Of a stretch of 64,000 nt of DNA, positions 1 to 64,000 are shown piece after piece (within the stretch, counting starts at the first letter, position 1; every line of letters starts with the position of its first letter). The translations under genes were made by a program, and so were the position numbers. The stretch lies in contig JBLWTG010000004.1 in NCBI GenBank assembly GCA_048270225.1, positions 86,452-150,451 of the forward strand, in the 5' to 3' direction. A model generated the notes under the pieces. The model searched no databases. It had not been told where the DNA came from and saw only the letters and a program-made list of their open reading frames with translations. The stretch is from Pusillimonas sp. GTDB lineage: Bacteria; Pseudomonadota; Gammaproteobacteria; Burkholderiales; Burkholderiaceae_B.

Positions 1-87
1 TTCTTTCTGGACGACCGCGCTGGCTTTACGACCGGGCAGACGCTGTACGTTTGCGGCGGCATGACCGTGGGATTGAGTTCAGTGTGA
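1..87 (+). CDS. C-terminal fragment of an SDR family oxidoreductase (truncated by window edge)
   Basis: Frame 1 reads FFLDDRAGFTTGQTLYVCGGMTVGLSSV*. TGQ-x-L-x-V-x-GG is the typical SDR C-terminal motif. Confidence 0.7.
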   Translation, partial: FFLDDRAGFTTGQTLYVCGGMTVGLSSV

Positions 88-123
88 CTATTGAGCCGGC
101 ATATTGAGCCAGGGAGATGACCA

Positions 124-1491
124 ATGAGTTTGTACCGAAAACTGATGCAGCGCGCGGCCGAGGGCCGTCCCATACGCGTAGGCCTGATCGGCGCAGGAAA
201 ATTCGGCGCCATGTATCTGGCCCAGGTGCCGCAGACCCCGGGCGTGCATCTTGCGGCGATAGCCGATCTGTCGCCGGACAATGCCCGCGCCAGTCTGGCC
301 CGCGTGGGCTGGAAGGATGAACGGACGCGGGCGGCGTCGATGCGGCAGGCCCTGGAGCAGGGCAGCACCTGGGTGACCGACGACTGGCAGGCCCTGCTGC
401 GCGAGGAAGCAATCGATATCATCGTCGAATGCACCGGCAATCCCGTGGCCGCAGTCAGCCATGTGCTGGCCGCCATTGAACACGGCAAGCATGTCGTCAA
501 CGTGACCGTTGAGGCCGACGCATTCTGCGGACCGCTCCTGGCCCGTCGCGCAGCCCAGGCTGGCGTCGTCTACTCGCTGGCATTTGGTGATCAGCCCGCC
601 CTGATCTGCGACCTGGTCGACTGGGCGCGCACCTGCGGCTTTCCCGTGGTTGCCGCTGGCCGGGGCCATAAATGGCTGCCGCATTTTTCCGAATCGACGC
701 CCGAAACCGTGTGGGGCCACTATGGCCTGACCCCCGAGCAGGCGCGGCGCGGCGGCCTGAATCCGAAGATGTTCAATAGTTTTCTGGACGGATCCAAACC
801 CTCGATCGAGAGCGCGGCCGTTGCCAACGCAACCGGCCTGGGCGTACCCTCCGACGGCCTGCGTTATCCTCCGGCCAGTGTCAAGGACATCCCGTTCGTG
901 ACGCGACCGGTGAGCGAGGGAGGCGTGCTGGAGCGCAAAGGCATGGTGGAAGTCGTCTCCTCGCTGGAAACGGACGGCCGCCTGATCGATTACGACATCC
1001 GCATGGGTGTGTGGGTGACCGTGGAAGGAGAAACGGAGTACATCCGCAACTGCTTCGAAGAGTACAACGCGCATACCGATCCCACCGGACGCTACTTCAC
1101 CTTATACAAGCGCTGGCACCTGATTGGGCTCGAAGTGGGCATGTCTGTCGCCAGCGTGGCGCTGCGCGGCGAGGCCACAGGGGTCGCCACCTGCTGGCAG
1201 GCCGATGTCGTGGCAACCGCCAAGCGCGATCTGCAGCCCGGTGAATTGCTGGACGGCGAGGGTGGCTACACCGTCTGGGGCAAGCTCCTGCCCGCCGAGC
1301 GTTCGCTCGCGCTGGGCGGGCTGCCATTGGGTCTGGCGCATAACGTCAAGCTGCGGCGTCCGGTGAAAACAGGACAATGCCTGAGTTGGGACGACGTGGA
1401 CATGGATGTTTCGACGCCGGCCTATGCGCTGCGCAGGGAAATGGAGGCGGTATTCGGCGCCGCGCCGACCCCGGCGCTGGTTGAGTCATAG
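124..1491 (+). CDS. NAD(P)-dependent oxidoreductase, homoserine-dehydrogenase-like with C-terminal SAF domain
   Basis: Rossmann motif VGLIGAGKFG; C-terminal SAF-like VVATAKRDLQPGELLDGEGGY; RBS-like GGGAG upstream. Confidence 0.8.
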   Translation: MSLYRKLMQRAAEGRPIRVGLIGAGKFGAMYLAQVPQTPGVHLAAIADLSPDNARASLARVGWKDERTRAASMRQALEQGSTWVTDDWQALLREEAIDIIVECTGNPVAAVSHVLAAIEHGKHVVNVTVEADAFCGPLLARRAAQAGVVYSLAFGDQPALICDLVDWARTCGFPVVAAGRGHKWLPHFSESTPETVWGHYGLTPEQARRGGLNPKMFNSFLDGSKPSIESAAVANATGLGVPSDGLRYPPASVKDIPFVTRPVSEGGVLERKGMVEVVSSLETDGRLIDYDIRMGVWVTVEGETEYIRNCFEEYNAHTDPTGRYFTLYKRWHLIGLEVGMSVASVALRGEATGVATCWQADVVATAKRDLQPGELLDGEGGYTVWGKLLPAERSLALGGLPLGLAHNVKLRRPVKTGQCLSWDDVDMDVSTPAYALRREMEAVFGAAPTPALVES

Positions 1492-1568
1492 CGTGGCGGC
1501 CGGCGGCCTGACATGGCGGGCCCTGGGCCCGCCAGCGTGTAAAATCACTGCTTTTTGAGCCTGAAGGT

Positions 1569-2321
1569 ATGGTGCAAGAACTGCCCCGGCACACAGGCGT
1601 GCGCGGGCCGGCGCTGGTTCGCCTGCTTGCCCGCCTGACAGATGCCGACGTGCCCGAGCCCAGGCAATTGCTCTCGGATCGACTGAGCCAATGGCTGGGT
1701 TGGGCCGACGCGATCGCACTGTCCGGCGCCCTGAACGGCGCGCCGCCTGCGATGCCCGCAAGTCTGCGGACGTCTGGCGACGATCCGCAGAAGGATTTCG
1801 CCCGCGTGCGCGCCATGCTTGAGAACGCCATCGCCGGCCATAATGCGCCCGTTGCCGCAAGACAGCGGGCACCGCGCAGGGCGGCGCTCAAGCCGGGCAC
1901 GCCTGCGGATGTCGAGTTCTCGACCTATCGCCGGCGCTATGTCTCGTTGCAGCAGACGATGGAGACCAGCATAAGCAATCTGCGTGGGCGCCTGCGCACA
2001 ATGCTGGCCGCCACGACGCCGGAAATGGCCAGGCTCGCCGTAGTGGATGCAGCGATGGAGCAAGCGCTGGGCGAACGCGAGCAATATCTGCTGGCTGGCG
2101 TACCGGCAATGCTGGAGGGGCATTTCCAGCGGCTGCGTCAGGCTGAGCAGGACGCGTTGGCCGAGGATCCGCCCTCCCAGCCCTTGTCCAGGCCAGGCGA
2201 CTGGCTGGAGACCTTTGCCAAGGACTTGCAAAGCGTCCTGCTCGCTGAACTGGATATTCGTTTACAACCTGTCGAAGGACTGCTGTCTGCCCTTCGTGCC
2301 TGCCAACCCAGGACTCTATGA
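1569..2321 (+). CDS. zorF: DUF3348-like protein (Zorya type III ZorF-like)
   Basis: Motifs RLSQWLGWADAIALS and LLAELDIRLQPVEGLL; first gene of a 4-gene overlapping operon (ATGA overlap with the next gene). Confidence 0.7.
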   Translation: MVQELPRHTGVRGPALVRLLARLTDADVPEPRQLLSDRLSQWLGWADAIALSGALNGAPPAMPASLRTSGDDPQKDFARVRAMLENAIAGHNAPVAARQRAPRRAALKPGTPADVEFSTYRRRYVSLQQTMETSISNLRGRLRTMLAATTPEMARLAVVDAAMEQALGEREQYLLAGVPAMLEGHFQRLRQAEQDALAEDPPSQPLSRPGDWLETFAKDLQSVLLAELDIRLQPVEGLLSALRACQPRTL

Positions 2322-4708
2322 CCCGATTTCTTCATTTTGTTGTGTTTGTCGCGGGACTGGCCGTTACATGCTGGATAGGCGCCCACTATGTGGCGTCCAA
2401 TCCCCTGGCGCTGTCGGTTACCACGCTGGTGGGTGTTGTTTACCTGGTAGGCGCGCTGGAGCTTTATCGCTACCAGCAGGCGACTTCATCGTTAGTCCAG
2501 GCGCTGGAAAGCCTGGATCAGCCCATGAGCAGCCTGGATGAGTGGCTGGCCCGCCTGCACCCCAGCCTGCGCAACGCCGTACGGTTGCGCATCGCGGGTG
2601 AACGTGTGGGCTTGCCTGGCCCTTCCCTGACTCCCTATCTGGTCGGCCTGCTGGTATTGCTGGGCATGCTGGGCACCTTTCTGGGCATGGTGGCTACCTT
2701 GCGTGGCACAGGGCTCGCGCTGGAGGGGGCGACTGACCTGCACGCCATCCAGGCATCCCTGGCTGCGCCAGTCAAGGGCTTGGGGTTTGCGTTCGGCACC
2801 TCGGTTGCCGGTGTTGCAACCTCGGCGATGCTGGGGCTTCTGTCCGCCTTGTGCCGCCGGGAGCGGGTGCGCGCGGCGCAGCAGCTGGACGCCAGGATCG
2901 CAACGGCGCTGCGCCCTTATTCGCTGGCCCATCAACGCGAAGAGCAGCTCAGGCTGTTGCAGCGGCAGGCCGATGCCATGCCTGCGGTGGTCGACCGGCT
3001 GCAGGAAATGATGACCGCCATGGAGCGGCACAGCCAGGCCCTGTCTGAACGTATGGAGCGGCAGAACCTGACCTTGAGCGAGCGCACGGCGCAGCAAAGT
3101 CAGGCGATCAATGAGCGCATGGAGCAGCAGGGCCGAGCGCTGAGCGAGAGCATGGAGCGATACAGTCAGGCCTTGAACGAGCGCATGCAGGCGCAAAGCC
3201 AGGCCTTGAGCGAACAGTTGCTGGCCAGCCAGAGCGCGTTTCATGACAAGACCGAGGCGGTGTACTCCAGTCTGGCTGATTCCGTGGGACAGTCGCTGCG
3301 GGAAGGCATCGCCGAAGGCGCCCGCACGGCAGGCGCGGCCATCCAGCCTGTGGTGGAAGACACCATGGCCAGTCTCGCACGCGAGGCGGCTGCGTTGCAC
3401 GATACCGTCGGGCAGGCAGTGAGGCAGCAGATGGACGGACTGTCCACGCATGTCGAGCATACCGTCACGACGATGGCAGGCGTATGGGACAAGGCACTGG
3501 CAGGGCATCAGGCGGCGAATGAGTCGCTCTCGAGGGAGTTGCGGGCTTCGCTCGACGGATGCTCCGAAACCTTTGCGCAGCGTTCGGCCCGTCTCGTCGA
3601 TGATGTGACGGTCCGCCTGGAGAGTACCGTGGATGCACTGTCGCAGGCTTGGGGCGAGGCGCTGGACAGGCAGGAGCGCAGCAGTGAAAAGCTCGCGGGC
3701 GAGAACCAACTGGCGCTTACTGCCACGGTGGCGGCCTTCGAGCAGCATGCCGCTTCGCTGGTGGGCGCCATGGATCAATCTCAGGAAGAACTGCGGGCTG
3801 CGCTGCTGGCTCAGGATGCCCAGCGTCTGACGACCTGGACTGAGTCGCTGGGGGCCATGGCGGTTGCCCTGCGCCAGGAGCTGGAGCAGGCGAACACGCA
3901 GGCCGCTGGCCAGCAGCAGGCCATCTGCGATGCCCTGGCGCACACTGCGGGCGCTATTTCGTCCGAGACGCAGGCGCACGCCAGCGCTACGATTGCAGAG
4001 ATCGAGCGGCTGGTGCAGGCCGCATCGGAAGCACCACGGGCGGCCGCTGACGTGGTCACCGAAGTACGTCAGAAGCTCTCCGACAGCATGGCGCGCGACA
4101 ACGCGATGCTCGAAGAGCGCAGCCGTTTGCTTGAAACGCTGGGGACCTTGCTCGATGCCGTGAACCGCGCCTCGACCCAGCAGCGTGAGGCAGTCGATGC
4201 ACTAGTCACAACCTCGGCGAACATGCTGGAGCGCGTTGGCGGGCAGTTCACCGATAGCGTTGAGGCTGTCAGCGGCAAACTGTCCGCGCAGGTCGACGTC
4301 GAAACGTCCAGGCTTGCCGAGCTGGTTGCGGCGGGAACCGGCAGGTTTGCCGATATGGTCGAGGCCGAAACCAGCAAGCTTGCGGGCAGCGTCGAAACAG
4401 AAACCAACCGGCTCAGCGGTATCGCCGCACAGGTTACCGGCAGCGCTGTGGAGGTGGCTAGCCTGGGCGAGGCGTTCGGGATGGCAGTGCAGCTGTTCAG
4501 TGAGTCGAATGCGGCGCTGGTGGAGCATTTGCAGCGGCTGGAGGCAACGCTTGATAAATCCATCGCACGCAGTGACGAGCAACTGGCTTATTACGTGGCC
4601 CAGGCGCGTGAAGTGGTCGATCTGAGCATGATGTCGCAAAAGCAGATCATGGAAGAGCTGCAGCAATTGGCCTTGCAGCGGGCCTCCGTGGACACCGACG
4701 CGACATGA
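2318..4708 (+). CDS. zorA: DUF802-containing MotA/ExbB-like membrane protein with long coiled-coil tail (ZorA-like)
   Basis: N-terminal TM helices; GLLVLLGMLGTFLG and GLGFAFGTSVAGV stator-like segments; >550-aa helical tail; directly followed by a MotB/OmpA gene. Confidence 0.75.
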   Translation: MTRFLHFVVFVAGLAVTCWIGAHYVASNPLALSVTTLVGVVYLVGALELYRYQQATSSLVQALESLDQPMSSLDEWLARLHPSLRNAVRLRIAGERVGLPGPSLTPYLVGLLVLLGMLGTFLGMVATLRGTGLALEGATDLHAIQASLAAPVKGLGFAFGTSVAGVATSAMLGLLSALCRRERVRAAQQLDARIATALRPYSLAHQREEQLRLLQRQADAMPAVVDRLQEMMTAMERHSQALSERMERQNLTLSERTAQQSQAINERMEQQGRALSESMERYSQALNERMQAQSQALSEQLLASQSAFHDKTEAVYSSLADSVGQSLREGIAEGARTAGAAIQPVVEDTMASLAREAAALHDTVGQAVRQQMDGLSTHVEHTVTTMAGVWDKALAGHQAANESLSRELRASLDGCSETFAQRSARLVDDVTVRLESTVDALSQAWGEALDRQERSSEKLAGENQLALTATVAAFEQHAASLVGAMDQSQEELRAALLAQDAQRLTTWTESLGAMAVALRQELEQANTQAAGQQQAICDALAHTAGAISSETQAHASATIAEIERLVQAASEAPRAAADVVTEVRQKLSDSMARDNAMLEERSRLLETLGTLLDAVNRASTQQREAVDALVTTSANMLERVGGQFTDSVEAVSGKLSAQVDVETSRLAELVAAGTGRFADMVEAETSKLAGSVETETNRLSGIAAQVTGSAVEVASLGEAFGMAVQLFSESNAALVEHLQRLEATLDKSIARSDEQLAYYVAQAREVVDLSMMSQKQIMEELQQLALQRASVDTDAT

Positions 4709-5352
4709 ACGAGGAGATAGATGCCGGCGTGGAGCCGACTGTTCCTGTCTGGGCGGTCTTCGGCGATTTGATGTCGGTGCTGCTGGGGGTCTTTGTGCTG
4801 ATCCTTGTTGGCGTCATTGGCGTGCAGATTGAGCTGTCGGCCAGGCTGAACGAGGAGGTCAAGCAGCGGCACGAGGAAACGCAGCGTCGCAAGACGCTTG
4901 AGCAGGCGCTTGCGCGGCCGCTGGCCGAGGGGCGCGTCACGCTGGTGGATGGGCGTATCGGGATCAGTGGCAGTGTATTGTTTGCACTGAATTCGGATCA
5001 GTTGCAGGCCGAGGGCCGTGAAGTTCTTAAAACCCTGGTCGAGCCGTTGGCTGAGTACCTGCAATCGCACGACGAGGTCTTGATGGTCAGCGGCTTTACC
5101 GACGATCAGCAGGTGAGGGAAACCAACCGCCGTTTCGCAGATAACTGGGAGCTGTCGGCTGAGCGCGCACTGACCGTTACACGCGCCCTGATCGACGAAG
5201 GTATTCCTGCATCTTCGGTGTTTGCCGCGGCGTTCGGCGCCGAACGGCCGGTGAGTTCGAATGCCGATGAGGCAGGACGCGCGAAGAATAGGCGTGTTGA
5301 GATTGCGCCTGTGCCTAAGCCTCATACAGACGTGATGATGCCGCGTGAGTAA
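4705..5352 (+). CDS. zorB: OmpA/MotB family peptidoglycan-binding protein (ZorB-like)
   Basis: Single TM with conserved Asp (WAVFGDLMSVLLGVFVLILV); OmpA-like GFTD...NWELSAERA...NRRVEI. Confidence 0.85.
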   Translation: MNEEIDAGVEPTVPVWAVFGDLMSVLLGVFVLILVGVIGVQIELSARLNEEVKQRHEETQRRKTLEQALARPLAEGRVTLVDGRIGISGSVLFALNSDQLQAEGREVLKTLVEPLAEYLQSHDEVLMVSGFTDDQQVRETNRRFADNWELSAERALTVTRALIDEGIPASSVFAAAFGAERPVSSNADEAGRAKNRRVEIAPVPKPHTDVMMPRE

Positions 5353-6196
5353 CGAAGGCGCACCTGATCTCGAGGCGATGATGCAGGCCTGGCGTGAGCG
5401 CGATGCTCATGGGACGGATGCCGTTCGGCGTTATTTCATCGAGGCACTGGCGCGACGTGCTGCTGGCCAGACGGGGCAGGCGAGGGCGCTGCTGGACAGG
5501 CGGTTGGCGCAGTTGTTGCGGCTTGACGAGCGGCGCGTAGTGCTGGAAGGCGGTGGCGCAGAGATACGCGGTGAGATGCGTCGTGACGCGCATGGTGAGG
5601 CGGGAAGCGGTCAGACGGGAGATGGCCAGACAGGCGATGGTCAGACAGGCGATGGTCAGACAGGCGATGATCAGACAGGCGATGATCAGACGGACGATGG
5701 TCAGGCGGGCGGTATTCAGCGTGGGGATGTGGACTGCGAGGTGCGAGAAGAGGCGCGAGGAGGGTTGCGTGGCGGGATGTCTGTTGCTGCGGCGCCTGCC
5801 TCCGATTCGCTTGCGGCCCTGCTCGACTATATTGAGCAGCGGCCTGCTGGCGATTTCTCTGGACTGGCTGATCAGGACCTGACCCGACTCCGCATTACTT
5901 ACCCTGAGCTTTCGGTGATCGAGTATTTCCGAAAAGCATGGTCCCGCTTCAATACCCATCGACAATTGCGTCAATCGCTGGAGCAGGTACCCAAGAACGC
6001 AGGCCCGCTAAACTCCAGCAGTCTTGTGCATCGCTCGCTTGCGTTGATGGGGGAACTGTCGCCCGGATATCTTCAGCATTTTCTGTCTCATCTGGATGCG
6101 TTGTCGTGGATGGAGCAGATGAAGGGCGGTGGCGCAGACATGGGCAAGGATGGTCAGCGGGCAGCGGGGGCCAGGAAGGGCGGGCGCAGTAAATAG
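5345..6196 (+). CDS. zorG: DUF2894-like protein (Zorya type III ZorG-like) with internal repeat linker
   Basis: Conserved C-terminal block PKNAGPLNSSSLVHRSLALMGELSPGYLQHFLSHLDALSWMEQ; GTG start overlapping zorB. Confidence 0.7.
   Translation: MSNEGAPDLEAMMQAWRERDAHGTDAVRRYFIEALARRAAGQTGQARALLDRRLAQLLRLDERRVVLEGGGAEIRGEMRRDAHGEAGSGQTGDGQTGDGQTGDGQTGDDQTGDDQTDDGQAGGIQRGDVDCEVREEARGGLRGGMSVAAAPASDSLAALLDYIEQRPAGDFSGLADQDLTRLRITYPELSVIEYFRKAWSRFNTHRQLRQSLEQVPKNAGPLNSSSLVHRSLALMGELSPGYLQHFLSHLDALSWMEQMKGGGADMGKDGQRAAGARKGGRSK
5609..5698 (+). repeat. 15-bp tandem repeat x6 (consensus GGTCAGACAGGCGAT), encoding (GQTGD)n
   Basis: Six adjacent units read directly, plus a partial seventh. Confidence 0.95.
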
Positions 6197-6273
6197 TTCA
6201 CGGACGAAGTCCGAGGCTATGGTTCGCTGCGTCGTCGGTTGCTGCCTCATTGGCCGCATATTATTCGTTGCGC

Positions 6274-6378
6274 GGGCATCAGCAGCGAGGGCATCAGCAG
6301 CGAGGGCATCAGCAGCGAGGGCGTCAGCAGCGAAGGCATTAGCAGCGAAGGCATTAGCAGCGAAGACATCCATAGCGA
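6274..6378. repeat. 15-bp tandem repeat x7 (consensus GGGCATCAGCAGCGA)
   Basis: Seven adjacent units with polar divergence (AGGCATTAGCAGCGA variants at the 3' end). Confidence 0.95.
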
Positions 6379-6498
6379 TGCCATGAGTTTCCGTGTCATC
6401 GATGGTGCGCGCGATTAATGCCATGTCTCATTCCGATTGTGATTGTTTGAACGCATAATAAACGGCGTAGTTACTGATTCGTCAGGCGTTTTGACCAA

Positions 6499-6522
6499 GA
6501 TTGTGCATCTCTATGCACAATC
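6499..6522. promoter_or_regulatory. Perfect 10-bp inverted repeat GATTGTGCAT-CTCT-ATGCACAATC, candidate operator
   Basis: Dyad read directly, ~215 bp upstream of the LysR start; function inferred. Confidence 0.4.
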
Positions 6523-6548
6523 GAATTTAGACCCCCATGTGTCTCTAT

Positions 6549-6716
6549 CCCTCTCGCCGTGTTTATTGCCTGTGGGCCTGCGGACACTGCCCCTGTTGCT
6601 ATGTTTATTCCTCGCCGATTCGTGGACGCTGACCCCATCGCTATGCATATTGCCTGCTGGTTCGTGGTCACTGATCCTGTCGCTATGGATATCGCCTGCG
6701 GATCGGCGGGCATTGA
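6549..6716. repeat. Degenerate 42-bp tandem repeat x4
   Basis: Units start at 6549, 6591, 6633 and 6675 with shared core (C)CCT/CAT-CGCT-ATG...ATT-GCCTG...CTGA; all translations show a 14-residue period. Confidence 0.8.
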
Positions 6717-6736
6717 TTTGTTTGCCGGAATGTTTG

Positions 6737-7708
6737 ATGCCCGTCGATCTGAATGACACCCTCGCGTTCCTGCATGTTGTATACGAAGGCAGCTTCACCG
6801 CAGCGGCCCGCGTCCTGCAGCAGCCCAAAACTACGCTGAGCAAACGCGTGCGTGCGCTGGAGGCGCGGTTGGGCATGAAACTGCTGCATCGGACCACACG
6901 CAGCCTGAGTCTGACAGAGGCGGGCGCCCTGTACTACGAGCATTGCAAAAATCTCATATCCGGCCTGCAGGACGCCGAGTCCGCTGTCAGCCAGCTGCAG
7001 AGCGGTCCTCGAGGATGGCTGCGCATCAGCACGTCCTATTCTTTGGGTTTCTGCCTGATCTCGACGATACTGGCTGGGTTCCGCGCGCAGTATCCTGAGA
7101 TATGCCTCGACATCCAGGCTTCTCGTTCACCTTTGAACCTTATTGAGCAGAAAAGGGATATTGCCTTGTATCTGGGAGCCTTGCCCGAATCCAATCTGGT
7201 GGTTGTCCAGCTCGGCGCCCTCCCGACAGGTTTGTATGCCAGCCCAGGCTATCTTGCGCGCCATGGCGAACCTATCCATCCAGATGAGCTAGTCGGGCAC
7301 CATATACTGGCGCTGTCTCAGGCGCGTACCGCCGCTGGCTATGCCTGGCCCTTGAGCCGCCTTGGTGGGCCGGCGCAGCATTTTCCCGTGGCGCCTGTCA
7401 TGGTGGTGAGCGACCTCGAACTCCTCCGGCAGGCGCTCTATGCCGACGAGGGTATTACGCTCGCCACACACGCCAGCATGGAGGCCGATACCTCCTCTGG
7501 TCGCTTAAAGGCTTTGCTTCCGGATTGGTCGGGGCCTGCGCAGGTTGTACATGCCCTGCTTCCGCAAAGCCGCGTCCTCGCTCCCAAAGTGCGAGTATTC
7601 GTGGACTATGCGCGGGCGCATCTCCGTTGGGAGCGGGCATCGCAACTTGAGGGCAGTTACGCTCTCCACACAATCCAAGACCCGGTGCTATGCCTTGGGC
7701 CTGGTTGA
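6737..7708 (+). CDS. LysR family transcriptional regulator (CrgA/DmlR-like)
   Basis: HTH motif DLNDTLAFLHVVYEGSFTAAARVL...LSKRVRALEARLGMKLLHRTTRSLSLTEAG. Start moved to ATG 6737; the ORF-track extension runs through the 42-bp repeat. Confidence 0.9.
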   Translation: MPVDLNDTLAFLHVVYEGSFTAAARVLQQPKTTLSKRVRALEARLGMKLLHRTTRSLSLTEAGALYYEHCKNLISGLQDAESAVSQLQSGPRGWLRISTSYSLGFCLISTILAGFRAQYPEICLDIQASRSPLNLIEQKRDIALYLGALPESNLVVVQLGALPTGLYASPGYLARHGEPIHPDELVGHHILALSQARTAAGYAWPLSRLGGPAQHFPVAPVMVVSDLELLRQALYADEGITLATHASMEADTSSGRLKALLPDWSGPAQVVHALLPQSRVLAPKVRVFVDYARAHLRWERASQLEGSYALHTIQDPVLCLGPG

Positions 7709-7764
7709 ACTCATCGGCAATACCCGTCTTGGCGTCCGCCTGATACTCGCTGCGTTGATCGTAT

Positions 7765-10449
7765 ATGGGCGATATGATTAAACAAGCGATGACGACGCGT
7801 TGCAATGACAGGTTGAATGCAGATATGCCATATTCACGATACAGGCCAGGGTCAAAGAAATCAAGAAAATCAAAGGCGCTACAGACGTCAAAGAAGTCAA
7901 AGAAGTCAAAAACAATATGCGCCGGTACTGCAGGCCTGATAGGGTTGCTGATGATCTGTACGAATGCCAGCGCGGACGTGTCCGCCGCAAGTTCGCCAGT
8001 CACGAACGCGCGAGGCGGGCCCACACTTTTCTTGAACACAGCGGACGCATCTTCTGCTTCCGGACCCCGGTTCGCGTTGTGCAATGATTACTGCGCCTTG
8101 GTTGACCGCAATGGAGCCCTGGTGGCGCCGCGTGTGTTCGAGTCGATTACAAGTTTCAACGGCCCGGCGACGGTGTACAAGCACGACGGCAAGCTCGGTG
8201 CGGTCGATAAGCGGGGTCGCACAATCATCAAGCCCGTGCATACCTCGTTGTATCGGTTGGACGACAGTCCGTTCTTTGCGTCCAATGACGATTCCGGCGA
8301 GGATGTCGGCATGCCAGCCATGAGCACGCTTTACGGTATGGACGGGCAGGTGATCATCCAGAAGCCAAGGAAGGACAGTATGGTCGGCGCCTGGCTGAAC
8401 CATCCATACTACACCGCGTGCGCGGCGCCTCTCTCTTCCGATTCCCATTGCGCTATGGTCTTTGTCGATGATCAGGGGCGCGACGAAATCAGGTTCTCCG
8501 ATTTTCTTGAAAACGGCAAGGACCCGCTGGTTGCGGCAAGCACGGATGGCGTCCATTATGGCTATGTGGATACCTCGCTGAGGTTTGTCGTGCCGCCGAC
8601 GTTTACCGGGGCTCGCCCATACAGTGATGGTTACGCCGTTGTTTCTACAGACCAGGGCTCCGGCCTGCTCGATGCGCAGGGTGATGCGGTGATTGAGCCG
8701 GGGCGCTACAACGATATTTTTCCGGATGACAGCGCGCTCTTCATCACGGCCTATGCGAAGAATGATCGCCGCTGCGGCACGTATGTGCGCGCCGACGGTT
8801 CAGTAGTGGCATTGCCGGAGGGCATATGTCCTTCAGTGCTGACCGATGGCACCCGCAAGTTCGGCTACGCGCTGATCAACGGTCCTCATGGCCTGGGCAC
8901 CGTCGACCAGGATGGTGTTGTCCTGATCGCGCCGCAGTATCCCTTGCTGAAAGGCATAGACCGCAACTACCTGATCTATGCCGACAAACCTGGCGAGGAT
9001 GCATTCAAGGGGATTCTGGACCGGCAGGGGAGAGTGGTGCTGCCTGCGCAATATACCTCGTTGGGGGTAGGGCCGAGGGGCACCTTCGTCGCCGCAACCC
9101 ACGCAGGTACAGGGCTGATCGGCCTTGACGGGAAATGGCGAGTATCGCCCAGGTTTGGCGGTGGCGAAAGGGTGTCGCCAGACCTCGTCGCCTTTTCCAT
9201 GCATGGCGCATACGGCAATAGCGTTGGCTATGCCTTCTATACCTCCGATGGCACGGCATTGCCTTATACCAGCCTGTATGTGCCGAACTATCTGTTCGCG
9301 GACGGAAAGCGATCCGTACTGAAGATTTTCGGCCCCCAGCATGAAATAGGGCTGGTTGCTCTCGATGGCAGGGTCATCGCGCCGCTGCTGCCAGACGTGC
9401 GCGATGTCGCCTACGTGGGAGAAGGGCTGTGGAAGGTGAGCATTCAGAATAAGCATGGTGCGGAAAATGATCTGGTCTACGATAGCGCAGGCCGGTTGCT
9501 GACGGCGCTGCAGCCTTACTCGGACATCTCCCGCTTTATGAAGGGTGCTGCGACGGCGCGCAAAAATGGCGATGCGGTACTTATCGACAAGGCGGGCAGG
9601 CAATTGGCCAGCTACGGCGCTTTGTTTCCGCAGTATGCGCACCGCGATGGCGACTCCATTGTCGAACGCAACCTGGATCGTTGCTACGTGGTAGATCCCA
9701 GCGCTGAGCCTGATGAGCTCGCTGCCCAATCGGGTAGCGACCGGCTTATCTGCGCTGACCCGACTTTGGCCAGGCTGTCGCGGCAGACCGAAAAGGAGTA
9801 TTTTGCCGCGCAAGCGCAATCATGCCTGCCTTCGGATTACTGGCCCTTGCGCCAGCCCTACGACAAAGCCATTGCACATTGCGGGGACGAGTCCTGCCTG
9901 AAGCAGGCCATGCTGGACTTTGAGCAGGCCATTGCCAGAACGAGCAGCGAGTGCGTTTCCGGCGTCGCGCCCCTAGGCACGTCATCGCGGCCCATTTCCG
10001 CCTCGTTGCAAAGGACTTTGTTCAAACAGGCCGAGCGTAGCGGCGAGCTTGAGATGGTATCGTCAGACGGTTCTGCGCTGGCACCCGGCGCCATGGATTA
10101 CACACGGCTGAAAATGGGTGGGCGCGAAGCCATCTTGCTGGCCGCGCCCGGCACGGCGCCCAATGGTCCGTTCTGGCTGTTCTCGCCCGACAGCGCCGGG
10201 CGATGGCAGACGATCCTCCAGGATTACGCGGGCTATCTGCGACCACTGGAGGGTACGGATAAATCGCGGCACGGCATGCCGGTTCTGCGCACGCAGCAGC
10301 ACGCCAGCTGCTGCGAGCATACCGTCAATTATTACGCGTTTGACGGCCAGCACTATCAAACCCTGATGTCCTGCACCCAGCGCTACGATCAGGACGATCC
10401 GGTCTTGTTTTGCGACGGCGATCCTGATCCGGAAAAGAGCGCGCACTGA
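7765..10449 (+). CDS. Exported WG-repeat protein with LprI/DUF1311-like helical domain and C-terminal domain
   Basis: Repeats such as YGYVDTSLRFVVPPTF, KGILDRQGRVVLPAQY and GLIGLDGKWRVSPRF; LprI-like ICADPTLARL...HCGDESCLKQ; hydrophobic signal-like segment. Start codon uncertain. Confidence 0.7.
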   Translation: MGDMIKQAMTTRCNDRLNADMPYSRYRPGSKKSRKSKALQTSKKSKKSKTICAGTAGLIGLLMICTNASADVSAASSPVTNARGGPTLFLNTADASSASGPRFALCNDYCALVDRNGALVAPRVFESITSFNGPATVYKHDGKLGAVDKRGRTIIKPVHTSLYRLDDSPFFASNDDSGEDVGMPAMSTLYGMDGQVIIQKPRKDSMVGAWLNHPYYTACAAPLSSDSHCAMVFVDDQGRDEIRFSDFLENGKDPLVAASTDGVHYGYVDTSLRFVVPPTFTGARPYSDGYAVVSTDQGSGLLDAQGDAVIEPGRYNDIFPDDSALFITAYAKNDRRCGTYVRADGSVVALPEGICPSVLTDGTRKFGYALINGPHGLGTVDQDGVVLIAPQYPLLKGIDRNYLIYADKPGEDAFKGILDRQGRVVLPAQYTSLGVGPRGTFVAATHAGTGLIGLDGKWRVSPRFGGGERVSPDLVAFSMHGAYGNSVGYAFYTSDGTALPYTSLYVPNYLFADGKRSVLKIFGPQHEIGLVALDGRVIAPLLPDVRDVAYVGEGLWKVSIQNKHGAENDLVYDSAGRLLTALQPYSDISRFMKGAATARKNGDAVLIDKAGRQLASYGALFPQYAHRDGDSIVERNLDRCYVVDPSAEPDELAAQSGSDRLICADPTLARLSRQTEKEYFAAQAQSCLPSDYWPLRQPYDKAIAHCGDESCLKQAMLDFEQAIARTSSECVSGVAPLGTSSRPISASLQRTLFKQAERSGELEMVSSDGSALAPGAMDYTRLKMGGREAILLAAPGTAPNGPFWLFSPDSAGRWQTILQDYAGYLRPLEGTDKSRHGMPVLRTQQHASCCEHTVNYYAFDGQHYQTLMSCTQRYDQDDPVLFCDGDPDPEKSAH

Positions 10450-10524
10450 CGCAAACAGTGCGTCATCCGGCGCCACTTGTTCGTGCTACGCATCATCGAT
10501 ACAGCGCCACCGCATCAGGCCGGT

Positions 10525-11223
10525 TTACCCCTTGCTTTTAGTCGTCTGATCGCAGCGTGGTGCAAACTGAAGCGTTTTCATATCGCGGGATAAGCAGGCT
10601 GATTGACTTCCGGCCAGATTTCCGTAAGAGAGGAAGTGCAACGTTAAGCGCTTTCCGGCTACCGAAAAGGCGGCAAGTTTATCGGGATCGAGCCTATCCG
10701 AGTCTTGAGATGCCAGCTCAATGTCTTTGGCACAACTTTCAATCAGGTTGGAGGAAACCAGGCGTGGCGTTGCAGCATCCATCTTTAAAACGTTCAGATA
10801 AACTTCCACTCCCGCCCCACAGAATCCTGAGCCGCTACCGCCGCTTGTCCTGATTGCCGTAATGAACAAACCAAATCCGCGCTCAAGATAAGGTTGGAGT
10901 CCGATGGGCAGAAAACGAATGCGCTTTTCAGCACCCACCAAAACCGGGCTATAGCCCTCGGGGATATTGTTGACGATGAGCTGAGTCGACGGCGCTAAGA
11001 TTTCCAGCACGCCAGCCTCTGGTACATAACGCAATGCGTAGCGATTGTTGTCCTTGTCGTAGAGCGCAGACTCGATCTGCCCTGAGGGCAATGACTGGGG
11101 GTTTGTTGTATCGATACTCACAGGCCTGGATGCAGGCGGATTGGCCGCCAGGCCTGCAGAGGAGAGGGCGAGCAAGCCCAGTGTGATACAACAGATGTTT
11201 AGTAATTTTTGGGTGTTCTTCAT
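10525..11223 (-). CDS. Exported hypothetical protein (Cys-containing, lower GC)
   Basis: Signal peptide MKNTQKLLNICCITLGLLALSSAGLAA; motif GSGFCGAGVEVYL...LIESC. Confidence 0.7.
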   Translation of the reverse strand: MKNTQKLLNICCITLGLLALSSAGLAANPPASRPVSIDTTNPQSLPSGQIESALYDKDNNRYALRYVPEAGVLEILAPSTQLIVNNIPEGYSPVLVGAEKRIRFLPIGLQPYLERGFGLFITAIRTSGGSGSGFCGAGVEVYLNVLKMDAATPRLVSSNLIESCAKDIELASQDSDRLDPDKLAAFSVAGKRLTLHFLSYGNLAGSQSACLSRDMKTLQFAPRCDQTTKSKG

Positions 11224-11267
11224 TGCAATATGACGTTCCGGCACGCGCTCACGCAAGGATGTGTTCA

Positions 11268-13241
11268 ATGTCCCTTAACGCCTTACGCTGCAGCGGGGCC
11301 CTTTTACTGAGCCTGGGCCTGTGCGCCACTGGCTATGCTGTGAAGGCGCAGGCTGGCGCAAAGCCGTATTCCAGAAGCATATCCGAAGCGCAGGATTTCG
11401 CCCATCAGCATCAGTGGGTGCCGGCCATCGACGCCGCGCGGCGCGCATACGGCGCCGCGGACAATGATTACGGCCGGATTGAGGCGGGCTATATGATCGG
11501 TCGCCTGCAACAGCAGCAGGGTGATATTCCTGGCGTGCTCGATACATTCAGGATGCTGCTGCCGCAAGTACGCTGCGCCGACGGTGTTCGCGAGGCGTCC
11601 CGCTTGCTGAGCTTGTCCGCACATTTTTCCTTTCTGGACCGGAATCCGGAGCAAGGTTATCAGTTCATTACACAGGCGATAAAGGAAGTCCAGCGCGATA
11701 CGGATCCGTGGGGACAGGTAGATCCCAGGGACTGGCTGGTTCAGGACGGCGGGCATGTCTTGCGTTATCGTCTGGCGGGAATAGCACTGCCTACGCTTGC
11801 GGACACGCGCATTGTCAGCTTGCTTGATGCAGGGCGCCGGGGGAGCGCGGCCTATCTGGATTATGTCGACGGGCTGGAGCAAGCGCCTCTGAGGACGTTG
11901 CGCGTTCGCATTGGCTTGCGGGGCGATGCGGCAAAGGAAGCGACGCTCAATGAGGCGCTGGACGCATCGGAACAAATCCGCCGCTTGTCAGGGGCAGGAG
12001 ATCAGTCGGGCAGGCAAGAGGAGCCCGGAGTGCCTGTCGTTGCGCAGTTCGCGCCGGTCGGCAGTCAGCATGCGGCCAGGATTACCGGGTATACCGACAA
12101 AGACCAGGGACCGACCCGACTGGGGCTATGGATAGCCCGTCTCGGCAGTTGGCAGGTGGAAATAGATGCCACCTGGACGGCGGGCGAGGACCAGAGGGCG
12201 CAGCACGCCATGGCGGGGTTTTTTGCCGCCATCACATGGCGTGCAGAGGATGCGCTGGCGCCTGAAGACAGTGCCCGTTTTGAGGCACTGCAGGCGCAGG
12301 CCGTACAGGCGATTGACGCCAGAGACTGGACGCAGGCCGCGCAAGCGGCCGAGGCTGCCTTGCCGCTGGCCATGTTTCCCGATGAGCGGGCCAGACTGTA
12401 TTCCGCCCAGGGCATTGCGGCGAGCGAGCGCGGCAAGGCGGCACAGGCGCTGTCATTGCTGCAAAGTGCGCTTTTCGACTGGCGCTACAGCGTGATGGCG
12501 CGCAACGATGAGGATTTATTCGACCAGACGGTGCTACACGCGGCCGACGCTGCCTTTCGCCAGGGCGAAACCAAGCGGGCGATACGCTGGATGAACGAAA
12601 TCGCCGGCATCAGCATTGACGGTAGCTGGCATCTGGACCGCGATACCGGGGTCATGCAGCATCGGACCACCAGCATATCGCTGCCGCCGCGCCTGGGCGT
12701 GTTCCTGCGGGAGTCGTTTACGGATCACACCGCTTATTACGTACGAACGCATCCAGTGCAGCGCCTGGGCGTGACCATTCTTGCGCCGGATCCGACGGCA
12801 GGCCTGGACGACACCATCATTCGGCTGCGTCACTGGATGCAGGACCGCATGGGTCTGGAGGTGTCGGGCGTGACGCATACGGTATTTGCGCCGGCCTCGT
12901 ATGGCAAGGCCCAGGGCGATTTCGTACTGTTTCATGTTATGCGTCCCGGGTCCCGGCCTGGCGTGATGAATATCGGCGCCGACGCCTGGCCTACGGGGCC
13001 CCGCATGATGGGATTCTGGATCTCGCGTATCGCCGGCGCCCAGCTTGTATTGCGTGGCGAATGGGCGCCCGGGGACACGCAGGCTCGCACTGCGTTCAAT
13101 GAGGCGGCCGAGGCGTTTGACTGGCCGGCTTCGGTTGAACACATGAAAACACTGCCGACGTATCCAGCGCCAGCCAGTCGTTCACCGTGTCGAGCTGATC
13201 TTTCTGCAGACACAGCCCAGTTGCCTGAATCAGGGCGGTAG
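11268..13241 (+). CDS. Exported hypothetical protein with TPR-like helices and internal duplication
   Basis: Signal peptide MSLNALRCSGALLLSLGLCATGYAVKAQA; two similar modules, each TPR-like helices followed by a beta-rich domain. Confidence 0.7.
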   Translation: MSLNALRCSGALLLSLGLCATGYAVKAQAGAKPYSRSISEAQDFAHQHQWVPAIDAARRAYGAADNDYGRIEAGYMIGRLQQQQGDIPGVLDTFRMLLPQVRCADGVREASRLLSLSAHFSFLDRNPEQGYQFITQAIKEVQRDTDPWGQVDPRDWLVQDGGHVLRYRLAGIALPTLADTRIVSLLDAGRRGSAAYLDYVDGLEQAPLRTLRVRIGLRGDAAKEATLNEALDASEQIRRLSGAGDQSGRQEEPGVPVVAQFAPVGSQHAARITGYTDKDQGPTRLGLWIARLGSWQVEIDATWTAGEDQRAQHAMAGFFAAITWRAEDALAPEDSARFEALQAQAVQAIDARDWTQAAQAAEAALPLAMFPDERARLYSAQGIAASERGKAAQALSLLQSALFDWRYSVMARNDEDLFDQTVLHAADAAFRQGETKRAIRWMNEIAGISIDGSWHLDRDTGVMQHRTTSISLPPRLGVFLRESFTDHTAYYVRTHPVQRLGVTILAPDPTAGLDDTIIRLRHWMQDRMGLEVSGVTHTVFAPASYGKAQGDFVLFHVMRPGSRPGVMNIGADAWPTGPRMMGFWISRIAGAQLVLRGEWAPGDTQARTAFNEAAEAFDWPASVEHMKTLPTYPAPASRSPCRADLSADTAQLPESGR

Positions 13242-15594
13242 CGGGCAAGTCGGCGAGTTCTTGCTGCGAGAGAAACAAAGGCTTGCCGGTATCGCCTTGA
13301 ACATGCCAGCTTTGATCGAACACGCGCAGGCTTAGTCCGGCATCGTCGAAATATTCGAATAGCGGCATGCAGCCCAGGGGCTGGGTGCGGATGCGCAGGC
13401 TGCCGGCGCCCGGCTCGAGCAACAGCAGTTGCCACAGGCGTTGTCCATTGCTGCCGCGTTCGGGCAGGATGCGGGTCAGCGCGAGATAGCGGCCGTCATG
13501 GGACCAGATCATGGCGGGGCCCAGCCCCGACAAGGCGCAGCCCGTTGCCGTGAGCAGGTAGCCGTCTTGCCGTGGTTCGTCGGGCATGGGCGAGCTGCTG
13601 CCGTAATCCGTCTGGGCGCCAAACAGCCAGGCTGCGTCAGCCAGGCCAGGCGCCGGCAAGACGAAATCGCCGTCGGCATTGGCCGCTTGCGGTTGATCGA
13701 CGATGCGCCAGCTGGGCAGCAGACTCAGGCCATGCGTCGTATGCACGGCATAACGCAACTGGAAACAAAGTCGGCTGTTTTCGCGCGGCGCAAGAAAGGC
13801 GGCGGCCTGCGTCGGGGATGGCGCGGGCTCCTGGAAGCGGCGTAGTGCCGTACCGAATGCCGGCGCGTGAGGGGTTTCTTTTTCGAGTCGCCCCACTATT
13901 TCGATGAGGCTGATCCGTCCGGCCCGGAAGTCTTGCAGACGCATGAACAATAGACTGGGGCCGGCCAGCAGACGGCGCTGGTCGGTGTCGGCAAGTACAA
14001 GCTGACCGGGAGCCTGGGGCGCATCGGCGAAGGAGATCAAGGCCAGGCTGCGGCCATCGTCGCTGACCCGGTGATCCAGCAGCCATTCGCCCGGCAATTC
14101 CCACGTCCCGATGTGGCAGCGGTAGGCGCCCAGGCCGTTTCGGCCGTCGCGCAGCCATTGCAGCCGGGCGCGCAATCCGCAGGCCAGCAATGCGGATGAC
14201 ACGTCTGTTTCTCCGCGTTCGCCCCGGCTGTCGAGCGGCAGGGATAGACGCAAGGATGTGCGCGGGCATTCGCCCAGGATCATCCGCCCGTCCGGCGCAT
14301 GTCCGATCAATACCTGCATGTCGCTGTGGATGCTGTAGAGCTGGTCGCCGTGGCTTTGGCTGGACAGGCCGGGAAAGTCGAGCTTGGCTTCGATCTGCAG
14401 GGCGTGGCCGTCCAGTGCGCATGGGTCGTACCAGGTCAGCGAAGGTTCGTTTTCACCTGGCTGCCACGGGGCAGGCAGCTGTCGCCAGCCTGCGTCGGAC
14501 TGCCATAGCCAGAAGCCGGATTTCCCGGGATCGCCATCCAGGGAGTCTGCCTGGATGGCCAGGGCCTGCCCATCCTCCCGCCACGCGACGGGCGTCTGAC
14601 CGGTGATCAGCAAGGGGGTGTCCTGCCCATTGATGCGTAGCCTGTAGCGCGGGTCGTACAGTGGCGCCAGCGGGTCCTGCAGGGCTTGCAGTGTATCGGG
14701 AATCTGCAGGTGTGCGGTCAGCGCCAGGCTGCCGTCGGGTGCGGGGAATTCGCGCGTCGGGACCGATATTCGCTCCTGCCAGGGACCAGGCGCTATCCAG
14801 AGATCGCGCACAGGTTGCAGGTCGACGACATTGGCCCCGGCCAGGAACTGGCTCAGCCCGGCGGAGAGGGGCGTATCCTGGCCCGACGGGACGCCGGCTT
14901 CCCGTGCTGTCGTGCCGGAAAATTCGTCTATATCCCAGAACGCGGGATCGTCGCTGCCATGATGGAGACGGTGGGCCAGCCGGTCCAGCACCAGCAGTCC
15001 GAAGCGCTGGCGCGATGGCAATGCGGCGGCGAAATAACGGCCATCTCTGGAAAAGCGGGCGCCGGCGCCCACGCCTTGCAGCACAACGCCGTCGGGAAAC
15101 AGAAAGTCGCCGTAGGCCGGGCCGCCCATGGCGATTTCGCCAAGGCTGCCAAGCTGGCGTATGGACTGGCCTTCCGGCGTCATGGCTGGCCACTCGTTGC
15201 GGTCTTGCCCGCCGCCGTTGCGAGACGCGGGAGACAGGCGCAGGCGGCGTTCGTAGCTGGCCTGCATGCTGAATCCTGCCAGGATGACCAGCAGGCATAC
15301 GGCGATGTTCCAGTAGGCGGGAAATACCAGGAGCATGCGGCAGGCCAGCCCGAGAATCACGCCGGTCAGCCACCGGCTTATATGCAGGGCGCTTGTCCGC
15401 CTGCCTGTTTTGGCGGTCGCGCCGATGGCAATCAGCATGATGGCCATCACGCAGACCGTCCAGGTCGTCGGCGCTGCGGTCGCCAGCGCAAGCGGCAGCA
15501 GCAGTTGGACCAGCGTGAGCGTCAGGTTCAGCAGCAGGCGGAAAAACGATTTGTGCGCAGGGCTTGGGCGGCGCGGCAGCATTGGTTGGCTCAT
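13096..15594 (-). CDS. 832-aa membrane-anchored hypothetical protein with beta-propeller-like repeats
   Basis: Four N-terminal TM segments; repeated RFSRDGRYFAA, RVSDDGRSLAL and IWSHDGRYLAL motifs; ATGA overlap with the desaturase stop at 15591-15594. Confidence 0.75.
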   Translation of the reverse strand: MSQPMLPRRPSPAHKSFFRLLLNLTLTLVQLLLPLALATAAPTTWTVCVMAIMLIAIGATAKTGRRTSALHISRWLTGVILGLACRMLLVFPAYWNIAVCLLVILAGFSMQASYERRLRLSPASRNGGGQDRNEWPAMTPEGQSIRQLGSLGEIAMGGPAYGDFLFPDGVVLQGVGAGARFSRDGRYFAAALPSRQRFGLLVLDRLAHRLHHGSDDPAFWDIDEFSGTTAREAGVPSGQDTPLSAGLSQFLAGANVVDLQPVRDLWIAPGPWQERISVPTREFPAPDGSLALTAHLQIPDTLQALQDPLAPLYDPRYRLRINGQDTPLLITGQTPVAWREDGQALAIQADSLDGDPGKSGFWLWQSDAGWRQLPAPWQPGENEPSLTWYDPCALDGHALQIEAKLDFPGLSSQSHGDQLYSIHSDMQVLIGHAPDGRMILGECPRTSLRLSLPLDSRGERGETDVSSALLACGLRARLQWLRDGRNGLGAYRCHIGTWELPGEWLLDHRVSDDGRSLALISFADAPQAPGQLVLADTDQRRLLAGPSLLFMRLQDFRAGRISLIEIVGRLEKETPHAPAFGTALRRFQEPAPSPTQAAAFLAPRENSRLCFQLRYAVHTTHGLSLLPSWRIVDQPQAANADGDFVLPAPGLADAAWLFGAQTDYGSSSPMPDEPRQDGYLLTATGCALSGLGPAMIWSHDGRYLALTRILPERGSNGQRLWQLLLLEPGAGSLRIRTQPLGCMPLFEYFDDAGLSLRVFDQSWHVQGDTGKPLFLSQQELADLPATALIQATGLCLQKDQLDTVNDWLALDTSAVFSCVQPKPASQTPRPPH

Positions 15595-16757
15595 GTTGTC
15601 GGTGAGGAGGCGCCTGCGCGGCGTTGTTGCTGGTGTGCCATGATGGACAGGCAGCATGTCAGGATGCCGTGGACGCCCAGCGCCGTGTAGGCGATCAGCC
15701 CGGTCCAGTAGCGGAATGCATTATTGTCAGGCGTGGCGAGAAACAGGCATAGCAGCGTGGCGGTGACGACAGTCCAGCCCGGTGCGGCCCAGCGCCGGCC
15801 GTCAGCCACGGCCCCCAGGGCCAGCGTGGCCAGCACGATGAGCGCAAAATGCGCCCATGCAGGATCTGCCCGGCTGTCGGCTGCGCCGCTTGCGATGCCG
15901 CCTTGTCCTGCGGAGATGTAATGAATGACCACGGCAAACAACAGCACGCTGCCCAGGCCGATCAGGATATCGCTGGCGCGAAAGGCACTGGTGCGCTGAA
16001 CAGGCTGTTGGGAGAACGCCAGCAGGCGCAGCAAGGGAGCGTTGTTGGCGATCAGCGGGTTGTTGCTTCCCGCAGGCTCTGCCGTGCCATAACGTAGTGG
16101 CACATCGGGCAGGGCGCGCTGGAAGGAGCCGAACAGTTTGTCCCACAGCAGAAAGGTGCCGCCGAAGTTGCGGTTCACATAGGCGGGCGCCAGGCCATGA
16201 TGCACGCGGTGATGCATAGGCGTGACCATCCAGCGCTCCAGCAACCCGGAGTCCCCCACCAGTCCGTTGTGGTTGTAGAACTGGATGGCGTAGTGGATGG
16301 ACGATACGATGATGAAGACATCGAGCGGCACGCCAAGTACCGCCAGTCCGATGATGAATGGCAGGTTGCTCAGCGAGGAATACCAGGAGTTGCGTATGCC
16401 TAGCGACAGGTTGAAGTGCTCGCCCTGATGATGCAGAACATGGATCGCCCACAACAGCGGAATCCGATGATGCAGGCGATGCATCCAGTAAAAGCAGAAG
16501 TCCCAGGCAACGAACGCGAAGACCCATTGCCATGGCGGGCTCCATTGATCCACCCAATGCAGGTTGGCGTGCTCGAGCACCAGTCCGAAGGCCGCGATTT
16601 CCAGTCCCCGGAAATACCACATCACCAGGTGGCCGGAATCCAGGTTCAAGGCAAGCTCGCGCCAGGGAATGGGTTCGGCACGCCTCCGCTTGCGGATCAG
16701 CAGCTCGCCCAGCACGCACAGCAGCATTGCTGCCAGAGGAATGGCAAGCGTGTTCAT
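15591..16757 (-). CDS. Sterol desaturase / fatty acid hydroxylase family protein
   Basis: His boxes YWMHRLHH, HVLHH and HHRVHH; NFGGTFLLWDKLFGSF; ATGA overlap with the PAP2 gene. Confidence 0.9.
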   Translation of the reverse strand: MNTLAIPLAAMLLCVLGELLIRKRRRAEPIPWRELALNLDSGHLVMWYFRGLEIAAFGLVLEHANLHWVDQWSPPWQWVFAFVAWDFCFYWMHRLHHRIPLLWAIHVLHHQGEHFNLSLGIRNSWYSSLSNLPFIIGLAVLGVPLDVFIIVSSIHYAIQFYNHNGLVGDSGLLERWMVTPMHHRVHHGLAPAYVNRNFGGTFLLWDKLFGSFQRALPDVPLRYGTAEPAGSNNPLIANNAPLLRLLAFSQQPVQRTSAFRASDILIGLGSVLLFAVVIHYISAGQGGIASGAADSRADPAWAHFALIVLATLALGAVADGRRWAAPGWTVVTATLLCLFLATPDNNAFRYWTGLIAYTALGVHGILTCCLSIMAHQQQRRAGASSPTT

Positions 16758-17386
16758 AAGTGTTGCGGCCGCTGGGCCGTCATAAGGGCAGGACGACATG
16801 CAAGCAGGCCGGTGGCAAGGCCGGTCAGCAGTCCGGCCGCCAGGTCCAGGGCGACGTGCTGGCGTATCTGGATGACTGAAATGCAGATGGCCAGGCCCCA
16901 GACGCCGACCAGCAGCGAACGCCAGGGGCGCGCGCGCTCGAGCAGGGCCATGACGCTGAGCAGGGTCAGAGCGCCGTGCAGGGAGGGCAGGCAGTTTTGT
17001 CGTGTATCCAGATGGGTCAGCCAGCCAAGCACGGTGGCGCTCACGCCGTCGCCGGCCGGGGGCGGGTTGACCAGTTGCGTGGGCCATGCCAGAAACACCG
17101 CGCAACAGAATAGTGCGCTGATCTGCATCGCGCGGCGTAGCCAGACCAGCCGGGCGAGGTCGGCCGACAGGAAGGCAAACGGAAGCAGGGCAAAAAAAGA
17201 AAGGTATAGCCAGACGCCGGTGGCGGAGAATGGCACATAGCGGTCCAGCGCGCTTTCGTGCAATACGGCGGCAGGCCCATGCAATACCCCTGCCGCCGTG
17301 TATGCCAGGCCGACCGTGCCCCAGCCCAGCAGCATCTGCCAGAGCCGGAATGGATAGTTTGCGCCTGGCGGGCTTGGTCGTCTCAT
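16754..17386 (-). CDS. PAP2-superfamily membrane phosphatase/phosphotransferase (AUR1/IPC-synthase-like)
   Basis: Motifs NCLPSLHG and RQHVALDLAAG; multiple TM helices. Confidence 0.8.
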   Translation of the reverse strand: MRRPSPPGANYPFRLWQMLLGWGTVGLAYTAAGVLHGPAAVLHESALDRYVPFSATGVWLYLSFFALLPFAFLSADLARLVWLRRAMQISALFCCAVFLAWPTQLVNPPPAGDGVSATVLGWLTHLDTRQNCLPSLHGALTLLSVMALLERARPWRSLLVGVWGLAICISVIQIRQHVALDLAAGLLTGLATGLLACRPALMTAQRPQHL

Positions 17387-18672
17387 GGCCGTTTCCCAGT
17401 GTATTGCATGCGTATGATACGCCGCCGCTTGGTGGCAATGTGGCTGTCTGGCAGACGGTTATGCAGGGTCCATGTCAACGTTGCGTCAACGCCCAGCTGG
17501 TTCAGCACGGCTTGAAGTCGCCGTTGGCATTGCGCCGCCAGGGCAGTGCTTTCCACATGCAGGCTCAGTGCCCGCGGGCCGGTCTGAATCAGCCGGTAGT
17601 CTGCGGCCAGCGGCAATACCTGCGCAAATGCACGCGACAGTACATCGGCAAACACGGTGATCAGGCGGCCGTCCGCAGCAGGCAGCCTGAGCGTGTCGTC
17701 GCAGCGTCCTTCGATGCGATCCAGGGCCAGGGCGGCGCTGCCGCAAGGGCAGTCCTGTGCGCGCCGGACCAGTATGTCGTCCAACCGATAGCGCACGATG
17801 GGCTGGGTGCTGCGCGTAAAGTCCGTGATGATGGGGACGAAGCGGTGCTCGTCTATCCATTCAGGCTCGACCTGCAGGAATGCTTCGTTCAGATGCAGGG
17901 TGCCGTACGGGCAGCTTACGGCCAGAAAGCCCTCGGTGGCCTGGTAGATTTCGCCCGGATCGCCAAAGGCCGCGGCAATCAATGCGCGGTCCTGTGGCTG
18001 CAGGACTTCGGCCACCGAGATGGCTCTGACCGGCGCCAGGTCTACTCGTCCGGACTGCTGCGCCAGCGCCAGGGCGCATAGCACCTGTGCCGGCGCAACA
18101 ACAATGGTGGGCGCATAGTCGGCAAGCAGGTCGAGCTGGCGCTCGAATGGCGCAAACAGGTCGAAGAAGGAAAACGCGAGGCAGGGATTGTGCACGGAGT
18201 TGTAAAGCCTGTTGCCCGAGCGCAGCAGCAAGGCGACCCGCTCTTTGCGCCGCAGGCCATGCGGCAGCAGCTTGGCCAGCATGGTGCCGGCCCATTGTGC
18301 CTGTTCGCGCGCACTGGTGACAAAGACGCCGCGCGATCCCGACGTGCCCGAAGACAGTCCCACGCTATAGCCATGCAGCGTGGGACTGAAGTCGCGCGAG
18401 TGTTCCGCCTGCATGGCGCAGGACAAGACCTCGTTCAATCGCAGGCCGGCGGTGTTGATCCGGTCGAAATGCTGCATCATGGTTGCCTTGTCCATCAGCG
18501 GCCATGCGGATAGGGGCTCTGACAGCCATGGCGCGAAATAGGGGCTGCGTGTCAGCACGCGCTGCCGGAAGCGCTCGAGCTGGCGCGCCTGATGGCTTTG
18601 CAGCGCGTCCCTGTCGGTGAAGTTCAGACGCCTGGCGCGCCACCATGCATGGGCGATGCGGGCCGGTCTCAT
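17383..18672 (-). CDS. Adenylate-forming enzyme, F390 synthetase/PaaK-related
   Basis: P-loop LSSGTSGSRG, EIYQATEG and RYRLDD motifs. Confidence 0.85.
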   Translation of the reverse strand: MRPARIAHAWWRARRLNFTDRDALQSHQARQLERFRQRVLTRSPYFAPWLSEPLSAWPLMDKATMMQHFDRINTAGLRLNEVLSCAMQAEHSRDFSPTLHGYSVGLSSGTSGSRGVFVTSAREQAQWAGTMLAKLLPHGLRRKERVALLLRSGNRLYNSVHNPCLAFSFFDLFAPFERQLDLLADYAPTIVVAPAQVLCALALAQQSGRVDLAPVRAISVAEVLQPQDRALIAAAFGDPGEIYQATEGFLAVSCPYGTLHLNEAFLQVEPEWIDEHRFVPIITDFTRSTQPIVRYRLDDILVRRAQDCPCGSAALALDRIEGRCDDTLRLPAADGRLITVFADVLSRAFAQVLPLAADYRLIQTGPRALSLHVESTALAAQCQRRLQAVLNQLGVDATLTWTLHNRLPDSHIATKRRRIIRMQYTGKRP

Positions 18673-19478
18673 TCGAGTTCGCCCTCATGCGTCAGGCGGA
18701 TCTGCACATGGCCGCCTTGGTGCAGCTGGTTCAGTTTGCGCAAGGTGGCAAGATAGGCGCCGGCATCGTCGGTGATGAGGCTGGCCAGGGCCGAGGGTCC
18801 GATCAGTTTGCGATAGCTGGCGGGCGACCACGCGGCATCGGACGCCAGCAGTATCCAGTGATCGCCAGCGTGAATGAATGCGCCCAGGTGGCCGGCGGCG
18901 TGTCCGGGCAGCGGTACCAGCAGCACCTGATCTTCGGCGCCGGGCAGTGCGTAGCCATGCGTGAAGGGCGCCAGCTCCGCCGGCAGGGGGCGTTGTTCGA
19001 AGGACTCCACAAACCGCAGTCGCTGTTCGACATCGGCAGGCATCAGACCGGGAATGAAACCGCGGCGCAGGGCGGCGATGCCGCGCAAGCGGCGGGTCCG
19101 GTTCCAGCCGTCTTTGGCGCAGTACAGCGCGGTGCCGGGAAAGTCGTGCAGTCCGGCGATATGGTCGCCGTGGAAATGGGAAAGAATGATGCCGTCCAGA
19201 TCGTGCGGGCGCAGTCCGATTGCCTGCAACTGGCTGGCGGCGTCTTGCGAGTTTTCGAGATGGACCGGCGTGGCCAGGCGGTACAGGGCGAACAGGCCGG
19301 CCTGGCTGTGCGTGAGAAAGTGCGAGGCGTAGCCGGTATCCCATAGCCATTTTCCCTGGCCTGCTTCAATGAGATAGGCCCTTGCAGGAAAGCGGCAGCG
19401 CTTCCAGCCCGCACCCTTGAGCGCGACGCAGGCGCGATGCGTGCAGTATCCGGTGTCAAAGGTTTTAATACTGGCCAT
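18669..19478 (-). CDS. Metallo-beta-lactamase fold hydrolase
   Basis: HxHxDH motif SHFHGDHIAG, plus GHAAGH and SDAAW. Confidence 0.9.
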   Translation of the reverse strand: MASIKTFDTGYCTHRACVALKGAGWKRCRFPARAYLIEAGQGKWLWDTGYASHFLTHSQAGLFALYRLATPVHLENSQDAASQLQAIGLRPHDLDGIILSHFHGDHIAGLHDFPGTALYCAKDGWNRTRRLRGIAALRRGFIPGLMPADVEQRLRFVESFEQRPLPAELAPFTHGYALPGAEDQVLLVPLPGHAAGHLGAFIHAGDHWILLASDAAWSPASYRKLIGPSALASLITDDAGAYLATLRKLNQLHQGGHVQIRLTHEGELE

Positions 19479-20469
19479 GCTCGTGTACCCATTGTGCAGT
19501 CTGCCGGATGCCCTCATCCATCGTATAGGCGGGCCGGTAACCCAGCGTCTCGATGGCTCTGGCATTGTCCAGGGTCATGTCGTAATTGAGCGCGCCCACG
19601 CTGTAGCGCGTATACGCCGGTTCGCGTCCGGTGAGTCCGGACCAGCACGTCATGCCGCGCGCCGCCAGGCTGGCCAGTCGGTAGGGGACGCTGCGCAGGT
19701 GTAGCGGCCGGCCAAGCTCCCGACGAAAGAGCTGGTCCAGGACCTGGCCAAGGGGGCGCGGTTCGTGATTGGTGATATTGAAAGCCTGGCCGGAGAGGTG
19801 TGCCGGGCAGCGGCTCGCCAGTTGCATAGCCAGGACGGCATTGGGGGTGAAGGTCATGTCCATGAATGCCTGGCCGCCGCGGGGCAGGGATAACTGCCCA
19901 CGACCTTGGATCATCTTCAGCACCCTGGGCATGAGGACACGGTCATGGGCGCCGAACAAGGCGCGCGGACGCAGAATGACAAACACGGTGTCGGGATGCT
20001 GGCGGGCGTAGCGGCTCAGTATTGTTTCGGCCATCGCCTTGCTGCGCACATAATCGTTGGCATAGTGTCGAGCTCGATAGTGCTCCGGCACATTTCGCTG
20101 ATGCCGGTAATCAAAATAAAGCGAAGGGGTGGATACGTGCACGAAGTGGCTGACACCGGCAGCCACGGCGGCCTGTATCAGTTTTTCGGTCGCAGTGGCA
20201 TTGATGGCTTTGAAATTGGCTGGCGCGCCCCAGGGCGCGGAGAGCGCGGCGCAATGCCAAACCGTGGTTACGCCGCGCAGGAGCGGTTTCATGTCGGCGG
20301 CGGACAGGGCGGTCAGATCGGCAGCGAAAAACTGAGCGCCTTGTTTTTTGAGGGCCTGGCCCACTTCGGTGTTTCTACCGGTGGCGCGCAAGGATGCGCC
20401 TTGGACGCACAGGATATCGACGGCATTGCGGCCCAGTCCGCTGGTGGCGCCCGTGACGAGTATCGTCAT
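19465..20469 (-). CDS. NAD-dependent epimerase/dehydratase (3-beta-HSD-like extended SDR)
   Basis: LVTGATSGLG Rossmann motif, YVRSK (YxxxK), LRPRALFG. Confidence 0.9.
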   Translation of the reverse strand: MTILVTGATSGLGRNAVDILCVQGASLRATGRNTEVGQALKKQGAQFFAADLTALSAADMKPLLRGVTTVWHCAALSAPWGAPANFKAINATATEKLIQAAVAAGVSHFVHVSTPSLYFDYRHQRNVPEHYRARHYANDYVRSKAMAETILSRYARQHPDTVFVILRPRALFGAHDRVLMPRVLKMIQGRGQLSLPRGGQAFMDMTFTPNAVLAMQLASRCPAHLSGQAFNITNHEPRPLGQVLDQLFRRELGRPLHLRSVPYRLASLAARGMTCWSGLTGREPAYTRYSVGALNYDMTLDNARAIETLGYRPAYTMDEGIRQTAQWVHEHGQY

Positions 20470-21452
20470 AGCTGTAGCACGATGCCGCCCAGTGTCAGGC
20501 CTGCGCCAGTACCGAGCAGCAGGGCGCGCGAGCCAACCGCCAGTCGCCCGCTTTGCATGGCCTCGTGCAGCGCGGTCGGCAGTGATGCGGCCACCTGATT
20601 TCCATGCAAGCGGTAGATGTCGACAATGCGCCCGGGCGCCAGGCCCAGGTGCCGGCTCAAGTGCTGCATGGCTTGCAGGCTGGCCTGGTGCGGAACGATG
20701 ACATCGATCTGCGATAGCGGGGCCTGGTTTCTGAACAGAGCCTGAATGAAGTCATCGATGACCAGCAGGGTTTGCCTGAACAGGCGGCTGCCTTCCATGT
20801 GGAACAGGAAGTCCGATGCCTGTGCGCCATTGCGTGGTGTGCAGCGTGTTCCGCCGGCATGGATCTCGCAAAGACTTTTTCCGGCGGGATAGGTTTCCAT
20901 CCGATATGCCTGGATGCCCGACGAGCCATCGCCCTGTTCAACGATGACAGCAGCTGCGCCGTCGCCGAAAATGAGCGAGCTTTCAGGGTGCGACCAGTTC
21001 ACCCCGCGCGATGCGAGGTCGGAGGCGACGATGGCGATACGCTGATAGCTGCCGGCCAGCAGCAGCGAGGCGGCGATCTGCAGGGCAGCCAGAAAGCTCA
21101 GACAGCTTGCGTTGACGTCGAAGGCGGGGGTGCCGGAGGGCAGGCCCGCAGGTTCGAGCAGGCGTGCGCCCGTGCAGGGTAAGGCCTGCTCCGGAATGGC
21201 TGCGGCCGACAGGACCAGGTCGATGGAATCGGGTGTGACATGGCTGCGGGCCATGGCGTCGCGCAGCGCCGCCGCCGCCAGTTCTGATTGCGTTTCGTGC
21301 GGCCCGGCAAGATAGCGGCAGGCGACGCCGGATATTTTTTCGGCATACCCCGCAGGCTTGCCGAGCCAGGCATCCAGCTCGGCTGACGATACCTTCCGGG
21401 CGGGCAGGGCTTTGCCGGTGGAGATGAGTTTCAGCGGTAGTATCGATTTCAT
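20466..21452 (-). CDS. 3-oxoacyl-ACP synthase III (FabH/OleA-like condensing enzyme)
   Basis: Cys-His-Asn triad in DVNASCLSF, IVPHQAS and HGNQVAAS; FGDGAAA. Confidence 0.9.
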   Translation of the reverse strand: MKSILPLKLISTGKALPARKVSSAELDAWLGKPAGYAEKISGVACRYLAGPHETQSELAAAALRDAMARSHVTPDSIDLVLSAAAIPEQALPCTGARLLEPAGLPSGTPAFDVNASCLSFLAALQIAASLLLAGSYQRIAIVASDLASRGVNWSHPESSLIFGDGAAAVIVEQGDGSSGIQAYRMETYPAGKSLCEIHAGGTRCTPRNGAQASDFLFHMEGSRLFRQTLLVIDDFIQALFRNQAPLSQIDVIVPHQASLQAMQHLSRHLGLAPGRIVDIYRLHGNQVAASLPTALHEAMQSGRLAVGSRALLLGTGAGLTLGGIVLQL

Positions 21453-21650
21453 CGTGATGCCAGGCGTCGTGATGCGCCATGTCGCAGACGCGCATCGGAC
21501 AGGCCTCGCCCTATCATCCATAGTAGGGATGAGTATAGGTCAATGAGATGCGCGCGTCGGTGTTTTGCACCTGGGTCGTGTATCACTGCTCAGCGGTGTG
21601 TTGAAAAAACTGATGAATGTTTTGCTTGCTCATTTACAATTCCCAGTCAT

Positions 21651-24593
21651 ATGCGCTTCTTCTACCTCCCTCGTGCACGCGCTTTGCTGCGGCCGCATTG
21701 CCTCCTCGCCCAATCTCCCGTAGCTTCGCGCGCCGCATGGCGCCTGCCCGCGCTGCTGATGGCGCTGTTTCTTGGCATGCCGCAGGCATTTGCCGCAACA
21801 CAGTGCACCGGCACGGCGCAGTATGGCGAACCCTCGCAGCGTCTGCTTGATCCGGCGGGATCAAGCAGGCCGAATCTGTGCATACGGGATATGCACGAGG
21901 GGCGTGCCGCCGTTCGCCTGCCGCCTGCAGGCCAGAATATTGACGATGTGGTCGCCACCCATGATCTGCAGACGCATCGCTGGGGGTTTCTCGACAGCGA
22001 TGGGCACTTGGCGATCAAGCCTGTCTTTGAGCGTGTGGAGGCGTTCCATCATGGTCTGGCTGCCGCGCGCGACGGGGATAAATGGGGCTATGTCGACAGG
22101 CAGGGCCGCTGGGCGGTGCAGCCGCGTTTCGATCTTGCCGGTGCATTCACATCGGTTGGCCTGGCTCTGGTGCGTGAGGACGAGCGCCTGTCGTTCATTG
22201 ATCGCAAGGGCGATGCCGTAGGAAGTCCTTTGAGCAGCGACGTGCAGAACGCCTACCTTGGGGATGGCAAGCCTGCGCGGCTGGCCATGGCCTACAAGAA
22301 CCAATATATATCGCCGCAGGGCAGGCATTTCTATGCGCCGCCCGATGTGCAGGTTGTGGGGATTTTCAGCGACCAGGGCCTGTTCGTCGTGTCGGACGGC
22401 CACCGTCGCTACGGCTTGATGGATGACACATGGCAATGGATTGTTCCGGCCAGATACCGTGACATCGATACGGCGGCTACGCCGGAGAGCCTGACCATTG
22501 CCGAAGGCAGTGATGAAATGGCCTTGATCGCCCCTGATGGCAAGCTTGTTGTCAGCCATGCCGACAATATTCGTGCGCTGGGCAGGGACTTCTGGCTGGT
22601 CCAGCGCGATCGCAACGATTACAGCCTGCTTGATGCGGCAGGCAAGCCTGTTCAGACTTTTGACCGCAACACGGTAGCGGATCTGCGCTTCGAGAATCCA
22701 TTCGTGCTGCAAGTTGTCAAGGAAGGGATGGTCGTCTATGCACCTGGTCACGCGCCGGTCAGCGTGCCCGGGGCAGTTGCGGGCTCGCTGCTGTCCTCGC
22801 CCGATGTCCTGGTGTTGCGCAATGCTGCGGGAACCGTGACAGGACTGGTCACATCCGATGGCGCGTATATCGATGATGCGTCGGGTGCGTATGGTCTGGC
22901 GCAGATCGATCAGGCTCGTGTCCTCGGGCAGCGCATATGGCTCTACACGAATCAGGGCACGGTGCTGAATATCATCGATCGGAAGGGACACATGCTGCTT
23001 GATCCCTCGACCGTCAAGACGCTGGCCAACTACCGCAGCGAGCCGCTCGAGCATCCGGCAACAGACGGCCCCACGCCTGCCGTGATCGCCATAGTGGAAC
23101 AGGGGCCGGGCTATTGCGGCTGCGATGCGCCGGGGGCCGGGTTGCTGCTGTCTGACGGGCGCCTGAACATTCATGCCGACTGGACGGCAGTCGCCGCGCT
23201 GTCCGGCGACGACATCGCGTCATCGTCCGGCGTTGCGCCCGCCCAGCGCTTTGCGATCACGACAGCGCAAGGGACGGCCATGGTAGGCCCCGACGGTCAG
23301 CAGATACTGCCGTTTGGTCCGGACCATATCGGTCCGTTCAAAGATGGCTATGCGCTGGTCTACAGGCAGGGCGTCCCGCACGTGCTCGATTCAGCCGGCG
23401 CGCTTGCTCCTTTGCCGGATTTTTTTGCTGCGCAGATCGCCGGGCCGGCCTTGCTGCGCTTTCGTGAAACCGCCGCCGCGGATGCGCCCTGGGGGCTGTA
23501 CGACATAACGGACAAGAAAGTGGTGCTGGCCCCTGCCTTGTCCAGTATCGGCGATTTCCAGAACGGTCTGGCGGTGGCGACCGATGCATCGGGCAAGAAA
23601 GGGGTGATTGATGCGGCCGGGCATTGGGCTATTCCCGCCGACTATGCTGCCCTGCGGCCGCTGACGCCCGACTTGTGGAAGGTTCAGGCCGACGCCGGGG
23701 CGGACGGCGATGCTCCGACGGCGATCATGGACCGCGCCGGACAGCAGATCGTGCCGTTCACGTCAGATCTGTCCATTGATGTGGCTGCGGATCACTGGGT
23801 GACTGCGCGCAAGCGTACAGGTACAGGCGGATGGTTGTTCAGGCCGGACGGCCGGCTCGTTGTTGGCGGAGACGATATCCAGCTCAGCCGCACGGGGGCA
23901 TGGATAAGCGTCTTCAAGTCGGACGCACTGGGTTACGTGAACCCGAAGGGCGGCTGGGCCATCGCGCCGACCCCGGGCGGCTGGGGCTCCGAATTTGATC
24001 AGGCTTCGGGTCACGCCCTGTGGTTTCTGGGCGAGACTTCACGCATCATCGACGGTCATGGCAAAACCGTGGCTTCGCTGCCGGGAACAGGGTGGGACTG
24101 GCCGTCCGCATCCGCTTGGGCGGTCAGACATGTTCGTGATGGCGCCCGCCAGCACACGCTCTATGCCGATGCGAGCGGACACACCGTGCTTGAGCTGGAT
24201 GGCAACGCCGGGGTTTTCGAAGCTGGTCGCGCCGTCACGCTTGCCCCGCGCGGAGTGACGTTTCGCTGGGTGGATAAACAGGGCAGGGCGGTCGGATGGT
24301 CCTCGTTCGACGATCTGGGCGTGCTCGCCGATGGGCTCGCCTACGCCCAGACGGCCGGGCTCTATGGTTTTGTGGACGACAAGGGGCGTTTCGTCATTCC
24401 GCCTGTGTACAGCGCCGTGTCGCCTTTTTCGGAGGGGCGGGCGGTCGTTTCCACGCCGCTGAGTTCAATGATGATTGATAAGCAGGGCAGGCCGCTGGCG
24501 CGTGTCGTACAGGAGTGCGGTGTCATGGTGCTGTATGACGCTGACAACAGACGCGCGTGGCCGGCAGCCATGCCGGAAGGATGCGCCGGCTAG
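21651..24593 (+). CDS. Exported WG-repeat protein (~980 aa)
   Basis: HRWGFLDSDGHLAIKPVF, KWGYVDRQGRWAVQPRF, LYGFVDDKGRFVIPPVY; signal-like segment ending QAFAA. Start uncertain. Confidence 0.85.
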   Translation: MRFFYLPRARALLRPHCLLAQSPVASRAAWRLPALLMALFLGMPQAFAATQCTGTAQYGEPSQRLLDPAGSSRPNLCIRDMHEGRAAVRLPPAGQNIDDVVATHDLQTHRWGFLDSDGHLAIKPVFERVEAFHHGLAAARDGDKWGYVDRQGRWAVQPRFDLAGAFTSVGLALVREDERLSFIDRKGDAVGSPLSSDVQNAYLGDGKPARLAMAYKNQYISPQGRHFYAPPDVQVVGIFSDQGLFVVSDGHRRYGLMDDTWQWIVPARYRDIDTAATPESLTIAEGSDEMALIAPDGKLVVSHADNIRALGRDFWLVQRDRNDYSLLDAAGKPVQTFDRNTVADLRFENPFVLQVVKEGMVVYAPGHAPVSVPGAVAGSLLSSPDVLVLRNAAGTVTGLVTSDGAYIDDASGAYGLAQIDQARVLGQRIWLYTNQGTVLNIIDRKGHMLLDPSTVKTLANYRSEPLEHPATDGPTPAVIAIVEQGPGYCGCDAPGAGLLLSDGRLNIHADWTAVAALSGDDIASSSGVAPAQRFAITTAQGTAMVGPDGQQILPFGPDHIGPFKDGYALVYRQGVPHVLDSAGALAPLPDFFAAQIAGPALLRFRETAAADAPWGLYDITDKKVVLAPALSSIGDFQNGLAVATDASGKKGVIDAAGHWAIPADYAALRPLTPDLWKVQADAGADGDAPTAIMDRAGQQIVPFTSDLSIDVAADHWVTARKRTGTGGWLFRPDGRLVVGGDDIQLSRTGAWISVFKSDALGYVNPKGGWAIAPTPGGWGSEFDQASGHALWFLGETSRIIDGHGKTVASLPGTGWDWPSASAWAVRHVRDGARQHTLYADASGHTVLELDGNAGVFEAGRAVTLAPRGVTFRWVDKQGRAVGWSSFDDLGVLADGLAYAQTAGLYGFVDDKGRFVIPPVYSAVSPFSEGRAVVSTPLSSMMIDKQGRPLARVVQECGVMVLYDADNRRAWPAAMPEGCAG

Positions 24594-24639
24594 CACGGCC
24601 TGTTAGCCGCCAGAAGTCCGTTACCTGGATAGAGGCAGA

Positions 24640-27435
24640 ATGAAAATATTACTGGAACAAATGACCCATTTGCCAAAGAAATACAGACATCCGCTGGCAG
24701 CCATAAGCATCGGCCTTTTTCTATGTGCCGCATATAGTCACGGCGCCCAGGCCGCCGGGCAATGGTTTTATGAATGCACGCAGCCGCGGCGGGTATCGTC
24801 CTGTTACCAGTCCTATCGCGAAGGTCTGGCCGCGTTGCGGACGGGGTCGAAAGACGAGAATCACCCGCTGTGGGGCTATCTGGACAAGTCCGGCAAGATG
24901 GCCATCAAACCGGCCTATGATCGCGTCCAGCCGTTCTCCAATGGCGTGGCAGCGGTGCGGCAGGGAGACTCATGGGGGTATATCGACACGCAAGGAACGT
25001 GGGTGCTGTCGCCGCGCTTTGCAGAGGCCACAGCGTTCAATCGCCAGGGTACCGCCGTGGTCCAGGCGGGGGAACTGATCGAGCTGATCGACAGACAGGG
25101 CCATGCCGTCAAGACCTTCCCGCTGGGTACGCGGCTGGGACTGGACGGGTTCACGCCTGGTAATGCGCTTGCCCCGCTTCAGGTGCCAGTGCCGCCGATG
25201 CTCTGGAATCTGCGGACCGGACGCCAGGTCAGGTTGCCGCAGGATGTCATGGATGTGGGCACACCGCAGAATGGCTGGATTCCGGCTCAGCGGCGTTTGT
25301 CGGTTTTTCGCGGACAATGGGGATACCTGAACGGCAACGCTCAATGGATCGTCAAGCCCGATGTCCTGCAATCGCAGGCGTCCCCGATTTCAGATCATAG
25401 CCTGATCGCCGTCCAGCGCGATGATCAATGGATGTTGGTGGATCTGACCGGCAAGGTGTTGTCGAGCCAGGGTTATGCCAATGTTCAATTGCTGGATCGA
25501 GGATCCTGGCTGGTCACGACGCCAGGCCGGCATGCGCAGATTCTGGATAAGCAGGCGCATGTCGTCCTGGACCTGGGTGCTGAGGGCCAGGTGAACGCGC
25601 AGCATCTGGGCGCTTGGACTGTTGCAAAAAACAAGGAGGCCGTGTTTTTGATCGGGGCGGATGCGCAGATCAAAAAATTCGACGTGACATCTCCTGACAT
25701 ATCCTTCAATGGCGACTATCTGTGGATACGCGCCATGCCCGAAGGCGCCTTCCTGAGCGCGCAGGACGATGCGCCATTGAGCCAGATCGTGGATGCCGGG
25801 GGGCACGCCCTGCTTGACAGCGAGACGCGCCAGGCGCTGACCGAATACAGCGCCTACCCTATCGTGTATAACCAGACGCCGCCCGGGGGCACGGCCGGGC
25901 AGATCCCGATAGCAAATCTCTTGCCCGCCGATTATCACAATAATTCGGCCATTCTGACACCCGCCGGCAAAATCGTCACCAACGCGCAGTGGGGAATAGT
26001 ACGCGGGGAGCAGGACGCACAGGCGCCGGTGATCGTAGAGGCCAAGGACGAACGCCGCGGCGCGATCGACGCCCAGGGCAACTGGGCTATCAAGCCCACG
26101 TTCTATCGTTTGAAATCATTTGCGGGGCCCTACACCATGGGGGTTGAAGGGCCGCTTCCGAATCTGCGGCGCGTTGTCGTGGACCAGCAGGGGCGCGAAG
26201 CAGGCGTGCCTGCCCGCATCGCGGAACATGCACAGTCGATTTCAGGCGCATTGCTCACCTTCTCATCACAGGACAAGCATGGGCAGGAGCGATGGGGAGT
26301 GTGGGATATCAAGCAGGGCAGCATGCTGGTCAAGCGCGACATGCAGCAGATCAAGGCATTTCACGGTTCCTATGCGCTGGCGCAACAAGACGATAAATGG
26401 GGCGTGCTGGACAGGCGGGGCCATTGGGCAATTACACCGCAGTTTTCCGATATGGGACCTCCCGAATTGCTGGATGAGGGGCTTTATCTGACATCGATAA
26501 CCAGGCCCTTGTGGCCCGGCGCCGAGCAAACCACCCTATATCGGCTTATCAGCGCGGCCGCCGGCAAGGAGATTGCGGGGCCGTTGCTGGAAAAACCCGT
26601 CAGACTGGCCAAGGGCCGGTTTCTGGTGCAACCCTTGTCGGGGGGCAGCGAGGTCGTTGATCGGCGCGGCAAAAAATGGATAGGCTTTGACGGCAGGCTC
26701 CAGGCCCGGGAGGTCTCGGGCGATTGGCTGGCCTTGCATTTTGAGGATGCCTATGGCGCCATTGACGGCGAGGGCGCCTGGCGCGTGCCGCCGGTTTACG
26801 ATTCGGCGCTTTCCTTCGTGCAGCCGGAGGGGCTGGCGCGCGCCTATACGGGCAGCGCTTATGTGTTGCTCAACGAACAGGGGAAGGTCTTGCCGGAGCC
26901 GGTGGGCGATGCGGCGCCTGTGGCCGGGATGCAGCGCCTGGTCTACAACGACGACGCAGACAACGAGACGATTCTGGCCGATTTGCAGGGTGAGGAGGTC
27001 GCGCGGCTCAAGGGTCAGTTTGCCATTGAGCAGGACGGCGCCGCCAATGGGCTGGCTGTCTATGGCGAAGACGGCAAATACGGATTTATCGATGAGCAGG
27101 GCAAGCGTGTGATCGGCGCATATTTCGATCAGTTGGGTCCCATGCAGGACGGCAGGGCGTACGCCGTGCGGATGCAGCAAGGCGGAGAAGCCTATGGCTT
27201 TATTGATGACAGCGGCCGTTTCGTCATCCGGCCTGAATATCAATGGGTCACGTCGTTCAGCGAAGGGCGCGCCCTGGTTATGGGCGGCGATGGGCCCCGC
27301 TTTATCGATACAGAGGGCGGCACGGTGGCCAGATTCGTCGAACGCTGCGGCCAGGTTGCCGTGCTCGATAAAAATGCGCAGCAGGTATGGCCTGAACAGG
27401 ACCTGACATGCGATAGCGGGCAGGACGCGGGCTAG
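24640..27435 (+). CDS. Exported WG-repeat protein (931 aa), paralog of upstream gene
   Basis: LWGYLDKSGKMAIKPAY, SWGYIDTQGTWVLSPRF, YGFIDDSGRFVIRPEY; signal peptide ending HGAQA. Confidence 0.85.
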   Translation: MKILLEQMTHLPKKYRHPLAAISIGLFLCAAYSHGAQAAGQWFYECTQPRRVSSCYQSYREGLAALRTGSKDENHPLWGYLDKSGKMAIKPAYDRVQPFSNGVAAVRQGDSWGYIDTQGTWVLSPRFAEATAFNRQGTAVVQAGELIELIDRQGHAVKTFPLGTRLGLDGFTPGNALAPLQVPVPPMLWNLRTGRQVRLPQDVMDVGTPQNGWIPAQRRLSVFRGQWGYLNGNAQWIVKPDVLQSQASPISDHSLIAVQRDDQWMLVDLTGKVLSSQGYANVQLLDRGSWLVTTPGRHAQILDKQAHVVLDLGAEGQVNAQHLGAWTVAKNKEAVFLIGADAQIKKFDVTSPDISFNGDYLWIRAMPEGAFLSAQDDAPLSQIVDAGGHALLDSETRQALTEYSAYPIVYNQTPPGGTAGQIPIANLLPADYHNNSAILTPAGKIVTNAQWGIVRGEQDAQAPVIVEAKDERRGAIDAQGNWAIKPTFYRLKSFAGPYTMGVEGPLPNLRRVVVDQQGREAGVPARIAEHAQSISGALLTFSSQDKHGQERWGVWDIKQGSMLVKRDMQQIKAFHGSYALAQQDDKWGVLDRRGHWAITPQFSDMGPPELLDEGLYLTSITRPLWPGAEQTTLYRLISAAAGKEIAGPLLEKPVRLAKGRFLVQPLSGGSEVVDRRGKKWIGFDGRLQAREVSGDWLALHFEDAYGAIDGEGAWRVPPVYDSALSFVQPEGLARAYTGSAYVLLNEQGKVLPEPVGDAAPVAGMQRLVYNDDADNETILADLQGEEVARLKGQFAIEQDGAANGLAVYGEDGKYGFIDEQGKRVIGAYFDQLGPMQDGRAYAVRMQQGGEAYGFIDDSGRFVIRPEYQWVTSFSEGRALVMGGDGPRFIDTEGGTVARFVERCGQVAVLDKNAQQVWPEQDLTCDSGQDAG

Positions 27436-28169
27436 CCTTTGCCTACGACGCCATCCTGCTCTTCATCCGCCTGGGCAACCGCTATTGCCGCAATGTGGGC
27501 CAGTTCCCGCGATGCCTTAAGGACTTTGCCGGCGTAGCCCGGCGTGTTGCCGGAATACTTGCGCAGCGCCTTGTTCAGGTTTCCATTGGCTGCATCCAGA
27601 TACTCTTGCAACACATCCGTGCCCACGCGCACATTCACTTGCGGATCGAACAGCGATTCAGATGGGTGCAGTTTGTCACGATGCCAGCGCCTGACCACCT
27701 GCATCAAGCCCTGTGCGCCGTATCGACTTTGAATTTTCGGTCTTAATGAGCTTTCCTTTTGCATGATGGCAATGAGCAGCTCCGGTGTCAGCCCGTCGCT
27801 TGCCTGGGCTTCGTTCCAGGCAAGATCCACGTAGTTGCGCATCACGGTCAGCGATTTGCGGAATTTCTTGGCCAGATATTCGGCCTGGGCCTGCTTGCTG
27901 GCTTCGTCAGCGATTGAATCCAGACTGTGCTGGTCCAGGCGTTCAAGCAGATAGGGCGCAGAGTCGGGAGGCTCAGCCCACTGTTGCAGCGATATGCTTA
28001 AGCTGCTTGTCATGTCGCTGTCGGTGCTGAGTTTTCCGGCCCAGGCCGCAGTGGAGGCCAGCAGGCTGGCCGCCAGACAAAGACAGGCAAGGAAACCGCT
28101 GCGGTGTGTAAGGAGTGCTGTGCGACAGCCTGGTTGAATAAAGATAGCTGAAAAAATGGTTCTGATCAT
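27432..28169 (-). CDS. Lytic transglycosylase, SLT domain
   Basis: Catalytic Glu in IMQKESS, GAQGLMQV, NVRVGTDVLQEYL. Start uncertain. Confidence 0.85.
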   Translation of the reverse strand: MIRTIFSAIFIQPGCRTALLTHRSGFLACLCLAASLLASTAAWAGKLSTDSDMTSSLSISLQQWAEPPDSAPYLLERLDQHSLDSIADEASKQAQAEYLAKKFRKSLTVMRNYVDLAWNEAQASDGLTPELLIAIMQKESSLRPKIQSRYGAQGLMQVVRRWHRDKLHPSESLFDPQVNVRVGTDVLQEYLDAANGNLNKALRKYSGNTPGYAGKVLKASRELAHIAAIAVAQADEEQDGVVGKG

Positions 28170-28460
28170 CGGCCCATGGCATCCATGAGCAGATGCCGGA
28201 TGCGTGATGTTATGGTGGCGGAGCAGGAAGGAGGAGAAAGCTCCGCTGGTACGCGTGACATCATAACGCGTCAACCCGGCATAAATGCGTGCGCGTGTAA
28301 GCGGAGGCAACCTTCTGTTTGCTCGGCAGGAAGCCTGATCCGCCATGCAGAGCCATTTCTGGCGTGCCGCCAAGCGAACGGGAAGTGCTATAGTCCGCGG
28401 GCAGTGCTGCATCGGTAAAACGCGCCGTAACGGCACTGTGATTGCACGCGGCTAGCATAC

Positions 28461-28495
28461 AAAAAAAGCACTTACATACCGTAAGTGCTTTTTTT
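28461..28495. terminator. Bidirectional intrinsic terminator downstream of the tRNA operon
   Basis: AAAAAAAGCACTTAC-ATACC-GTAAGTGCTTTTTTT. Confidence 0.85.
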
Positions 28496-28505
28496 CTGAA
28501 TTCTT

Positions 28506-28582
28506 TGGCGGAGCGGACGGGACTCGAACCCGCGACCCCCGGCGTGACAGGCCGGTATTCTAACCAACTGAACTACCGCTCC
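28506..28582 (-). tRNA. tRNA-Asp (GTC)
   Basis: Reverse complement GGAGCGGTAGTTCAGTTGGTTAGAATACCGGCCTGTCACGCCGGGGGTCGCGGGTTCGAGTCCCGTCCGCTCCGCCA. Confidence 0.98.
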
Positions 28583-28620
28583 GCAGCGGTGTACCACTTA
28601 AAAACAAAGCCAGGAAAACC

Positions 28621-28696
28621 TGGCGTCCCCTAGGGGATTCGAACCCCTGTACCCACCGTGAAAGGGTGGTGTCCTAGGCCTCTAGACGAAGGGGAC
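28621..28696 (-). tRNA. tRNA-Glu (TTC)
   Basis: GTCCCCTTCGTCTAGAGGCCTAGGACACCACCCTTTCACGGTGGGTACAGGGGTTCGAATCCCCTAGGGGACGCCA. Confidence 0.98.
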
Positions 28697-28774
28697 AGGA
28701 CTTAAACAAGCTGCGCATTTTAGCATATTAAATGCGACGATACTGCGTTGCCCTAAGGCGTTCTTCGTTAAACC

Positions 28775-28850
<76 letters not shown>

Positions 28851-28894
28851 GTACTTGGATGTCTAGCGAAGAAGCGAGATTATGCACGATTTTT

Positions 28895-30547
28895 TTATCG
28901 TGTGCAAGTCGACCTCGAAATTCCTTTCAGCTTCAGCATCACACCCAATACCAGAAACAGGCCCAGCCAACCGAGCACAAGTTTGTCGCCCCAGCGGACA
29001 TAGGGCGTGAGGCCTGTCATGCCCTGTACTTCCACATCCAGCACGCCTTTGCTCAAGGGATCAAGCACGGCGCGCACCGTGCCGTCGGGATCGATGGCTG
29101 CCGTCATGCCGGTATTGGTGGCGCGCACCATGGGGCGTGCGGTTTCCAGGGCGCGCATGCGTGATATCTGCAGGTGCTGACGCAGCGCCCAGGAGTCTCC
29201 GAACCAGCCCAGATTGCTGAGATTCAGCAGAATGGAGGCGCCGGGATCGGATCCGTCGAGCGGCCGCACCGACTGGATGATTTCCTCGCCGAACAGATCT
29301 TCGTAGCAGATATTGGGCGCAATCATCTGATCGCGGATCGGAAACAGGGCCTGGCGCACCGCGCCGCGGTTGAAGTCACCCAGAGGAATGTTGAGCGCGT
29401 CGACAAACCACCTGAAGCCGGGCGGAACGAACTCGCCGAAAGGCACCAGATGGTGTTTGTCGTAGCGCATGGGAGTGTGTGCGTCGGTGAAGTCGGCAGG
29501 CGGCGTCGTGGCGTCGAAGCCGATGGCGCTGTTGGTGTAGCGGTCTTCGGCGAGCCGCCGCTCGTGCAAAGGCATGCCCATGATGATGCTGGCGTCGCGG
29601 TTGCGCGCGACGTCCAGCCAGCGATCCCACAGGCTGGGCGCGACCTCGTCCTGAAAGAGCGGGACGACGGTTTCAGGCATGACGATCAGGTCAGGCTTGC
29701 CGTCGGGGCTGCGGGGCGGGAGGGCGGCCAGTTCGAGATAGTTGAGCTGGCCCTGGACGAACATCGATGGCTCGAACTTGTCCGATTGCGGCACATTGCC
29801 CTGGACCAGCCGGATGATCATGGGCTTGCCGTGAGGCGTCGACCAGCCGACGTGCGCCAGAAAGATGCCGACCAGTCCGATCAGCACGGCAACGCCCACG
29901 CCGACGGCGGCGCGGGCATCGTTCTGTGTGTCCTTGGCGCAGGCCAGCAGTGCAATGGCAGCCGAGGCGAAGGCGGCGAGCCAGGCCACGCCGTACACGC
30001 CGACAATAGGCGCCCAGCCGGCCAGCACGCCTTCTACATGAGCGTAGCCGATGTTCAGCCACGGCAGGCCGGTGAAGAGCGTGCCGCGCAGCCATTCGCA
30101 AGCCGTCCAGCAGGAGGCCCAGATGGCGGCGGAAAGCAGTTGGCGCTGGTAGCTGGGCATGTCGGGCAGGTAGCGCGCGCCCAGGTAGAAGGCCAGTCCT
30201 GTGGCCAATGCGCCGTAGAGCGCCAGCCAGGCGGCCAGCAGGACCACCGCGCCAACGGCCAGGGGCGAGGCCAGGTCGCCGTAGCGATGCAGGCTGATAA
30301 ACAGCCAGTACAGGCCGATGCCGAAATTGCTGAAGCTGAATGCGTAGCCGGCGATGAGGGCCTGCCTGAGGCTGGCGGCGCGCATGGCGTGCCAGGCCAT
30401 GGCTGCCAGGGTGAACACCTGCACAAACGGCAGGGCCCAGTGAGGCAGCGGCCCGGGGGCGAAGGACAGGGCATGCGCCGCGCCCAGGGCAAGCAGGGCG
30501 ATCACGGCGGGCGAGGGGATCCAGGGGCGGTGCAGAGTGTTTTGCAA
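28895..30547 (-). CDS. lnt: Apolipoprotein N-acyltransferase
   Basis: VMPET, YDKHHLVPFGEFVP, PNICYEDLFG, NLSNLGWFG; adjacent to corC. Confidence 0.95.
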   Translation of the reverse strand: MQNTLHRPWIPSPAVIALLALGAAHALSFAPGPLPHWALPFVQVFTLAAMAWHAMRAASLRQALIAGYAFSFSNFGIGLYWLFISLHRYGDLASPLAVGAVVLLAAWLALYGALATGLAFYLGARYLPDMPSYQRQLLSAAIWASCWTACEWLRGTLFTGLPWLNIGYAHVEGVLAGWAPIVGVYGVAWLAAFASAAIALLACAKDTQNDARAAVGVGVAVLIGLVGIFLAHVGWSTPHGKPMIIRLVQGNVPQSDKFEPSMFVQGQLNYLELAALPPRSPDGKPDLIVMPETVVPLFQDEVAPSLWDRWLDVARNRDASIIMGMPLHERRLAEDRYTNSAIGFDATTPPADFTDAHTPMRYDKHHLVPFGEFVPPGFRWFVDALNIPLGDFNRGAVRQALFPIRDQMIAPNICYEDLFGEEIIQSVRPLDGSDPGASILLNLSNLGWFGDSWALRQHLQISRMRALETARPMVRATNTGMTAAIDPDGTVRAVLDPLSKGVLDVEVQGMTGLTPYVRWGDKLVLGWLGLFLVLGVMLKLKGISRSTCTR

Positions 30548-30551
30548 GAGG

Positions 30552-31439
30552 TCAGTCGTCGGTATGCGGCGGGGCCATGGGTGCGGGGGCGTTATGCTGG
30601 ATATGCAGCCAGAGCGCGCGCCGCGTATCTGCGCCCACGACGGTGATGTTCATGCCTTCGTGATTGATGCTGTCGCCGCGCCTGGGGATGCGGCCCAGTT
30701 CGGCGGCCAGCCAGCCGCCCAGGGTGTCGTAGTCGTCGTCGGGCAGGCGGGTGCCGAAATTTTCGTTGAAGACGTCGATCTCGGTAATGCCCATGGCCCG
30801 CCAGCTGTTGGTGCCGGTCTGGAAAATGGTTTTTTCCGCGTCTTCGTCGTATTCGTCTTCGATGTCGCCGACGATCTGCTCCAGCACGTCTTCCATGGAA
30901 ACCAGGCCTGAGATGCCGCCGTGCTCGTCGACCACGATGGCCAGGTGATTGCGGCTGATGCGAAAGTCGTGCAGCAGCACGTTCAGGCGTTTGGTTTCGG
31001 GGATGAAGACGGCGGGCCGCACCAGCGGACGCAGCGCAATGGACGGGTTGCTGACGGACAGCAGCAGGTCCTTGGCGAGCAGTATGCCCACGATGTTGTC
31101 GCGGTCGTCTTCGTACACGGGAAAGCGCGAGTGGCCGGTTTCGATGATCTCGGGCAGGATTTCGGCCAGTGGCTTGCTGATGTCCAGCATATCCATCTTG
31201 GAGCGCGGCACCATGATATCGGCCACGGTCTGTTCGGCGACATCCAGCGCGCCCGAGATCATGGCATAGGCTTCGCCATCCAGGACCTGACGGTCATGCG
31301 CGGCTTCCAGCACTGCCTTGATGTCATCGCGGTCGGCCGGCTCGGAGGGCCGCATGAACGAAGTTAGCCGTTTGAACAGGGACTTGCTACTGGTTTTTGC
31401 CGGGCGGGGCTCGGCGTCGGGAGAGCTAGGGTCTGACAT
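30552..31439 (-). CDS. corC: CBS/CorC-HlyC magnesium-cobalt efflux protein
   Basis: IMVPRSKM, GHSRFPVY, VVDEHGGISGLVSMEDVLEQIVGDIEDEYD. Confidence 0.92.
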   Translation of the reverse strand: MSDPSSPDAEPRPAKTSSKSLFKRLTSFMRPSEPADRDDIKAVLEAAHDRQVLDGEAYAMISGALDVAEQTVADIMVPRSKMDMLDISKPLAEILPEIIETGHSRFPVYEDDRDNIVGILLAKDLLLSVSNPSIALRPLVRPAVFIPETKRLNVLLHDFRISRNHLAIVVDEHGGISGLVSMEDVLEQIVGDIEDEYDEDAEKTIFQTGTNSWRAMGITEIDVFNENFGTRLPDDDYDTLGGWLAAELGRIPRRGDSINHEGMNITVVGADTRRALWLHIQHNAPAPMAPPHTDD

Positions 31440-31567
31440 TGTCCAGGGGACTGAATACACGAATCTTTAGGATAACCGATTATGCCGGCACAGGTTAAGT
31501 GGGCTCGTTCGGGCAATAGTTTTTACCCTTGGTTTGTGCTAGGGCGGGCTGGGGCTGTGTTGCGGGC

Positions 31568-32161
31568 TCAGGACTGATAGGGATCGGGAAGGCCCATGCC
31601 CTTGAGGATGGAAATTTCCAGGGATTCCATTTCCTGGGCCTCGTCCTCGTCGATATGGTCGTAGCCCAGGGCGTGCAGTACGCCATGCACGACAAGGTGG
31701 GCTGCATGATGCAGCAATGGCTTGCCTTGCTCGGCCGCCTCGCGGTAGAGCACAGGCAGGCACAGCACGATGTCGCCGCTGGCACAGCCCTGCGGGTCCT
31801 GGCCATACTCGAAGGTGAGCACATTGGTGGCGTAGTCTTTGCCGCGAAAGCTGTGATTGAGCGTCCGTCCTTCGCTGTCGTCGACCAGGCGCAGGCCCAG
31901 TGTGACGTCCTTGAAAGGCTTGCGGGCGGTGGAGGGTGCGCTGCCTGAGGCTGCGCGTGCCGCCTGCGCTACGCCGTCGACGGCGCGGCGCACCCAGCGG
32001 CGTAGGCGCCAGCGCGGCAGCTCATCCGCCGGGACGCCATATTGTATGGAGAGTGACAGCGTGGGGGGCGTATCCGGCGCGGGGGCGCGTGCGCCGGCCT
32101 TGCCGCTGCTGGCGCTGCGCCCGGAGGGCCTGCCACTGGCCGGACCGGCGTTACGCGACAT
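31568..32161 (-). CDS. ybeY: rRNA maturation endoribonuclease YbeY
   Basis: KDYATNVLTF and HLVVHGVLHALGYDH zinc motif. Confidence 0.93.
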   Translation of the reverse strand: MSRNAGPASGRPSGRSASSGKAGARAPAPDTPPTLSLSIQYGVPADELPRWRLRRWVRRAVDGVAQAARAASGSAPSTARKPFKDVTLGLRLVDDSEGRTLNHSFRGKDYATNVLTFEYGQDPQGCASGDIVLCLPVLYREAAEQGKPLLHHAAHLVVHGVLHALGYDHIDEDEAQEMESLEISILKGMGLPDPYQS

Positions 32162-33167
32162 GATCGCCGGCCTGTTCGTAGGCATCCACGATACGCGCCA
32201 CCAGCGGGTGCCGGACGACATCCCGGCTGGTGAATTGCGTGGTGGCGATGCCCTGGACATTGCGCAGTACGTCTACGGCGTGTACCAGGCCGCTGGCCTG
32301 TCCGCGCGGCAGGTCGACCTGGGAAGGATCGCCGTTGATGACGGCCTTGCTGCCGAAGCCGATGCGCGTCAGGAACATTTTCATTTGCTCTGGCGTCGTG
32401 TTCTGGGCTTCGTCCAGGATGACGAAGGCATGATTGAGCGTGCGCCCGCGCATATAGGCCAGGGGAGCGATCTCGATGGTCTGTTTTTCGAACAGGCGCT
32501 GCACGCGTTCTATGCCCATGAGATCGTACAGGGCGTCGTAGAGCGGGCGCAGATAGGGGTCCACTTTCTGCACCAGGTCGCCGGGCAGAAAGCCCAGGCG
32601 CTCGCCGGCCTCGACCGCCGGGCGGGTGAGCACCAGGCGCTGTACGGTTTCGCGTTCCAGGGCGTCGATGGCGCAGGCCACCGCCAGCCAGGTCTTGCCG
32701 GTGCCTGCCGGCCCTATGCCGAAGGTGATGTCGTGGCGCAGAATCTGATTGAGATAGTCGCGCTGGCGCGGCGTGCGCGGGCGCAGGTCGGATTTGCGGG
32801 TGCGCAGATTCAGGCTCAGGTCGTCGACGGGCGGCAGTTCCGGCAGTGGTGCAGCCATGACGGCTTCGGGCTTGCCCTGTGTCTCGGTGAGTCCGGCGCC
32901 CAGTTCGACCATGCCCAACTGGATATCGTCTACGGACAAGGCCTTGTGTACTGCGCGCCGGTGAAAGAGCTCAATGGCCTTGGCAGCAGCCCTGGCCTGG
33001 TCGCCGGTGATCGAGAGGCGGTCGCCGCGGCGGCTGATGCCCACGTTCCAGCCGTCGGCGATCTGGCGCAGATTGGTGTCCAGCGGGCCGCACAGATTGG
33101 CCAGATGGGTATTGTCGCCGTCCAGCGTGACGATGATGGGCTTTTTGGGTTTGGCCGCCGCCGTCAT
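32151..33167 (-). CDS. phoH: PhoH-like ATPase (YbeZ)
   Basis: [29 protein letters not shown]. Confidence 0.95.
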
Positions 33168-34603
33168 GCGGTTTCCTCGAGTGAGTCGCGGGTCAGGATT
33201 TCGCCGCGCAGCGAATTGCTGAGCGCCTGGGTGATGCGAACGTCGATCATCTGGCCGATCAGGCGCGGCTGGCCCACAAAGTTGACCATGCGATTGTTTT
33301 CAGTGCGGCCGGCCAGTTCGCCGGGATCGCGCCGGGAGGGGCGCTCGACCAGGATGCGCTGGGTCGTGCCGACCATGGCGTTGCTGATGGCCGAAGCCTG
33401 TTCATTGATCAGGGCCTGCAGCCGGTGCAGCCGTTCTAGCTTGACCTGTTTTGGGGTGTCGTCTTCGAGATCGGCGGCCGGGGTGCCGGGACGGCGCGAA
33501 TAGACAAAAGAAAACGATTGGTCGAAGCCCACATCGCTGATGAGCTTCATGGTTTTTTCGAAGTCGGCTTCGGTTTCCCCCGGAAAGCCGATGATGAAGT
33601 CGGAAGACAGCGTCAGTCCCGGCCTGGCGGCGCGCAGACGGCGCACGATGGATTTGAACTCCAGCGTGGTGTAGCCGCGTTTCATGGCGGCCAGCGTAGC
33701 GTCGCTGCCGGCCTGCACGGGCAGGTGCAGAAAGGGCACGAGCTTGGGCAGGGCGCCGTGGGCGTCGATCAGGCGCGTGGTCATTTCCTTGGGATGCGAG
33801 GTGGTGTAGCGGATGCGCTCTATCCCCGGGATTTCGTGCACGTACTCGAGCAGCATGGCGAAATCGGCGATTTCATGGCTGTCGCCCATGGGGCCGCGGT
33901 AGGCATTGACGTTCTGGCCCAGCAGCGTGACTTCTTTTACGCCCTGGTCGGCCAGGTCGGCGATCTCGACCAGCACGTCGTCAAAGGGGCGCGATACTTC
34001 GGCGCCGCGCGTGTAGGGCACGACACAGAAGCTGCAATACTTGCTGCAGCCTTCCATGATGGAAACAAAGGCGGTGGGCCCGTCTATGCGGGCCGGCGGC
34101 AGGGCGTCGAACTTTTCGATTTCGGGAAAGCTGATGTCCACCTGCGAACGGCCCGAGGCGCGGCGCCGCGCGATGAGCTCGGGCAGACGGTGCAGGGTTT
34201 GCGGCCCGAACACCACGTCGACATAAGGGGCCCGCTTGACGATGGCCTCGCCCTCCTGGCTGGCCACGCAGCCGCCCACGCCGATGATGAGATCAGGCTT
34301 GGCCTGGCGCAGATGCTGTACCCGGCCCAGGTCGGAGAAGACTTTTTCCTGTGCCTTTTCCCGCACGGAACAGGTATTGAAAAGAATGATGTCGGCTTCT
34401 TCGGGGTTTTGGGTGATTTGCACGCCCTGGTCTTCGCGCAGGATGTCCGCCATTTTGTCGGAGTCGTATTCATTCATCTGACAGCCGAAGGTGCGGATGA
34501 AAAGCTTGCGCTGTGCGCCTTCGCGAGAGGCGTTGCTGCCGGAGGCGGGGAGAGCGGCGGCCGAGGTCTGGCCCGCATCGCGTTTGATGTTGGTTTCTTG
34601 CAT
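33164..34603 (-). CDS. miaB: tRNA-2-methylthio-N6-dimethylallyladenosine synthase
   Basis: [11 protein letters not shown], radical [12 protein letters not shown]-terminal TRAM domain. Confidence 0.97.
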
Positions 34604-34861
34604 GAGTGATTGCCGTGACGGGTGTATATCCCGGGGGCGCAGAATAAAAGCAGTATTGTACCGGCTTGCGTCGCCGGACAGGTCCAGGGCGTTCTGCTGG
34701 ACCCTCACATCATATGCATCTGGGTTATATGAATACACGTTTTATGTGTATACAATGACGGTACAAGAGCATGTATATAAATGTTAAGGATGGGGGATTT
34801 GCCTGCGGTGCTCGCCGCGGGCCGCGCCCCCATGTATGTCGAAAATCAGAAAGGGGCGATC

Positions 34862-36082
34862 ATGAGTGAATTGCAAGATATCAGCCGCCGGCGCATGCTG
34901 GCCACCACGGGCGGGCTAATGGCCTTTGCTGGTCTGGGCAGTATGCCTGGCCTGGCTTCCGCGCAAAAGGCCGCAGAAGGCGCGGCCGCGGCCAAGCCGC
35001 TGCCGGCCTATGCAGACTGGAAAGACCTGGACAGCATGATTGTCCACAGCGCCAACACCATAGAGCTGCGGCGTTCCGCGCTCGGTTCGGGGGCGATTAC
35101 GCCGCTGAATCGCTTGTTCGTGCGCAATAACGTCAATCCGCCTTCGGAAGAAATCGTCAAGAACCCGGATGCCTGGACACTGGAAGTAAAGGGTGTTGGC
35201 AAGCCGCGCAGCTTTACCGTGGCAGAGCTCAAGACGCTCGGCCTGGCGTCCGTGCCGGTCGTGCTGCAATGCTCGGGCAACGGGCGGGCATGGTTTCCGA
35301 GCAAGCCCAGTGGCACCCAGTGGTCGGTCGGCGCCGCCGGCTGCGTGATCTTCAGTGGCGTGCCTGTGAAGGCGCTGATTGAGGCAGTGGGCGGCATTGA
35401 GGATGGCATGGTCTACATGACGAGCACCGGCGGCGAAGAAATGCCGGCCGGCCTGGATCCCAATACCATCATGGTTGAGCGTTCCGTGCCGCTCAAGGCA
35501 TTGGATGATGCCATTCTTGCCTGGGAAGTCAATGGCGAACCGCTGCCGCTGGCCCATGGCGGCCCGCTGCGCGTCATCATTCCGGGCTATACCGGCGTGA
35601 ATAACGTCAAGTATGTCAAGCAGGTGGCCTTCACCAAAGAGCAGTCACCCGCCAAGATCCAGCAGACCGGCTATCGTTTCGCGCCGGTGGGCGAGAAGGG
35701 TGCGCCGGTACATGCCTCCATCTGGGAAATGCCCGTCAAGTCGTGGATCACTTATCCGGCCGAGCCTGACCAGGCCGTCAAGGCCGGCAAGGTGCAGATC
35801 CGCGGCGTTGCCATGGGCGGCATGAGCGCTGCCGACAAGATCGAAGTGTCTGTCAACGGCGGCAAGGACTGGCAGCAGGCTGAATTCGTGGGACCCGATC
35901 TGGGGCCTTATGCGTGGCGCGAGTTTGTTCTGTCCACGACGCTGGCGGCGGGCACGCACGAGCTGGCCAGCCGTGCCACCAATGCCAAAGGCGACGTCCA
36001 GCCTGAGGAGCGGCTGGAAAATAACCGCGGCTATCTCAACAATAGCTGGCGCGACCACATGGTGGCCATCAAGGCAGCCTGA
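34862..36082 (+). CDS. sorA: Periplasmic molybdopterin sulfite dehydrogenase (SorA/SorT-like, sulfite oxidase family)
   Basis: Tat signal SRRRMLAT; FVRNN; Mo-ligand Cys in LQCSGNGR; HGGPLRVIIPGYTG; C-terminal Ig-like dimerisation domain. Confidence 0.85.
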   Translation: MSELQDISRRRMLATTGGLMAFAGLGSMPGLASAQKAAEGAAAAKPLPAYADWKDLDSMIVHSANTIELRRSALGSGAITPLNRLFVRNNVNPPSEEIVKNPDAWTLEVKGVGKPRSFTVAELKTLGLASVPVVLQCSGNGRAWFPSKPSGTQWSVGAAGCVIFSGVPVKALIEAVGGIEDGMVYMTSTGGEEMPAGLDPNTIMVERSVPLKALDDAILAWEVNGEPLPLAHGGPLRVIIPGYTGVNNVKYVKQVAFTKEQSPAKIQQTGYRFAPVGEKGAPVHASIWEMPVKSWITYPAEPDQAVKAGKVQIRGVAMGGMSAADKIEVSVNGGKDWQQAEFVGPDLGPYAWREFVLSTTLAAGTHELASRATNAKGDVQPEERLENNRGYLNNSWRDHMVAIKAA

Positions 36083-36192
36083 CGCCGCCTGCCGGCCTTG
36101 TGCCGGCGCATCGAGACAGCGCGCCCGCCCGGGCGCGCTTTTCGCCTCGGTCCGGGGCGCGAACCCAATTTGTAAGCAACAAGGATGTAAGC

Positions 36193-36534
36193 ATGACGTA
36201 TTCCGTATCGCTGCGGCTGGCTGGTGTATTCCTGGCCTGTCTGGCCAGCCCAAGCCTGGCGGCCGAGCCCGACGCGGCCAAGCTGGAAAAAGGCAAGGCT
36301 GTTTTCATGACCGAGGCGGTGCCGGCCTGTGCGGTCTGCCATACGCTGGAAGATGCCGGCGCGACAGGGGCGATTGGGCCCAATTTGGACGAGCTGAAGC
36401 CTGGCTATGAGCATGTCAGGAAGATGGTGATGGAAGGCGCCGGCACCATGCCCTCGTTTGCCGAAACCCTGGACGAAGCGTCCATCGATGCCGTGGCGAC
36501 TTATGTGTCGCATGTGACGGGCGGCGGCGAATAA
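36193..36534 (+). CDS. sorB: Monoheme cytochrome c (SorB/SorU-like electron acceptor)
   Basis: Signal peptide, CAVCH heme motif, GPNLD, Met ligand in GTMPSF. Confidence 0.85.
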   Translation: MTYSVSLRLAGVFLACLASPSLAAEPDAAKLEKGKAVFMTEAVPACAVCHTLEDAGATGAIGPNLDELKPGYEHVRKMVMEGAGTMPSFAETLDEASIDAVATYVSHVTGGGE

Positions 36535-36560
36535 GTTCGCCGCTATATAGGTTCGCCATG

Positions 36561-36590
36561 ACTACTGTACCGAAGCTCCGGTACAGTAGT
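36561..36590. terminator. 12-bp perfect hairpin between convergent sorB and higA
   Basis: ACTACTGTACCG-AAGCTC-CGGTACAGTAGT; no U-tract. Confidence 0.5.
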
Positions 36591-36598
36591 GGCTTCCC

Positions 36599-37048
36599 TC
36601 AAGGGGCCCGGGTAGCTTCTATGAAGGCGCCTGCACCAACGTGAAAGCGCTCGACCAGCGCTGCAATCTGACGGGTGTTGAGCATCCGGCGGCCTGCGAG
36701 AATCTCGGACATCACGCTCTGGCTGCCTACTTCAGGCAGATCGGACTGGGTCAGCCCGTGCTGGTCCATCAGAAAACGCAGCACATCGCGGGGGGATGAA
36801 GCGGGGATGGCATGATGGCCGGCTTCGTATTCATGCACTGCCGCCGTCAGCAGGTCCAGCAAATCAGCCAGAGGATGCGAGGCGTCTTCTCGTGCGGATG
36901 TGTTGCGGGTTTCGTCCAGTATCGCTTCGATCAGCGCCAGGGCGCGGCGGTAGTCCGCCTCGCTGCGGATCGCACCCACGCCGGCCACCGCGCGGAACTC
37001 GCCATAGCTGCGGGCCACTTCGGCAAGGTTGTAGGTTACGGCTTCCAT
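36599..37048 (-). CDS. higA: HigA-like antitoxin (XRE HTH)
   Basis: PRDVLRFLMDQHGLTQSDLPEVGSQSVMSEILAGRR; overlaps the toxin stop. Confidence 0.88.
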   Translation of the reverse strand: MEAVTYNLAEVARSYGEFRAVAGVGAIRSEADYRRALALIEAILDETRNTSAREDASHPLADLLDLLTAAVHEYEAGHHAIPASSPRDVLRFLMDQHGLTQSDLPEVGSQSVMSEILAGRRMLNTRQIAALVERFHVGAGAFIEATRAP

Positions 37049-37317
37049 GAGTCGTATTCCTTGTGCGTAAAGACATGCTTGATAAAGACGGTCTGCGATC
37101 GGAACACCACATCGGCAATGATGCGGTATTTGTTGCCGCCTACGTTAAAGACAGCATAACCATCTACCCAGTCTACCGTGTTGAACACCGCTTTGAGCGC
37201 CGGGAAATCAGTTGCCTGGGCGTGCTCCAGCGTTGTGTGCCAATGAAGCAGCGCGCTGGTGGCCGCGGGGTGTGTTGTCCAGAATGCACGCAGCGGCCGC
37301 TTGGAGATGACATGCAT
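37036..37317 (-). CDS. higB: HigB-like mRNA interferase toxin
   Basis: MHVISKRPLRAFW...VFNVGGNKYRII...THKEYD; toxin gene lies upstream of the antitoxin. Confidence 0.9.
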   Translation of the reverse strand: MHVISKRPLRAFWTTHPAATSALLHWHTTLEHAQATDFPALKAVFNTVDWVDGYAVFNVGGNKYRIIADVVFRSQTVFIKHVFTHKEYDSWKP

Positions 37318-37423
37318 GTTGAATTATCGCAAAAACAAATAAAAATAGCAATATTCAATGGTGTGTAGCCCCCAGGCAGCATGCCGTGGGGGGGCTTACA
37401 CACAGGACGGTGGGACAGGAAGC

Positions 37424-38362
37424 TCAGGCGATTTCCGCGCCCGGGTCGTCTTTCTTGGGTGGGGGCTTGACCATGTCTTCGCGCTTGACGCCCAGCCACA
37501 TGGCCAGGGCCGCGGCGACGAACACCGAGGAATAAATGCCGAACCAGATGCCTATCGTCAGCGCCAGTGCAAAGTAGTGCAGGGTGGGGCCGCCGAAGAA
37601 CAGCATGGACAGCACCATCATCTGAGTGGAGCCGTGGGTGATGATGGTGCGGGAGATGGTTTGCGTGATGGCGCTGTTGATGACCTCTCGAACGGACGAC
37701 TTGCGCTGTTTGCGGAAGTTTTCGCGGATCCGGTCCATGATGACGACCGATTCGTTGACCGAATAGCCCAGCACCGCCAGCACGCCCGCCAGTACGGAGA
37801 GCGAGAACTCCCACTGGAAGAAGGCGAAAAAGCCCAGAATGATCACCACATCGTGCAGGTTGGCGAGTACGCCGGCCACGGCGAATTTCCATTCGAAACG
37901 GATGGCCAGGTAGATCATGATGCCGATCACGACGCACAGCAGCGCCATCAGACCATTGTGGACCAGTTCCTGACCCACCTGGGGGCCGACGAATTCGACG
38001 CGGCGCAGCGTTACCGAGGCGTCCTGCTTGTGCAGGGCGCCCAGTACGGCATCGCTCTGGGCTGCGGAGCTCTCGCCGGTGCGCAGCGGCAGACGGATCA
38101 GGACGTCTTGGGAGGTGCCGAAATTCTGCACCTGGAAGTCGGAATAGCCCAGGCCGTCGATGGCGGTGCGGACCTTGTCGAGCTGGACGGTCTGTTCATA
38201 GTGCACTTCCATGACCGTGCCGCCGGTGAACTCGATCGACAGGTGGAAGCCGCGCGTTGCGATAAAGAATATCGCCAGCACGAAGGTAACCAGACTGATC
38301 AGGTTCAGCACCAGCGCGTGGCGCATGAAGGGGATGGTGCGATGAATGCGGAAAAATTCCAT
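37424..38362 (-). CDS. secF: Protein translocase subunit SecF
   Basis: IEFTGGT, VGPQVG, GYSVNESVVIMDRIRE. Confidence 0.97.
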   Translation of the reverse strand: MEFFRIHRTIPFMRHALVLNLISLVTFVLAIFFIATRGFHLSIEFTGGTVMEVHYEQTVQLDKVRTAIDGLGYSDFQVQNFGTSQDVLIRLPLRTGESSAAQSDAVLGALHKQDASVTLRRVEFVGPQVGQELVHNGLMALLCVVIGIMIYLAIRFEWKFAVAGVLANLHDVVIILGFFAFFQWEFSLSVLAGVLAVLGYSVNESVVIMDRIRENFRKQRKSSVREVINSAITQTISRTIITHGSTQMMVLSMLFFGGPTLHYFALALTIGIWFGIYSSVFVAAALAMWLGVKREDMVKPPPKKDDPGAEIA

Positions 38363-38422
38363 GTTTTGTCTTGCCTGTGGGTGACGAAGGCGTGGCGCTG
38401 TTGCGCCGCGCCGTGCTCAGGT

Positions 38423-40297
38423 TCAATCCTGCTTGGGTTTCCAGATCTGGCCGATGGAGATGGTGCGCAGCTTGCGCTTGCTTCCGTACCACAGGTTGAC
38501 CAGTGCGCGAACACCGACGATGGAAGAGAACATCGAGGTCAGGATGCCGATGCAGTGTACGACCGCGAAACCGCGTATGGGCCCCGTGCCGAACGCCAGC
38601 AGCGACAGGCCGACGATAAGCGTGGTGAGGTTGGAGTCGAGAATGGTGCCCCATGCGCGCTCGAAACCAAGATGGATGGCCTGTTGCGGCGGCAGGCCCG
38701 CGCGCAGCTCTTCGCGTATTCGCTCGTTGATCAGCACGTTCGAGTCGATCGCCATGCCCAGTGTGAGCGCGATGGCGGCAATGCCCGGCAGCGTGAGCGT
38801 GGCCTGCAGCATGGACAGCACAGCCAGCAGCAGAAGCACGTTGAACGCCAGGCCCAGCGTCGAAAAGACGCCGAACAGGCGGTAGTAGGCGATGATGAAG
38901 ATGGCGATCGCGATAAAGCCATACAGGGTGGAGTAAAAGCCCTTGGCGATGTTGTCGGCGCCCAGGCTGGGGCCGATGGTGCGTTCTTCGATGATTTCCA
39001 TCGGTGCGGCCAGCGATCCGGCGCGCAGCAGCAGGGCGGTGTCGGCGGCTTCCTGCGGCGACATGCTGCCGGTGATCTGCACCTGGCCGCCCGGGATTTC
39101 GCTGCGGATGACAGGCGCGGTGACGACCTGGCCCTTGCCTTGCTCGAACAGCAGGATGGCCATGCGCTTGTTGATGTTGTCGCGGGTGACGTCGCGGAAG
39201 ATGCGCGCACCCTTGGAATCCAGGGTGAGGTTGACCGACGGCTGTTGTGTCTGGTGATCGCGGCCCGGCTGGGCATCCTGCAGGTTTTCGCCGGTCAGGA
39301 TGACCTGGCGGCGCAGCAGCAGGGGGCGGCCGTCGCGGTCTTCGTAGCGTTCCAGGCCGAACGGCACCGTGCCGGCGGCGAGCGCGGCCTGCGCGGCCGG
39401 CGAGTCGTCGACCAGGCGGATTTCAAGCGTGGCTGTGCGCCCAAGGATTTCCTTGGCTTTGGCGACATCCTGGACGCCCGGCAGTTGCACAATGATGCGG
39501 TCGGCGCCTTGCTGCTGGATGACGGGCTCGGCGACGCCGAGCTCGTTGATGCGGTTGTGCAGCGTGGTGATGTTCTGCTTGAGGGCGTTGGTCTGGACCT
39601 GGGTGACTGCGGCGTCGGTCAGGCGGCTGGTCAGCACATACTTGCCGCCGTTCTCGCCTGAGCTGGTGGAGACCATTTCGGGCATGGTGCGGCGCAGCTC
39701 GGAGATGGCTGCGTCGCGGTCTTCCGTGCTGGCGAAGGTGGACACAATGGACATGTTGTCGCGCTCGACATCCGACACAGGCACCTTGGCGTTGCGCAGG
39801 GTGCTGCGCACGTCGTTGGCCATGGAGTCGTAGCGGCCGGTGAGGGCGCCCTTCATGTCGACCTGGAGCAGGAAGTGCACGCCGCCGCGCAGGTCAAGGC
39901 CCAGGTACATGGGATGGGCGTTGAGCGCGGACAGCCAGTTGGGCGAAGCCGGCAGCAGATTCAGCGCGACCGTGTAGCCCGGATCCGAGGCGTCGGGATT
40001 CAGGGTTTTTTCGATCAGGTCCTTGGCCTTGAGCTGGGTGTCGGTGTTTTGAAAACGCACACGCACCGTGCCCACAGGGCCGTTCATGTCGAAGCGGCTG
40101 GCGGTGTAGGGGATGTTGTTGCTGTGAAGCAGGCTTTCGACCCGCTCCAGCGTGCTGTTGTCTACCTTGACTGTAGCCTTGGCGCCGGCCACCTGGACTG
40201 CGGGGGATTCCCCGAAGAAGTTAGGCAGTGTGTACAGCAGGCCCAGGATCAGGGCCACCAGTACGGTGAGGTACTTCCAGAGTGGGTAGCGGTTCAT
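38423..40297 (-). CDS. secD: Protein translocase subunit SecD
   Basis: LGLDLRGG, LGVAEPVIQQQG, IGPSLG, AIDSNVLINERIREE. Confidence 0.97.
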   Translation of the reverse strand: MNRYPLWKYLTVLVALILGLLYTLPNFFGESPAVQVAGAKATVKVDNSTLERVESLLHSNNIPYTASRFDMNGPVGTVRVRFQNTDTQLKAKDLIEKTLNPDASDPGYTVALNLLPASPNWLSALNAHPMYLGLDLRGGVHFLLQVDMKGALTGRYDSMANDVRSTLRNAKVPVSDVERDNMSIVSTFASTEDRDAAISELRRTMPEMVSTSSGENGGKYVLTSRLTDAAVTQVQTNALKQNITTLHNRINELGVAEPVIQQQGADRIIVQLPGVQDVAKAKEILGRTATLEIRLVDDSPAAQAALAAGTVPFGLERYEDRDGRPLLLRRQVILTGENLQDAQPGRDHQTQQPSVNLTLDSKGARIFRDVTRDNINKRMAILLFEQGKGQVVTAPVIRSEIPGGQVQITGSMSPQEAADTALLLRAGSLAAPMEIIEERTIGPSLGADNIAKGFYSTLYGFIAIAIFIIAYYRLFGVFSTLGLAFNVLLLLAVLSMLQATLTLPGIAAIALTLGMAIDSNVLINERIREELRAGLPPQQAIHLGFERAWGTILDSNLTTLIVGLSLLAFGTGPIRGFAVVHCIGILTSMFSSIVGVRALVNLWYGSKRKLRTISIGQIWKPKQD

Positions 40298-40353
40298 GGT
40301 AGATCAGAAGCTGGAGCAGGAAAAGGCGCCTGGGGCGCCTGGAGACTGACGGA

Positions 40354-40701
40354 TCAGAGGGCCTTGATCGTGCCCTTGGGCAGGACGGAAGTGACTGCCG
40401 TGCGCTGGATGAGCGTCTCGACAGGCTTTTCGGCCAGGGTGCTGATTTCCACGGTGATGTAGTTGTCGCTGATCTTGGTGACCTTGCCCAGCAGACCGCC
40501 GGTAGTGATGATTTCGTCGCCCTTGGCCAGGTTGGCGACCAGGTTGCGGTGCTCTTTCTGGCGTTTCATCTGGGGGCGGATCATCAGGAAGTAGAGGATC
40601 ACGAACATCAGGATGATGGGCAGCATGCCCATCAGCGCGTTTTCGCTTCCGCCGGCGGCTGCCTGGGCCGTAATCGTCGTCAAGGTGTCGGTGACTGCCA
40701 T
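40354..40701 (-). CDS. yajC: Preprotein translocase subunit YajC
   Basis: YFLMIRPQMKRQKEH, GDEIITTGG. Confidence 0.95.
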   Translation of the reverse strand: MAVTDTLTTITAQAAAGGSENALMGMLPIILMFVILYFLMIRPQMKRQKEHRNLVANLAKGDEIITTGGLLGKVTKISDNYITVEISTLAEKPVETLIQRTAVTSVLPKGTIKAL

Positions 40702-40756
40702 GGATACTTTCTCCTGAAAGATTTTTGGTTAACTCTGTATTGTAGCGGGATATTTT

Positions 40757-42948
<2,192 letters not shown>

Positions 42949-43124
42949 GGAAAATCTTTGATGGCCGGCGCATGGCTGGGCGCCGGCAAGTTGTACGGTG
43001 GAACAGGCGCGCCGGAAGGGCGGGCTGGCGGTATTTTAAGCTGCGATGGCAAAAAATTGTTTATATGCTGTCCCGGCCCCGGCATCTTTGGTTATGCTGG
43101 TGCTTTTTAAGGGAAGATCGCCCC

Positions 43125-44603
43125 ATGGTACTGCAGCAGGCGCCACATCACCGCGGACGCATGATTCCAGGCGCTCTGGCCCGGCGTATCCTCCATGCGG
43201 GGTGGCTGATCGCGCTGCTGGCCTGTCTGGCGGGGCAGTTGGCTCAGGCGCAGGGTTTGCCTCCCGAGCTGGACAAGCTCTGGCGCGCCACCCGGCTGCC
43301 CGACAGTGCGCTCTCGCTCTATGTGCAGGAAATCGGCGGCCCGCCGCTGATGGCCGTCAATCCGACCGTGCCGCGCAATCCGGCCTCGGTCATGAAAATG
43401 GTGACTACCTGGACGGGCCTGTCAGGGCTCGGGCCCGACTACGTATGGCGCACCACGGCGCTGGCCCAGGGCCAGGGGCGCATCGATGCCCAGGGCACCT
43501 TGTCGGGGCCGCTGTACATCAAGGCGGGCGGCGATCCCTTTTTCACCATGCAGGATCTTTGGGTGCTGCTGCGCGAGCTGCGCATGCGCGGCGTCAAGAA
43601 CCTGACCGACGTGGTGGTGGACCGTTCCATCTTCGGCGCTGTGCAGACGGACCCGGGCGCTTTCGACGATGCGCCCGACCGCCCCTACAACGCCAGTCCC
43701 GACGCCATGATGATAGGTCTGGGAGCCGTGCGTCTGCTGTTCCAGCCTGACGTGGCGGCGCGTAAATGGATACCGGTCATTGATCCGCCTTTTCGCGGTA
43801 TCCGGGTAGAGGGCGAGGTCAAGTGGACCGACGCGGTATGCCCCGGGTCTCCCTCCATCTCCACCCAGGTATTGCCCGTGGACGGAGAGTTCGTGGTGCG
43901 TCTGGGCGGCGCGGCGGCCGGCTCCTGCGGCGAGTTCAGTGTGTATCGGGTGGCGTTGCCGCAGCAGGCCTATTTTTCCTCGCTGTTCGCGATGCTGTGG
44001 CGCGAACTCGGCGGCACGCTGGCGCGCGGTGTCAGGGCGGGGCGTGTACCGGGCAACGCCACGGTGCTGGCCTGGCATGATTCCCAGTCCCTGGGCGACA
44101 CCATCCGCTATATCAACAAGCACAGCAACAATGTCATGGCGCGCACCCTGCTGCTGACACTGGGCGCCGAGCTGTCCGGGCCGGGCGCAACGCCGCAGTC
44201 CGGCGCTTCCGCGGCGTTGCGCATTCTGGGCGCGCAGGGTGTCGATACGCGTGGTTGGGTGATCGATAATGGCGCAGGCCTGTCGCGCGACAGCCGCCTG
44301 ACGGCCCAGGGACTGGGCGGCATGCTGGATGCGGCCTGGCGTTCCCCGCTCATGCCGGAGTTCATTTCGTCTCTGGCTATCGCAGGCGTGGACGGCACGG
44401 TCAGGCGGCGCATGCGCGATGACGAGGTCAAGGGCATGGCGCATCTGAAAACAGGTACGCTGCGCGCCTCGCGGGCGTTGGCGGGCTATGTGCTGGGCGC
44501 CAGCGGCAAGCGCTATATTCTGGTCAGCCTGGTGAACGACGATCGCTCGGCTGCGGTGCGCCCCTTCGATGACGCCCTGGTGGCCTGGCTGGCGGCGCGT
44601 TGA
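43125..44603 (+). CDS. dacB: D-Ala-D-Ala carboxypeptidase/endopeptidase (PBP4)
   Basis: SxxK (ASVMK), SxN (HSNN) and KTG motifs. Confidence 0.9.
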   Translation: MVLQQAPHHRGRMIPGALARRILHAGWLIALLACLAGQLAQAQGLPPELDKLWRATRLPDSALSLYVQEIGGPPLMAVNPTVPRNPASVMKMVTTWTGLSGLGPDYVWRTTALAQGQGRIDAQGTLSGPLYIKAGGDPFFTMQDLWVLLRELRMRGVKNLTDVVVDRSIFGAVQTDPGAFDDAPDRPYNASPDAMMIGLGAVRLLFQPDVAARKWIPVIDPPFRGIRVEGEVKWTDAVCPGSPSISTQVLPVDGEFVVRLGGAAAGSCGEFSVYRVALPQQAYFSSLFAMLWRELGGTLARGVRAGRVPGNATVLAWHDSQSLGDTIRYINKHSNNVMARTLLLTLGAELSGPGATPQSGASAALRILGAQGVDTRGWVIDNGAGLSRDSRLTAQGLGGMLDAAWRSPLMPEFISSLAIAGVDGTVRRRMRDDEVKGMAHLKTGTLRASRALAGYVLGASGKRYILVSLVNDDRSAAVRPFDDALVAWLAAR

Positions 44604-44708
44604 GCGGACGGCTGCAGTCGATCATCTGGCCGGGCTTGCGTCAGGCAATAAAATAGCAGCTATCGCTGTCATCAAACAACATCGCAGGCTCTCGAGCCAG
44701 GGAACACC

Positions 44709-45347
44709 ATGCCTATCCACGAAATACGTCATCCGCTGATCCGCCACAAGCTTGGCCTGATGCGCCGCGCAGACCTCAGCACCAAGAATTTTCGCGAAAT
44801 GTCTCAGGAGATCGCCGCCTTGCTCACCTACGAGGCGATGAAGGACCTGCCGCTGGAGCCCGTGCGCATCGCAGGCTGGGCGGGGCCGCTGGATGTCGAA
44901 AAGCTTGCCGGCAAGAAAGTAACCGTGGTGCCCATCCTGCGCGCCGGTATAGGCATGCTGGATGGCGTGCTCAGCCTCATCCCCGGGGCGCGCGTGAGTG
45001 CGGTAGGCATTGCGCGCAACGAGGAAACGCTGGAGGCGCAGACTTACCTGGAGCGCCTGGCGGGACAGATGGACCAGCGCATGGCGCTGATCGTGGACCC
45101 GATGCTGGCCACGGGCGGCTCCATGGTTGCCACGATAGATCTGCTCAAGAAGGCAGGTTCTCTTTCCATCCGCGCCCTGGTGCTGGTGGCGGCTCCCGAG
45201 GGTATTGCCGCTGTGCAGGCCAGGCATCCCGATGTCGATATCTACACGGCATCCATAGACAGTCATCTGAATGAAGACGGCTATATCATTCCCGGCCTGG
45301 GCGATGCGGGCGACCGGATTTTCGGAACGCGGCAGAAAGAAACCTGA
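44709..45347 (+). CDS. upp: Uracil phosphoribosyltransferase
   Basis: [31 protein letters not shown]. Confidence 0.97.
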
Positions 45348-45461
45348 TGTTCCCGGTGTTTGTAACATCGATCATAATTGCTTAACTATTACCTGGGGCG
45401 AGGGCGCTTGGCACCGATGGCAAATCGGTTAGTATGAAACCTCGATGGCTTTTATCAGAGG

Positions 45462-46184
45462 GTGCCTATGCGTTCCTGGTCTAGAAATCTGGCTGGATGT
45501 CTTATTGGCCTGGCGGCCGGCCCCGCCATGGCAGGCATGTGCCAGACACCCTTTATGCATGACGGTGGCCGCGTTCAGATCGCTGGCTCGGGTGTCATGA
45601 CGCTCGGCGCCGACCTGGGTTTTTCCGAGGTCAAGAAGCAGGGTGACAACGCCTGCCAGGCGCGCGTGCAGGGTACCGCCACCTACGGCCTGGCCGGCCT
45701 GCCGGGCGGCAAGTCCAAAGTGGATTACTGGATGAGGGTCAGCAACGGCCAGGCCAGCTTCGAGCGCGACGACGGCAATGGCCGGCGCGTGCCGGTGCAG
45801 GGCAAATTCGATCTGCGCATGCTGGGGCTGTTTTCCTACGCTACGCCCATTACCAGGGCGGGGCAGACCTTTCCGGCTCAGCAGTTTCAACTTCAGATAG
45901 ACAAAAAGGGGAATGCCAAGCCCGTCGTCATCCGCACGGGTGAGCGCACGGTGGGCGAGCGCCAACGCATCCGCACGGCGGCGGGCGAGCAATCCTGCTG
46001 GCCGGTGCGCTATACGCGGGTCAGCGAGCCTACCCAGGCGTCCTTCAATGGGCTGGTGCTGCCGGTGCCAGGCATGACATCTGCTGTCACGGACTGGTAT
46101 TGCCCGGATGTCAGCATGGTGATGAAGCAGGATAGCGTGCAAAGCGGGGTGTCTTCGGTGGTTGAGGTGACGCTGGTAAAATAG
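45462..46184 (+). CDS. Exported hypothetical beta-rich protein
   Basis: Signal peptide ending GPAMA; four Cys; DWYCP motif near the C-terminus. Confidence 0.7.
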   Translation: MPMRSWSRNLAGCLIGLAAGPAMAGMCQTPFMHDGGRVQIAGSGVMTLGADLGFSEVKKQGDNACQARVQGTATYGLAGLPGGKSKVDYWMRVSNGQASFERDDGNGRRVPVQGKFDLRMLGLFSYATPITRAGQTFPAQQFQLQIDKKGNAKPVVIRTGERTVGERQRIRTAAGEQSCWPVRYTRVSEPTQASFNGLVLPVPGMTSAVTDWYCPDVSMVMKQDSVQSGVSSVVEVTLVK

Positions 46185-46358
46185 TTTTGCCGTCAGTTAA
46201 TGATTTTTTGCAGCTGATTAACGGGTTTTGACGTAAATTATTTATTGCTTGATAATAATTTATGATTTGAGATGCGCTGTCGCTGCTGTGGGGGTGGCTG
46301 TGGTGCAATAGAGGTCAGCCCCATTATTGTTTCAATCGAGTTTGATTAGGAGTGGATC

Positions 46359-46676
46359 ATGGCAACAAAGAAATCTGTTCAGACCAGCGAAGAAGAATTC
46401 ATCGACAGCGTCAAGACCAGCCTGGATGATGCCGAGAAGCTGCTGCGCGAAGCCGCCGAGGCAACCGGCGACAAGGCGGCCGAGCTGCGCGAGAGTGCGC
46501 TGCTCTCGCTCAAGCGCACGCGCGAAGCCCTGTACGATACGCAGGATGCCCTGATCGAACGCGGCCGTCATGCTGCGCGCGCCACCGACGACTATGTGCA
46601 CGACAACCCCTGGCAGGCAATAGGCCTGGCTGGCCTGGCCGGCGTGCTGCTTGGCGCCCTGATCTGCCGTCGCTGA
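46359..46676 (+). CDS. DUF883/ElaB-YqjD family membrane-anchored protein
   Basis: ATDDYVHDNPWQAIGLAGLAGVLLG. Confidence 0.9.
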   Translation: MATKKSVQTSEEEFIDSVKTSLDDAEKLLREAAEATGDKAAELRESALLSLKRTREALYDTQDALIERGRHAARATDDYVHDNPWQAIGLAGLAGVLLGALICRR

Positions 46677-46734
46677 GCGGCCGGGGCATTGCTACGGCCC
46701 CGGGCTCCCATCAATACCGGCAAGAAGGCGGAAT

Positions 46735-47154
46735 ATGGCCCTTAGACAATCGGTAGGCGATCTGGCCTGCACGCTGCTGTCCATCGTGCGCACCAGAATA
46801 GAGCTGTTCTCACTCGAAGCGTCAGAGCAGAAATCGCAATTGATCACGCTTCTGGGCATGGCGTTCGGGGCATTGCTGTTCCTCACCCTTGCCCTGTTGG
46901 TGTTTTCCATTGCAGTGGCCCTGTATTTCTGGCCGACGGAGCAGCGCTATCTGGCGTTGGGATTGCTTGCGCTGATCTACGGCCTGGTTGGCGCAGGCCT
47001 GTTCCTGGCGATCCGGCACCGCCTGCTCTATTCGCCGATGCCGTTTTCGGCGACAGTCGATGAGCTGCGACGCGATCTCGCCCTTGCGGAGCGCCTGCGC
47101 GAGCCGGCTTCTGCGGTGTCTCCGGGCGATATGCCCGGAAGAGAGCTGCCATGA
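46735..47154 (+). CDS. YqjE-like membrane protein (phage holin family)
   Basis: RTRIELFSLEASEQK followed by two TM helices; synteny with DUF883. Confidence 0.8.
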   Translation: MALRQSVGDLACTLLSIVRTRIELFSLEASEQKSQLITLLGMAFGALLFLTLALLVFSIAVALYFWPTEQRYLALGLLALIYGLVGAGLFLAIRHRLLYSPMPFSATVDELRRDLALAERLREPASAVSPGDMPGRELP

Positions 47155-47516
47155 CGCAAGACAATCGTAACAGCGCCCGCGAGCGGGCGGTGCGCATCGA
47201 GCTGGCGCGTGCCCGTGCTGCGCTCGAGCGTCAGGCGATTGCCCGCGATGCCAGGGTGTTGGCGGCCTCGCTGCGGCCTGGCGCGCTGGCACACAGCGCA
47301 TTTCCGCGTTTGTCGTCTCGCTCGCCATCGCAGTGGCTGCTGGAAGCCATTACCCTGACCCGTCGCTATCCTCTGCTGGCGTCCAGCGCTTCGGCGCTGC
47401 TCTCCGGACTCGGCAAAGGCAAGGGCAAGCGACGCTGGTGGCGCATAGGCGCAGGTTTGCTGCTTAGCTGGCAGTTGGCCCGCAACATGAGTCACAAGCA
47501 CGACGCAGATCGCTAG
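47151..47516 (+). CDS. YqjK-like hypothetical protein
   Basis: Third gene of the yqjD-E-K-type operon; ATGA overlap. Confidence 0.6.
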   Translation: MTQDNRNSARERAVRIELARARAALERQAIARDARVLAASLRPGALAHSAFPRLSSRSPSQWLLEAITLTRRYPLLASSASALLSGLGKGKGKRRWWRIGAGLLLSWQLARNMSHKHDADR

Positions 47517-47620
47517 CGGGCCATGTTCTCCGGCACTGCCATCATGGCGTCGCCGGCATTTGCCTGCTTTCCCGGCATGTACCTATTGCCCCAGGCGGCA
47601 TGTCTATAGCCCGTGCGTAT

Positions 47621-49210
47621 CTATAGCCCCAGCGTTTGCCAGAGCGCGTCCACGCGCGCCTTGACGTCGGCGTCCATTTCTATGGGCCGGCCCCATTCGC
47701 GCTGGGTTTCGCCCGGCCATTTGTTCGTTGCATCCATGCCCATTTTGCCGCCCAGGCCCGAGACGGGTGAGGCAAAGTCCAGGTAGTCGATGGGGGTGTT
47801 TTCGACCAGTACGGTATCGCGCACGGGATCCATGCGCGTGGTCATGGCCCAGATCACCTCCTGCCAGTTGCGTACATCGATATCGTGATCGACGACGACG
47901 ATGAATTTTGTGTACATGAACTGGCGCAGCACGCTCCATAGTCCGAACATCACCCGCTTGGCATGGCCGGGATACTGCTTGCGCATGGAGACCACGGCCA
48001 TGCGGTAGCTGCAGCCTTCGGGGGGAAGGTAGAAGTCCACGATTTCGGGCAGCTGGCGCTTGAGCAGCGGCACGAATACCTCGTTGAGCGCCACGCCCAG
48101 CACGGCGGGTTCGTCCGGCGGTTTGCCGGTGTAGGTGCTGTGATAGAGCGGATTGCGGCGCATGGTGATGCGATCCACCGTGAAGACCGGGAACCAGTCC
48201 TGCTCGTTGTAATACCCGGTATGGTCGCCATAGGGGCCTTCGAGCGCCATTTCGTAGCCAGTATCGGGGGGCGGAGGCGGCGCATGGATGCCGCCGGGTC
48301 CGGCTGCGGCCGGCTTCGCTGTGCTGTCTCCCGGCGTGTACGGCGGGCGCGCCCGTGGATCGCTGACGGGCAGAATATGGCCTTCGAGCACGATTTCCGC
48401 ATAGGCGGGCACGGAAAGGTCGCTGCCCAGCGTCTTGGTGAGCTCGGTGCGCGAGCCGCGCAGCAGGCCGGCGAACTGATATTCGGACAGGCTGTCGGGC
48501 ACCGGCGTGACCGCCCCCAGTATGGTGGCCGGATCGGCGCCCAGCGCGACGGCGATGGGAAAAGGCTGCCCGGGATGCGCCAGGCAATGGTCGCGGAAGT
48601 CCAGCGCGCCGCCCCGGTGGGACAGCCAGCGCATGATGAGCTTGTTGCGGCCGATGAGCTGCTGGCGGTAGATGCCCAGGTTCTGGCGTTTGGCTTTGGG
48701 GCCGCGCGTAACGACCAGCCCCCATGTCAGCAGCGGGGCGACATCGCCCGGCCAGCAGCGCTGCAGGGGGATGTTGTTCAGGTCGACATCCTGGCCTTCG
48801 AGCACGATGTCCTGGCAGGGGGCGCCCTTGATGGTCTTGGGGCTCATGTCCCACAGCGCGGCCTTGAGCTTGCCGACAGTGGCCAGGGCATCGCGCAGCC
48901 CGCGCGGCGCTTCGGGCTCGCGCAGCGAGGCCAGCAGCTCTCCGACGTCGCGCAGGGCGCTGACGTCTTCTGCGCCCATGCCCCAGGCCACGCGCTTGGG
49001 TGTGCCAAAGAGATTGGTCAATACAGGCATCTGCGCAGGCGCGTCGCGATGCATGGGCTGCTCGAACAGCAGGGCGGGGCCCTGCGCACGCAGCACGCGG
49101 TCGCTGATCTCGGTCATGTCGAGATCTGTCGACACGGGCGGGGCCAGCCTCTTCAGCTCGCCAGCGCGTTCGAGTTGCGCGATAAAGTCTCTCAGGTCAC
49201 GATATTTCAC
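47621..49210 (-). CDS. ubiD: 4-hydroxy-3-polyprenylbenzoate decarboxylase
   Basis: [45 protein letters not shown]. Confidence 0.95.
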
Positions 49211-49290
49211 AGGTTGCGCCGATCAGGTTACATTTGCGGGAAGTCGGGAGGTTAACATCGACTTTCTTCATTTTATCTTTAAGGGGCTTC

Positions 49291-50160
49291 ATGGCTGTGG
49301 CAGATTCCGATTCGCTGGTCGCCCGTTCGTTGCGAGGCACATCCTATCGGCTGAGCGAGCTTGTCCATGTGTGTGCGGTATACCTGGGGATTGCCGTGCT
49401 GGTCAGCGGCGCGCTGGCCGTCATTGTGCCTTCTTTGCGCGAGCAGGCCCGCGAAATCCATGAGGCCCTGATCGCGGCGCTCAAGCCGGACGATTTCCAG
49501 GATCACGACCTTGCCACGCTGGGCCAGGTCGGCAGTGATCTGTATCTGCCCGGCAAGGCCGCCGATACCGAGGTGCCGGCCGAAGACGAACGGGCCTCGG
49601 ATCAGGCCGAGCAGGCTTCGCGGCCGCCCGCGGGCACCCAGCTCAGCTTTGCCCAGGCGCTCAGGGCGTCGGAGGCCGGCCAGCATGTGCCGGACCTCAC
49701 CAATGCCCAGGCCCAGGCGCTGCGCAGCTATATTGCGCGTAAATACCGTATCGCCTACAGCGTGGCCGGCGCGCTGGTCAATACTGTGTTTGTGGTTGCC
49801 CGTGAGCGCGACATGGATCCTCAGCTGATCCTGGCGGTCATCGCGATCGAGTCCCGCTACAACCCTTATGCGGAAAGCCATGTGGGCGCGCAGGGCCTGA
49901 TGCAGGTGATGACCAAGGTGCACAAGGATAAGTTCGAGGTCTTTATCGATGGGCCCATCGCTGCGCTCAATCCCATCGCCAATATCCGCGTGGGCACCCA
50001 GATTCTCTACGACTGCATCAAGCGCCGCGGTTCGGTGGAGGGCGGCCTGGCCTGTTATGTGGGCGCGATCGGCCCCAGCGATGGCGGCTATGGCGAGAAG
50101 GTGCTGGCCGAGCGGCGCCGCATTGCGCTGGCCTCGGGCATTCCGGTCAGGCGCGGCTAG
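49291..50160 (+). CDS. Lytic transglycosylase, SLT domain
   Basis: LAVIAIESRYNPYAESHVGAQGLMQV. Confidence 0.88.
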   Translation: MAVADSDSLVARSLRGTSYRLSELVHVCAVYLGIAVLVSGALAVIVPSLREQAREIHEALIAALKPDDFQDHDLATLGQVGSDLYLPGKAADTEVPAEDERASDQAEQASRPPAGTQLSFAQALRASEAGQHVPDLTNAQAQALRSYIARKYRIAYSVAGALVNTVFVVARERDMDPQLILAVIAIESRYNPYAESHVGAQGLMQVMTKVHKDKFEVFIDGPIAALNPIANIRVGTQILYDCIKRRGSVEGGLACYVGAIGPSDGGYGEKVLAERRRIALASGIPVRRG

Positions 50161-50163
50161 CGC

Positions 50164-51321
50164 TTATCCCAGGAAACGCTGCAGCCGCTGCACGGCTTCC
50201 TGCAGCCGGTCCAGGCCGGTGGCATAGGAAAGCCGTAATGAGTGCGCCGCGTGGGCGGGGCCGAAATCCAGGCCGGGCACGGCGGCTACGCCTGCCTCGT
50301 GCAGCAGCCGGTGCGAGAAGGCCATGCTGTCCTGGCTGTGCCGGCTGATATCGGCATAGATGTAAAACGCGCCGTCGGGCGTCACCGGCACATGCAGGCC
50401 CAGCTTTTCGAGTTCGGGCAGCAGGTAATCGCGCCGCTGCTTGAATGACAGCCGGCGGTTTTCGTACACCTGCATGACATCGGGCTCGAAACAGCTGATG
50501 GCGGCATGCTGGGCCAGCGAAGGGGCGCAGATGGCCAGGCTTGCGGCCAGTTTTTCGATGGCAGGCAACATGTCGGGCGGCGCCACCAGCCAGCCCAGCC
50601 GCCAGCCCGTCATGTGAAAGTATTTGGAAAAACTGTTGATGACGATGAGGTCGTCGTCCAGTGTCAGGGCGCTTTGCGGGGCCTCGTCGTAATACAGGCC
50701 CAGGTAGATTTCATCCATGATGATGAAGCCCTTGCGCTGGCGTACCTCGGCGATGAGTTCGCGCAGATCTTCGCGTGCGATGCTTGCGCCGGTGGGATTG
50801 CTGGGCGAGGCGATCAGTACGCCGCGCGTGGCCGGGCCCCAGTGTTCGCGGATGTCCTGCGCGCTCAGGTGAAAGCGTTGCGCGGCGGTGGCGGGAATCA
50901 GCCGCGGGACGCCGCCGGCGGCCATGATGAAGTTCTGGTTTGCGGGGTAGGACGGATCCGGCATCAGGATTTCGTCGCCAGGGTTGATCAGGGCCATGGT
51001 GGCCAGCAGCAGGGCGCCGGAAGCGCCCGAGGTGACAACGATGCGCGATGGATCGATCGGCGCGCCGAATGTATTCGCGTAGTAGTGCGCGATGGCGTCT
51101 CGCAGCAGCGGCAGGCCTGCCGGCGAGGTATAGCCGCTCAGTCCGGCCTGCGCTGCCCGGTTCAGCGTCTCGACGACCTGGGGCGGGGCGGTGAAGTCTG
51201 GTTCGCCTATGCCCAGGCTGATGATGTCGCGGCCTTGCGCCTGCAGGGCGCTGGCTTGTTTGAAAAGCTCCACAGCGTAGAATGGCACGACTTGTTCGGT
51301 ACGCTTGGCGAGGCGGGACAT
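50164..51321 (-). CDS. Class I/II PLP-dependent aminotransferase
   Basis: LGIGEPDF, SPSNPTG, DEIY, NSFSKYFHMTGWRLGW. Confidence 0.93.
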   Translation of the reverse strand: MSRLAKRTEQVVPFYAVELFKQASALQAQGRDIISLGIGEPDFTAPPQVVETLNRAAQAGLSGYTSPAGLPLLRDAIAHYYANTFGAPIDPSRIVVTSGASGALLLATMALINPGDEILMPDPSYPANQNFIMAAGGVPRLIPATAAQRFHLSAQDIREHWGPATRGVLIASPSNPTGASIAREDLRELIAEVRQRKGFIIMDEIYLGLYYDEAPQSALTLDDDLIVINSFSKYFHMTGWRLGWLVAPPDMLPAIEKLAASLAICAPSLAQHAAISCFEPDVMQVYENRRLSFKQRRDYLLPELEKLGLHVPVTPDGAFYIYADISRHSQDSMAFSHRLLHEAGVAAVPGLDFGPAHAAHSLRLSYATGLDRLQEAVQRLQRFLG

Positions 51322-51396
51322 GATGCGCAAATCTCAGGTAAAAGAAGGGATTGTAGCCTTCCTGCGTACGCCATCATTGATTCGAGGAAACCAACC

Positions 51397-52323
51397 ATGC
51401 AGTCGACTTCACGCCGAGCTTTTCTCACTGGCCGGCGCATCCCCACGGACCCCTGGCAGGCTTTTTGCCAGGCCATGCGCAGGTCTATGGAAGGAACGTT
51501 TTACGAATTCGAGACAGCCGACGGCCTGGGCGCCGCGCGGCTGACGCCCAAGCAGGCCTCAGAGGTGCACAAGGCCCGGAGCCTGTGCGAAGAGCATGGC
51601 GTATTGTTTGCGCTGGACGATATCCCGGGGGCGGCCCGCATCGAGGATATGCCTGTGCTGTGGGTGGATCCCGGCCGCAGTCTGGGCCGCTGCGAGCGGC
51701 TGGAGCCCGGCAGCTCGCAGTGGTTTGTGCAGCCTGGGTGCCTGCTCGGCGAGCTCGAGTCCGCCGGGCTGACGGCGTTTGCCGATCTTCCCTGCCATAT
51801 CACGGTGGCGGCCTGGCTGGCCGACCGCCGTCTGTGCGACTGGCCGGCGGGCGAAACCTTCCGCAGCGGCGTCGTGCATGCTTCCCTGCTGCTGGCAAAT
51901 GGCCAGCCTGTCAATCTGGGGCCGTTTGGCGAGCATAATCGCAAGCCGCTGGAAGGTGCGCGTCTGCAGCAGCTTGTTCCCGCGCTGTTTCAGCTCTCGG
52001 CCAGCGCGGCCGGCGCCGCCTGCCGGCAACTGCCGAGCTGGCCGGCCCGCTACCGCCTGGATGCGCTGGCGCCTGTCGAGGGGCAGACCGTCAATCTGGC
52101 GCATCTGCTGCTGGGGCATGGCGGCGATCTGGGTTGGGTGGAGTGGATTGTGATCGACGAGCGCCTGGCGCAGCCCATGGCCGAGCCGCCTTACGCTACC
52201 CGTTACACCCAGGCGCGCGCGGCGGATCAGGGGCTGGCGGCGCAGGCGGGCGAGCTCGATGCCGGGGTCAAGGCCTTGTTCGACCCTGAGGGCAGCTTTC
52301 CCCATCCAGGCCAGGAGCTCTGA
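51397..52323 (+). CDS. Hypothetical protein with degenerate FAD-binding (PCMH-like) features
   Basis: RBS GAGG upstream of MQSTSRRAFLTG; FVQPGCLLGEL and ITVAAWLA resemble FAD-linked oxidase N-terminal segments. Confidence 0.55.
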   Translation: MQSTSRRAFLTGRRIPTDPWQAFCQAMRRSMEGTFYEFETADGLGAARLTPKQASEVHKARSLCEEHGVLFALDDIPGAARIEDMPVLWVDPGRSLGRCERLEPGSSQWFVQPGCLLGELESAGLTAFADLPCHITVAAWLADRRLCDWPAGETFRSGVVHASLLLANGQPVNLGPFGEHNRKPLEGARLQQLVPALFQLSASAAGAACRQLPSWPARYRLDALAPVEGQTVNLAHLLLGHGGDLGWVEWIVIDERLAQPMAEPPYATRYTQARAADQGLAAQAGELDAGVKALFDPEGSFPHPGQEL

Positions 52324-52448
52324 AATCCGCTGTGCGGGCATGATGTGCAGGGGCTGATTCAGGCCATATTGGCACAGGCATATTCCTAACGGCGGCAAAA
52401 CGCTAGAATGAGCGTCTCGTTCACTTATCTTACGTTCAAAACGTCGCC

Positions 52449-54737
52449 ATGGAAGAAACGCTACGCAAAGCCGCGCTGGAATATCACGAATCCGGCCGTC
52501 CCGGCAAAATTTCTGTCACGCCCACCAAGCAATTGTCCAACCAGCGCGATCTGGCGCTGGCCTATTCCCCCGGCGTGGCAGCGGCTTGCGAGGAAATCGT
52601 CAACGATCCGAACAGCGCCGTGCGCTATACCGCGCGTGGCAATCTGGTGGGCGTCATCACCAACGGCACAGCGGTGCTGGGGCTGGGCAACATCGGCGCG
52701 CTGGCCTCCAAGCCGGTGATGGAAGGCAAGGCGGTGCTGTTCAAGAAGTTCGCGGGCATCGACGTGTTCGATATCGAGATCAACGAAACGGATCCGGACA
52801 AGCTGGTCGACATCATCGCGGGGCTGGAGCCCACCTTTGGCGGCATCAACCTCGAAGACATCAAGGCGCCGGAGTGTTTTACCGTGGAGCGCAAGCTGCG
52901 CGAACGCATGAACATCCCGGTCTTTCATGACGACCAGCATGGCACGGCCATCTGTGTGTCCTCGGCCTTCATCAACGGCATCGAGGTGGTGGGCAAGCGT
53001 ATCTCCGAGGTCAAGGTCGTGGTGTCGGGCGCCGGCGCCGCCGCGCTGGCCTGCCTGGATCTCATGGTCGACCTTGGCCTGCCGCTGGAAAATATCTGGG
53101 TTTCCGACATCGAGGGCGTGGTCTACAAGGGCCGCACGGTGCTGATGGACCCGGACAAGGCCCGTTTTGCGCAGGATACCGAGGCGCGCACGCTGGGCGA
53201 CATCATCGGCGGCGCCGACGTCTTCCTGGGGCTGTCCGCCGGCGGCGTGCTCAAGCCCGACATGGTCAAGCAAATGGCGGCGCGCCCGCTGATCCTGGCC
53301 CTGGCCAATCCCAATCCCGAAATCCTGCCCGAAGACGCGCTGGCGGTGCGCGACGATGTGGTCATGGCGACCGGGCGCTCCGATTATCCCAACCAGGTCA
53401 ACAATGTCCTGTGCTTTCCCTACATTTTCCGCGGTGCGCTGGATGTCGGCGCCACCACCATTACGCGCGGCATGGAAAAGGCGGCGGTCCTGGCCATTTG
53501 CAAGCTGGCCCGCGAAGAGCAGAACGATGTCGTGGCGGCAGCCTACGGCACCTATGGGGTTTCCTTCGGGGCTGAGTATTTCATTCCCAAGCCCTTCGAT
53601 CCCCGCCTGATCGTGCGCATCGGCGTTGCAGTGGCCCGCGCTGCCATGGAAGACGGCGTGGCCACGCGTCCGCTGGCCGATATCGACAGCTATGCCGATC
53701 AGTTGCAGCAGTTCGTCTATCGTTCCGGTTCTTTCATGAAGCCGCTGTTTTCGTCGGTCAAGAAGCTGGTGCGCGATGGCGGCAAGTCACGCATCGTCTT
53801 CACGGAAGGCGAGGAAGAGCGCGTGCTGCGCGCGGTGCAGATCGTGGTCGACGAAAAACTGGCGCGGCCTATCCTGGTGGGCCGCCCCTCGGTCTTGGCG
53901 GATCGCATCAAGCGCTTCGGCCTGCGCCTGGAGCTGGGCAAGGATGTCGAGGTCACCAATCCCGACTACGACGAACGCTTCCATCGCTACTGGACTACCT
54001 ACTGGGAAATCATGTGCCGCCGGGGCATCAGCAAGGAAATGGCGCGGGTCGAAATGCGCCGGCGCCTGACGCTGATCGGCGCGATGATGGTGCACTTGGG
54101 CGACGCGGACGGCATGGTGTGCGGCACGGTGGGCAGCTATGCCAACCACCTGCAGTTCATCGACCAGGTCATCGGCAAGCAGCCGGGCACCTGCACCTAC
54201 GCCGCCATGAATATTCTGCTGCTGGCCGAGCGTACGATCGCCATGGCCGATACGCACGTGAACGATGATCCGAATGCCGAGCAGATTGCCGAGATCACGC
54301 TGGCCGCCGCCGCTGAAATGCGCCGCCTGAACATGGAACCCAAAGTGGCCTTGCTGTCGCGGTCCAACTTCGGCACAGGCAGCTCGTCCTCGGGCGCCAA
54401 GATGCAGGAGGCGCTGGCCATGGTGCGCGAACGCGATCCCGAGCTCGAGGTCGACGGCGAGATGCATGGCGACTGCGCGCTGGACGAAGCATTGCGCCAG
54501 CGCATCCTGCCGTCCACCACGCTCAAGGGCGAGGCCAATTTGCTGATCTGTCCCAATGTGGATTCGGGCAATATCGCGTACAACCTGCTCAAGACAGCGG
54601 CGGGCGGCAATGTGGCCGTCGGCCCCTTCCTGCTTGGCGCCAATGCGCCGGTGCATATCCTGACCTCCAGTTCAACGGTGCGGCGCATTGTCAACATGGC
54701 GGCACTGACTGTGCTCGATGCAAACCGGCCGTCCTGA
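52449..54737 (+). CDS. maeB: NADP-dependent malic enzyme (with PTA-like domain)
   Basis: [30 protein letters not shown]; C-terminal phosphotransacetylase-like domain. Confidence 0.97.
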
Positions 54738-55929
54738 TCTGCCCGCAACAAATTCCCTGGGCCTGGTGTTGATGGGGGGCGGCGCACGCGCCGCCTATCA
54801 GGCCGGGGTGCTGGCGGGTTTGCTCGATATCCTGGATCCGGACCGCTCGCCAGATTTCCGCAATCCCTTCGGCATTATCTGCGGCTCCTCGGCCGGCGCG
54901 GTCAATGCGGCCGCGTTGGGTTGCCGTGCCAATGACGTACACGAAGCCTGCGATCACCTGGAGGCGCTGTGGGGCGGGCTGCATACCGGCATGGTTTACC
55001 ACGCCGATGCGCCGCGCCTGCTGTACACGGGTTTGCGCTGGCTGGGCCTGCTGATGATGGGCTGGGCGATGCCCAAGACCGGCCACCGGCGTCCCCGCTC
55101 GCTGCTGGACAACGCGCCCTTGCGCACGCTGCTTGATGCCACGCTCGATTTTGCCCGGCTGCAGCGCAATCTGGATGAAGGCAATCTGCAGTCGCTGGCC
55201 ATTACCGCTGCCGGCTATACCACTGGCGAGCATCTGACCTTTTACCAGTCCACCAATACCATCGAGCCCTGGTCGCGCTCGCTGCGACAGGCCATTCCCT
55301 GCAATATCGGTGTCGACCACCTCCTGGCGTCCAGCTCCATCCCTTTTATCTTTCCGGCGCAGGCGCTGTCTGTGCGGGGCTTGACGCAATGGTGCGGCGA
55401 TGGCTCCATGCGCCAGCTTGCGCCCATGAGTCCGGCCATTCATCTGGGAGCGAGCAAGATCTGCGTGATCGGTACGGGGCACCGCGACGATACCCACCCG
55501 GAAGAGCAGCAGGCCAGGCCGCTGTATCCCTCGCTGGCGCAGATCGGCGGCCATGCCTTGTCCAATATTTTCCTGGACAGCCTGTCCATGGATGTGGAGC
55601 GGATGCAACGCATTAATGATCTGCTTGCCTTGTTGCCGCCAAATGCATTACAAAGCCAATCGCTGCGTCCAGTCAGTACCTTCGTGATTACGCCCAGTCG
55701 CTCTCTGGATGAGCTGGCGCTTGAGCATATCGAACAGTTGCCTCACGCTGCCCGTACCCTTTTTCGTGTTCTTGGTGTATCGTCGACTTCCGGGCCAACA
55801 ACCGGCGGTGCACTGATTTCCTATTTGTTGTTTGAGGCCAGTTTTACTCAAGAGCTCCTCCGTCTCGGGCGGGCTGACAGCATGAGCCGTGTTGAAGAAG
55901 TGAAAGCGTTTTTCAAGGAGACGCAGTAA
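54718..55929 (+). CDS. Patatin-like phospholipase
   Basis: GGGARAAYQAG, GSSAG nucleophile elbow, DGS motif. Confidence 0.9.
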   Translation: MQTGRPDLPATNSLGLVLMGGGARAAYQAGVLAGLLDILDPDRSPDFRNPFGIICGSSAGAVNAAALGCRANDVHEACDHLEALWGGLHTGMVYHADAPRLLYTGLRWLGLLMMGWAMPKTGHRRPRSLLDNAPLRTLLDATLDFARLQRNLDEGNLQSLAITAAGYTTGEHLTFYQSTNTIEPWSRSLRQAIPCNIGVDHLLASSSIPFIFPAQALSVRGLTQWCGDGSMRQLAPMSPAIHLGASKICVIGTGHRDDTHPEEQQARPLYPSLAQIGGHALSNIFLDSLSMDVERMQRINDLLALLPPNALQSQSLRPVSTFVITPSRSLDELALEHIEQLPHAARTLFRVLGVSSTSGPTTGGALISYLLFEASFTQELLRLGRADSMSRVEEVKAFFKETQ

Positions 55930-56396
55930 TGAGCCAAGCGCAGTCGTTGCAAAAAAAATTGCAAAAAGGCGGTTTGATCGATCTGCCTGCCGTGTCCCAG
56001 GAACAAGCCCTAGCGGGCGCCCGTGAAGCGGGCATGACGGCCTTTGTCGTCGATTGCGATCGTGCGCGCAGTCGTTCTGCCGTCTTGCGTGCGGTGGTCA
56101 AGGCCGTGGATTTCCCCGAGTATTTCGGCGGCAATCTGGACGCGCTCTACGATTGCCTGTGCGATACCGTGCTGGACCATAAAAACGGCCTGTTTCTATG
56201 GTTTCGCAAACTGCACTCCGGCGATCCCGCGCTTGAGGAAGACGCCCGGTCGATTATTGCCGTATGCGACGATGTTGCCGATTTCGCCGGCAATAACGAA
56301 CGGCTGTTCAGCTATATCGTCGAGCATGCGGGCAAGCACCCGGAACCGGAACCAGGACATGAGCCTGCTTCATACCCCGGCGGCGAAGGCGACTGA
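55929..56396 (+). CDS. Barstar family protein
   Basis: DFPEYFGGNLDALYDCL. Confidence 0.85.
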   Translation: MSQAQSLQKKLQKGGLIDLPAVSQEQALAGAREAGMTAFVVDCDRARSRSAVLRAVVKAVDFPEYFGGNLDALYDCLCDTVLDHKNGLFLWFRKLHSGDPALEEDARSIIAVCDDVADFAGNNERLFSYIVEHAGKHPEPEPGHEPASYPGGEGD

Positions 56397-56398
56397 TT

Positions 56399-57133
56399 CT
56401 ATGTCCACGCCAGCAGCGCGCTGGATGCCGCGATCAGCGCCAGCCCTGCTGTTTCCGTGCGCAGCACGCTGCGCCCGAAACTGACCGGCGTCAGGCTGTG
56501 CTGCTGCGTGAGCCGCAGTTCGTCGTCGGACCATCCTCCCTCTGGGCCTACCAGCAATGTCAATGAGGCCTCGACCTGGTCGAGCGCCTGGGCCAGGGTG
56601 CGCTGCGCGCCGGGGTGGCAGAACAGTGTCGTTGCGGGGTCAGGTGTGCTGTTTTCCAGGTAGGCTTGCAGGGTGCAGGGTTCGTGGATGTCCATCAGCC
56701 GATTGCGTCCGCACTGCTCGCTGGCGGACAGCGCGATGCGGCGCCAGTGAGCCAGCCGCTTGCGCAGGCGGTCTCCGGACAGCTGCAGCACGCTGCGGTG
56801 GGCGAACACAGGCTGTACCTCGGCAGCGCCCAGCTCTACCGCTTTTTCGATGATCCAGTCCATTTTGTCGCCTGAAGGTATGCCTTGCACGAGGACGATG
56901 CGCCCGCCCAGTTCGGTTTCGATGGGGGCGTGCGCGCCCAGCCTGGCATAGCCCTGTTTGCCGTCGATGATCAAGTGGCCTGGGTATTGGCCTCCCTGGC
57001 CGTCGAACAGGACAAGCGGCGCGTCGGGCTTGAGCCGCAGCACGCGAATGGCGTGGTGGGCGAGGGCGTCGGGCAGGGCCACGGTGCTGTCGGCCGTCAG
57101 CGGGCCGGGATGGAAGAATCGGGGCAGGGTCAT
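56399..57133 (-). CDS. rsmE: 16S rRNA m3U1498 methyltransferase
   Basis: HHAIRVLRL, KAVELG, VGPEGGW, VLRTETAG. Confidence 0.95.
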   Translation of the reverse strand: MTLPRFFHPGPLTADSTVALPDALAHHAIRVLRLKPDAPLVLFDGQGGQYPGHLIIDGKQGYARLGAHAPIETELGGRIVLVQGIPSGDKMDWIIEKAVELGAAEVQPVFAHRSVLQLSGDRLRKRLAHWRRIALSASEQCGRNRLMDIHEPCTLQAYLENSTPDPATTLFCHPGAQRTLAQALDQVEASLTLLVGPEGGWSDDELRLTQQHSLTPVSFGRSVLRTETAGLALIAASSALLAWT

Positions 57134-57251
57134 GGCAACAGGGGCGGCGACGGAAAACGGAGTGCTGTGGTTGATATGGCGTGAGTGCAGCCAGCGGGGT
57201 TGCGGCTGTCGTGCGTCAAGCATACTGTACCGCAGGGTGGTGCGGCTTTGC

Positions 57252-58125
57252 ATGCTTTCTGTTGACGGGCGGCGCGCGCATCTCCTGTCTTCCGGTGCAC
57301 GCTGTGCCGGTGCGGTGCTCGTGTGTTGAGCGTGGCTTGGGCTGTGTGCTGTCTATTGACGGTCGATGCGCAGCTTCCCTGTCTTGCGGCACAAGCTGAG
57401 CCGGTTCGGCGCCCACGCGCCGAACATCGCATCGGCTTGCTCGTCCGGGCCCTGCGGCCCTCCCTTCGCGAGCGCCTTGCTCGGCTCAGATAGTGCCTTC
57501 AGACAGGGAAGCTGCACACCGCCCTGCGGTGAATATTGACGGGACGCCGCCGGGGCGGCCAGCGTGCTTGGCCTTCTTGCGGTGTGCTGTGCCTGTGCGA
57601 AAGACTTCTTGCGCTCGTGAACATGGGCCCCACTATCTGGGCCCATGTTCACGTCGGAGCGTTGGTTGCTGAGGGATGTCCTTGTGCAGCGCTGGCTGTT
57701 GGGGGCGCGCAGCGCTTTGAAGCCGTCCATCTGCGCGCCCAGCCAAACACGTGCACGGCCTTGCCGTAGCAGGCGCCCCGCCGTGAAAACCCAGCCTTTC
57801 GCCCTCCCACGCCCCGACGTGAAGACGGCCCCAGATAGTGGGGGCCGTCTTCACCAGCGCAAGAAGTCTTCCGCCAGGAGCTAAAGCAACGCAAAAAGGC
57901 CAAGCAAACAGACCGTCCCAACGGCGCCCCGCCATCATTCACCGCAGGGCGGTGTGCAGCTTTCCTGTCTGAAGGCACTATCTGAGCCGAGCGAGGCGGA
58001 GGCGAAGGGAGGGCCGAACGGCCCGGACGAGCAAGCCGATGCGATGTTCGGCGCGTGGGCGCCGAACCGGCTCAGCTTGTGCCGCAAGACAGGGAAGCTG
58101 CGCATCGACCGTCAACAGAAAGCAT
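57252..58125. repeat. Nested inverted-repeat element: two ~370-bp copies head-to-head plus a degenerate partial copy, bounded by 17-bp perfect terminal IRs
   Basis: 57356-57451 is the exact reverse complement of 58020-58115 (96 bp); 57452-57534 vs 57937-58019 differ at 7 of 83 positions; ATGCTTTCTGTTGACGG (57252-57268) pairs with 58109-58125. Confidence 0.95.
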
Positions 58126-58254
58126 ACGCAACCCCTGCACCCCGCGTCCCAAAACCCCATACCCGCCCCAATGGTAAAATCGATTGCTTTGCATATCCTT
58201 CAATATCGAGGGGCCGGCCTGCTTACCGGGACGGCGCCTTTTGCGAGTGTTCCG

Positions 58255-60300
58255 ATGAGCCTTACCCCTGCCCAAGATACCTCCATGGCCAATGCAATCC
58301 GCGCCCTGGCCATGGACGCAGTCCAACAAGCCAACTCGGGACATCCCGGCGCCCCCATGGGCATGGCCGACATCGCCGAAGTCCTCTGGACCCGCCATCT
58401 GCGCCACAACCCCGCCGACCCTGCATGGCTGGATCGCGACCGCTTCGTACTGTCCAACGGCCACGGCTCCATGCTGCTGTATGCCTTGTTGCATCTGACC
58501 GGCTACGATCTGCCCATCGACGAACTGCGCAACTTCCGGCAATTGCACTCGCGCACCCCCGGCCACCCCGAAGTCGGCATGACCCCCGGTGTCGAAACCA
58601 CCACAGGCCCCCTGGGCCAGGGCATAGGCAACGCAGTCGGCATGGCGCTGGCCGAAGCCCTGCTCGCGCAGGAATTCAACCGCGAAGGCCACAAGGTCGT
58701 CGATCACTACACCTACGCATTTGCCGGCGACGGCTGCCTGATGGAAGGCATTTCGCACGAGGCCTGCTCTCTGGCCGGCACGCTCAAGCTGTCCAAGCTT
58801 ATCCTGTTTTACGACGACAACGGCATTTCCATCGACGGCCACGTCGAAAGCTGGTTCGGCGACAACACTCCGGAACGCTTCGCGGCCTATGGCTGGAATG
58901 TGATTCCCAACGTGGATGGGCACGACGCCGCCTCCATCGAAGCGGCCATCGAGCAGGCGCATCAGTTCGCCGCCCAGGCCAAGGGGCCGACCATCATCTG
59001 CTGCCGTACCGTGATCGGCAAGGGTGCGCCCACCATGGCCGGCACCGAAAAAGTGCACGGCGCGGCGCTGGGCGAAAAAGAAATCGAAGCCACGCGCGAA
59101 GCGCTCAACTGGCCCTATCCGCCGTTCGACATTCCGAAAGAAATCTACAGCTACTGGGATGGCAAGCAAAAGGGCGGCCAGCTGCAGGCGCAATGGCAGC
59201 AAGGCCTTGACGCCTATGCTCAGGCCTACCCGCAGGAAGCCGCCGAACTGCAGCGCCGCATGCACGGCGAACTGCCGGCCGATTTTACTGAGCGCGTGCG
59301 CGCCTTCATACAGCAAACCAACGACAAGGCCGAAACCGTTGCCACCCGCAAGGCATCGCAACAGGCCATCACGGCTCTGGTCGAGATGCTGCCCGAAATG
59401 CTGGGCGGGTCGGCCGACCTGACCGGCTCCAATCTGACCAACTGGAAGGGTGTGGAGCCCGTGCGTGCAGGCGACCTGCACCTGCGTTTCGGTCGTCACA
59501 TCAACTACGGCGTACGCGAATTCGGCATGGCTGCCATCATGAACGGCATCGCCCTGCATGGCGGTTACCTGCCATTTGGCGGCACCTTCCTGACCTTCTC
59601 GGATTACTCCCGCAACGCCATCCGCATGGCGGCGCTCATGAAACAGCGCGTCGTGCATGTGTTTACCCATGATTCCATCGGGCTGGGCGAAGACGGCCCT
59701 ACCCACCAGTCCGTCGAGCATGCGGCCAGCCTGCGCCTGATCCCCAATCTCCATGTCTGGCGTCCCTGCGACACCACCGAAACCGCGGCCGCCTGGGCCT
59801 ACGCAATCCGTCGTCCGGTCAGCATCGGCATGACTGTGCGCGAAGGCGGCCCCAGCGCATTGCTGCTGTCGCGCCAGAACCTCGAGTTCGTGCCGCGCGA
59901 CGAGCAGGCCATTGCCGACATCAACCGCGGCGGTTACGTGCTGCGCGACGCCAAAAATCCCAAGGCGGTGATCATCGCCACCGGTTCCGAGGTAGGGATT
60001 GCGCTGGCTGCGCAAAAACAGCTGGCCGACAAAGGCATCGCCGTGCGTGTGGTGTCCATGCCGTGCGCCAATGTATTCGATGAGCAGGACCAGGCCTGGC
60101 GCGACGCCGTGCTGCCCAAGGGGCTGCCGCGCGTGGCGGTCGAGGCCGGCGTTACCTGGGGCTGGTACAAGTACGTGGGTGTGGACGGCGCGGTGGTGGG
60201 CCTGGACCGCTACGGCGAGTCGGCCCCCGGCGGCGAGCTCTTCGAGTATTTCGGGTTTACTGCCGGCCATGTCGCCGAGGCAGTGGAAAAGGTTCTATAA
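58255..60300 (+). CDS. tkt: Transketolase
   Basis: [30 protein letters not shown]. Confidence 0.97.
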
Positions 60301-60315
60301 AACAGGAGTGAAGTA

Positions 60316-61326
60316 ATGACTATTCGCGTAGCGATCAACGGGTACGGCCGCATTGGCCGCAATATCTTGCGTGCGCACTATGAAGACGGCAAGAAGCACG
60401 ATATCGAAATTGTGGCGATCAACGATCTTGGCGATCCCAAGACCAACGCACACCTCACCCGCTTTGATACGGCCCATGGCAAGTTCCCCGGCACCGTCAC
60501 GGTCGACGGCGACTACATGGTTGTCAATGGCGACCGCATTCGCGTGCTGGCCGATCGCAACCCGGCAGCGTTGCCCTGGGGCGAGCTTAACGTGGACGTC
60601 GTGCTCGAGTGCACCGGCTTTTTCGCCAGCAAGGAAAAAGCCAGCGCCCACCTGCAAGGCGGCGCCAAGAAAGTCATTATCTCCGCACCGGGCGGCAAAG
60701 ACGTCGATGCCACCATCGTGTACGGCGTGAACCACAACGTGCTCAAGTCCAGCGACACGGTGATCTCGAACGCATCGTGCACCACCAACTGCCTGGCGCC
60801 GCTGGTCCAGCCCCTGCATCAGGAGCTGGGCGTGCTCAACGGCCTGATGACGACGGTCCACGCCTACACCAACGATCAGGTGCTGACCGACGTTTATCAC
60901 TCCGACCTGCGTCGCGCGCGTTCGGCAACGCACAGCATGATTCCCACCAAGACCGGTGCTGCTGCGGCGGTAGGCCTGGTGCTGCCTGAGCTCAACGGCA
61001 AGCTCGATGGCTATTCCATCCGTGTTCCGACCATCAACGTTTCCATCGTCGACCTTTCCTTCGTGTCGGCCCGTGAGACCACGGTCGAGGAAGTCAACGG
61101 CATCCTCAAGGCGGCATCCGAGGGTGCGCTCAAGGGCATTCTGAACTTCAACGAAGAGCCGCTGGTGTCGGTCGACTACAACCACGACCCTGCCTCCAGC
61201 ACTGTCGATGCCGCGCTGACCAAAGTGTCTGGCTCTCTGGTGAAGGTGTCCTCCTGGTACGACAACGAGTGGGGCTTCTCCAACCGTATGCTGGATACCA
61301 CGGTTGCGTTGATGGCGGCCAAGTAA
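60316..61326 (+). CDS. gap: Glyceraldehyde-3-phosphate dehydrogenase type I
   Basis: [29 protein letters not shown]. Confidence 0.98.
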
Positions 61327-61343
61327 GCCGTATTGTTGCAAGA

Positions 61344-61370
61344 TCAAGGGCGGGTGCATCCCGCCCTTGA
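61344..61370. terminator. 11-bp hairpin between gap and pgk (terminator/stabiliser)
   Basis: TCAAGGGCGGG-TGCAT-CCCGCCCTTGA. Confidence 0.5.
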
Positions 61371-61503
61371 CGTATCTGTTTCGTGTGCCGGCAGCCCCGC
61401 ATGGCTGCATCTCCCGCCAGCCGGACTGCGCGGGATGCTGGGCTTATCCGGTGTGGCGGCCGGGTTGTCGGCGCTTATCTGTACAGACTGGAAGCTCCCG
61501 CTT

Positions 61504-62697
61504 ATGACTACTGTAAAAACTCTCACCTCCCTGGCCAAGTCCGATGCCCTGGCAGGCAAACGCGTTTTCATCCGCTCCGACCTGAACGTGCCGCTCAAAG
61601 ACGGCAAGATCACGGAAGACACCCGTGTGCGCGCGTCAGTGCCCGCCATCCGCATGGCGTTGAACGCCGGCGCCTCGGTGATGGTGACCTCGCATCTTGG
61701 GCGACCCACCGAGGGCACGGTCGGCCCTGAAGACACGCTGGCGCCTGTGGGCCGGCGTCTGTCCGAGCTGCTGGGCCAGCCGGTCACGCTGGTTGCTGAC
61801 TGGGTGGATGGCGTCACTACCTCGCCTGGCCAGGTTGTCCTGCTGGAGAACTGCCGCTGCAATGTGGGCGAAAAGAAAAACGACCCCGAGCTTTCCAAAA
61901 AAATGGCGGCGCTGTGCGACGTCTATGTGAATGATGCCTTCGGCACCGCGCATCGGGCTGAGGCAACCACATACGGTATTGCGCAATATGCGCCCGTCGC
62001 ATGCGCGGGCCCCTTGCTCGAGGCAGAGCTGGACGCGCTGGGCCGTGCCCTGCACGAGCCCAAGCGCCCTCTGGTGGCGATCGTGGGCGGCTCCAAGGTG
62101 TCGACCAAACTGTCCATTCTGCAGGCGCTGGCCGACAAGGTCGACCAGTTGGTGGTGGGCGGCGGCATTGCCAACACATTCATGCTGGCGGCAGGCCTGT
62201 CGATCGGCAAGTCTCTGGCGGAGGCCGATCAGGTCGACCAGGCGCGCGCCGTCATCGATATCATGAGCAAGCGCGGCGCCGGGGTGCCGATTCCGGTGGA
62301 CGTGGTATGCGCCAAATCGTTCAGCGCGGATGCCGAGGCGACCGTCAAGGCGGCAGACGAAGTGGCCGAGGACGACATGATTCTGGATATCGGCCCCAAG
62401 ACGGCGCAACAGTTGGCCGGGATTCTCGCCAAGGCGGGCACGATTGTCTGGAACGGCCCGGTGGGCGTGTTCGAGTTCGACGCGTTTGCGCAGGGCACCC
62501 AGGTGGTGTCCCGGGCCATTGCCGATTCGCAGGGATTTTCGATTGCAGGCGGCGGCGATACGCTTGCGGCCATTGCCAAGTATCATATCGAAGACAAAAT
62601 CGGATATATCTCAACCGGCGGCGGGGCTTTCCTGGAATTTCTCGAAGGCCGCACGCTGCCTGCGGTGGATATTCTTCAGCAGCGCGCCCAGGCCTGA
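61504..62697 (+). CDS. pgk: Phosphoglycerate kinase
   Basis: [34 protein letters not shown]. Confidence 0.98.
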
Positions 62698-62711
62698 TTG
62701 CGGGGCTGGCG

Positions 62712-62758
62712 CGGCAGGGTGGCCGGGGTTGAGGCAGGCTCCGGCCACCTGCCGTTTG
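62712..62758 (+). terminator. GC-rich hairpin after pgk, probable terminator
   Basis: CGGCAGGGTGGCCGG...CCGGCCACCTGCCG followed by TTT. Confidence 0.5.
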
Positions 62759-62822
62759 CGCGGTGCGCATTCACACCTGCGAGTCACCCGACGACAGGGC
62801 GTATCCAGGAGGAGACAGGGCT

Positions 62823-64000
62823 ATGATTTACAAGAACTTCATCGGCAACCAGTGGGTAAGCGCCATGTCCGGCCAGACGCTGGCGGTGCTGGATCCATCC
62901 GACGGAAAGCTGTACGGCGAGATTGCACGATCGGGCGATGTGGATATCGACGCCGCCGTGCGCGCGGCGCGTGGCGCCTATGACGGCGCCTGGGGCCGGA
63001 TGGCGCCGGCCGAGCGCAGCCGCCTGCTGTGGCGCCTGAGTGCGGCCATTCTCGAGCACAAGGACGAACTGGCCAGGCTGGAATCGCGCGACACCGGCAA
63101 GCCGATGCGGCAGGCCAGTGCCGATGCCGCGGCGCTGGCGCGTTACTTCGAGTTCTACGCCGGGGCAGTGGACAAGCTGCACGGCGCGACCATTCCCTAT
63201 CCGGATAATTTTACGGTACTCACTGTGCGCGAACCGCATGGTGTTACAGGTCACATCGTGCCCTGGAACTATCCGCTGCAGATCTTCGGGCGCAGTGTCG
63301 GCGCCGCGCTGGCGGCGGGCAATGCCTGCGTGGTCAAGCCGGCCGAGGATGCCTGCGTGTCCTTGCTGAGAGTGGCGGAAATTGCCATGGACGTCGGCCT
63401 GCCGGCAGGCGTACTCAATATCTGCACGGGCCTGGGCATGGAGGCGGGCGCGGCGCTGTCGGCGCATCCTGGCATCGACCATATTTCCTTTACCGGCTCG
63501 CCCCAGACGGGCAAGCAGGTGGCGATGGCGGCGGCGGCGCATTATGCGCCCGTCACGCTTGAGCTGGGCGGCAAGTCGCCGCAGATTGTGTTTTCGGATG
63601 CGGACATCGAGTCGGCGCTGCCGGTGTGGCTGAATGCCATCCTCCAGAATGCGGGGCAGACCTGCTCGGCCGGCAGCCGCCTGCTGGTGCAGCGCGCTGT
63701 GTACACGGATGTGCTGGCGCGCCTGTCCGCCCTGTTCGAGGCAACCCGCACGGGTCCGGCGGGCGACGACCCCGATTGCGGCCCGCTGATCAGTGCGCGC
63801 CAGCTTGAACGGGTGCAGGGCTATCTGGGCATGGCCGACAGCGCCGGCATCACGGTCGCCGCGCAGGGCAGGCTGGACGCCAATGCGCCCAAGGGCGGGT
63901 TTTACCAGGTACCCACGCTGCTGCGCGATGTGCCGCCGGGCCATGCGCTGGCCCAGGAAGAAATCTTCGGTCCGGTGCTGGCCGCCATTCCCTTTGACAC
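62823..64000 (+). CDS. Aldehyde dehydrogenase family protein (truncated at window end)
   Basis: Translated by hand from ATG 62823: IVPWNYP, VVKPAE, FTGS, LELGGKSP, QNAGQTCSAGSRL. Absent from the ORF track because it has no stop in the window. Confidence 0.93.
   Translation, partial: MIYKNFIGNQWVSAMSGQTLAVLDPSDGKLYGEIARSGDVDIDAAVRAARGAYDGAWGRMAPAERSRLLWRLSAAILEHKDELARLESRDTGKPMRQASADAAALARYFEFYAGAVDKLHGATIPYPDNFTVLTVREPHGVTGHIVPWNYPLQIFGRSVGAALAAGNACVVKPAEDACVSLLRVAEIAMDVGLPAGVLNICTGLGMEAGAALSAHPGIDHISFTGSPQTGKQVAMAAAAHYAPVTLELGGKSPQIVFSDADIESALPVWLNAILQNAGQTCSAGSRLLVQRAVYTDVLARLSALFEATRTGPAGDDPDCGPLISARQLERVQGYLGMADSAGITVAAQGRLDANAPKGGFYQVPTLLRDVPPGHALAQEEIFGPVLAAIPFD

Follow-up and report, generated by a model that had tools for sequence, protein, structure and literature searches.

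Which compound is made by a run of tightly overlapping minus-strand genes in Pusillimonas sp., and which genes of the run belong to its pathway? The run lies in a stretch of 64,000 nucleotides (GCA_048270225.1, contig JBLWTG010000004.1, positions 86,452 to 150,451), hereafter called the window, to which all coordinates refer. From 21452 down to 13096, the seven ORFs listed in a preliminary description of this DNA were all found intact and in place:

20466..21452, minus strand: FabH-like KAS III ketosynthase (KS), 328 aa, first core gene (Pfam ACP_syn_III and ACP_syn_III_C)
19465..20469, minus strand: extended SDR, 3-beta-HSD/OleD-like, 334 aa (Pfam Epimerase and 3Beta_HSD)
18669..19478, minus strand: MBL-fold hydrolase, lactonase-like, 269 aa (Pfam Lactamase_B)
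17383..18672, minus strand: F390-synthetase-related (PaaK-type) adenylate-forming enzyme (ligase), 429 aa (TIGR02304)
16754..17386, minus strand: integral membrane protein of the PAP2_3 type, phosphatase or phosphotransferase, 210 aa (PAP2_3, below gathering score)
15591..16757, minus strand: membrane FA_hydroxylase of di-iron type ("sterol desaturase family"), TM extension at the C terminus, 388 aa (Pfam FA_hydroxylase)
13096..15594, minus strand: 832-aa (or 828-aa) protein combining a 4-TM anchor with beta-propeller-like domains, outside the operon family
21453..21650, no strand: divergent intergenic region 5′ of the KS gene, presumed promoter region (inferred)

Reading the junctions directly revealed ATGA overlaps between KS and SDR, MBL and ligase, ligase and PAP2, PAP2 and hydroxylase, and hydroxylase and the 832-aa gene, and a 14-bp overlap between SDR and MBL, which agrees with the five ATGA overlaps and one 14-bp overlap previously described for seven ORFs on one strand. 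The last of these ATGA overlaps hinges on where the 832-aa gene is taken to start; in the source annotation, this gene begins four codons later (828 aa), which leaves an 8-nt gap to the hydroxylase gene and no overlap. Coupling by gene overlap was also visible in the RefSeq annotation of the copy found in E. coli. The region 21453..21650 is presumed to hold the operon promoter; a consensus scan found no promoter there, and the counts from a region-wide promoter and terminator scan were no better than those from shuffles. The operon arrangement is far beyond chance, because the gene order recurs in ∼70 of 80 independent loci. The overlapping genes are real, but to call them a seven-gene operon overstated the unit, as only six of them are conserved together.

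The gene outside this set of six is the one at the 3′ end. The 832-aa gene was absent from all 80 related loci, and its homologues, in Pseudomonas and other genera, were solitary and located in unrelated gene contexts. Its product had no match in Pfam or NCBIfam; an AF2 model (pLDDT 87) showed four helices at 17-117, with all-beta domains after them, and Foldseek retrieved with this model only generic propeller matches (TM-scores 0.10-0.15). Judged from gene content and predicted fold, the 832-aa gene falls outside the operon family, although the preliminary description had counted it in the operon, and encodes an unrelated 4-TM beta-propeller protein that adjoins the 3′ end of the operon in this lineage. 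Situated in the slot where other family members carry a desaturase, it may be co-transcribed with the operon. Alternatively, all seven genes could form one unit, in which the 832-aa protein would be an exporter, scaffold, or receptor of the lipid and a functional stand-in for the desaturase slot. The gene does lie on the strand of the hydroxylase gene and starts right at its stop or no more than 8 nt away, occupies the exact place of the last gene of other members, and encodes a membrane protein; tight overlap with a neighbor is, however, not by itself proof of pathway membership. Its absence from the related loci, the lack of lipid genes near its solitary homologues in Pseudomonas and two other genera of the host's family, the lack of TIGR02304 in the genomes of those two genera, and a fold that is only generically propeller-like, with no catalytic or transporter match, make such a seven-gene unit unlikely.

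The core order KS-SDR-MBL-ligase, with all four genes detected, was found in 72 of the 80 loci, which belong to Burkholderiales, Enterobacterales, Pseudomonas, and Chromobacterium. PAP2 directly followed the core in ∼58 loci and the hydroxylase came next in ∼53; a fatty-acid desaturase (PF00487) occurred in 54, usually as the last gene, and preceded the core in ∼10 of these. The PAP2-then-FA_hydroxylase module of the window is common, not universal, as core-only and GT21 variants exist. Read from gene order, the architecture of the family is an invariant soluble core in fixed order combined with a variable membrane "tailoring" module. Genes for an ACP, an acyltransferase, or a transporter are not among the conserved ones of the cluster. 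A TIGR02304 relative is encoded in 402 species-representative genomes, and the full cluster is present in 673 of 5,426 complete E. coli genomes (∼12%), sited between narI and tRNA-Tyr. The loci and the E. coli survey bear out the preliminary statement that FabH-SDR-MBL-F390 is a recurring core, and its description as a cluster with no assigned product also held, because a full-text literature search gave no paper assigning a product to the operon family. For the Xanthomonas gumO/chd2/gumP locus, which lies beside the xanthan cluster, none of the three genes has a shown role in xanthan synthesis (PMC2585010); unlike in the operon described here, no F390-type gene is mentioned there.

Around the host, the cluster is rare and patchy (5 of 151 genomes of the family, none of 4 sampled congeners, and 2 of 401 genomes of the class). 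The nearest core genes, at 61-70% identity, are those of Cupriavidus basilensis OR16, whose KS is the sister of the one studied here in the KS tree (support 98/97). Synteny with two congeners stops at lnt (window position 28895), and GC3 of the operon is 0.73-0.76 versus 0.80-0.86 for housekeeping genes of the window. Since the cluster is rare in the host's family and lies in a non-syntenic region, the operon was probably acquired horizontally and is sited in a variable part of the genome.

The KS scored below the cut-offs of the FabH models of NCBIfam (NF005541, 328 versus 402 bits; NF006829, 206 versus 249 bits; TIGR00747, 194 versus 292 bits), and a separate housekeeping FabH, 29% identical to the KS, is encoded on contig C5 of the genome; the KS being the housekeeping FabH was rejected on these grounds. 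The nearest solved structures were those of MxnB (170 bits) and CorB (163 bits), followed by FabH of E. coli, Neisseria meningitidis, and Burkholderia xenovorans (125-149 bits); OleA structures scored ∼55 bits. MxnB and CorB, the KAS III enzymes for the alpha-pyrones of myxopyronin and corallopyronin, act within large PKS/NRPS clusters on carrier-protein-bound chains. The KS shares with them the motifs VNASCLSF and PHQxS, the Cys-His-Asn triad, an insertion at ∼residues 200-215, and hydrophobicity at the position of MxnB V94, but neither a PKS nor a carrier protein accompanies it, and the partner enzymes differ. By its closest relatives, its intact triad (Cys117-His255-Asn285), and the non-acidic residue at the V94 position, the KS has the sequence features of a two-chain condensing KAS III of the MxnB/CorB type. 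OleA and PpyS carry a catalytic Glu at the position corresponding to MxnB V94 (PMC4578411). When mapped via MxnB V94 as in that work, the catalytic base (OleA Glu117, PpyS Glu105) corresponds to Leu91 of the KS, which is, like Cys117, His255, and Asn285, invariant across 72 homologues. A hydrophobic residue at this position would suit an activated-methylene nucleophile (PMC4578411).

The catalytic motifs of the other core enzymes were likewise intact, and motif reads together with Pfam and NCBIfam scans upheld the preliminary domain calls. The SDR (GATSGLG, Y140xxxK144) best matched the OleD 2-alkyl-3-oxoalkanoate reductase model of NCBIfam (NF042422, 133 bits versus a cut-off of 580 bits), followed by HpnA; its nearest solved structure was NSDHL (6jkg). 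The MBL enzyme (H101xH103xD105H106) had 4-pyridoxolactonase and AHL lactonases as best relatives in NCBIfam and the PDB. The ligase, the sole TIGR02304 copy in the genome, matched this "F390 synthetase-related" family with 491 bits (cut-off 251.9 bits) and had no Pfam match, including AMP-binding, at E<0.01. Its nearest solved structures were PaaK (4r1l), AjiA1 (6wuq), and a PaaK-like ligase (6siw), with 22-33 bits to solved members. With PaaK-type enzymes (phenylacetate-CoA ligase, AjiA1, 6siw, and coenzyme F390 synthetase), it has in common the superfamily and the conserved motifs SSGTSG, YxxTEG (here YQATEG), RYRLDD, and a C-terminal Lys (K415); unlike them, it belongs to the separate family TIGR02304. 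AjiA1 and 6siw form ester bonds, and PaaK is a CoA ligase.

The core brings together in one operon the four enzyme classes of OleABCD and of the OleACD-type beta-lactone pathways (lipstatin, nocardiolactone): condensing enzyme of thiolase fold, reductase of the 3-beta-HSD type, adenylate-forming enzyme, and hydrolase. The parallel to Ole drawn in the preliminary description stands at this level of enzyme class; it fails at the level of enzyme type, as none of the four core proteins is an orthologue, and membrane tailoring genes are added here. An Ole-like route, in which the KS joins two plain fatty-acyl chains head-to-head, the SDR acts as OleD on the 2-alkyl-3-oxo acid, the F390-type enzyme closes a beta-lactone, and the MBL enzyme either stands in for OleB or lets the route end in a beta-lactone or olefin, could draw on the one-to-one mapping of the four classes onto OleA, OleD, OleC, and OleB, on OleD as the best NCBIfam match of the SDR, and on the two-chain condensations performed by the closest solved relatives of the KS. 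Nevertheless, it is very unlikely. An OleA-type KS was rejected by the low score against OleA compared with those against FabH, MxnB, and CorB (125-170 bits), and by the invariant Leu in place of the Glu base, which deprotonates a plain acyl chain. The SDR, despite OleD being its best match, is far from the OleD equivalog cut-off. The ligase is not an ANL enzyme of the OleC type (AMP-binding PF00501 beta-lactone synthetase), because it is of the PaaK/F390 type and has no AMP-binding match in Pfam. An OleB could not be identified either: the hydrolase has the MBL and not the alpha/beta fold, there is no alpha/beta-hydrolase in the cluster, and the expected action of a lactonase-fold enzyme on a beta-lactone is reopening, not decarboxylation.

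The relationship of the KS to MxnB and CorB might instead point to a small pyrone or lactone, possibly a signal or an antibiotic, for which the KS would fuse a beta-ketoacyl and an acyl thioester to give a dialkyl alpha-pyrone or similar lactone, the SDR, MBL, and ligase would remodel the product, and the membrane enzymes would decorate its alkyl chains. Among solved structures, MxnB and CorB come first as relatives of the KS, with which they share active-site motifs and the hydrophobic V94 position, and the MBL enzyme has lactonases as its relatives, among them quorum-quenching AHL lactonases. Ketosynthases that form pyrones are widespread and in some cases produce signals (PMC4578411). On the other hand, the KS is only ∼35% identical to MxnB versus 31% to FabH, and the KS tree, which has three clades, cannot tell which two of them are sisters. 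Neither a LuxR-type receptor nor any other sensor is a conserved neighbor of the cluster, and PAP2, His-box hydroxylase, desaturase, and the GT21 alternative are a better fit to a membrane lipid bearing a head group than to a diffusible pyrone. A pyrone or lactone is thus doubtful as the product.

The PAP2 protein of the window, which has hydrophobic segments, scored 25.6 bits against PAP2_3 (gathering score 27) and 19.8 bits against PAP2; across the family, both models matched 10 of 10 members scanned, with best E-values of 6.3e-10 (PAP2_3) and 9.8e-8 (PAP2). Its motifs are PSLH137 and R175xH177xxxD181, of which His137, His177, and Asp181 are invariant; a KxxxxxxRP motif is absent, and a profile search of the PDB yielded only non-significant matches (LpxE, E=0.08; Aur1, E=0.16). 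The hydroxylase contains the His boxes HRLHH, HVLHH, and HHRVHH and at least five hydrophobic segments; it matched Pfam FA_hydroxylase with 92.8 bits, and its best NCBIfam match was OlsE (67 bits, far under the 475-bit cut-off). A homologue of the desaturase of the family (PF00487) was not found anywhere in the genome by tblastn, and the same six-gene form without desaturase is shared by three further genomes of the host's family. In Ewingella, Mangrovibacter, and Superficieibacter, a second OleD-like SDR and a GT21 glycosyltransferase take the place of PAP2, hydroxylase, and desaturase; the best NCBIfam match of this GT21 was the hopanoid enzyme HpnI. GT21 is the ceramide glucosyltransferase family, and the alternative module is consistent with a lipid alcohol receiving a head group. 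The variable module as a whole (PAP2_3 and FA_hydroxylase in the window, FA_desaturase or GT21 in relatives) draws on the same Pfam families as eukaryote-type sphingolipid tailoring (Aur1/SMS PAP2_3 enzymes, Sur2/Scs7 FA_hydroxylases, and GT21 glucosylceramide synthase). In contrast to sphingolipid systems, there is no serine palmitoyltransferase or ceramide synthase here, the PAP2 match is weak, and the Aur1 profile match is the non-significant one given above.

The same enzymes could in principle run in the degradative direction: the MBL enzyme would open an exogenous lactone, the ligase would make the CoA thioester of the resulting hydroxy acid, the SDR would oxidize this to the 3-oxo form, the thiolase-fold enzyme would cleave it, and the di-iron enzymes would oxidize alkyl chains as AlkB does. 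The four soluble activities can indeed be lined up into a route resembling beta-oxidation, the PaaK relatives act in catabolism as CoA ligases, and PF00487 includes alkane hydroxylases. However, KAS III enzymes that have a Cys-His-Asn triad catalyze condensation and are not known to act as thiolytic thiolases. Genes for a transporter, a regulator, or additional beta-oxidation steps do not accompany the cluster in a conserved fashion, and PAP2 and the GT21 alternative would have no role in such a route. A catabolic operon is therefore most improbable.

The product of the operon is most likely a tailored long-chain hydroxy lipid, as suggested by family resemblance. A long-chain, membrane-associated product, which the preliminary description had also envisaged, is plausible because of three integral-membrane tailoring enzymes; the Ole parallel that went with it is not supported beyond the level of enzyme class. 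In the proposed scheme, the KS would perform a Claisen condensation of an acyl thioester with a malonyl or beta-ketoacyl thioester as the partner that has an activated methylene, and the SDR, whose best NCBIfam match is a 3-oxo-acid reductase, would turn the 3-oxo group into a 3-hydroxyl. The MBL enzyme might then free or open the intermediate by thioester or lactone hydrolysis, and the PaaK-type enzyme might adenylate the free carboxylate for an ester, amide, or lactone bond; the order of these two steps is arbitrary in the scheme. Finally, the long-chain hydroxy lipid would be hydroxylated in the membrane, and the PAP2_3 enzyme would add or remove a phospho head group. We infer every one of these chemical steps from family resemblance, at 30-35% identity or weaker. 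Taken as a whole, the reading in which the six genes at 15591-21452 (minus strand) represent a widespread, uncharacterized, and horizontally mobile operon family and are best explained by a tailored lipid is given an even chance. A further-reaching and rather improbable form of the tailored-lipid reading would make the four-gene core a PLP-independent Claisen route to a new class of bacterial membrane lipids, with a "ceramide- or mycolate-like" scaffold of the two-chain or 3-hydroxy kind, interchangeable head-group modules, and Sur2-/Des-like di-iron tailoring. If so, head groups would come from the Aur1-like PAP2_3 enzyme here and from a GT21 glycosyltransferase elsewhere, and such a lipid would occur in Burkholderiales, Pseudomonas, Serratia, Pectobacterium, and ∼12% of E. 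coli.

What the window adds is that a six-gene form lacking the desaturase exists and recurs in a family related to Bordetella and Achromobacter, and that the cluster is mobile and seated in a variable island. The operon is present in hundreds of proteobacterial species, among them plant pathogens, insect symbionts, and approximately one in eight complete E. coli genomes. Identification of its product would add a class of lipids or metabolites to well-studied bacteria, and a function to TIGR02304, which the library labels "F390 synthetase-related" without one.

Between window positions 21452 and 13096, the minus strand carries seven unbroken ORFs, which the preliminary description had regarded as one translationally coupled operon. 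In transcriptional order, its first six genes encode:

Minus strand, first gene: KAS III ketosynthase (KS), Pfam ACP_syn_III and ACP_syn_III_C
Minus strand: extended SDR (Epimerase/3Beta_HSD), top NCBIfam match OleD at 133 bits versus a 580-bit cut-off
Minus strand: MBL-fold hydrolase (MBL), best named NCBIfam relatives 4-pyridoxolactonase and AHL lactonases
Minus strand: ligase, TIGR02304 "F390 synthetase-related", 491 bits versus a cut-off of 252
Minus strand: PAP2_3/PAP2 protein (PAP2), weak match
Minus strand: FA_hydroxylase protein (hydroxylase)

Pfam and NCBIfam bore out these six domain calls, and the 832-aa product of the seventh gene matched no family in either database. The catalytic motifs of the operon enzymes were intact, as claimed. 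Direct reading of the sequence likewise reproduced the junctions, i.e., five ATGA overlaps and one of 14 bp. The last ATGA requires the 832-aa form of the seventh gene, which the source annotation starts four codons further in, at another ATG (828 aa). In a scan for promoters and terminators, the counts corresponded to the shuffled expectation.

The six genes from KS to hydroxylase are one conserved unit. In an alignment-derived scan with one genome per species, a TIGR02304 relative was encoded in 402 genomes, the best 80 loci of which were analyzed by tblastn and all-against-all clustering of ORFs. The order KS-SDR-MBL-ligase (the core) was invariant, and all four genes were detected in 72 of these 80 loci, the remainder being mostly cut contigs or loci with a divergent KS. 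In most of the 80 loci, the core was followed by PAP2, FA_hydroxylase, and one or two PF00487 fatty-acid desaturases, after which a 233-aa protein without family match often came next. Two tandem desaturase paralogues, not one, follow the hydroxylase in Serratia, Pectobacterium, and Pseudomonas brassicacearum (12925-15164 in locus L043). In Paraburkholderia and Trinickia, the desaturase precedes the core; in Xenorhabdus, PAP2 lies upstream and the hydroxylase is absent; and in Cupriavidus basilensis OR16 and a metagenomic contig, the latter with the closest ligase, only the core is present. A different arrangement is that of Ewingella, Mangrovibacter, and Superficieibacter (loci L046, L067, L070, and L079), where the core is followed not by PAP2, hydroxylase, and desaturase but by a second SDR of the OleD-like type and a GT21 glycosyltransferase, whose best NCBIfam match is HpnI (about 11266-13403 in L046). 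In Ralstonia, the KS gene is immediately preceded by that of a Crp/Fnr-type regulator (cNMP_binding and HTH_Crp_2) in 11 of 14 loci (6354-7058 in locus L036); the window contains no regulator of this type.

The family extends to E. coli, where a seven-gene form with the desaturase last was found in 673 of 5,426 complete genomes (about 12%). This copy has narI on one side and two tRNA-Tyr genes on the other (in strain SCU-115, locus L091, at 4001-10882), its gene starts overlap as in the window, and all its product names are generic. The cluster also adjoins narGHJI in Serratia and in other Escherichia species. A full-text literature search found no description of the cluster or its product, in agreement with the earlier view of a recurring cluster without assigned product; "coenzyme F390 synthetase" occurred in the Pseudomonas papers found as table entries only. 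For gumO, chd2, and gumP of Xanthomonas, no role in xanthan synthesis has been shown (PMC2585010).

The 832-aa gene does not share this conservation, and its proposed place as seventh member of the unit is not supported: none of the 80 related loci examined encodes the protein, and its homologues stand alone elsewhere. About 40 relatives were found in the databases, mostly "hypothetical protein" of Pseudomonas (P. protegens, P. chlororaphis, P. solani, P. tohonis, and P. syringae). The homologue stands by itself, among unrelated genes, in P. protegens, on a metagenomic contig, and in two further genera of the host's family, and the genomes from these two genera are without TIGR02304. A confident AlphaFold model based on 33 homologues (pLDDT 87) predicted all-beta domains behind an N-terminal stretch of four transmembrane helices (17-117). 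As Foldseek returned only generic beta-propeller matches to this model, with TM-scores of 0.10-0.15, no function can be inferred for the protein. We conclude that it is probably an unrelated, membrane-anchored propeller protein encoded against the 3′ end of the operon, with which putative co-transcription is plausible. Its own 3′ end overlaps that of a convergent 672-aa ORF (11223-13241, plus strand) with coding-like GC pattern by 146 bp (window 13096-13241), and the overlap covers Trp807 of the 832-aa protein, which is invariant in its family. An 827-aa gene directly follows the six-gene form in locus L097 (11932-14412; lower-GC genome G125 of the host's family, GC 48%). As a counterpart of the 832-aa gene it was rejected, since its product, with the domains Usher, PapC_N, and PapC_C, is a fimbrial usher.

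The window locus is a compositional variant of an orphan family, with the desaturase missing and an extra, unrelated gene present. Neither the desaturase nor the 233-aa protein has a homologue anywhere in the host genome, and a desaturase remnant between the hydroxylase and 832-aa genes was ruled out because these overlap or abut. The desaturase-less six-gene form also occurs in three other genomes of the host's GTDB family, with proteins only 41-58% identical to those of the window.

The cluster is mobile, and its distribution, surroundings, composition, and affinity together indicate that it was probably acquired horizontally and lies in a variable region. Of 151 genomes sampled from the host's family, only 5 contained TIGR02304; across the class, 2 of 401 sampled genomes did so, and the four congeners sampled lacked it. 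Two congeners are syntenic with the window through corC-lnt, as far as window position 28895; the window genes from 124 to 27435 have no counterpart in the 17 kb past lnt of these congeners, and the genes past lnt of the nearest one are scattered or absent in the host genome. GC3 of the operon is 0.73-0.76 versus 0.80-0.86 for the housekeeping genes of the window. The host belongs to a Bordetella/Achromobacter-related family, and its Tgt protein clusters with theirs at 90% identity. The core genes are closest to those of C. basilensis OR16 (70, 61, 68, and 66% identity), and both KS were sisters (support 98/97) in an unrooted tree of FabH, MxnB/CorB, and the KS family only, which with three clades cannot tell sister clades and was used solely for path lengths and this Cupriavidus relation.

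Within the variable region, the operon is flanked by three large WG-repeat proteins (Pfam):

7765-10449: WG_beta_rep protein, 894 aa
21543-24593: WG_beta_rep protein, 1016 aa
24640-27435: WG_beta_rep protein, 931 aa

Together with the 672-aa ORF, they form a 20-kb block of large, function-unassigned proteins around the operon. Further out, a 796-aa ORF (2318-4708) matches DUF802 and an apolipoprotein-like repeat in Pfam. The host has a second, paralogous lnt (apolipoprotein N-acyltransferase; contig C9 of its genome, 80263-81816; 51% identity to window 28895-30547), which is also present in the nearest congener.

Whereas the gene content, conservation, coupling, and mobility of the cluster are shown, its chemistry as set out here is inferred. 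The KS would carry out a Claisen condensation. That it is the housekeeping FabH was rejected, as it scores below every FabH cut-off and a separate FabH (29% identity) is encoded on contig C5 of the host. Its bit scores were highest with MxnB (170) and CorB (163), ranged between 125 and 149 with FabH of E. coli, N. meningitidis, and B. xenovorans, and were about 55 with OleA. It also has the insertion of MxnB and CorB as well as their motifs VNASCLSF and PHQxS. The base deprotonating a plain acyl chain is Glu117 in OleA and Glu105 in PpyS, whereas MxnB and CorB, whose nucleophile is flanked by two carbonyls, have Val94 at this position (Kresovic et al., PMC4578411). In the window KS and all 72 homologues, the residue equivalent to OleA Glu117, aligned through MxnB, is Leu91, and Cys117, His255, and Asn285 are equally invariant. 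With leucine in place of the glutamate base, a malonyl or beta-ketoacyl nucleophile is more likely than Ole-type joining of two plain chains. The Ole parallel drawn earlier holds at the level of enzyme classes, and every test of Ole membership turned out negative; an Ole-like route to a beta-lactone or olefin is accordingly rated clearly lower than the lipid route set out below, as is a small molecule (pyrone or lactone), despite the likeness to MxnB and CorB.

Subsequently, the SDR, whose nearest solved structure is NSDHL, would reduce the 3-oxo group, and MBL, closest to solved lactonases, would hydrolyze a thioester or lactone. A catabolic route, to which such a hydrolase could also belong, is again rated clearly lower. 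The TIGR02304 enzyme would adenylate the free acid so that an ester, amide, or lactone can form. Among solved structures it is nearest to PaaK, AjiA1, and a PaaK-like ligase, a group with both CoA ligases and ester-forming enzymes. Hydroxylation and phospho-head-group chemistry would follow in the membrane. Across the PAP2 family of these loci, the His-His-Asp triad is invariant and the KxxxxxxRP motif is missing; PAP2_3 and PAP2 each match 10 of 10 members tested, PAP2_3 with the better best E-value. As the family's profile found no significant match among solved structures (PDB), this comparison does not decide between phosphatase and transferase.

The strongest hint at the product, in our view, is that the tailoring modules beside the core are interchangeable, PAP2_3/FA_hydroxylase/FA_desaturase in most loci and second SDR plus GT21 in others. 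Elsewhere, the families of these modules act on long-chain lipid alcohols. The core may therefore make a lipid alcohol to which a head group is added, and we class the locus as a variant akin to known thiolase-based lipid and metabolite pathways.

Follow-up and report, generated by a model that had tools for sequence, protein, structure and literature searches.

Organization of the rsmE–tkt locus

The window analysed here, a stretch of 64,000 nucleotides from Pusillimonas sp., contains an rsmE-like gene, whose name we keep from a preliminary description of this DNA, and a divergently oriented transketolase gene, tkt, followed by a GAPDH gene (Table 1). Homologues of the 5′ end of tkt are found in all seven genomes of the genus. 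Between rsmE and tkt lies a 784-bp imperfect palindrome (57344-58127), for which the repeat finder returns outer inverted arms of 241 nt (57344-57584 / 57887-58127, 90% complementary) and inner inverted arms of 69 nt (57597-57665 / 57806-57874, 86% complementary). Ungapped comparison of the outer ends bears out the geometry given in the preliminary description, namely 96 perfectly inverted bp, 7 mismatches in the following 83 bp and decay thereafter, and the inverted repeat reaches about 12 bp beyond the outer limits drawn there (57356-58115). The stems named in that description also occur where it had placed them: the 15-bp stem (57370-57384 / 57501-57515) forms the core of the 23-bp helix listed as P1 in Table 1, and the 8-bp stem CTGAGCCG/CGGCTCAG and the 9-bp hairpin GTTCGGCGC-CCAC-GCGCCGAAC are both present in the sequence. 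A single arm is predicted to fold at -188 kcal/mol, with z against shuffles of -9.9 on the plus strand and -9.1 on the minus strand.

Each arm corresponds to one full unit. The folding strand of the left arm is minus and reads toward rsmE, and that of the right arm is plus and reads toward tkt. The partial copy at the left end (C4:143682-143769) matches 58059-58146 in reverse with 76% identity in the self-BLAST.

Table 1. Features of the rsmE–tkt locus, with positions in the window
Feature	Position	Strand	Evidence or remark
rsmE-like gene, left flank	56399-57133	-	ORF list; 5′-end homologues in six congeners; probable start ATG at 57133 (MTLPRFF...)
ATACTGTA, rsmE-side motif, left limit of inserted block	57222-57229		kept in empty-site relatives
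Degenerate partial extra copy, outer part of unit	57231-57318	-	genome self-BLAST; direct-repeat family D2
Second TTTCTGTTGACGG terminal motif, within the partial copy	57256-57268		
Left arm, one full unit	57344-57670	-	inverted repeats I1, I2; family alignment; strand test
Left module A	57353-57532	-	covariance model R1: 159.4 bits, E = 3.6e-32
Helix P1 of left module A	57361-57383 / 57502-57524		
Helices P2 (GGCAC/GTGCC) and P3 (CTGAGCCG/CGGCTCAG) and junction with P4, left module A			
Invariant hairpin P5 of left module A	57404-57425		
Left hairpin B	57616-57653	-	inverted repeat I6; 15-bp perfect stem, loop CACTATCT (plus-strand reading)
Variable doublet centre, without ORF	57671-57805		
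Right arm, one full unit	57806-58127	+	inverted repeats; family alignment; strand test
Right hairpin B	57819-57854	+	inverted repeat I7; 14-bp perfect stem, sequence unlike left copy
Right module A	57939-58118	+	model R1: 157.7 bits, E = 8e-32
Hairpin P5 of right module A	58046-58067		
Terminal motif CCGTCAACAGAAAG, right module A	58109-58122		
TGGTAAAAT, extended -10-like motif upstream of tkt, outside the element	58172-58180	+	
Transketolase gene tkt, right flank	58256-60300	+	ORF list; translations
GAPDH gene, after tkt	60316-61326		ORF list

Anatomy of the unit

About 60 units were aligned and are described here in the folding sense. A unit is about 330 nt long and a doublet 0.7-1.6 kb. 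The unit opens with a short C/T-rich lead, CCGA(C/A)(G/U)G, hairpin B, GCGCAAGA and a variable linker, and continues with an A-rich GCCAAGCAC box, CCGUCCCAGCG, UGCAG and module A. Hairpin B has a stem of 12-16 bp that is perfect in every copy and differs in sequence from copy to copy. Module A proceeds through P1 (~20 bp), an internal loop, P2, P3, a junction with the composite P4 (a purine-rich internal loop, GAAGGGA/GGACGAG, plus a 4-5 bp hairpin) and hairpin P5 (GUUCGGCGC-loop-GCGCCGAAC), and it closes with the 3′ strands of P3, P2 and P1 in turn, followed by CGUCAANAGAA. P1 is hypervariable in sequence yet always complementary.

Further pairings and roles were considered for these parts. 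In the window copy, the hairpin B loop CACTATCT is complementary over 8 nt (I12) to AGATAGTG in module A; a conserved pseudoknot between the two was rejected, the complementarity not being kept in other genera, as was a second one that would pair the CCGTCCCAGCG box with the GGACGAG loop, for which variant copies give no covariation. P1 has no matches elsewhere in the genome beyond chance, and its use as a guide or spacer was likewise set aside.

The open reading frames inside the palindrome mirror each other, and across the family they are disrupted by 1- and 2-nt indels, so that no credible gene lies within it, as the preliminary description had held. Indels of these lengths separate genera within the conserved core itself, which is non-coding; a small ORF or type I toxin is rejected because the frames are broken and the stop positions differ between the arms. 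The centres of other doublets measure 0.15-1 kb and are unrelated in sequence, and no intact gene is present in any doublet centre examined.

The two ends of the element carry a terminal inverted motif, TTCTNTTGACGG ... CCGTCAANAGAA. Outward of many units lie tandem partial units or repeats, each ending in this motif. In Allopusillimonas ginsengisoli, for example, these are 140-nt partial units that start just past the 5′ strand of P1 and run head-to-tail; the end repeats of other genomes have periods of 19-49 nt, and a distant genus has inverted arrays at both ends (27 nt x 8.6 and x 5.7). The outer end of the element is constant and the inner end variable, a pattern that would follow either from polar copying or from repeated events at that end. 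The terminal-motif arrays look like multiple putative protein-binding sites. Solo terminal-motif sites elsewhere in the genome are not enriched (25 matches against 17 for a control motif), and the idea that they serve as operators there was dropped.

A dispersed family in one bacterial lineage

Whole-genome BLAST finds nine units in this genome, arranged as three inverted doublets and three singles. The two doublets outside the window lie at C2:78499-79371 and C14:49946-50645, and the single units at C14:58699-58927, C2:205922-206152 and C2:213184-213474. As at the left end of the palindrome, doublets in this genome are flanked by short partial copies. Along its whole length the window doublet (C4) aligns collinearly with the C2 doublet, in reverse orientation and at 85-95% identity, part of the centre included, from which we conclude that the doublet is copied in one piece. 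The type strain A. ginsengisoli KCTC 22046 carries five doublets and many partial units, its full units numbering at least 10. A covariance model search finds no family copies in five further species of the genus.

For the family-wide search, a covariance model was built from the 178 best-conserved positions. Within the same taxonomic family, this model detects copies in 67 of 401 genomes and in 19 of 51 genera; in about 390 genomes from other families of the order it gives no match. Copy numbers in complete genomes are 10-24. The named matches in the species collection are all of Alcaligenaceae type (Pollutimonas, Candidimonas, Eoetvoesiella, Orrella, Pusillimonas and Achromobacter sp.). Rfam 15 returns only two chance-level matches to miRNA precursors (E = 0.11 and 0.87), far under the gathering scores, no copy is present in the plasmid and phage collections searched, and a literature search found no description of the element. 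Matches to the P5 hairpin pattern in Longimicrobium and actinobacteria proved unrelated by profile search.

The palindrome is a copy of a new, lineage-restricted, non-coding dispersed element whose canonical form is the doublet. The preliminary description had spoken of an 'undescribed non-autonomous mobile unit or structured ncRNA', and this remains a fair description of an element that is multicopy, has empty sites, lacks an Rfam match and covaries in its stems. The conditions that it named as refuting its reading, a single copy in the genome with neither homologues nor covariation, clearly do not hold.

Filled and empty sites

The rsmE–tkt spacer is 1122 bp long in this genome, and that of A. 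ginsengisoli is 1155 bp. The empty-site alleles that the preliminary description proposed to seek are found in the five congeners without the family, in which the spacer is only about 150-240 bp. The inserted block is bounded by ATACTGTA and TGGTAAAAT (Table 1), both of which are kept at the empty sites. Conversely, three A. ginsengisoli doublet loci are empty in this genome. At rsmE–tkt and two other filled/empty pairs no target-site duplication is visible, in comparisons whose flanks are 15-25% diverged and whose element ends carry extra partial copies.

Both the tkt and the pntB loci are occupied in this species and in A. ginsengisoli, and these comparisons show the insertion at rsmE–tkt to be common to the two species. 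The arms at shared loci are about 76% identical between them, whereas tkt is 91-97% identical. Moreover, the tkt-locus arm of A. ginsengisoli is closest (88%) to the gcvT-locus arm of this genome, and copies have therefore been exchanged between loci, by gene conversion or re-insertion. The element would have reached the rsmE–tkt site in the common ancestor of the two species, and the copy there would since have been overwritten by, or exchanged with, paralogous copies.

Genomic context

The orientation of neighbouring genes was taken from a crude GC3-based gene call at 40 loci, some of which are orthologous and hence not independent. Doublets lie between convergent genes in 14 cases and tandem genes in six, with none between divergent genes; for singles the corresponding counts are 10, eight and two. 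The window copy, assigned by hand from the ORF list, sits at a divergent site and is the rare case. Enrichment between convergent genes would equally be expected of a tolerated selfish insertion. Other neighbour pairs include pntB|aldehyde dehydrogenase, HI0933-like|gcvT and dsbD|hemB.

No sigma-70-like promoter is detected inside the element. Upstream of hairpin B the units share merely a C/T-rich stretch, and a conserved promoter at this position was discarded. In the outward sense, module A lacks a U-tract terminator after it; the inward strand has a weak hairpin plus U5. Outside the element, TGGTAAAAT is conserved at filled and empty rsmE–tkt sites in the intergenic comparison, and we read it as a putative promoter motif upstream of tkt. 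The element enlarges the rsmE–tkt promoter region about five-fold, at a kind of divergent site that most family members avoid, and a local side-effect on the expression of tkt or rsmE is possible.

Covariation and folding strand

Covariation, by which the preliminary description had suggested that its reading could be checked, is very strong. From 31 non-redundant module A sequences, RNAalifold predicts 50 pairs, and compensatory double changes occur in 32 of them. Cells are paired in 95.1% of cases, against 73.5% in shuffled controls and 35-41% when partners are slid; double-change cells number 299, with 93 expected; and the covariation score is 0.53, against 0.14 (shuffled) and 0.08-0.11 (slid). 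In P1, 19 of 20 pairs contribute compensatory changes. Within the subfamily P5 has an invariant stem and a variable loop, and in a distant genus GTTCGGCGC is replaced by GTCCGGCGC, the hairpin reading GTCCGGCGC...GCGCCGGAC, a symmetric change. Together these comparisons demonstrate that each arm encodes a conserved predicted multi-helix fold on a defined strand.

The polarity of the fold is seen in a neutral strand test, in which the P1 5′ arm was aligned to the reverse complement of the 3′ arm under symmetric scoring and independently of the family alignment: transitions of the G.U type number 46 on the outward strand and 10 on the inward strand. Alignment A1 gives 91 outward and 11 inward wobbles (p = 8e-17; P1 alone, 36 and 8), counts that are inflated because this alignment was folded on the favoured strand, a bias from which the 46-versus-10 count is free. 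A replication-linked mutation bias cannot explain the asymmetry, since each doublet holds both orientations. The strand-biased wobble therefore indicates that the functional form is a single strand of defined polarity, running from the centre outward; it cannot separate RNA from single-stranded DNA, because DNA hairpins also tolerate G.T wobbles. All doublets seen, more than 30 across genera, have the (-)(+) arrangement in the sense of the model, that is, they are divergent.

Resident copies reveal the same constraint. The arrangement dsbD|element|hemB is found in nine or more genomes from several genera. Among the dsbD|hemB copies of three congeneric species, the differences in P1 are four substitutions, all fully compensated, and two pairs that are G.U in the folding sense, at a core divergence of about 6%. 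In one genome all eight units have different P1 sequences, all of them paired. The P1 stem changes about three times as fast as the core and yet stays paired. These patterns show that the predicted fold is maintained by selection in resident copies, including same-locus copies of related species, which is not the picture of a recently expanded, decaying MITE family.

Competing explanations

We consider it somewhat probable that the palindrome represents a non-coding 'foldback' element, confined to one lineage and not described before, with outward-folding units. The single point in favour of an isolated local inverted duplication, or of an assembly artefact, is the near-perfect outer 96 bp, and we give either reading practically no weight: copies lie elsewhere in the genome, and a second species shares this architecture at the orthologous site, as do complete genomes of many genera at their own loci, which speaks directly against an artefact of assembly. 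A dedicated cis-regulatory role, as leader or operator of the tkt-gap-pgk operon or of rsmE, would suit a position between divergent genes toward which the arms read in the folding sense. It is nevertheless very improbable, because the same element stands beside many unrelated genes, mostly convergent ones, and five congeners run tkt without it. The preliminary description had further compared the palindrome with REPINs mobilised by RAYT and with ERIC-type elements, and paired palindromic units in inverted orientation between genes do recall these, as they do IS200/IS605-type palindrome-associated elements. This proposal is contradicted by profile scans of 41 relatives, in which Y1_Tnp (PF01797) has no match in the carriers A. 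ginsengisoli (G002, with its at least 10 full units), G015 and G020, is represented in this genome (G000) only by a 41-position fragment at a contig end, and has several matches in the non-carriers G001, G003 and G006. TnpB (PF07282) does not follow carrier status either, and the unit is about ten times the length of a REP, with copies in tens per genome rather than hundreds; size and copy number of unit and doublet are thus far from those of REP/REPIN or ERIC elements, and the probability left to a REPIN/REP doublet or an IS200/IS605-type element is minimal. For an IS200/IS605-type non-autonomous element, the folding of the two arms on opposite strands is a further objection.

No other candidate partner tracks the presence of the element. 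Reverse transcriptase (PF00078) has no match in carriers G008 and G015 and adjoins no copy, IS91 Y2 (PF04986) is absent from carriers G000, G002, G015 and G020, no TnpB or IscB gene adjoins the element, and IS256 does not follow its presence. An autonomous, gene-carrying version was sought in the complete genomes examined and none was found; the one 7-kb interval flanked by inverted solo units contains chrA, genes for a hydrolase and a glyoxalase, and higBA pairs, along with IS debris. These results bear on the conventional alternative of a MITE, a deletion derivative of a DDE-type IS that is moved as double-stranded DNA by a transposase binding the terminal motif and in which the hairpins are incidental. 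The terminal inverted motif, the patchy distribution within the genus, the filled and empty sites, the preference for non-promoter intergenic regions and the IS256 transposase fragments in the centre of one A. ginsengisoli copy would all fit such an origin. Against this, a double-stranded mechanism needs no complementary stems and predicts no strand-biased wobble, perfect stems are kept in old resident copies, the three filled/empty comparisons, with the divergence and extra partial copies noted above, display no target-site duplication, no genome examined has a transposase-bearing version, and IS256 is missing from this genome and other carriers. We regard the MITE explanation as improbable.

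RNA or single-stranded DNA

We infer that the folded molecule of the foldback element is RNA, which has somewhat better than an even chance, with single-stranded DNA as a less likely possibility. Such an RNA would arise by transcription running outward from the centre, or through read-through from genes next to the element, and it would act as a structured module at gene ends (e.g., in 3′-end protection or processing) or as a free ncRNA. The invariant palindromic P5 and the iteron-like arrays, for their part, look more like protein-binding DNA sites than like parts of an RNA.

Under the DNA alternative, the outward strand would fold when exposed, as lagging-strand template or during transfer, and a trans-acting nuclease, primase or recombinase would recognise the fold, with the terminal-motif array as its double-stranded binding site; the doublet would then resemble an inverted pair of strand-specific initiation or cleavage signals. 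Although we judge this version rather unlikely, it stays alive because the unit bears no promoter or terminator of its own, because of the terminal arrays (19-49 nt periods, or 140-nt partial units) at outer ends in several genera, and because of the palindromic P5, whose stem is invariant within the subfamily above a variable loop and changes symmetrically in the distant genus. The wobble bias fits DNA hairpins as well as RNA, and, on geometric grounds, forks or unwinding from the centre would make both folding strands displaced strand or lagging template. Weighing against it are the lack of a partner, neither Y1 HUH nor Y2/IS91 tracking the element, the lack of plasmid or phage copies in the collections searched, the terminal motif that is not enriched elsewhere in the genome, and the syntenic resident copies conserved across genera, which a purely selfish DNA signal does not obviously predict.

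A more specific and distinctly speculative form of the RNA reading, to which we assign a low probability, is that the units are a new class of large (~330 nt) structured RNA, carried as divergent pairs on a self-propagating non-coding element and aiding its copying or targeting. If true, it would explain the constant outer (3′) end with tandem 5′-shortened copies, the hypervariable yet paired P1 and the absence of a cis-encoded protein, and the machinery that acts in trans would occur in this bacterial family only. More generally, if the molecule is RNA, the family would be a large, richly covarying ncRNA class absent from databases, present in at least 19 genera and in obligate divergent pairs; if it is DNA, it would be a chromosomal, dispersed, strand-specific hairpin signal with iteron-like arrays, pointing to an undescribed nuclease, primase or recombinase.

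Relationship to known elements

Several known systems share part of this architecture. REPs and REPINs are likewise intergenic, with inverted pairs of palindromic units whose structure is thought to matter in single-stranded form. REPs measure about 20-40 nt and REPINs about 100 nt, they occur in hundreds of copies, and a cognate Y1 HUH gene accompanies them, whereas here the unit is about 330 nt, the doublet 0.7-1.6 kb and the copy number roughly 10-24, with no RAYT correlation. ERIC/IRU and Correia (NEMIS) elements, small MITE-like repeats whose structure forms within transcripts, are non-coding, imperfectly palindromic and dispersed between genes. They are often co-transcribed with their neighbours, their long duplexes would be RNase III substrates, and they are single palindromes of 100-160 bp with similar copies; the element described here differs in its multi-helix junction, its hypervariable compensated stems around a conserved core, its divergent doublets and its terminal arrays. 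Eukaryotic foldback (FB) transposons offer a further parallel, with long inverted arms, outer tandem sub-repeats and a variable, usually non-coding centre. They belong to another domain of life, the likeness is architectural only, and FB arms are not known to carry covarying junction structures.

Two further comparisons touch on the nature of the folded molecule. Large structured bacterial ncRNAs of unknown or newly found function, such as the HEARO/omega RNAs of IS605-type elements, ROOL and GOLLD, also span hundreds of nucleotides, contain many covarying helices, are tied to mobile or repeated DNA and were discovered by comparative genomics; unlike them, the present candidate RNA family has neither an Rfam match nor an adjoining TnpB/IscB. 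The ssiA/ssiB signals of IncQ-type oriV and the single-strand origins of rolling-circle plasmids are strand-specific folded DNA with conserved loops and variable stems, and ssiA and ssiB form an inverted pair on opposite strands beside short direct-repeat arrays (iterons). Such signals are plasmid-borne, single-copy and about 40-200 nt long, with a known primase or Rep, in contrast to the chromosomal, dispersed units described here, for which there is no plasmid match. Finally, the element explains long 'empty' intergenic regions in genomes of Alcaligenaceae type.

Genomic settings of the units

Several genera conserve a locus in which the element lies between dsbD (thiol:disulfide interchange) and hemB (porphobilinogen synthase), at times as a single unit and at times as a doublet. 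In the genome of the window, two solo units, divergent (-)(+) as in doublets, bracket a 7-kb low-GC island (47-57% GC). The island encodes a chromate transporter, an alpha/beta hydrolase, a glyoxalase and two HigB/HigA-like pairs, one of them disrupted, together with transposase fragments of IS3 and IS4 type. The pair and its island may be either a single doublet that insertions have pulled apart or a composite.

The variable centres of Allopusillimonas ginsengisoli doublets hold further sequence: one contains three tandem copies of a ~200-bp fragment of an IS256-family transposase gene, and two others (G002 contigs C28 and C32; loci L172 and L171) carry a microsatellite, (GGCATA)n, with 6-14 repeats.

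Positions of the features described (L, locus examined; C, contig; G000, genome of the window; G002, A. ginsengisoli)
Feature	Locus	Genome position	Remarks
Solo units and island	L017 5923-13475	G000 C2:205922-213474	
dsbD, element, hemB	L186, L189, L197, L191, L207, L209, L022, L102, L156		
IS256-family fragment copies	L026 about 2180-2690	G002 C22:384830-385340	reverse strand; contains ...LRKIIKTRGQFPSDEAALKLLWLA...
GCTC-type runs	window 57470-57490, 57433-57445		also mirror positions in right arm
Truncated tandem copies with CG-to-CA changes	L169 3255-3560; L170 3773-4052		
23-bp array containing GATTCTGTTG	L160 about 440-620; L173 3434-3591		L160 reverse-complemented
27-nt inverted arrays	L255 44-276, 2033-2186		distant genus

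Repeats and sequence decay

Next to the three-way junction, the conserved core has tetranucleotide repeats of GCTC type in short runs (GCTCGCTCGGCTC, GCTTGCTCG), which may be a site of protein binding. At L169 and L170, partial units, the shortened tandem copies at the outer ends of the arms, differ from full units chiefly by CG-to-CA changes on the folding-sense strand, which reads from the doublet centre outward (for example, GACGAGCGAGCCGATG to GAACAAGCAAGCCAATG), a strand-asymmetric pattern of decay.

The 9-bp GC-rich hairpin pattern of the family, GTTCGGCGCC-N3-4-GCGCCGAACA, also occurs on many Longimicrobium MAG contigs of the species collection (L044, L056, L064 and others); these contigs gave no match to the element family's profile and probably represent a separate, unrelated repeat family.

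Iterated arrays occur outside the arms as well. The orthologous doublet at the A. ginsengisoli tkt locus is bordered, immediately beyond one of its arms, by a 23-bp unit iterated about 7-9 times. In a distant genus, comparable arrays (27 nt x 8.6 and x 5.7), inverted, stand on both sides of a doublet that additionally has inner 18-nt arrays.

Follow-up and report, generated by a model that had tools for sequence, protein, structure and literature searches.

The window, by which we mean the whole 64,000-nucleotide stretch of Pusillimonas sp. DNA that was analyzed, holds two hairpins that share an identical loop on different stems, which raises the question of whether such hairpins are sites read one at a time or parts of something larger. 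An initial annotation had proposed that selection acts on both their stem and their loop, as expected for a protein-recognized hairpin such as the substrate of an HUH nuclease or the site of an RNA-binding protein. Both hairpins are present where it had placed them, and their stems are perfect and differ from each other at positions 6, 8, and 11, so that all three differences are compensated. The stem of hairpin 1 grows from 14 to 15 bp when the flanking C-G pair at 57616/57653 is counted (57616-57653), and the folding energy of either hairpin is about -30 to -32 kcal/mol, with z scores of -7 to -8.3 relative to shuffled sequences on either strand. The loop octamer CACTATCT does occur four times in the window (57631 and 57976 on the forward strand, 57488 and 57833 on the reverse strand), compared to an expectation of 0.52, and none of 100 shuffles reached four. 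Two of these octamers, 57488 and 57976, are located outside the terminal hairpins in a long stem that we call P1. The former, written AGATAGTG (57488-57495), lies in an internal loop of the P1 3' arm, a position at which other copies carry AGATCGTG or AGATCATG. A search of the 4.5-Mb genome under study (G000) for the pattern stem-CACTATCT-stem retrieved three further hairpins, for five in total, one of which has a third stem variant (CGTGAAGCCGGGCCT...AGGCCCGGCTTCACG).

The two hairpins of the window occupy matching places in an inverted pair of units of about 320 nt each, and as such they are the inner stem-loops of the arms of a doublet, not independent elements or a stand-alone protein site. 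Paired coordinates of units A and B sum to 115471, and the arms align at 90% identity over 57344-57584/57887-58127 and at 86% over 57597-57665/57806-57874. The conserved fold of each unit combines P1, its long outer stem, with a three-way junction that contains hairpin P2, a domain on the 3' side, and the terminal hairpin, and in unit A conserved sequence extends about 25 nt past that hairpin. A covariance model of the core matches unit B at 57976-58086 with 106 bits. In every genus the units keep the terminal motif at their outer end, and in genome G159 it marks the point at which the similarity of 10 aligned full copies stops. Outside unit A lies a degenerate partial copy that begins with the terminal motif of the unit (CATGCTTTCTGTTGACGG, 57251-57268); by BLASTN, 57254-57318 is 80% identical to the outer end of unit B and 82% identical to the copy C2 elsewhere in the genome, and it also appears as a direct-repeat family. 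Tandem partial copies likewise flank unit pairs in the sister species, G002. The insert as a whole is framed by a conserved CATACTGTA box upstream of the RsmE gene on its left and by a TGGTAAAAT box at 58172-58180 on its right, the latter being conserved in all eight relatives compared.

Table 1. Positions of the doublet, its parts, and the genes on either side of it in the window
Feature	Position	Strand	Remarks
Inverted doublet	57344-58127		Inverted repeats; 784 bp, two units of about 320 nt
Degenerate partial copy of the outer (5') 65-90 nt or so of the unit	57254-57343	+	In tandem, outside unit A
Unit A (left arm)	57344-57665	+	About 320 nt; inverted repeats; homologous units in G000
Outer terminal motif TGTGCTGTCTATTGACGG	57345-57362	+	Terminal inverted-repeat end TGCTnTCTnTTGAC/GGAC of the repeat family
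P1 long stem, 5' arm, unit A	57361-57403	+	Inverted repeat with 57482-57524, 81% complementary
P2 hairpin GTTCGGCGC-CCAC-GCGCCGAAC, unit A	57404-57425	+	Nearly invariant across genera
P4 irregular helix, unit A	about 57432-57478	+
P3 hairpin GGGCC-CTGC-GGCCC, unit A	57447-57460	+	Sits atop P4
P1 long stem, 3' arm, unit A	57482-57524	+
3' domain	57525-57615	+	Conserved unpaired motifs CTGCR, GCYGGGRCGG, GTGCTTGGCCTTYTTGC, GAAAGA, TTGCGCTCG
Hairpin 1, GTGAACATGGGCCC-CACTATCT-GGGCCCATGTTCAC	57617-57652	+	Unit A
Loop of hairpin 1, CACTATCT	57631-57638	+	Terminal hairpin of unit A
Doublet centre	57666-57805		140 bp, unconserved between copies
Unit B (right arm)	57806-58127	-	About 88% identical to unit A
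Hairpin 2, GTGAAGACGGCCCC-CACTATCT-GGGGCCGTCTTCAC	57819-57854	-	Unit B, 14-bp stem
Loop of hairpin 2, CACTATCT	57833-57840	-
P1 arms, unit B	58068-58110 and 57947-57989	-	Mirror positions of unit A
Octamer, unit B	57976-57983		Within P1 arm 57947-57989
P3, unit B	58011-58024	-	Mirror position of unit A
P2, unit B	58046-58067	-	Mirror position of unit A
RsmE-family RNA methyltransferase gene	56399-57133	-	PF04452 (1e-47), PUA_4; context only
Transketolase gene	58255-60300	+	PF00456, PF02779, PF22613; context only

Each arm keeps a multi-helix single-strand fold over many genera, comprising P1, the junction of P2, P3, and P4, and the terminal hairpin. Across 52 homologous terminal hairpins from several genera, 90% of the alignment cells are paired compared to 58% after shuffling, each of the 12 base pairs has undergone double changes, and the covariation score reaches 0.73, whereas shuffled alignments score 0.18 and slid partners at most 0.21; the selection on the stem that had been proposed from two copies is thus borne out by the family. 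P2 is 98.5% paired with double changes at 6 of 9 pairs (e.g., UA to CG in 26 sequences), all four pairs of P3 show double changes, and a 3-bp segment of P4 that reads GGC/GCC in unit A reads GCC/GGC, GUC/GAC, or GCG/CGC elsewhere. The P1 arms are almost wholly different in sequence among copies and genera while remaining complementary. The motifs of the 3' domain form nearly invariant columns in the 52-sequence alignment, in which RNAalifold detected no conserved helix for this domain. In a unit pair of genome G008, the stem sequence differs between the two arms, indicating that each arm folds by itself. Unit A folds at -188 kcal/mol (z -10.5) on the forward strand and at -176 kcal/mol (z -8.1) on the reverse strand. 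The strand signals conflict: the wobble asymmetry of the hairpins (10 A.C to 1 G.T) and the greater stability of the 5' domain in 49 of 50 units point to the reverse strand, and the whole of unit A in the window points to the forward strand. A kissing interaction of the terminal loop (CACUAUCU) with P1 (AGAUAGUG) of the same unit was considered and rejected, as it is perfect only in four closely related units of G000 and does not occur in other units.

Perfect stems could also arise without any selection on structure, either by chance or as a by-product of quasi-palindrome correction through intrastrand template switching. That template switching can perfect quasi-palindromes is well established, and most stems of this family are indeed perfect, with few wobble intermediates, despite the near-complete divergence of the arms between copies. 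However, the same helices recur at the same places and with similar lengths in 16 genera beside invariant unpaired motifs, and covariation is also seen in irregular helices of just 2-4 bp, which template switching would not preserve. Chance is excluded by the octamer count and the fold z scores, and we regard this explanation as a whole as very improbable.

The invariance that the initial annotation had ascribed to the loop holds within lineages and fails between them, where the loop is replaced. In G000, five hairpins have CACTATCT and two near-variants have TCTATCT and CCCTATCA; in the sister species CCCTATCA is found in 9 of 10 hairpins and CCCTATCC in the remaining one; and other genera have CCTGC, CCAGC, or CCACC. 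This bears on the suggested HUH nuclease, which would make the hairpins REP- or REPIN-type palindromes serviced by a RAYT. Such a system would present extragenic hairpins whose stems are compensated and whose loop is conserved locally, paired in inverted orientation so that the doublet can fold into a larger hairpin, and these features are seen here. In contrast to short, stand-alone palindromes of 20-40 nt in tens to hundreds of copies, however, the hairpin here occurs only as the end of the 320-nt unit, with five CACTATCT hairpins and two variants in 4.5 Mb, its loop differs between genera, and no conserved GTAG-type head is visible. Nor does the nuclease domain Y1_Tnp (PF01797) track the element across genomes, as it is absent from the sister species with its at least 10 units, is represented in G000 by a 41-residue fragment at a contig end, and is present in the congeneric genomes G001, G003, G005, and G006, which have no units. 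We therefore set the RAYT suggestion aside as extremely improbable.

Among 201 sampled genomes of the family, representing 51 genera, the core covariance model matches 43 genomes in 16 genera, with 1 to at least 78 units each. G000 holds nine units, seven of them with a terminal hairpin, G159 holds at least 78, and five of seven genomes of the same genus hold none. The repeat family is thus patchy and variable in copy number and has spread through one group of Alcaligenaceae. Convergent unit pairs are the rule in G002, G008, G013, G159, and the named genomes, and the doublet is the unit of duplication: doublets of G159 (about 860 bp) are 82-92% alike from end to end, centre included, while their two halves are only about 72% alike, and the C4 and C2 doublets of G000 share an identical pair of hairpin variants at up to 94.6% identity. 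The centres of the three G000 doublets cannot be aligned with one another, and that of the window contains no insertion sequence inverted repeat and no transposase similarity or remnant.

Orthologous sites are filled in some genomes and empty in others, as for miniature inverted-repeat transposable elements (MITEs). G000 and G002 carry the insert at the rsmE-tkt site; the site is empty in G001, G003, G005, G006, G007, and G008, and by eye G004 likewise lacks the insert of about 0.9 kb. Two doublets of G002 occupy sites empty in G000, and doublets of G159 occupy sites empty in G096, G205, and G056. When filled and empty sites were compared, divergence of the intergenic DNA prevented any sharp junction from being recognized. 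Orthologous G000 and G002 loci carry different subfamilies, so part of the pattern could reflect gene conversion instead of movement. Doublets lie mostly between convergent genes, the outer flanking gene is oriented toward the unit in 73 of 91 cases, and units begin 1-25 nt past stop codons, a placement typical of tolerated repeats.

Also as in MITEs, the doublets end in terminal inverted repeats (TGCTnTCTnTTGACGG in G000; TGCTTATTGGACGTCGAG / CTCGACGTCCAATAGCA in G159). No 8- or 9-bp direct repeat was found at offsets of 0-59 nt around 19 G159 copies at two stringencies; the best identity was 0.32 against a background of 0.20, in copies that are old (82-92% alike) and blurred at their ends, and G-rich and C-rich flanks blur the exact ends of doublets further. 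A scan for an autonomous partner that shares the ends of the doublets was negative as well, all 78 G159 end-motif matches being doublets of about 0.8 kb or contig ends. Both results may count against a mobile, non-autonomous repeat. The 110-nt core with covarying helices in 16 genera exceeds what a transposase-recognized MITE usually needs and would equally fit a functional RNA. In G000 no candidate mobilizing enzyme was found, and neither the window nor the whole genome has an IS256-family transposase gene (PF00872).

Such a gene is found elsewhere. In G115 and G076, a full IS256-family transposase (PF00872, 1.8e-123) lies between two units, and this DDE transposase, inserting beside the hairpins in another genus, is the sole protein link found. 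The units could then be long terminal inverted repeats of an IS256/Mutator-family transposon, like eukaryotic MULEs with their ends of 100-500 bp, and the doublets its internal-deletion derivatives. An N-terminal transposase remnant together with a remnant of the left inverted repeat of the insertion sequence in a G013 doublet centre, C-terminal remnants in two G002 centres, and a 7.5-kb cargo-like island between two inverted units in G000 are all in keeping with this. However, the transposase belongs to a standard insertion sequence of 1383 bp with its own inverted repeats of about 29 bp, ends unrelated to the units, and target duplications of 8 bp, different for each copy. This element alone fits the definition of IS256 (PF00872, inverted repeats of 24-41 bp, duplications of 8-9 bp), and no such duplication was found to flank the doublets. 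Three of the copies examined are about 99.7-99.9% identical, others are 89-93% identical over longer stretches including flanking units, and the nine transposase ORFs do not differ at all. Taken by themselves, the flanking units are only 79-85% alike, so the insertion sequence entered pre-existing doublets. The transposase clade and the repeat co-occur in 11 genomes compared to 10.5 expected by chance, the clade is missing from G159 with its at least 78 units as well as from G000, and two copies in G008 are distant from any doublet. A MULE-like origin of the doublets is accordingly quite improbable.

Alternatively, the unit could serve its host as a structured non-coding RNA or 3'-UTR element whose loop is bound by a protein or another RNA, acting, for example, as an mRNA 3'-end stabilizer, a barrier between convergent genes, or a source of small RNA. 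Such an RNA would be expected to covary in several helices and to keep the sequence of the unpaired motifs that separate them, as is seen for four helices here. The position of units just past stop codons, in the orientation of the upstream gene in the 73 of 91 cases above, is also in keeping with it, as are several loci that adjoin the same neighbor genes in different genera. Contigs from runs labeled RNA or metatranscriptome cover the inner part (3' domain and hairpin) of G159-type doublets, but they are unstranded and confounded by some 40-80 genomic copies and possible DNA carry-over; a low-depth RNA run of G013 looked like DNA, and a search for RNA runs returned none for the source organism of G000 or for G115. 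A scan found neither sigma-70 promoters nor intrinsic terminators at the hairpins, which are followed by CACGTCGG or GCATTCGG and have no U-tract, so a terminator was rejected. Wobble asymmetry favors the strand that is antisense to the upstream gene, and five congeners without a copy beside genomes with 1 to at least 78 units would be odd for a host RNA. This reading is possible but rather unlikely.

Other identities were checked as well. At permissive thresholds, Rfam gave only a chance match to mir-941 in the window (26 bits against a gathering score of 60) and no match at E up to 0.1 for four representative loci. A sigma-54 site (CTGGCAC-N8-TGCTT) was rejected by eye, its spacing being 2 nt too long. 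A coding reading of the conserved core was rejected too: stems are complementary, and loop indels between lineages break the frames, the P2 loop differing by one base so that any shared reading frame is broken. Integron attC sites have R''/R' core sites (RYYYAAC...GTTRRRY) and form an array beside an intI integrase with cassette ORFs. By eye, GTTCGGC in P2 departs from GTTRRRY, and the units are dispersed pairs without cassettes.

Taken together, these observations make it probable, though by no means certain, that the hairpins form the inner stem-loops within a single copy of an interspersed "foldback" doublet of about 0.8 kb, a repeat that is non-coding and non-autonomous and is best read as a new family of structured intergenic repeats that matches no described family. 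Such an element may persist as selfish or tolerated DNA, with arms that would have to fold as single strands, whether in extruded or replicating DNA or in read-through RNA, for the process that copies or keeps them. The stems would be kept by selection on pairing, with help from exchange between copies and perhaps from intrastrand template switching, and the unpaired motifs and loops may be read by sequence. The copy at rsmE-tkt would be an old resident common to the sister species that has pushed two divergent promoters about 0.9 kb apart.

A bolder reading makes the 320-nt unit a large structured element class of a new kind whose fold is read by proteins, either as undescribed functional RNAs or as a dedicated "landing pad" doublet that would draw transposases of the IS256/Mutator family, along with other incoming DNA, to an intergenic site where insertion does no harm. 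It is suggested by the active insertion sequence of G115, of which all eight copies examined lie inside doublets, together with the G002 and G013 remnants and the G000 island, and we consider it decidedly unlikely. If the fold is indeed read as RNA or by a specific protein, the repeat would represent a new class of structured elements, directly testable in Alcaligenaceae that can be cultivated and are non-pathogenic. The covariation is unusually clean over about 320 nt and at least 16 genera, yet the repeat is absent from Rfam and from the literature searched, which gave nothing relevant on Pusillimonas/Alcaligenaceae repeats or IS256 targeting. Even as a mere selfish repeat, it would be a useful marker. 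It also accounts for breaks in assemblies, many of the G159 copies being located at the ends of contigs. Moreover, a structured repeat is here the chosen target of an insertion sequence, a case relevant to the way in which transposons locate safe sites.

Among known systems, the bridge RNA of IS110 and the omega RNA (e.g., HEARO) of IS200/IS605 are likewise a few hundred nucleotides long, contain covarying helices, and sit at the ends of what looks like a mobile element, but the present repeat has no Rfam match and no IS110, TnpB, or IscB gene in or beside the doublets examined. MULEs, which are relatives of IS256 transposases, similarly place long terminal inverted repeats around a variable centre holding a Mutator-family transposase or unrelated cargo, whereas the transposase between units here is that of an ordinary short-repeat insertion sequence inserted secondarily, and no 9-bp duplications were found around the doublets. 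MITEs and other long structured bacterial repeats (Correia/NEMIS, ERIC, RUP, and BOX) resemble the repeat in being non-coding and dispersed, with terminal inverted repeats and presence or absence between related genomes, and the copy-number burst in G159 is MITE-like as well. In contrast, the inverted repeats here are about 300 nt long and internally structured, with stems covarying across genera, and neither a target-site duplication nor a cognate transposase was found. The REP/BIME/REPIN elements of Enterobacteria and Pseudomonas are alike in being extragenic, palindromic, and arranged in inverted doublets with compensated stem changes, mostly after genes and between convergent genes, and in being preferred targets of certain insertion sequences. 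They are palindromes of 20-40 nt, however, whereas the present unit measures about 320 nt, contains a three-way junction along with unpaired motifs that are conserved, occurs in few copies (nine units in G000), and has no RAYT link; and the insertion sequences that target REP-type elements are IS3 or IS110, whereas the one that targets this repeat in relatives belongs to the IS256 family.

Both hairpins of the initial annotation are present in the rsmE-tkt intergenic space exactly as it had claimed, and the three positions at which their stems differ are all compensated, leaving both stems perfect. The folding energy of each hairpin is about -30 to -32 kcal/mol (z -7 to -8.3). The octamer CACTATCT occurs four times in the window versus 0.52 expected, the other two occurrences lying at matching positions within the long outer stem (P1) of the left and right arms, units A and B. 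The hairpins are therefore a well-supported case of genuine compensatory change. They are not the free-standing protein-binding hairpin that had been proposed: because the arms around them are 86-90% complementary, they are equivalent segments of a ~320-nt unit that is present here in two inverted copies. The compensatory changes reflect a multi-helix fold conserved across the whole family of an inverted intergenic repeat of ~0.8 kb that had not been described before.

Features of the window doublet and its unit, and units and terminal hairpins in the Pusillimonas sp. genome (G000)
Feature	Position	Strand	Sequence	Remarks
RsmE-family methyltransferase gene	56399-57133	minus
rsmE-tkt intergenic space	57254-58254			between divergent genes
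Transketolase gene (tkt)	58255-60300	plus
Upstream box, methyltransferase gene	57223-57231		CATACTGTA
Upstream box, tkt	58172-58180		TGGTAAAAT	~75 nt upstream
Degenerate partial copy	57254-57343			outside unit A
Inverted doublet	57344-58127			whole stretch
Arms	57344-57584 / 57887-58127			90% complementary
Arms	57597-57665 / 57806-57874			86% complementary
Outer terminal motif			TGCTnTCTnTTGACGG
P1, long stem (unit A)	57361-57403 with 57482-57524
P2, hairpin	57404-57425		GTTCGGCGC-loop-GCGCCGAAC	nearly invariant, at junction
P3, hairpin	57447-57460			tops irregular helix P4
3' domain motifs			CTGCR, GCTGGGACGG, GTGCTTGGCCTTTTTGC, GAAAGA, TTGCGCTCG	conserved, apparently unpaired
3' end of unit				terminal hairpin, then ~25 conserved bases
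Hairpin copy 1	57616-57653	plus	CGTGAACATGGGCCC-CACTATCT-GGGCCCATGTTCACG
Hairpin copy 2	57819-57854	minus	GTGAAGACGGCCCC-CACTATCT-GGGGCCGTCTTCAC
Two units	C4 (window)
Two units	C2:78.5 kb
Two units	C14:50 kb
One unit	C14:58.7 kb
Two units	C2:205.9 and 213.4 kb			inverted, 7.5 kb apart
Terminal stems, G000			GTGAACATGGGCCC and GAAGACGGCCCC	each twice; loop CACTATCT
Terminal stem, G000			CGTGAAGCCGGGCCT	loop CACTATCT
Terminal stem, G000			GATTGCCGGCCC	loop TCTATCT
Terminal stem, G000			GGTCATGGCCC	loop CCCTATCA

Nine units were found by blastn in this 4.5-Mb, 60% GC genome (in which the window is C4:86452-150451), seven of them ending in the terminal hairpin. The doublets on C4 and at C2:78.5 kb carry the same two hairpin variants (identity up to 94.6%), so copy 1 and copy 2 differ as the left and right arms of a single doublet type, which is present twice. 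The degenerate copy beside unit A covers the unit's outer ~65-90 nt, and comparable tandem partial copies lie beside unit pairs in the sister species Allopusillimonas ginsengisoli KCTC 22046 (G002). The two units at C2:205922-213473 (loci L021 and L024) enclose an island with a third-position GC of 0.5-0.58 versus ~0.77, in which a chrA-like chromate transporter, an alpha/beta hydrolase, a glyoxalase-like ORF, two toxin-antitoxin-like pairs and an IS3 orfA fragment were recognized by eye; at the junction, the terminal hairpin of the left unit is missing. The island resembles foreign DNA that has settled in the centre of a doublet.

Covariation of the stems across copies, which the initial annotation had suggested modelling, is supported well beyond this genome. 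Among 52 units from several genera, 90.2% of terminal-hairpin cells are paired versus 58.2% after shuffling, all 12 pairs show double changes, and the covariation score is 0.726 versus 0.182 shuffled (reached in 0 of 500 shuffles) and at most 0.206 with slid partners. For the core, 102 matches, fitted to a covariance model built in this analysis and so biased towards structure, gave 97.2% paired cells versus 84.4% shuffled, double changes in 17 of 20 pairs and a score of 0.327 versus 0.124 shuffled and at most 0.076 with slid partners. P1 differs almost wholly in sequence from copy to copy with complementarity retained; its covariation is plain in a high-copy genome of another genus (G159), where GTGAGGGC/GCCCTCAC becomes GTGCGGGC/GCCCGCAC and GTGGGGGC/GCCCCCAC. 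The complete unit folds with z -8 to -10. In most genera, G is strongly enriched in the 5' P1 arm and the outer flank (GGGGTGGCGGGAGGGG; e.g., L086:5003-5185 and L058:5198-5380), and C in the 3' arm and opposite flank, a marked strand asymmetry per unit that may give one strand G-quadruplex potential.

The loop, described initially as invariant, is kept within lineages but differs between them: five G000 hairpins carry CACTATCT, while G002 has CCCTATCA in nine of ten units and CCCTATCC in the remaining one. The remaining genera have CCTGC, CCAGC or CCACC as terminal loop, and P2 there has the same CCTGC loop. Complementarity of the terminal loop to AGATAGTG in its own unit's P1 was seen in only four closely related G000 units and was given no weight.

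The exact core pattern was matched at 70 loci in genomes of Pollutimonas, Candidimonas, Pusillimonas, Allopusillimonas, Eoetvoesiella and Orrella and in MAGs. The covariance model found the core in 43 of 201 sampled family genomes and 16 of 51 genera (with at most 19 scored candidates per genome), and found none in five of seven same-genus genomes. When this limit was raised, at least 78 unit cores were counted in G159, equivalent to about 40 doublets, and one genus (g8) has a more distant core variant with a P3 insertion and a compensated P2 change. The exact pattern was also matched in a MAG labelled Pseudomonas sp. LC094 (L032, L075 and L087), whose contigs contain near-full units too, and in one labelled Actinomycetota (L070). 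Since Alcaligenaceae are otherwise the only hosts of the family, these bins are probably mislabelled or contaminated.

Units are near-universally arranged as convergent pairs with a spacer of 19 bp to ~1 kb. They start 1-25 nt past stop codons, and in 73 of 91 cases the outer neighbour gene points to the unit; the divergent context of the window doublet is the exception. Its site is filled in G000 and G002 and empty in six relatives (G001, G003, G005, G006, G007 and G008), where conserved promoter boxes lie 25-70 bp apart; in a further one (G004), the ~0.9-kb insert was absent by eye. The boxes TGGTAAAAT and CATACTGTA, conserved in every relative compared, are probably two divergent -10 regions. 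The doublet sits exactly between them and has widened their spacing to ~0.95 kb, up from ~25-70 bp. G000 has empty sites (C3:438226-438254 and C12:80837-80879) where G002 carries two of its doublets, and G159 doublets occupy sites empty in G096, G205 and G056.

The repeated unit is the doublet. In G159, about 40 doublets of ~860 bp are 82-92% alike end to end, centre included, whereas the two halves of a doublet are just ~72% alike. TGCTTATTGGACGTCGAG and CTCGACGTCCAATAGCACTC mark the two limits of similarity between these copies, which places the start of P1 at the very end of the element. Many G159 copies lie at contig ends, and ~15 contig ends fall inside the element; the repeat thus breaks assembly. 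Orthologous G000 and G002 loci hold different subfamilies, one unit at the G002 tkt locus being 87.8% like a G000 C14 unit but only ~75% like its positional counterpart, which indicates that copies are exchanged or replaced within genomes. A search for target-site duplications at offsets up to 60 nt in 19 G159 doublets, which are old and have blurred ends, found none. On the outer side of the G002 tkt-locus doublet (L101:430-600), an array of six to eight tandem repeats of ~23 bp (GATTCTGTTGGCACATGCTGATA and GATTCTGTTTGTTCGTGCTGGTG) reiterates the element end motif TTCTGTTG, and the Chi octamer of E. coli, GCTGGTGG, is present in some of them. A non-autonomous structured DNA repeat is the likeliest reading of the element, and one we favour by a modest degree.

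A functional RNA ranks second, and we consider it rather doubtful. Indications of the folding strand conflict. Terminal-hairpin mismatches are A.C in ten cases versus G.T in one, and would be G.U on the reverse strand; the 5' domain is more stable on that strand in 49 of 50 units (by a mean of 12.7 kcal/mol) and has 163 G.U pairs there versus 93. Yet the whole of window unit A is more stable on the forward strand, at -188 kcal/mol versus -176 on the reverse. No promoter-like site was found when searched for, nor any T-tract at the hairpins. A search for RNA runs of this organism returned none, and contigs from RNA- or metatranscriptome-labelled runs, which are unstranded and confounded by copy number, cover mainly inner parts of G159-type doublets.

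The REP/RAYT interpretation initially offered did not hold up, as the presence of PF01797 (RAYT/IS200) does not follow the element. Another candidate, that the units are degenerate ends of an IS256/Mutator-type element, ranks third and appears improbable. In genus g8, the two units enclose a Mutator-family transposase of 430 aa (PF00872, 1.8e-123); one genome (G115) has nine identical gene copies, and unit cores flank all eight examined there (C1; L171, L173, L185-L190) and the single copy in a second (G076), most copies lying 40-60 nt from a terminal hairpin. Alignment of seven G115 copies revealed a standard, active 1383-bp insertion sequence of the IS256 family with its own inverted repeats (GGGAGTGTCATAAATTTTGTGTTTGAGGC and GGGACTGTCAGGATTTTTGTGTTTGAGGC) and, at every copy, an 8-bp target duplication of different sequence. 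One doublet centre in G013 retains a remnant of the left inverted repeat and N-terminus of this insertion sequence, and in G002 C-terminal pieces of a related transposase persist in two centres. Three G115 copies are 99.7-99.9% identical over the insertion sequence and three others 89-93% over longer stretches including flanking units, whereas the flanking units are just 79-85% alike. One G115 copy is nested inside an older copy of itself. By our own tally of the 201 genomes, transposase clade and element occur together in 11 versus 10.5 expected; the clade is absent from G159 and G000, and in G008 its two copies are remote from any doublet. The doublets are independent of the IS256-family transposase, and the insertion sequence, more uniform than the units around it and bearing its own repeats and duplications, entered doublets that already existed.
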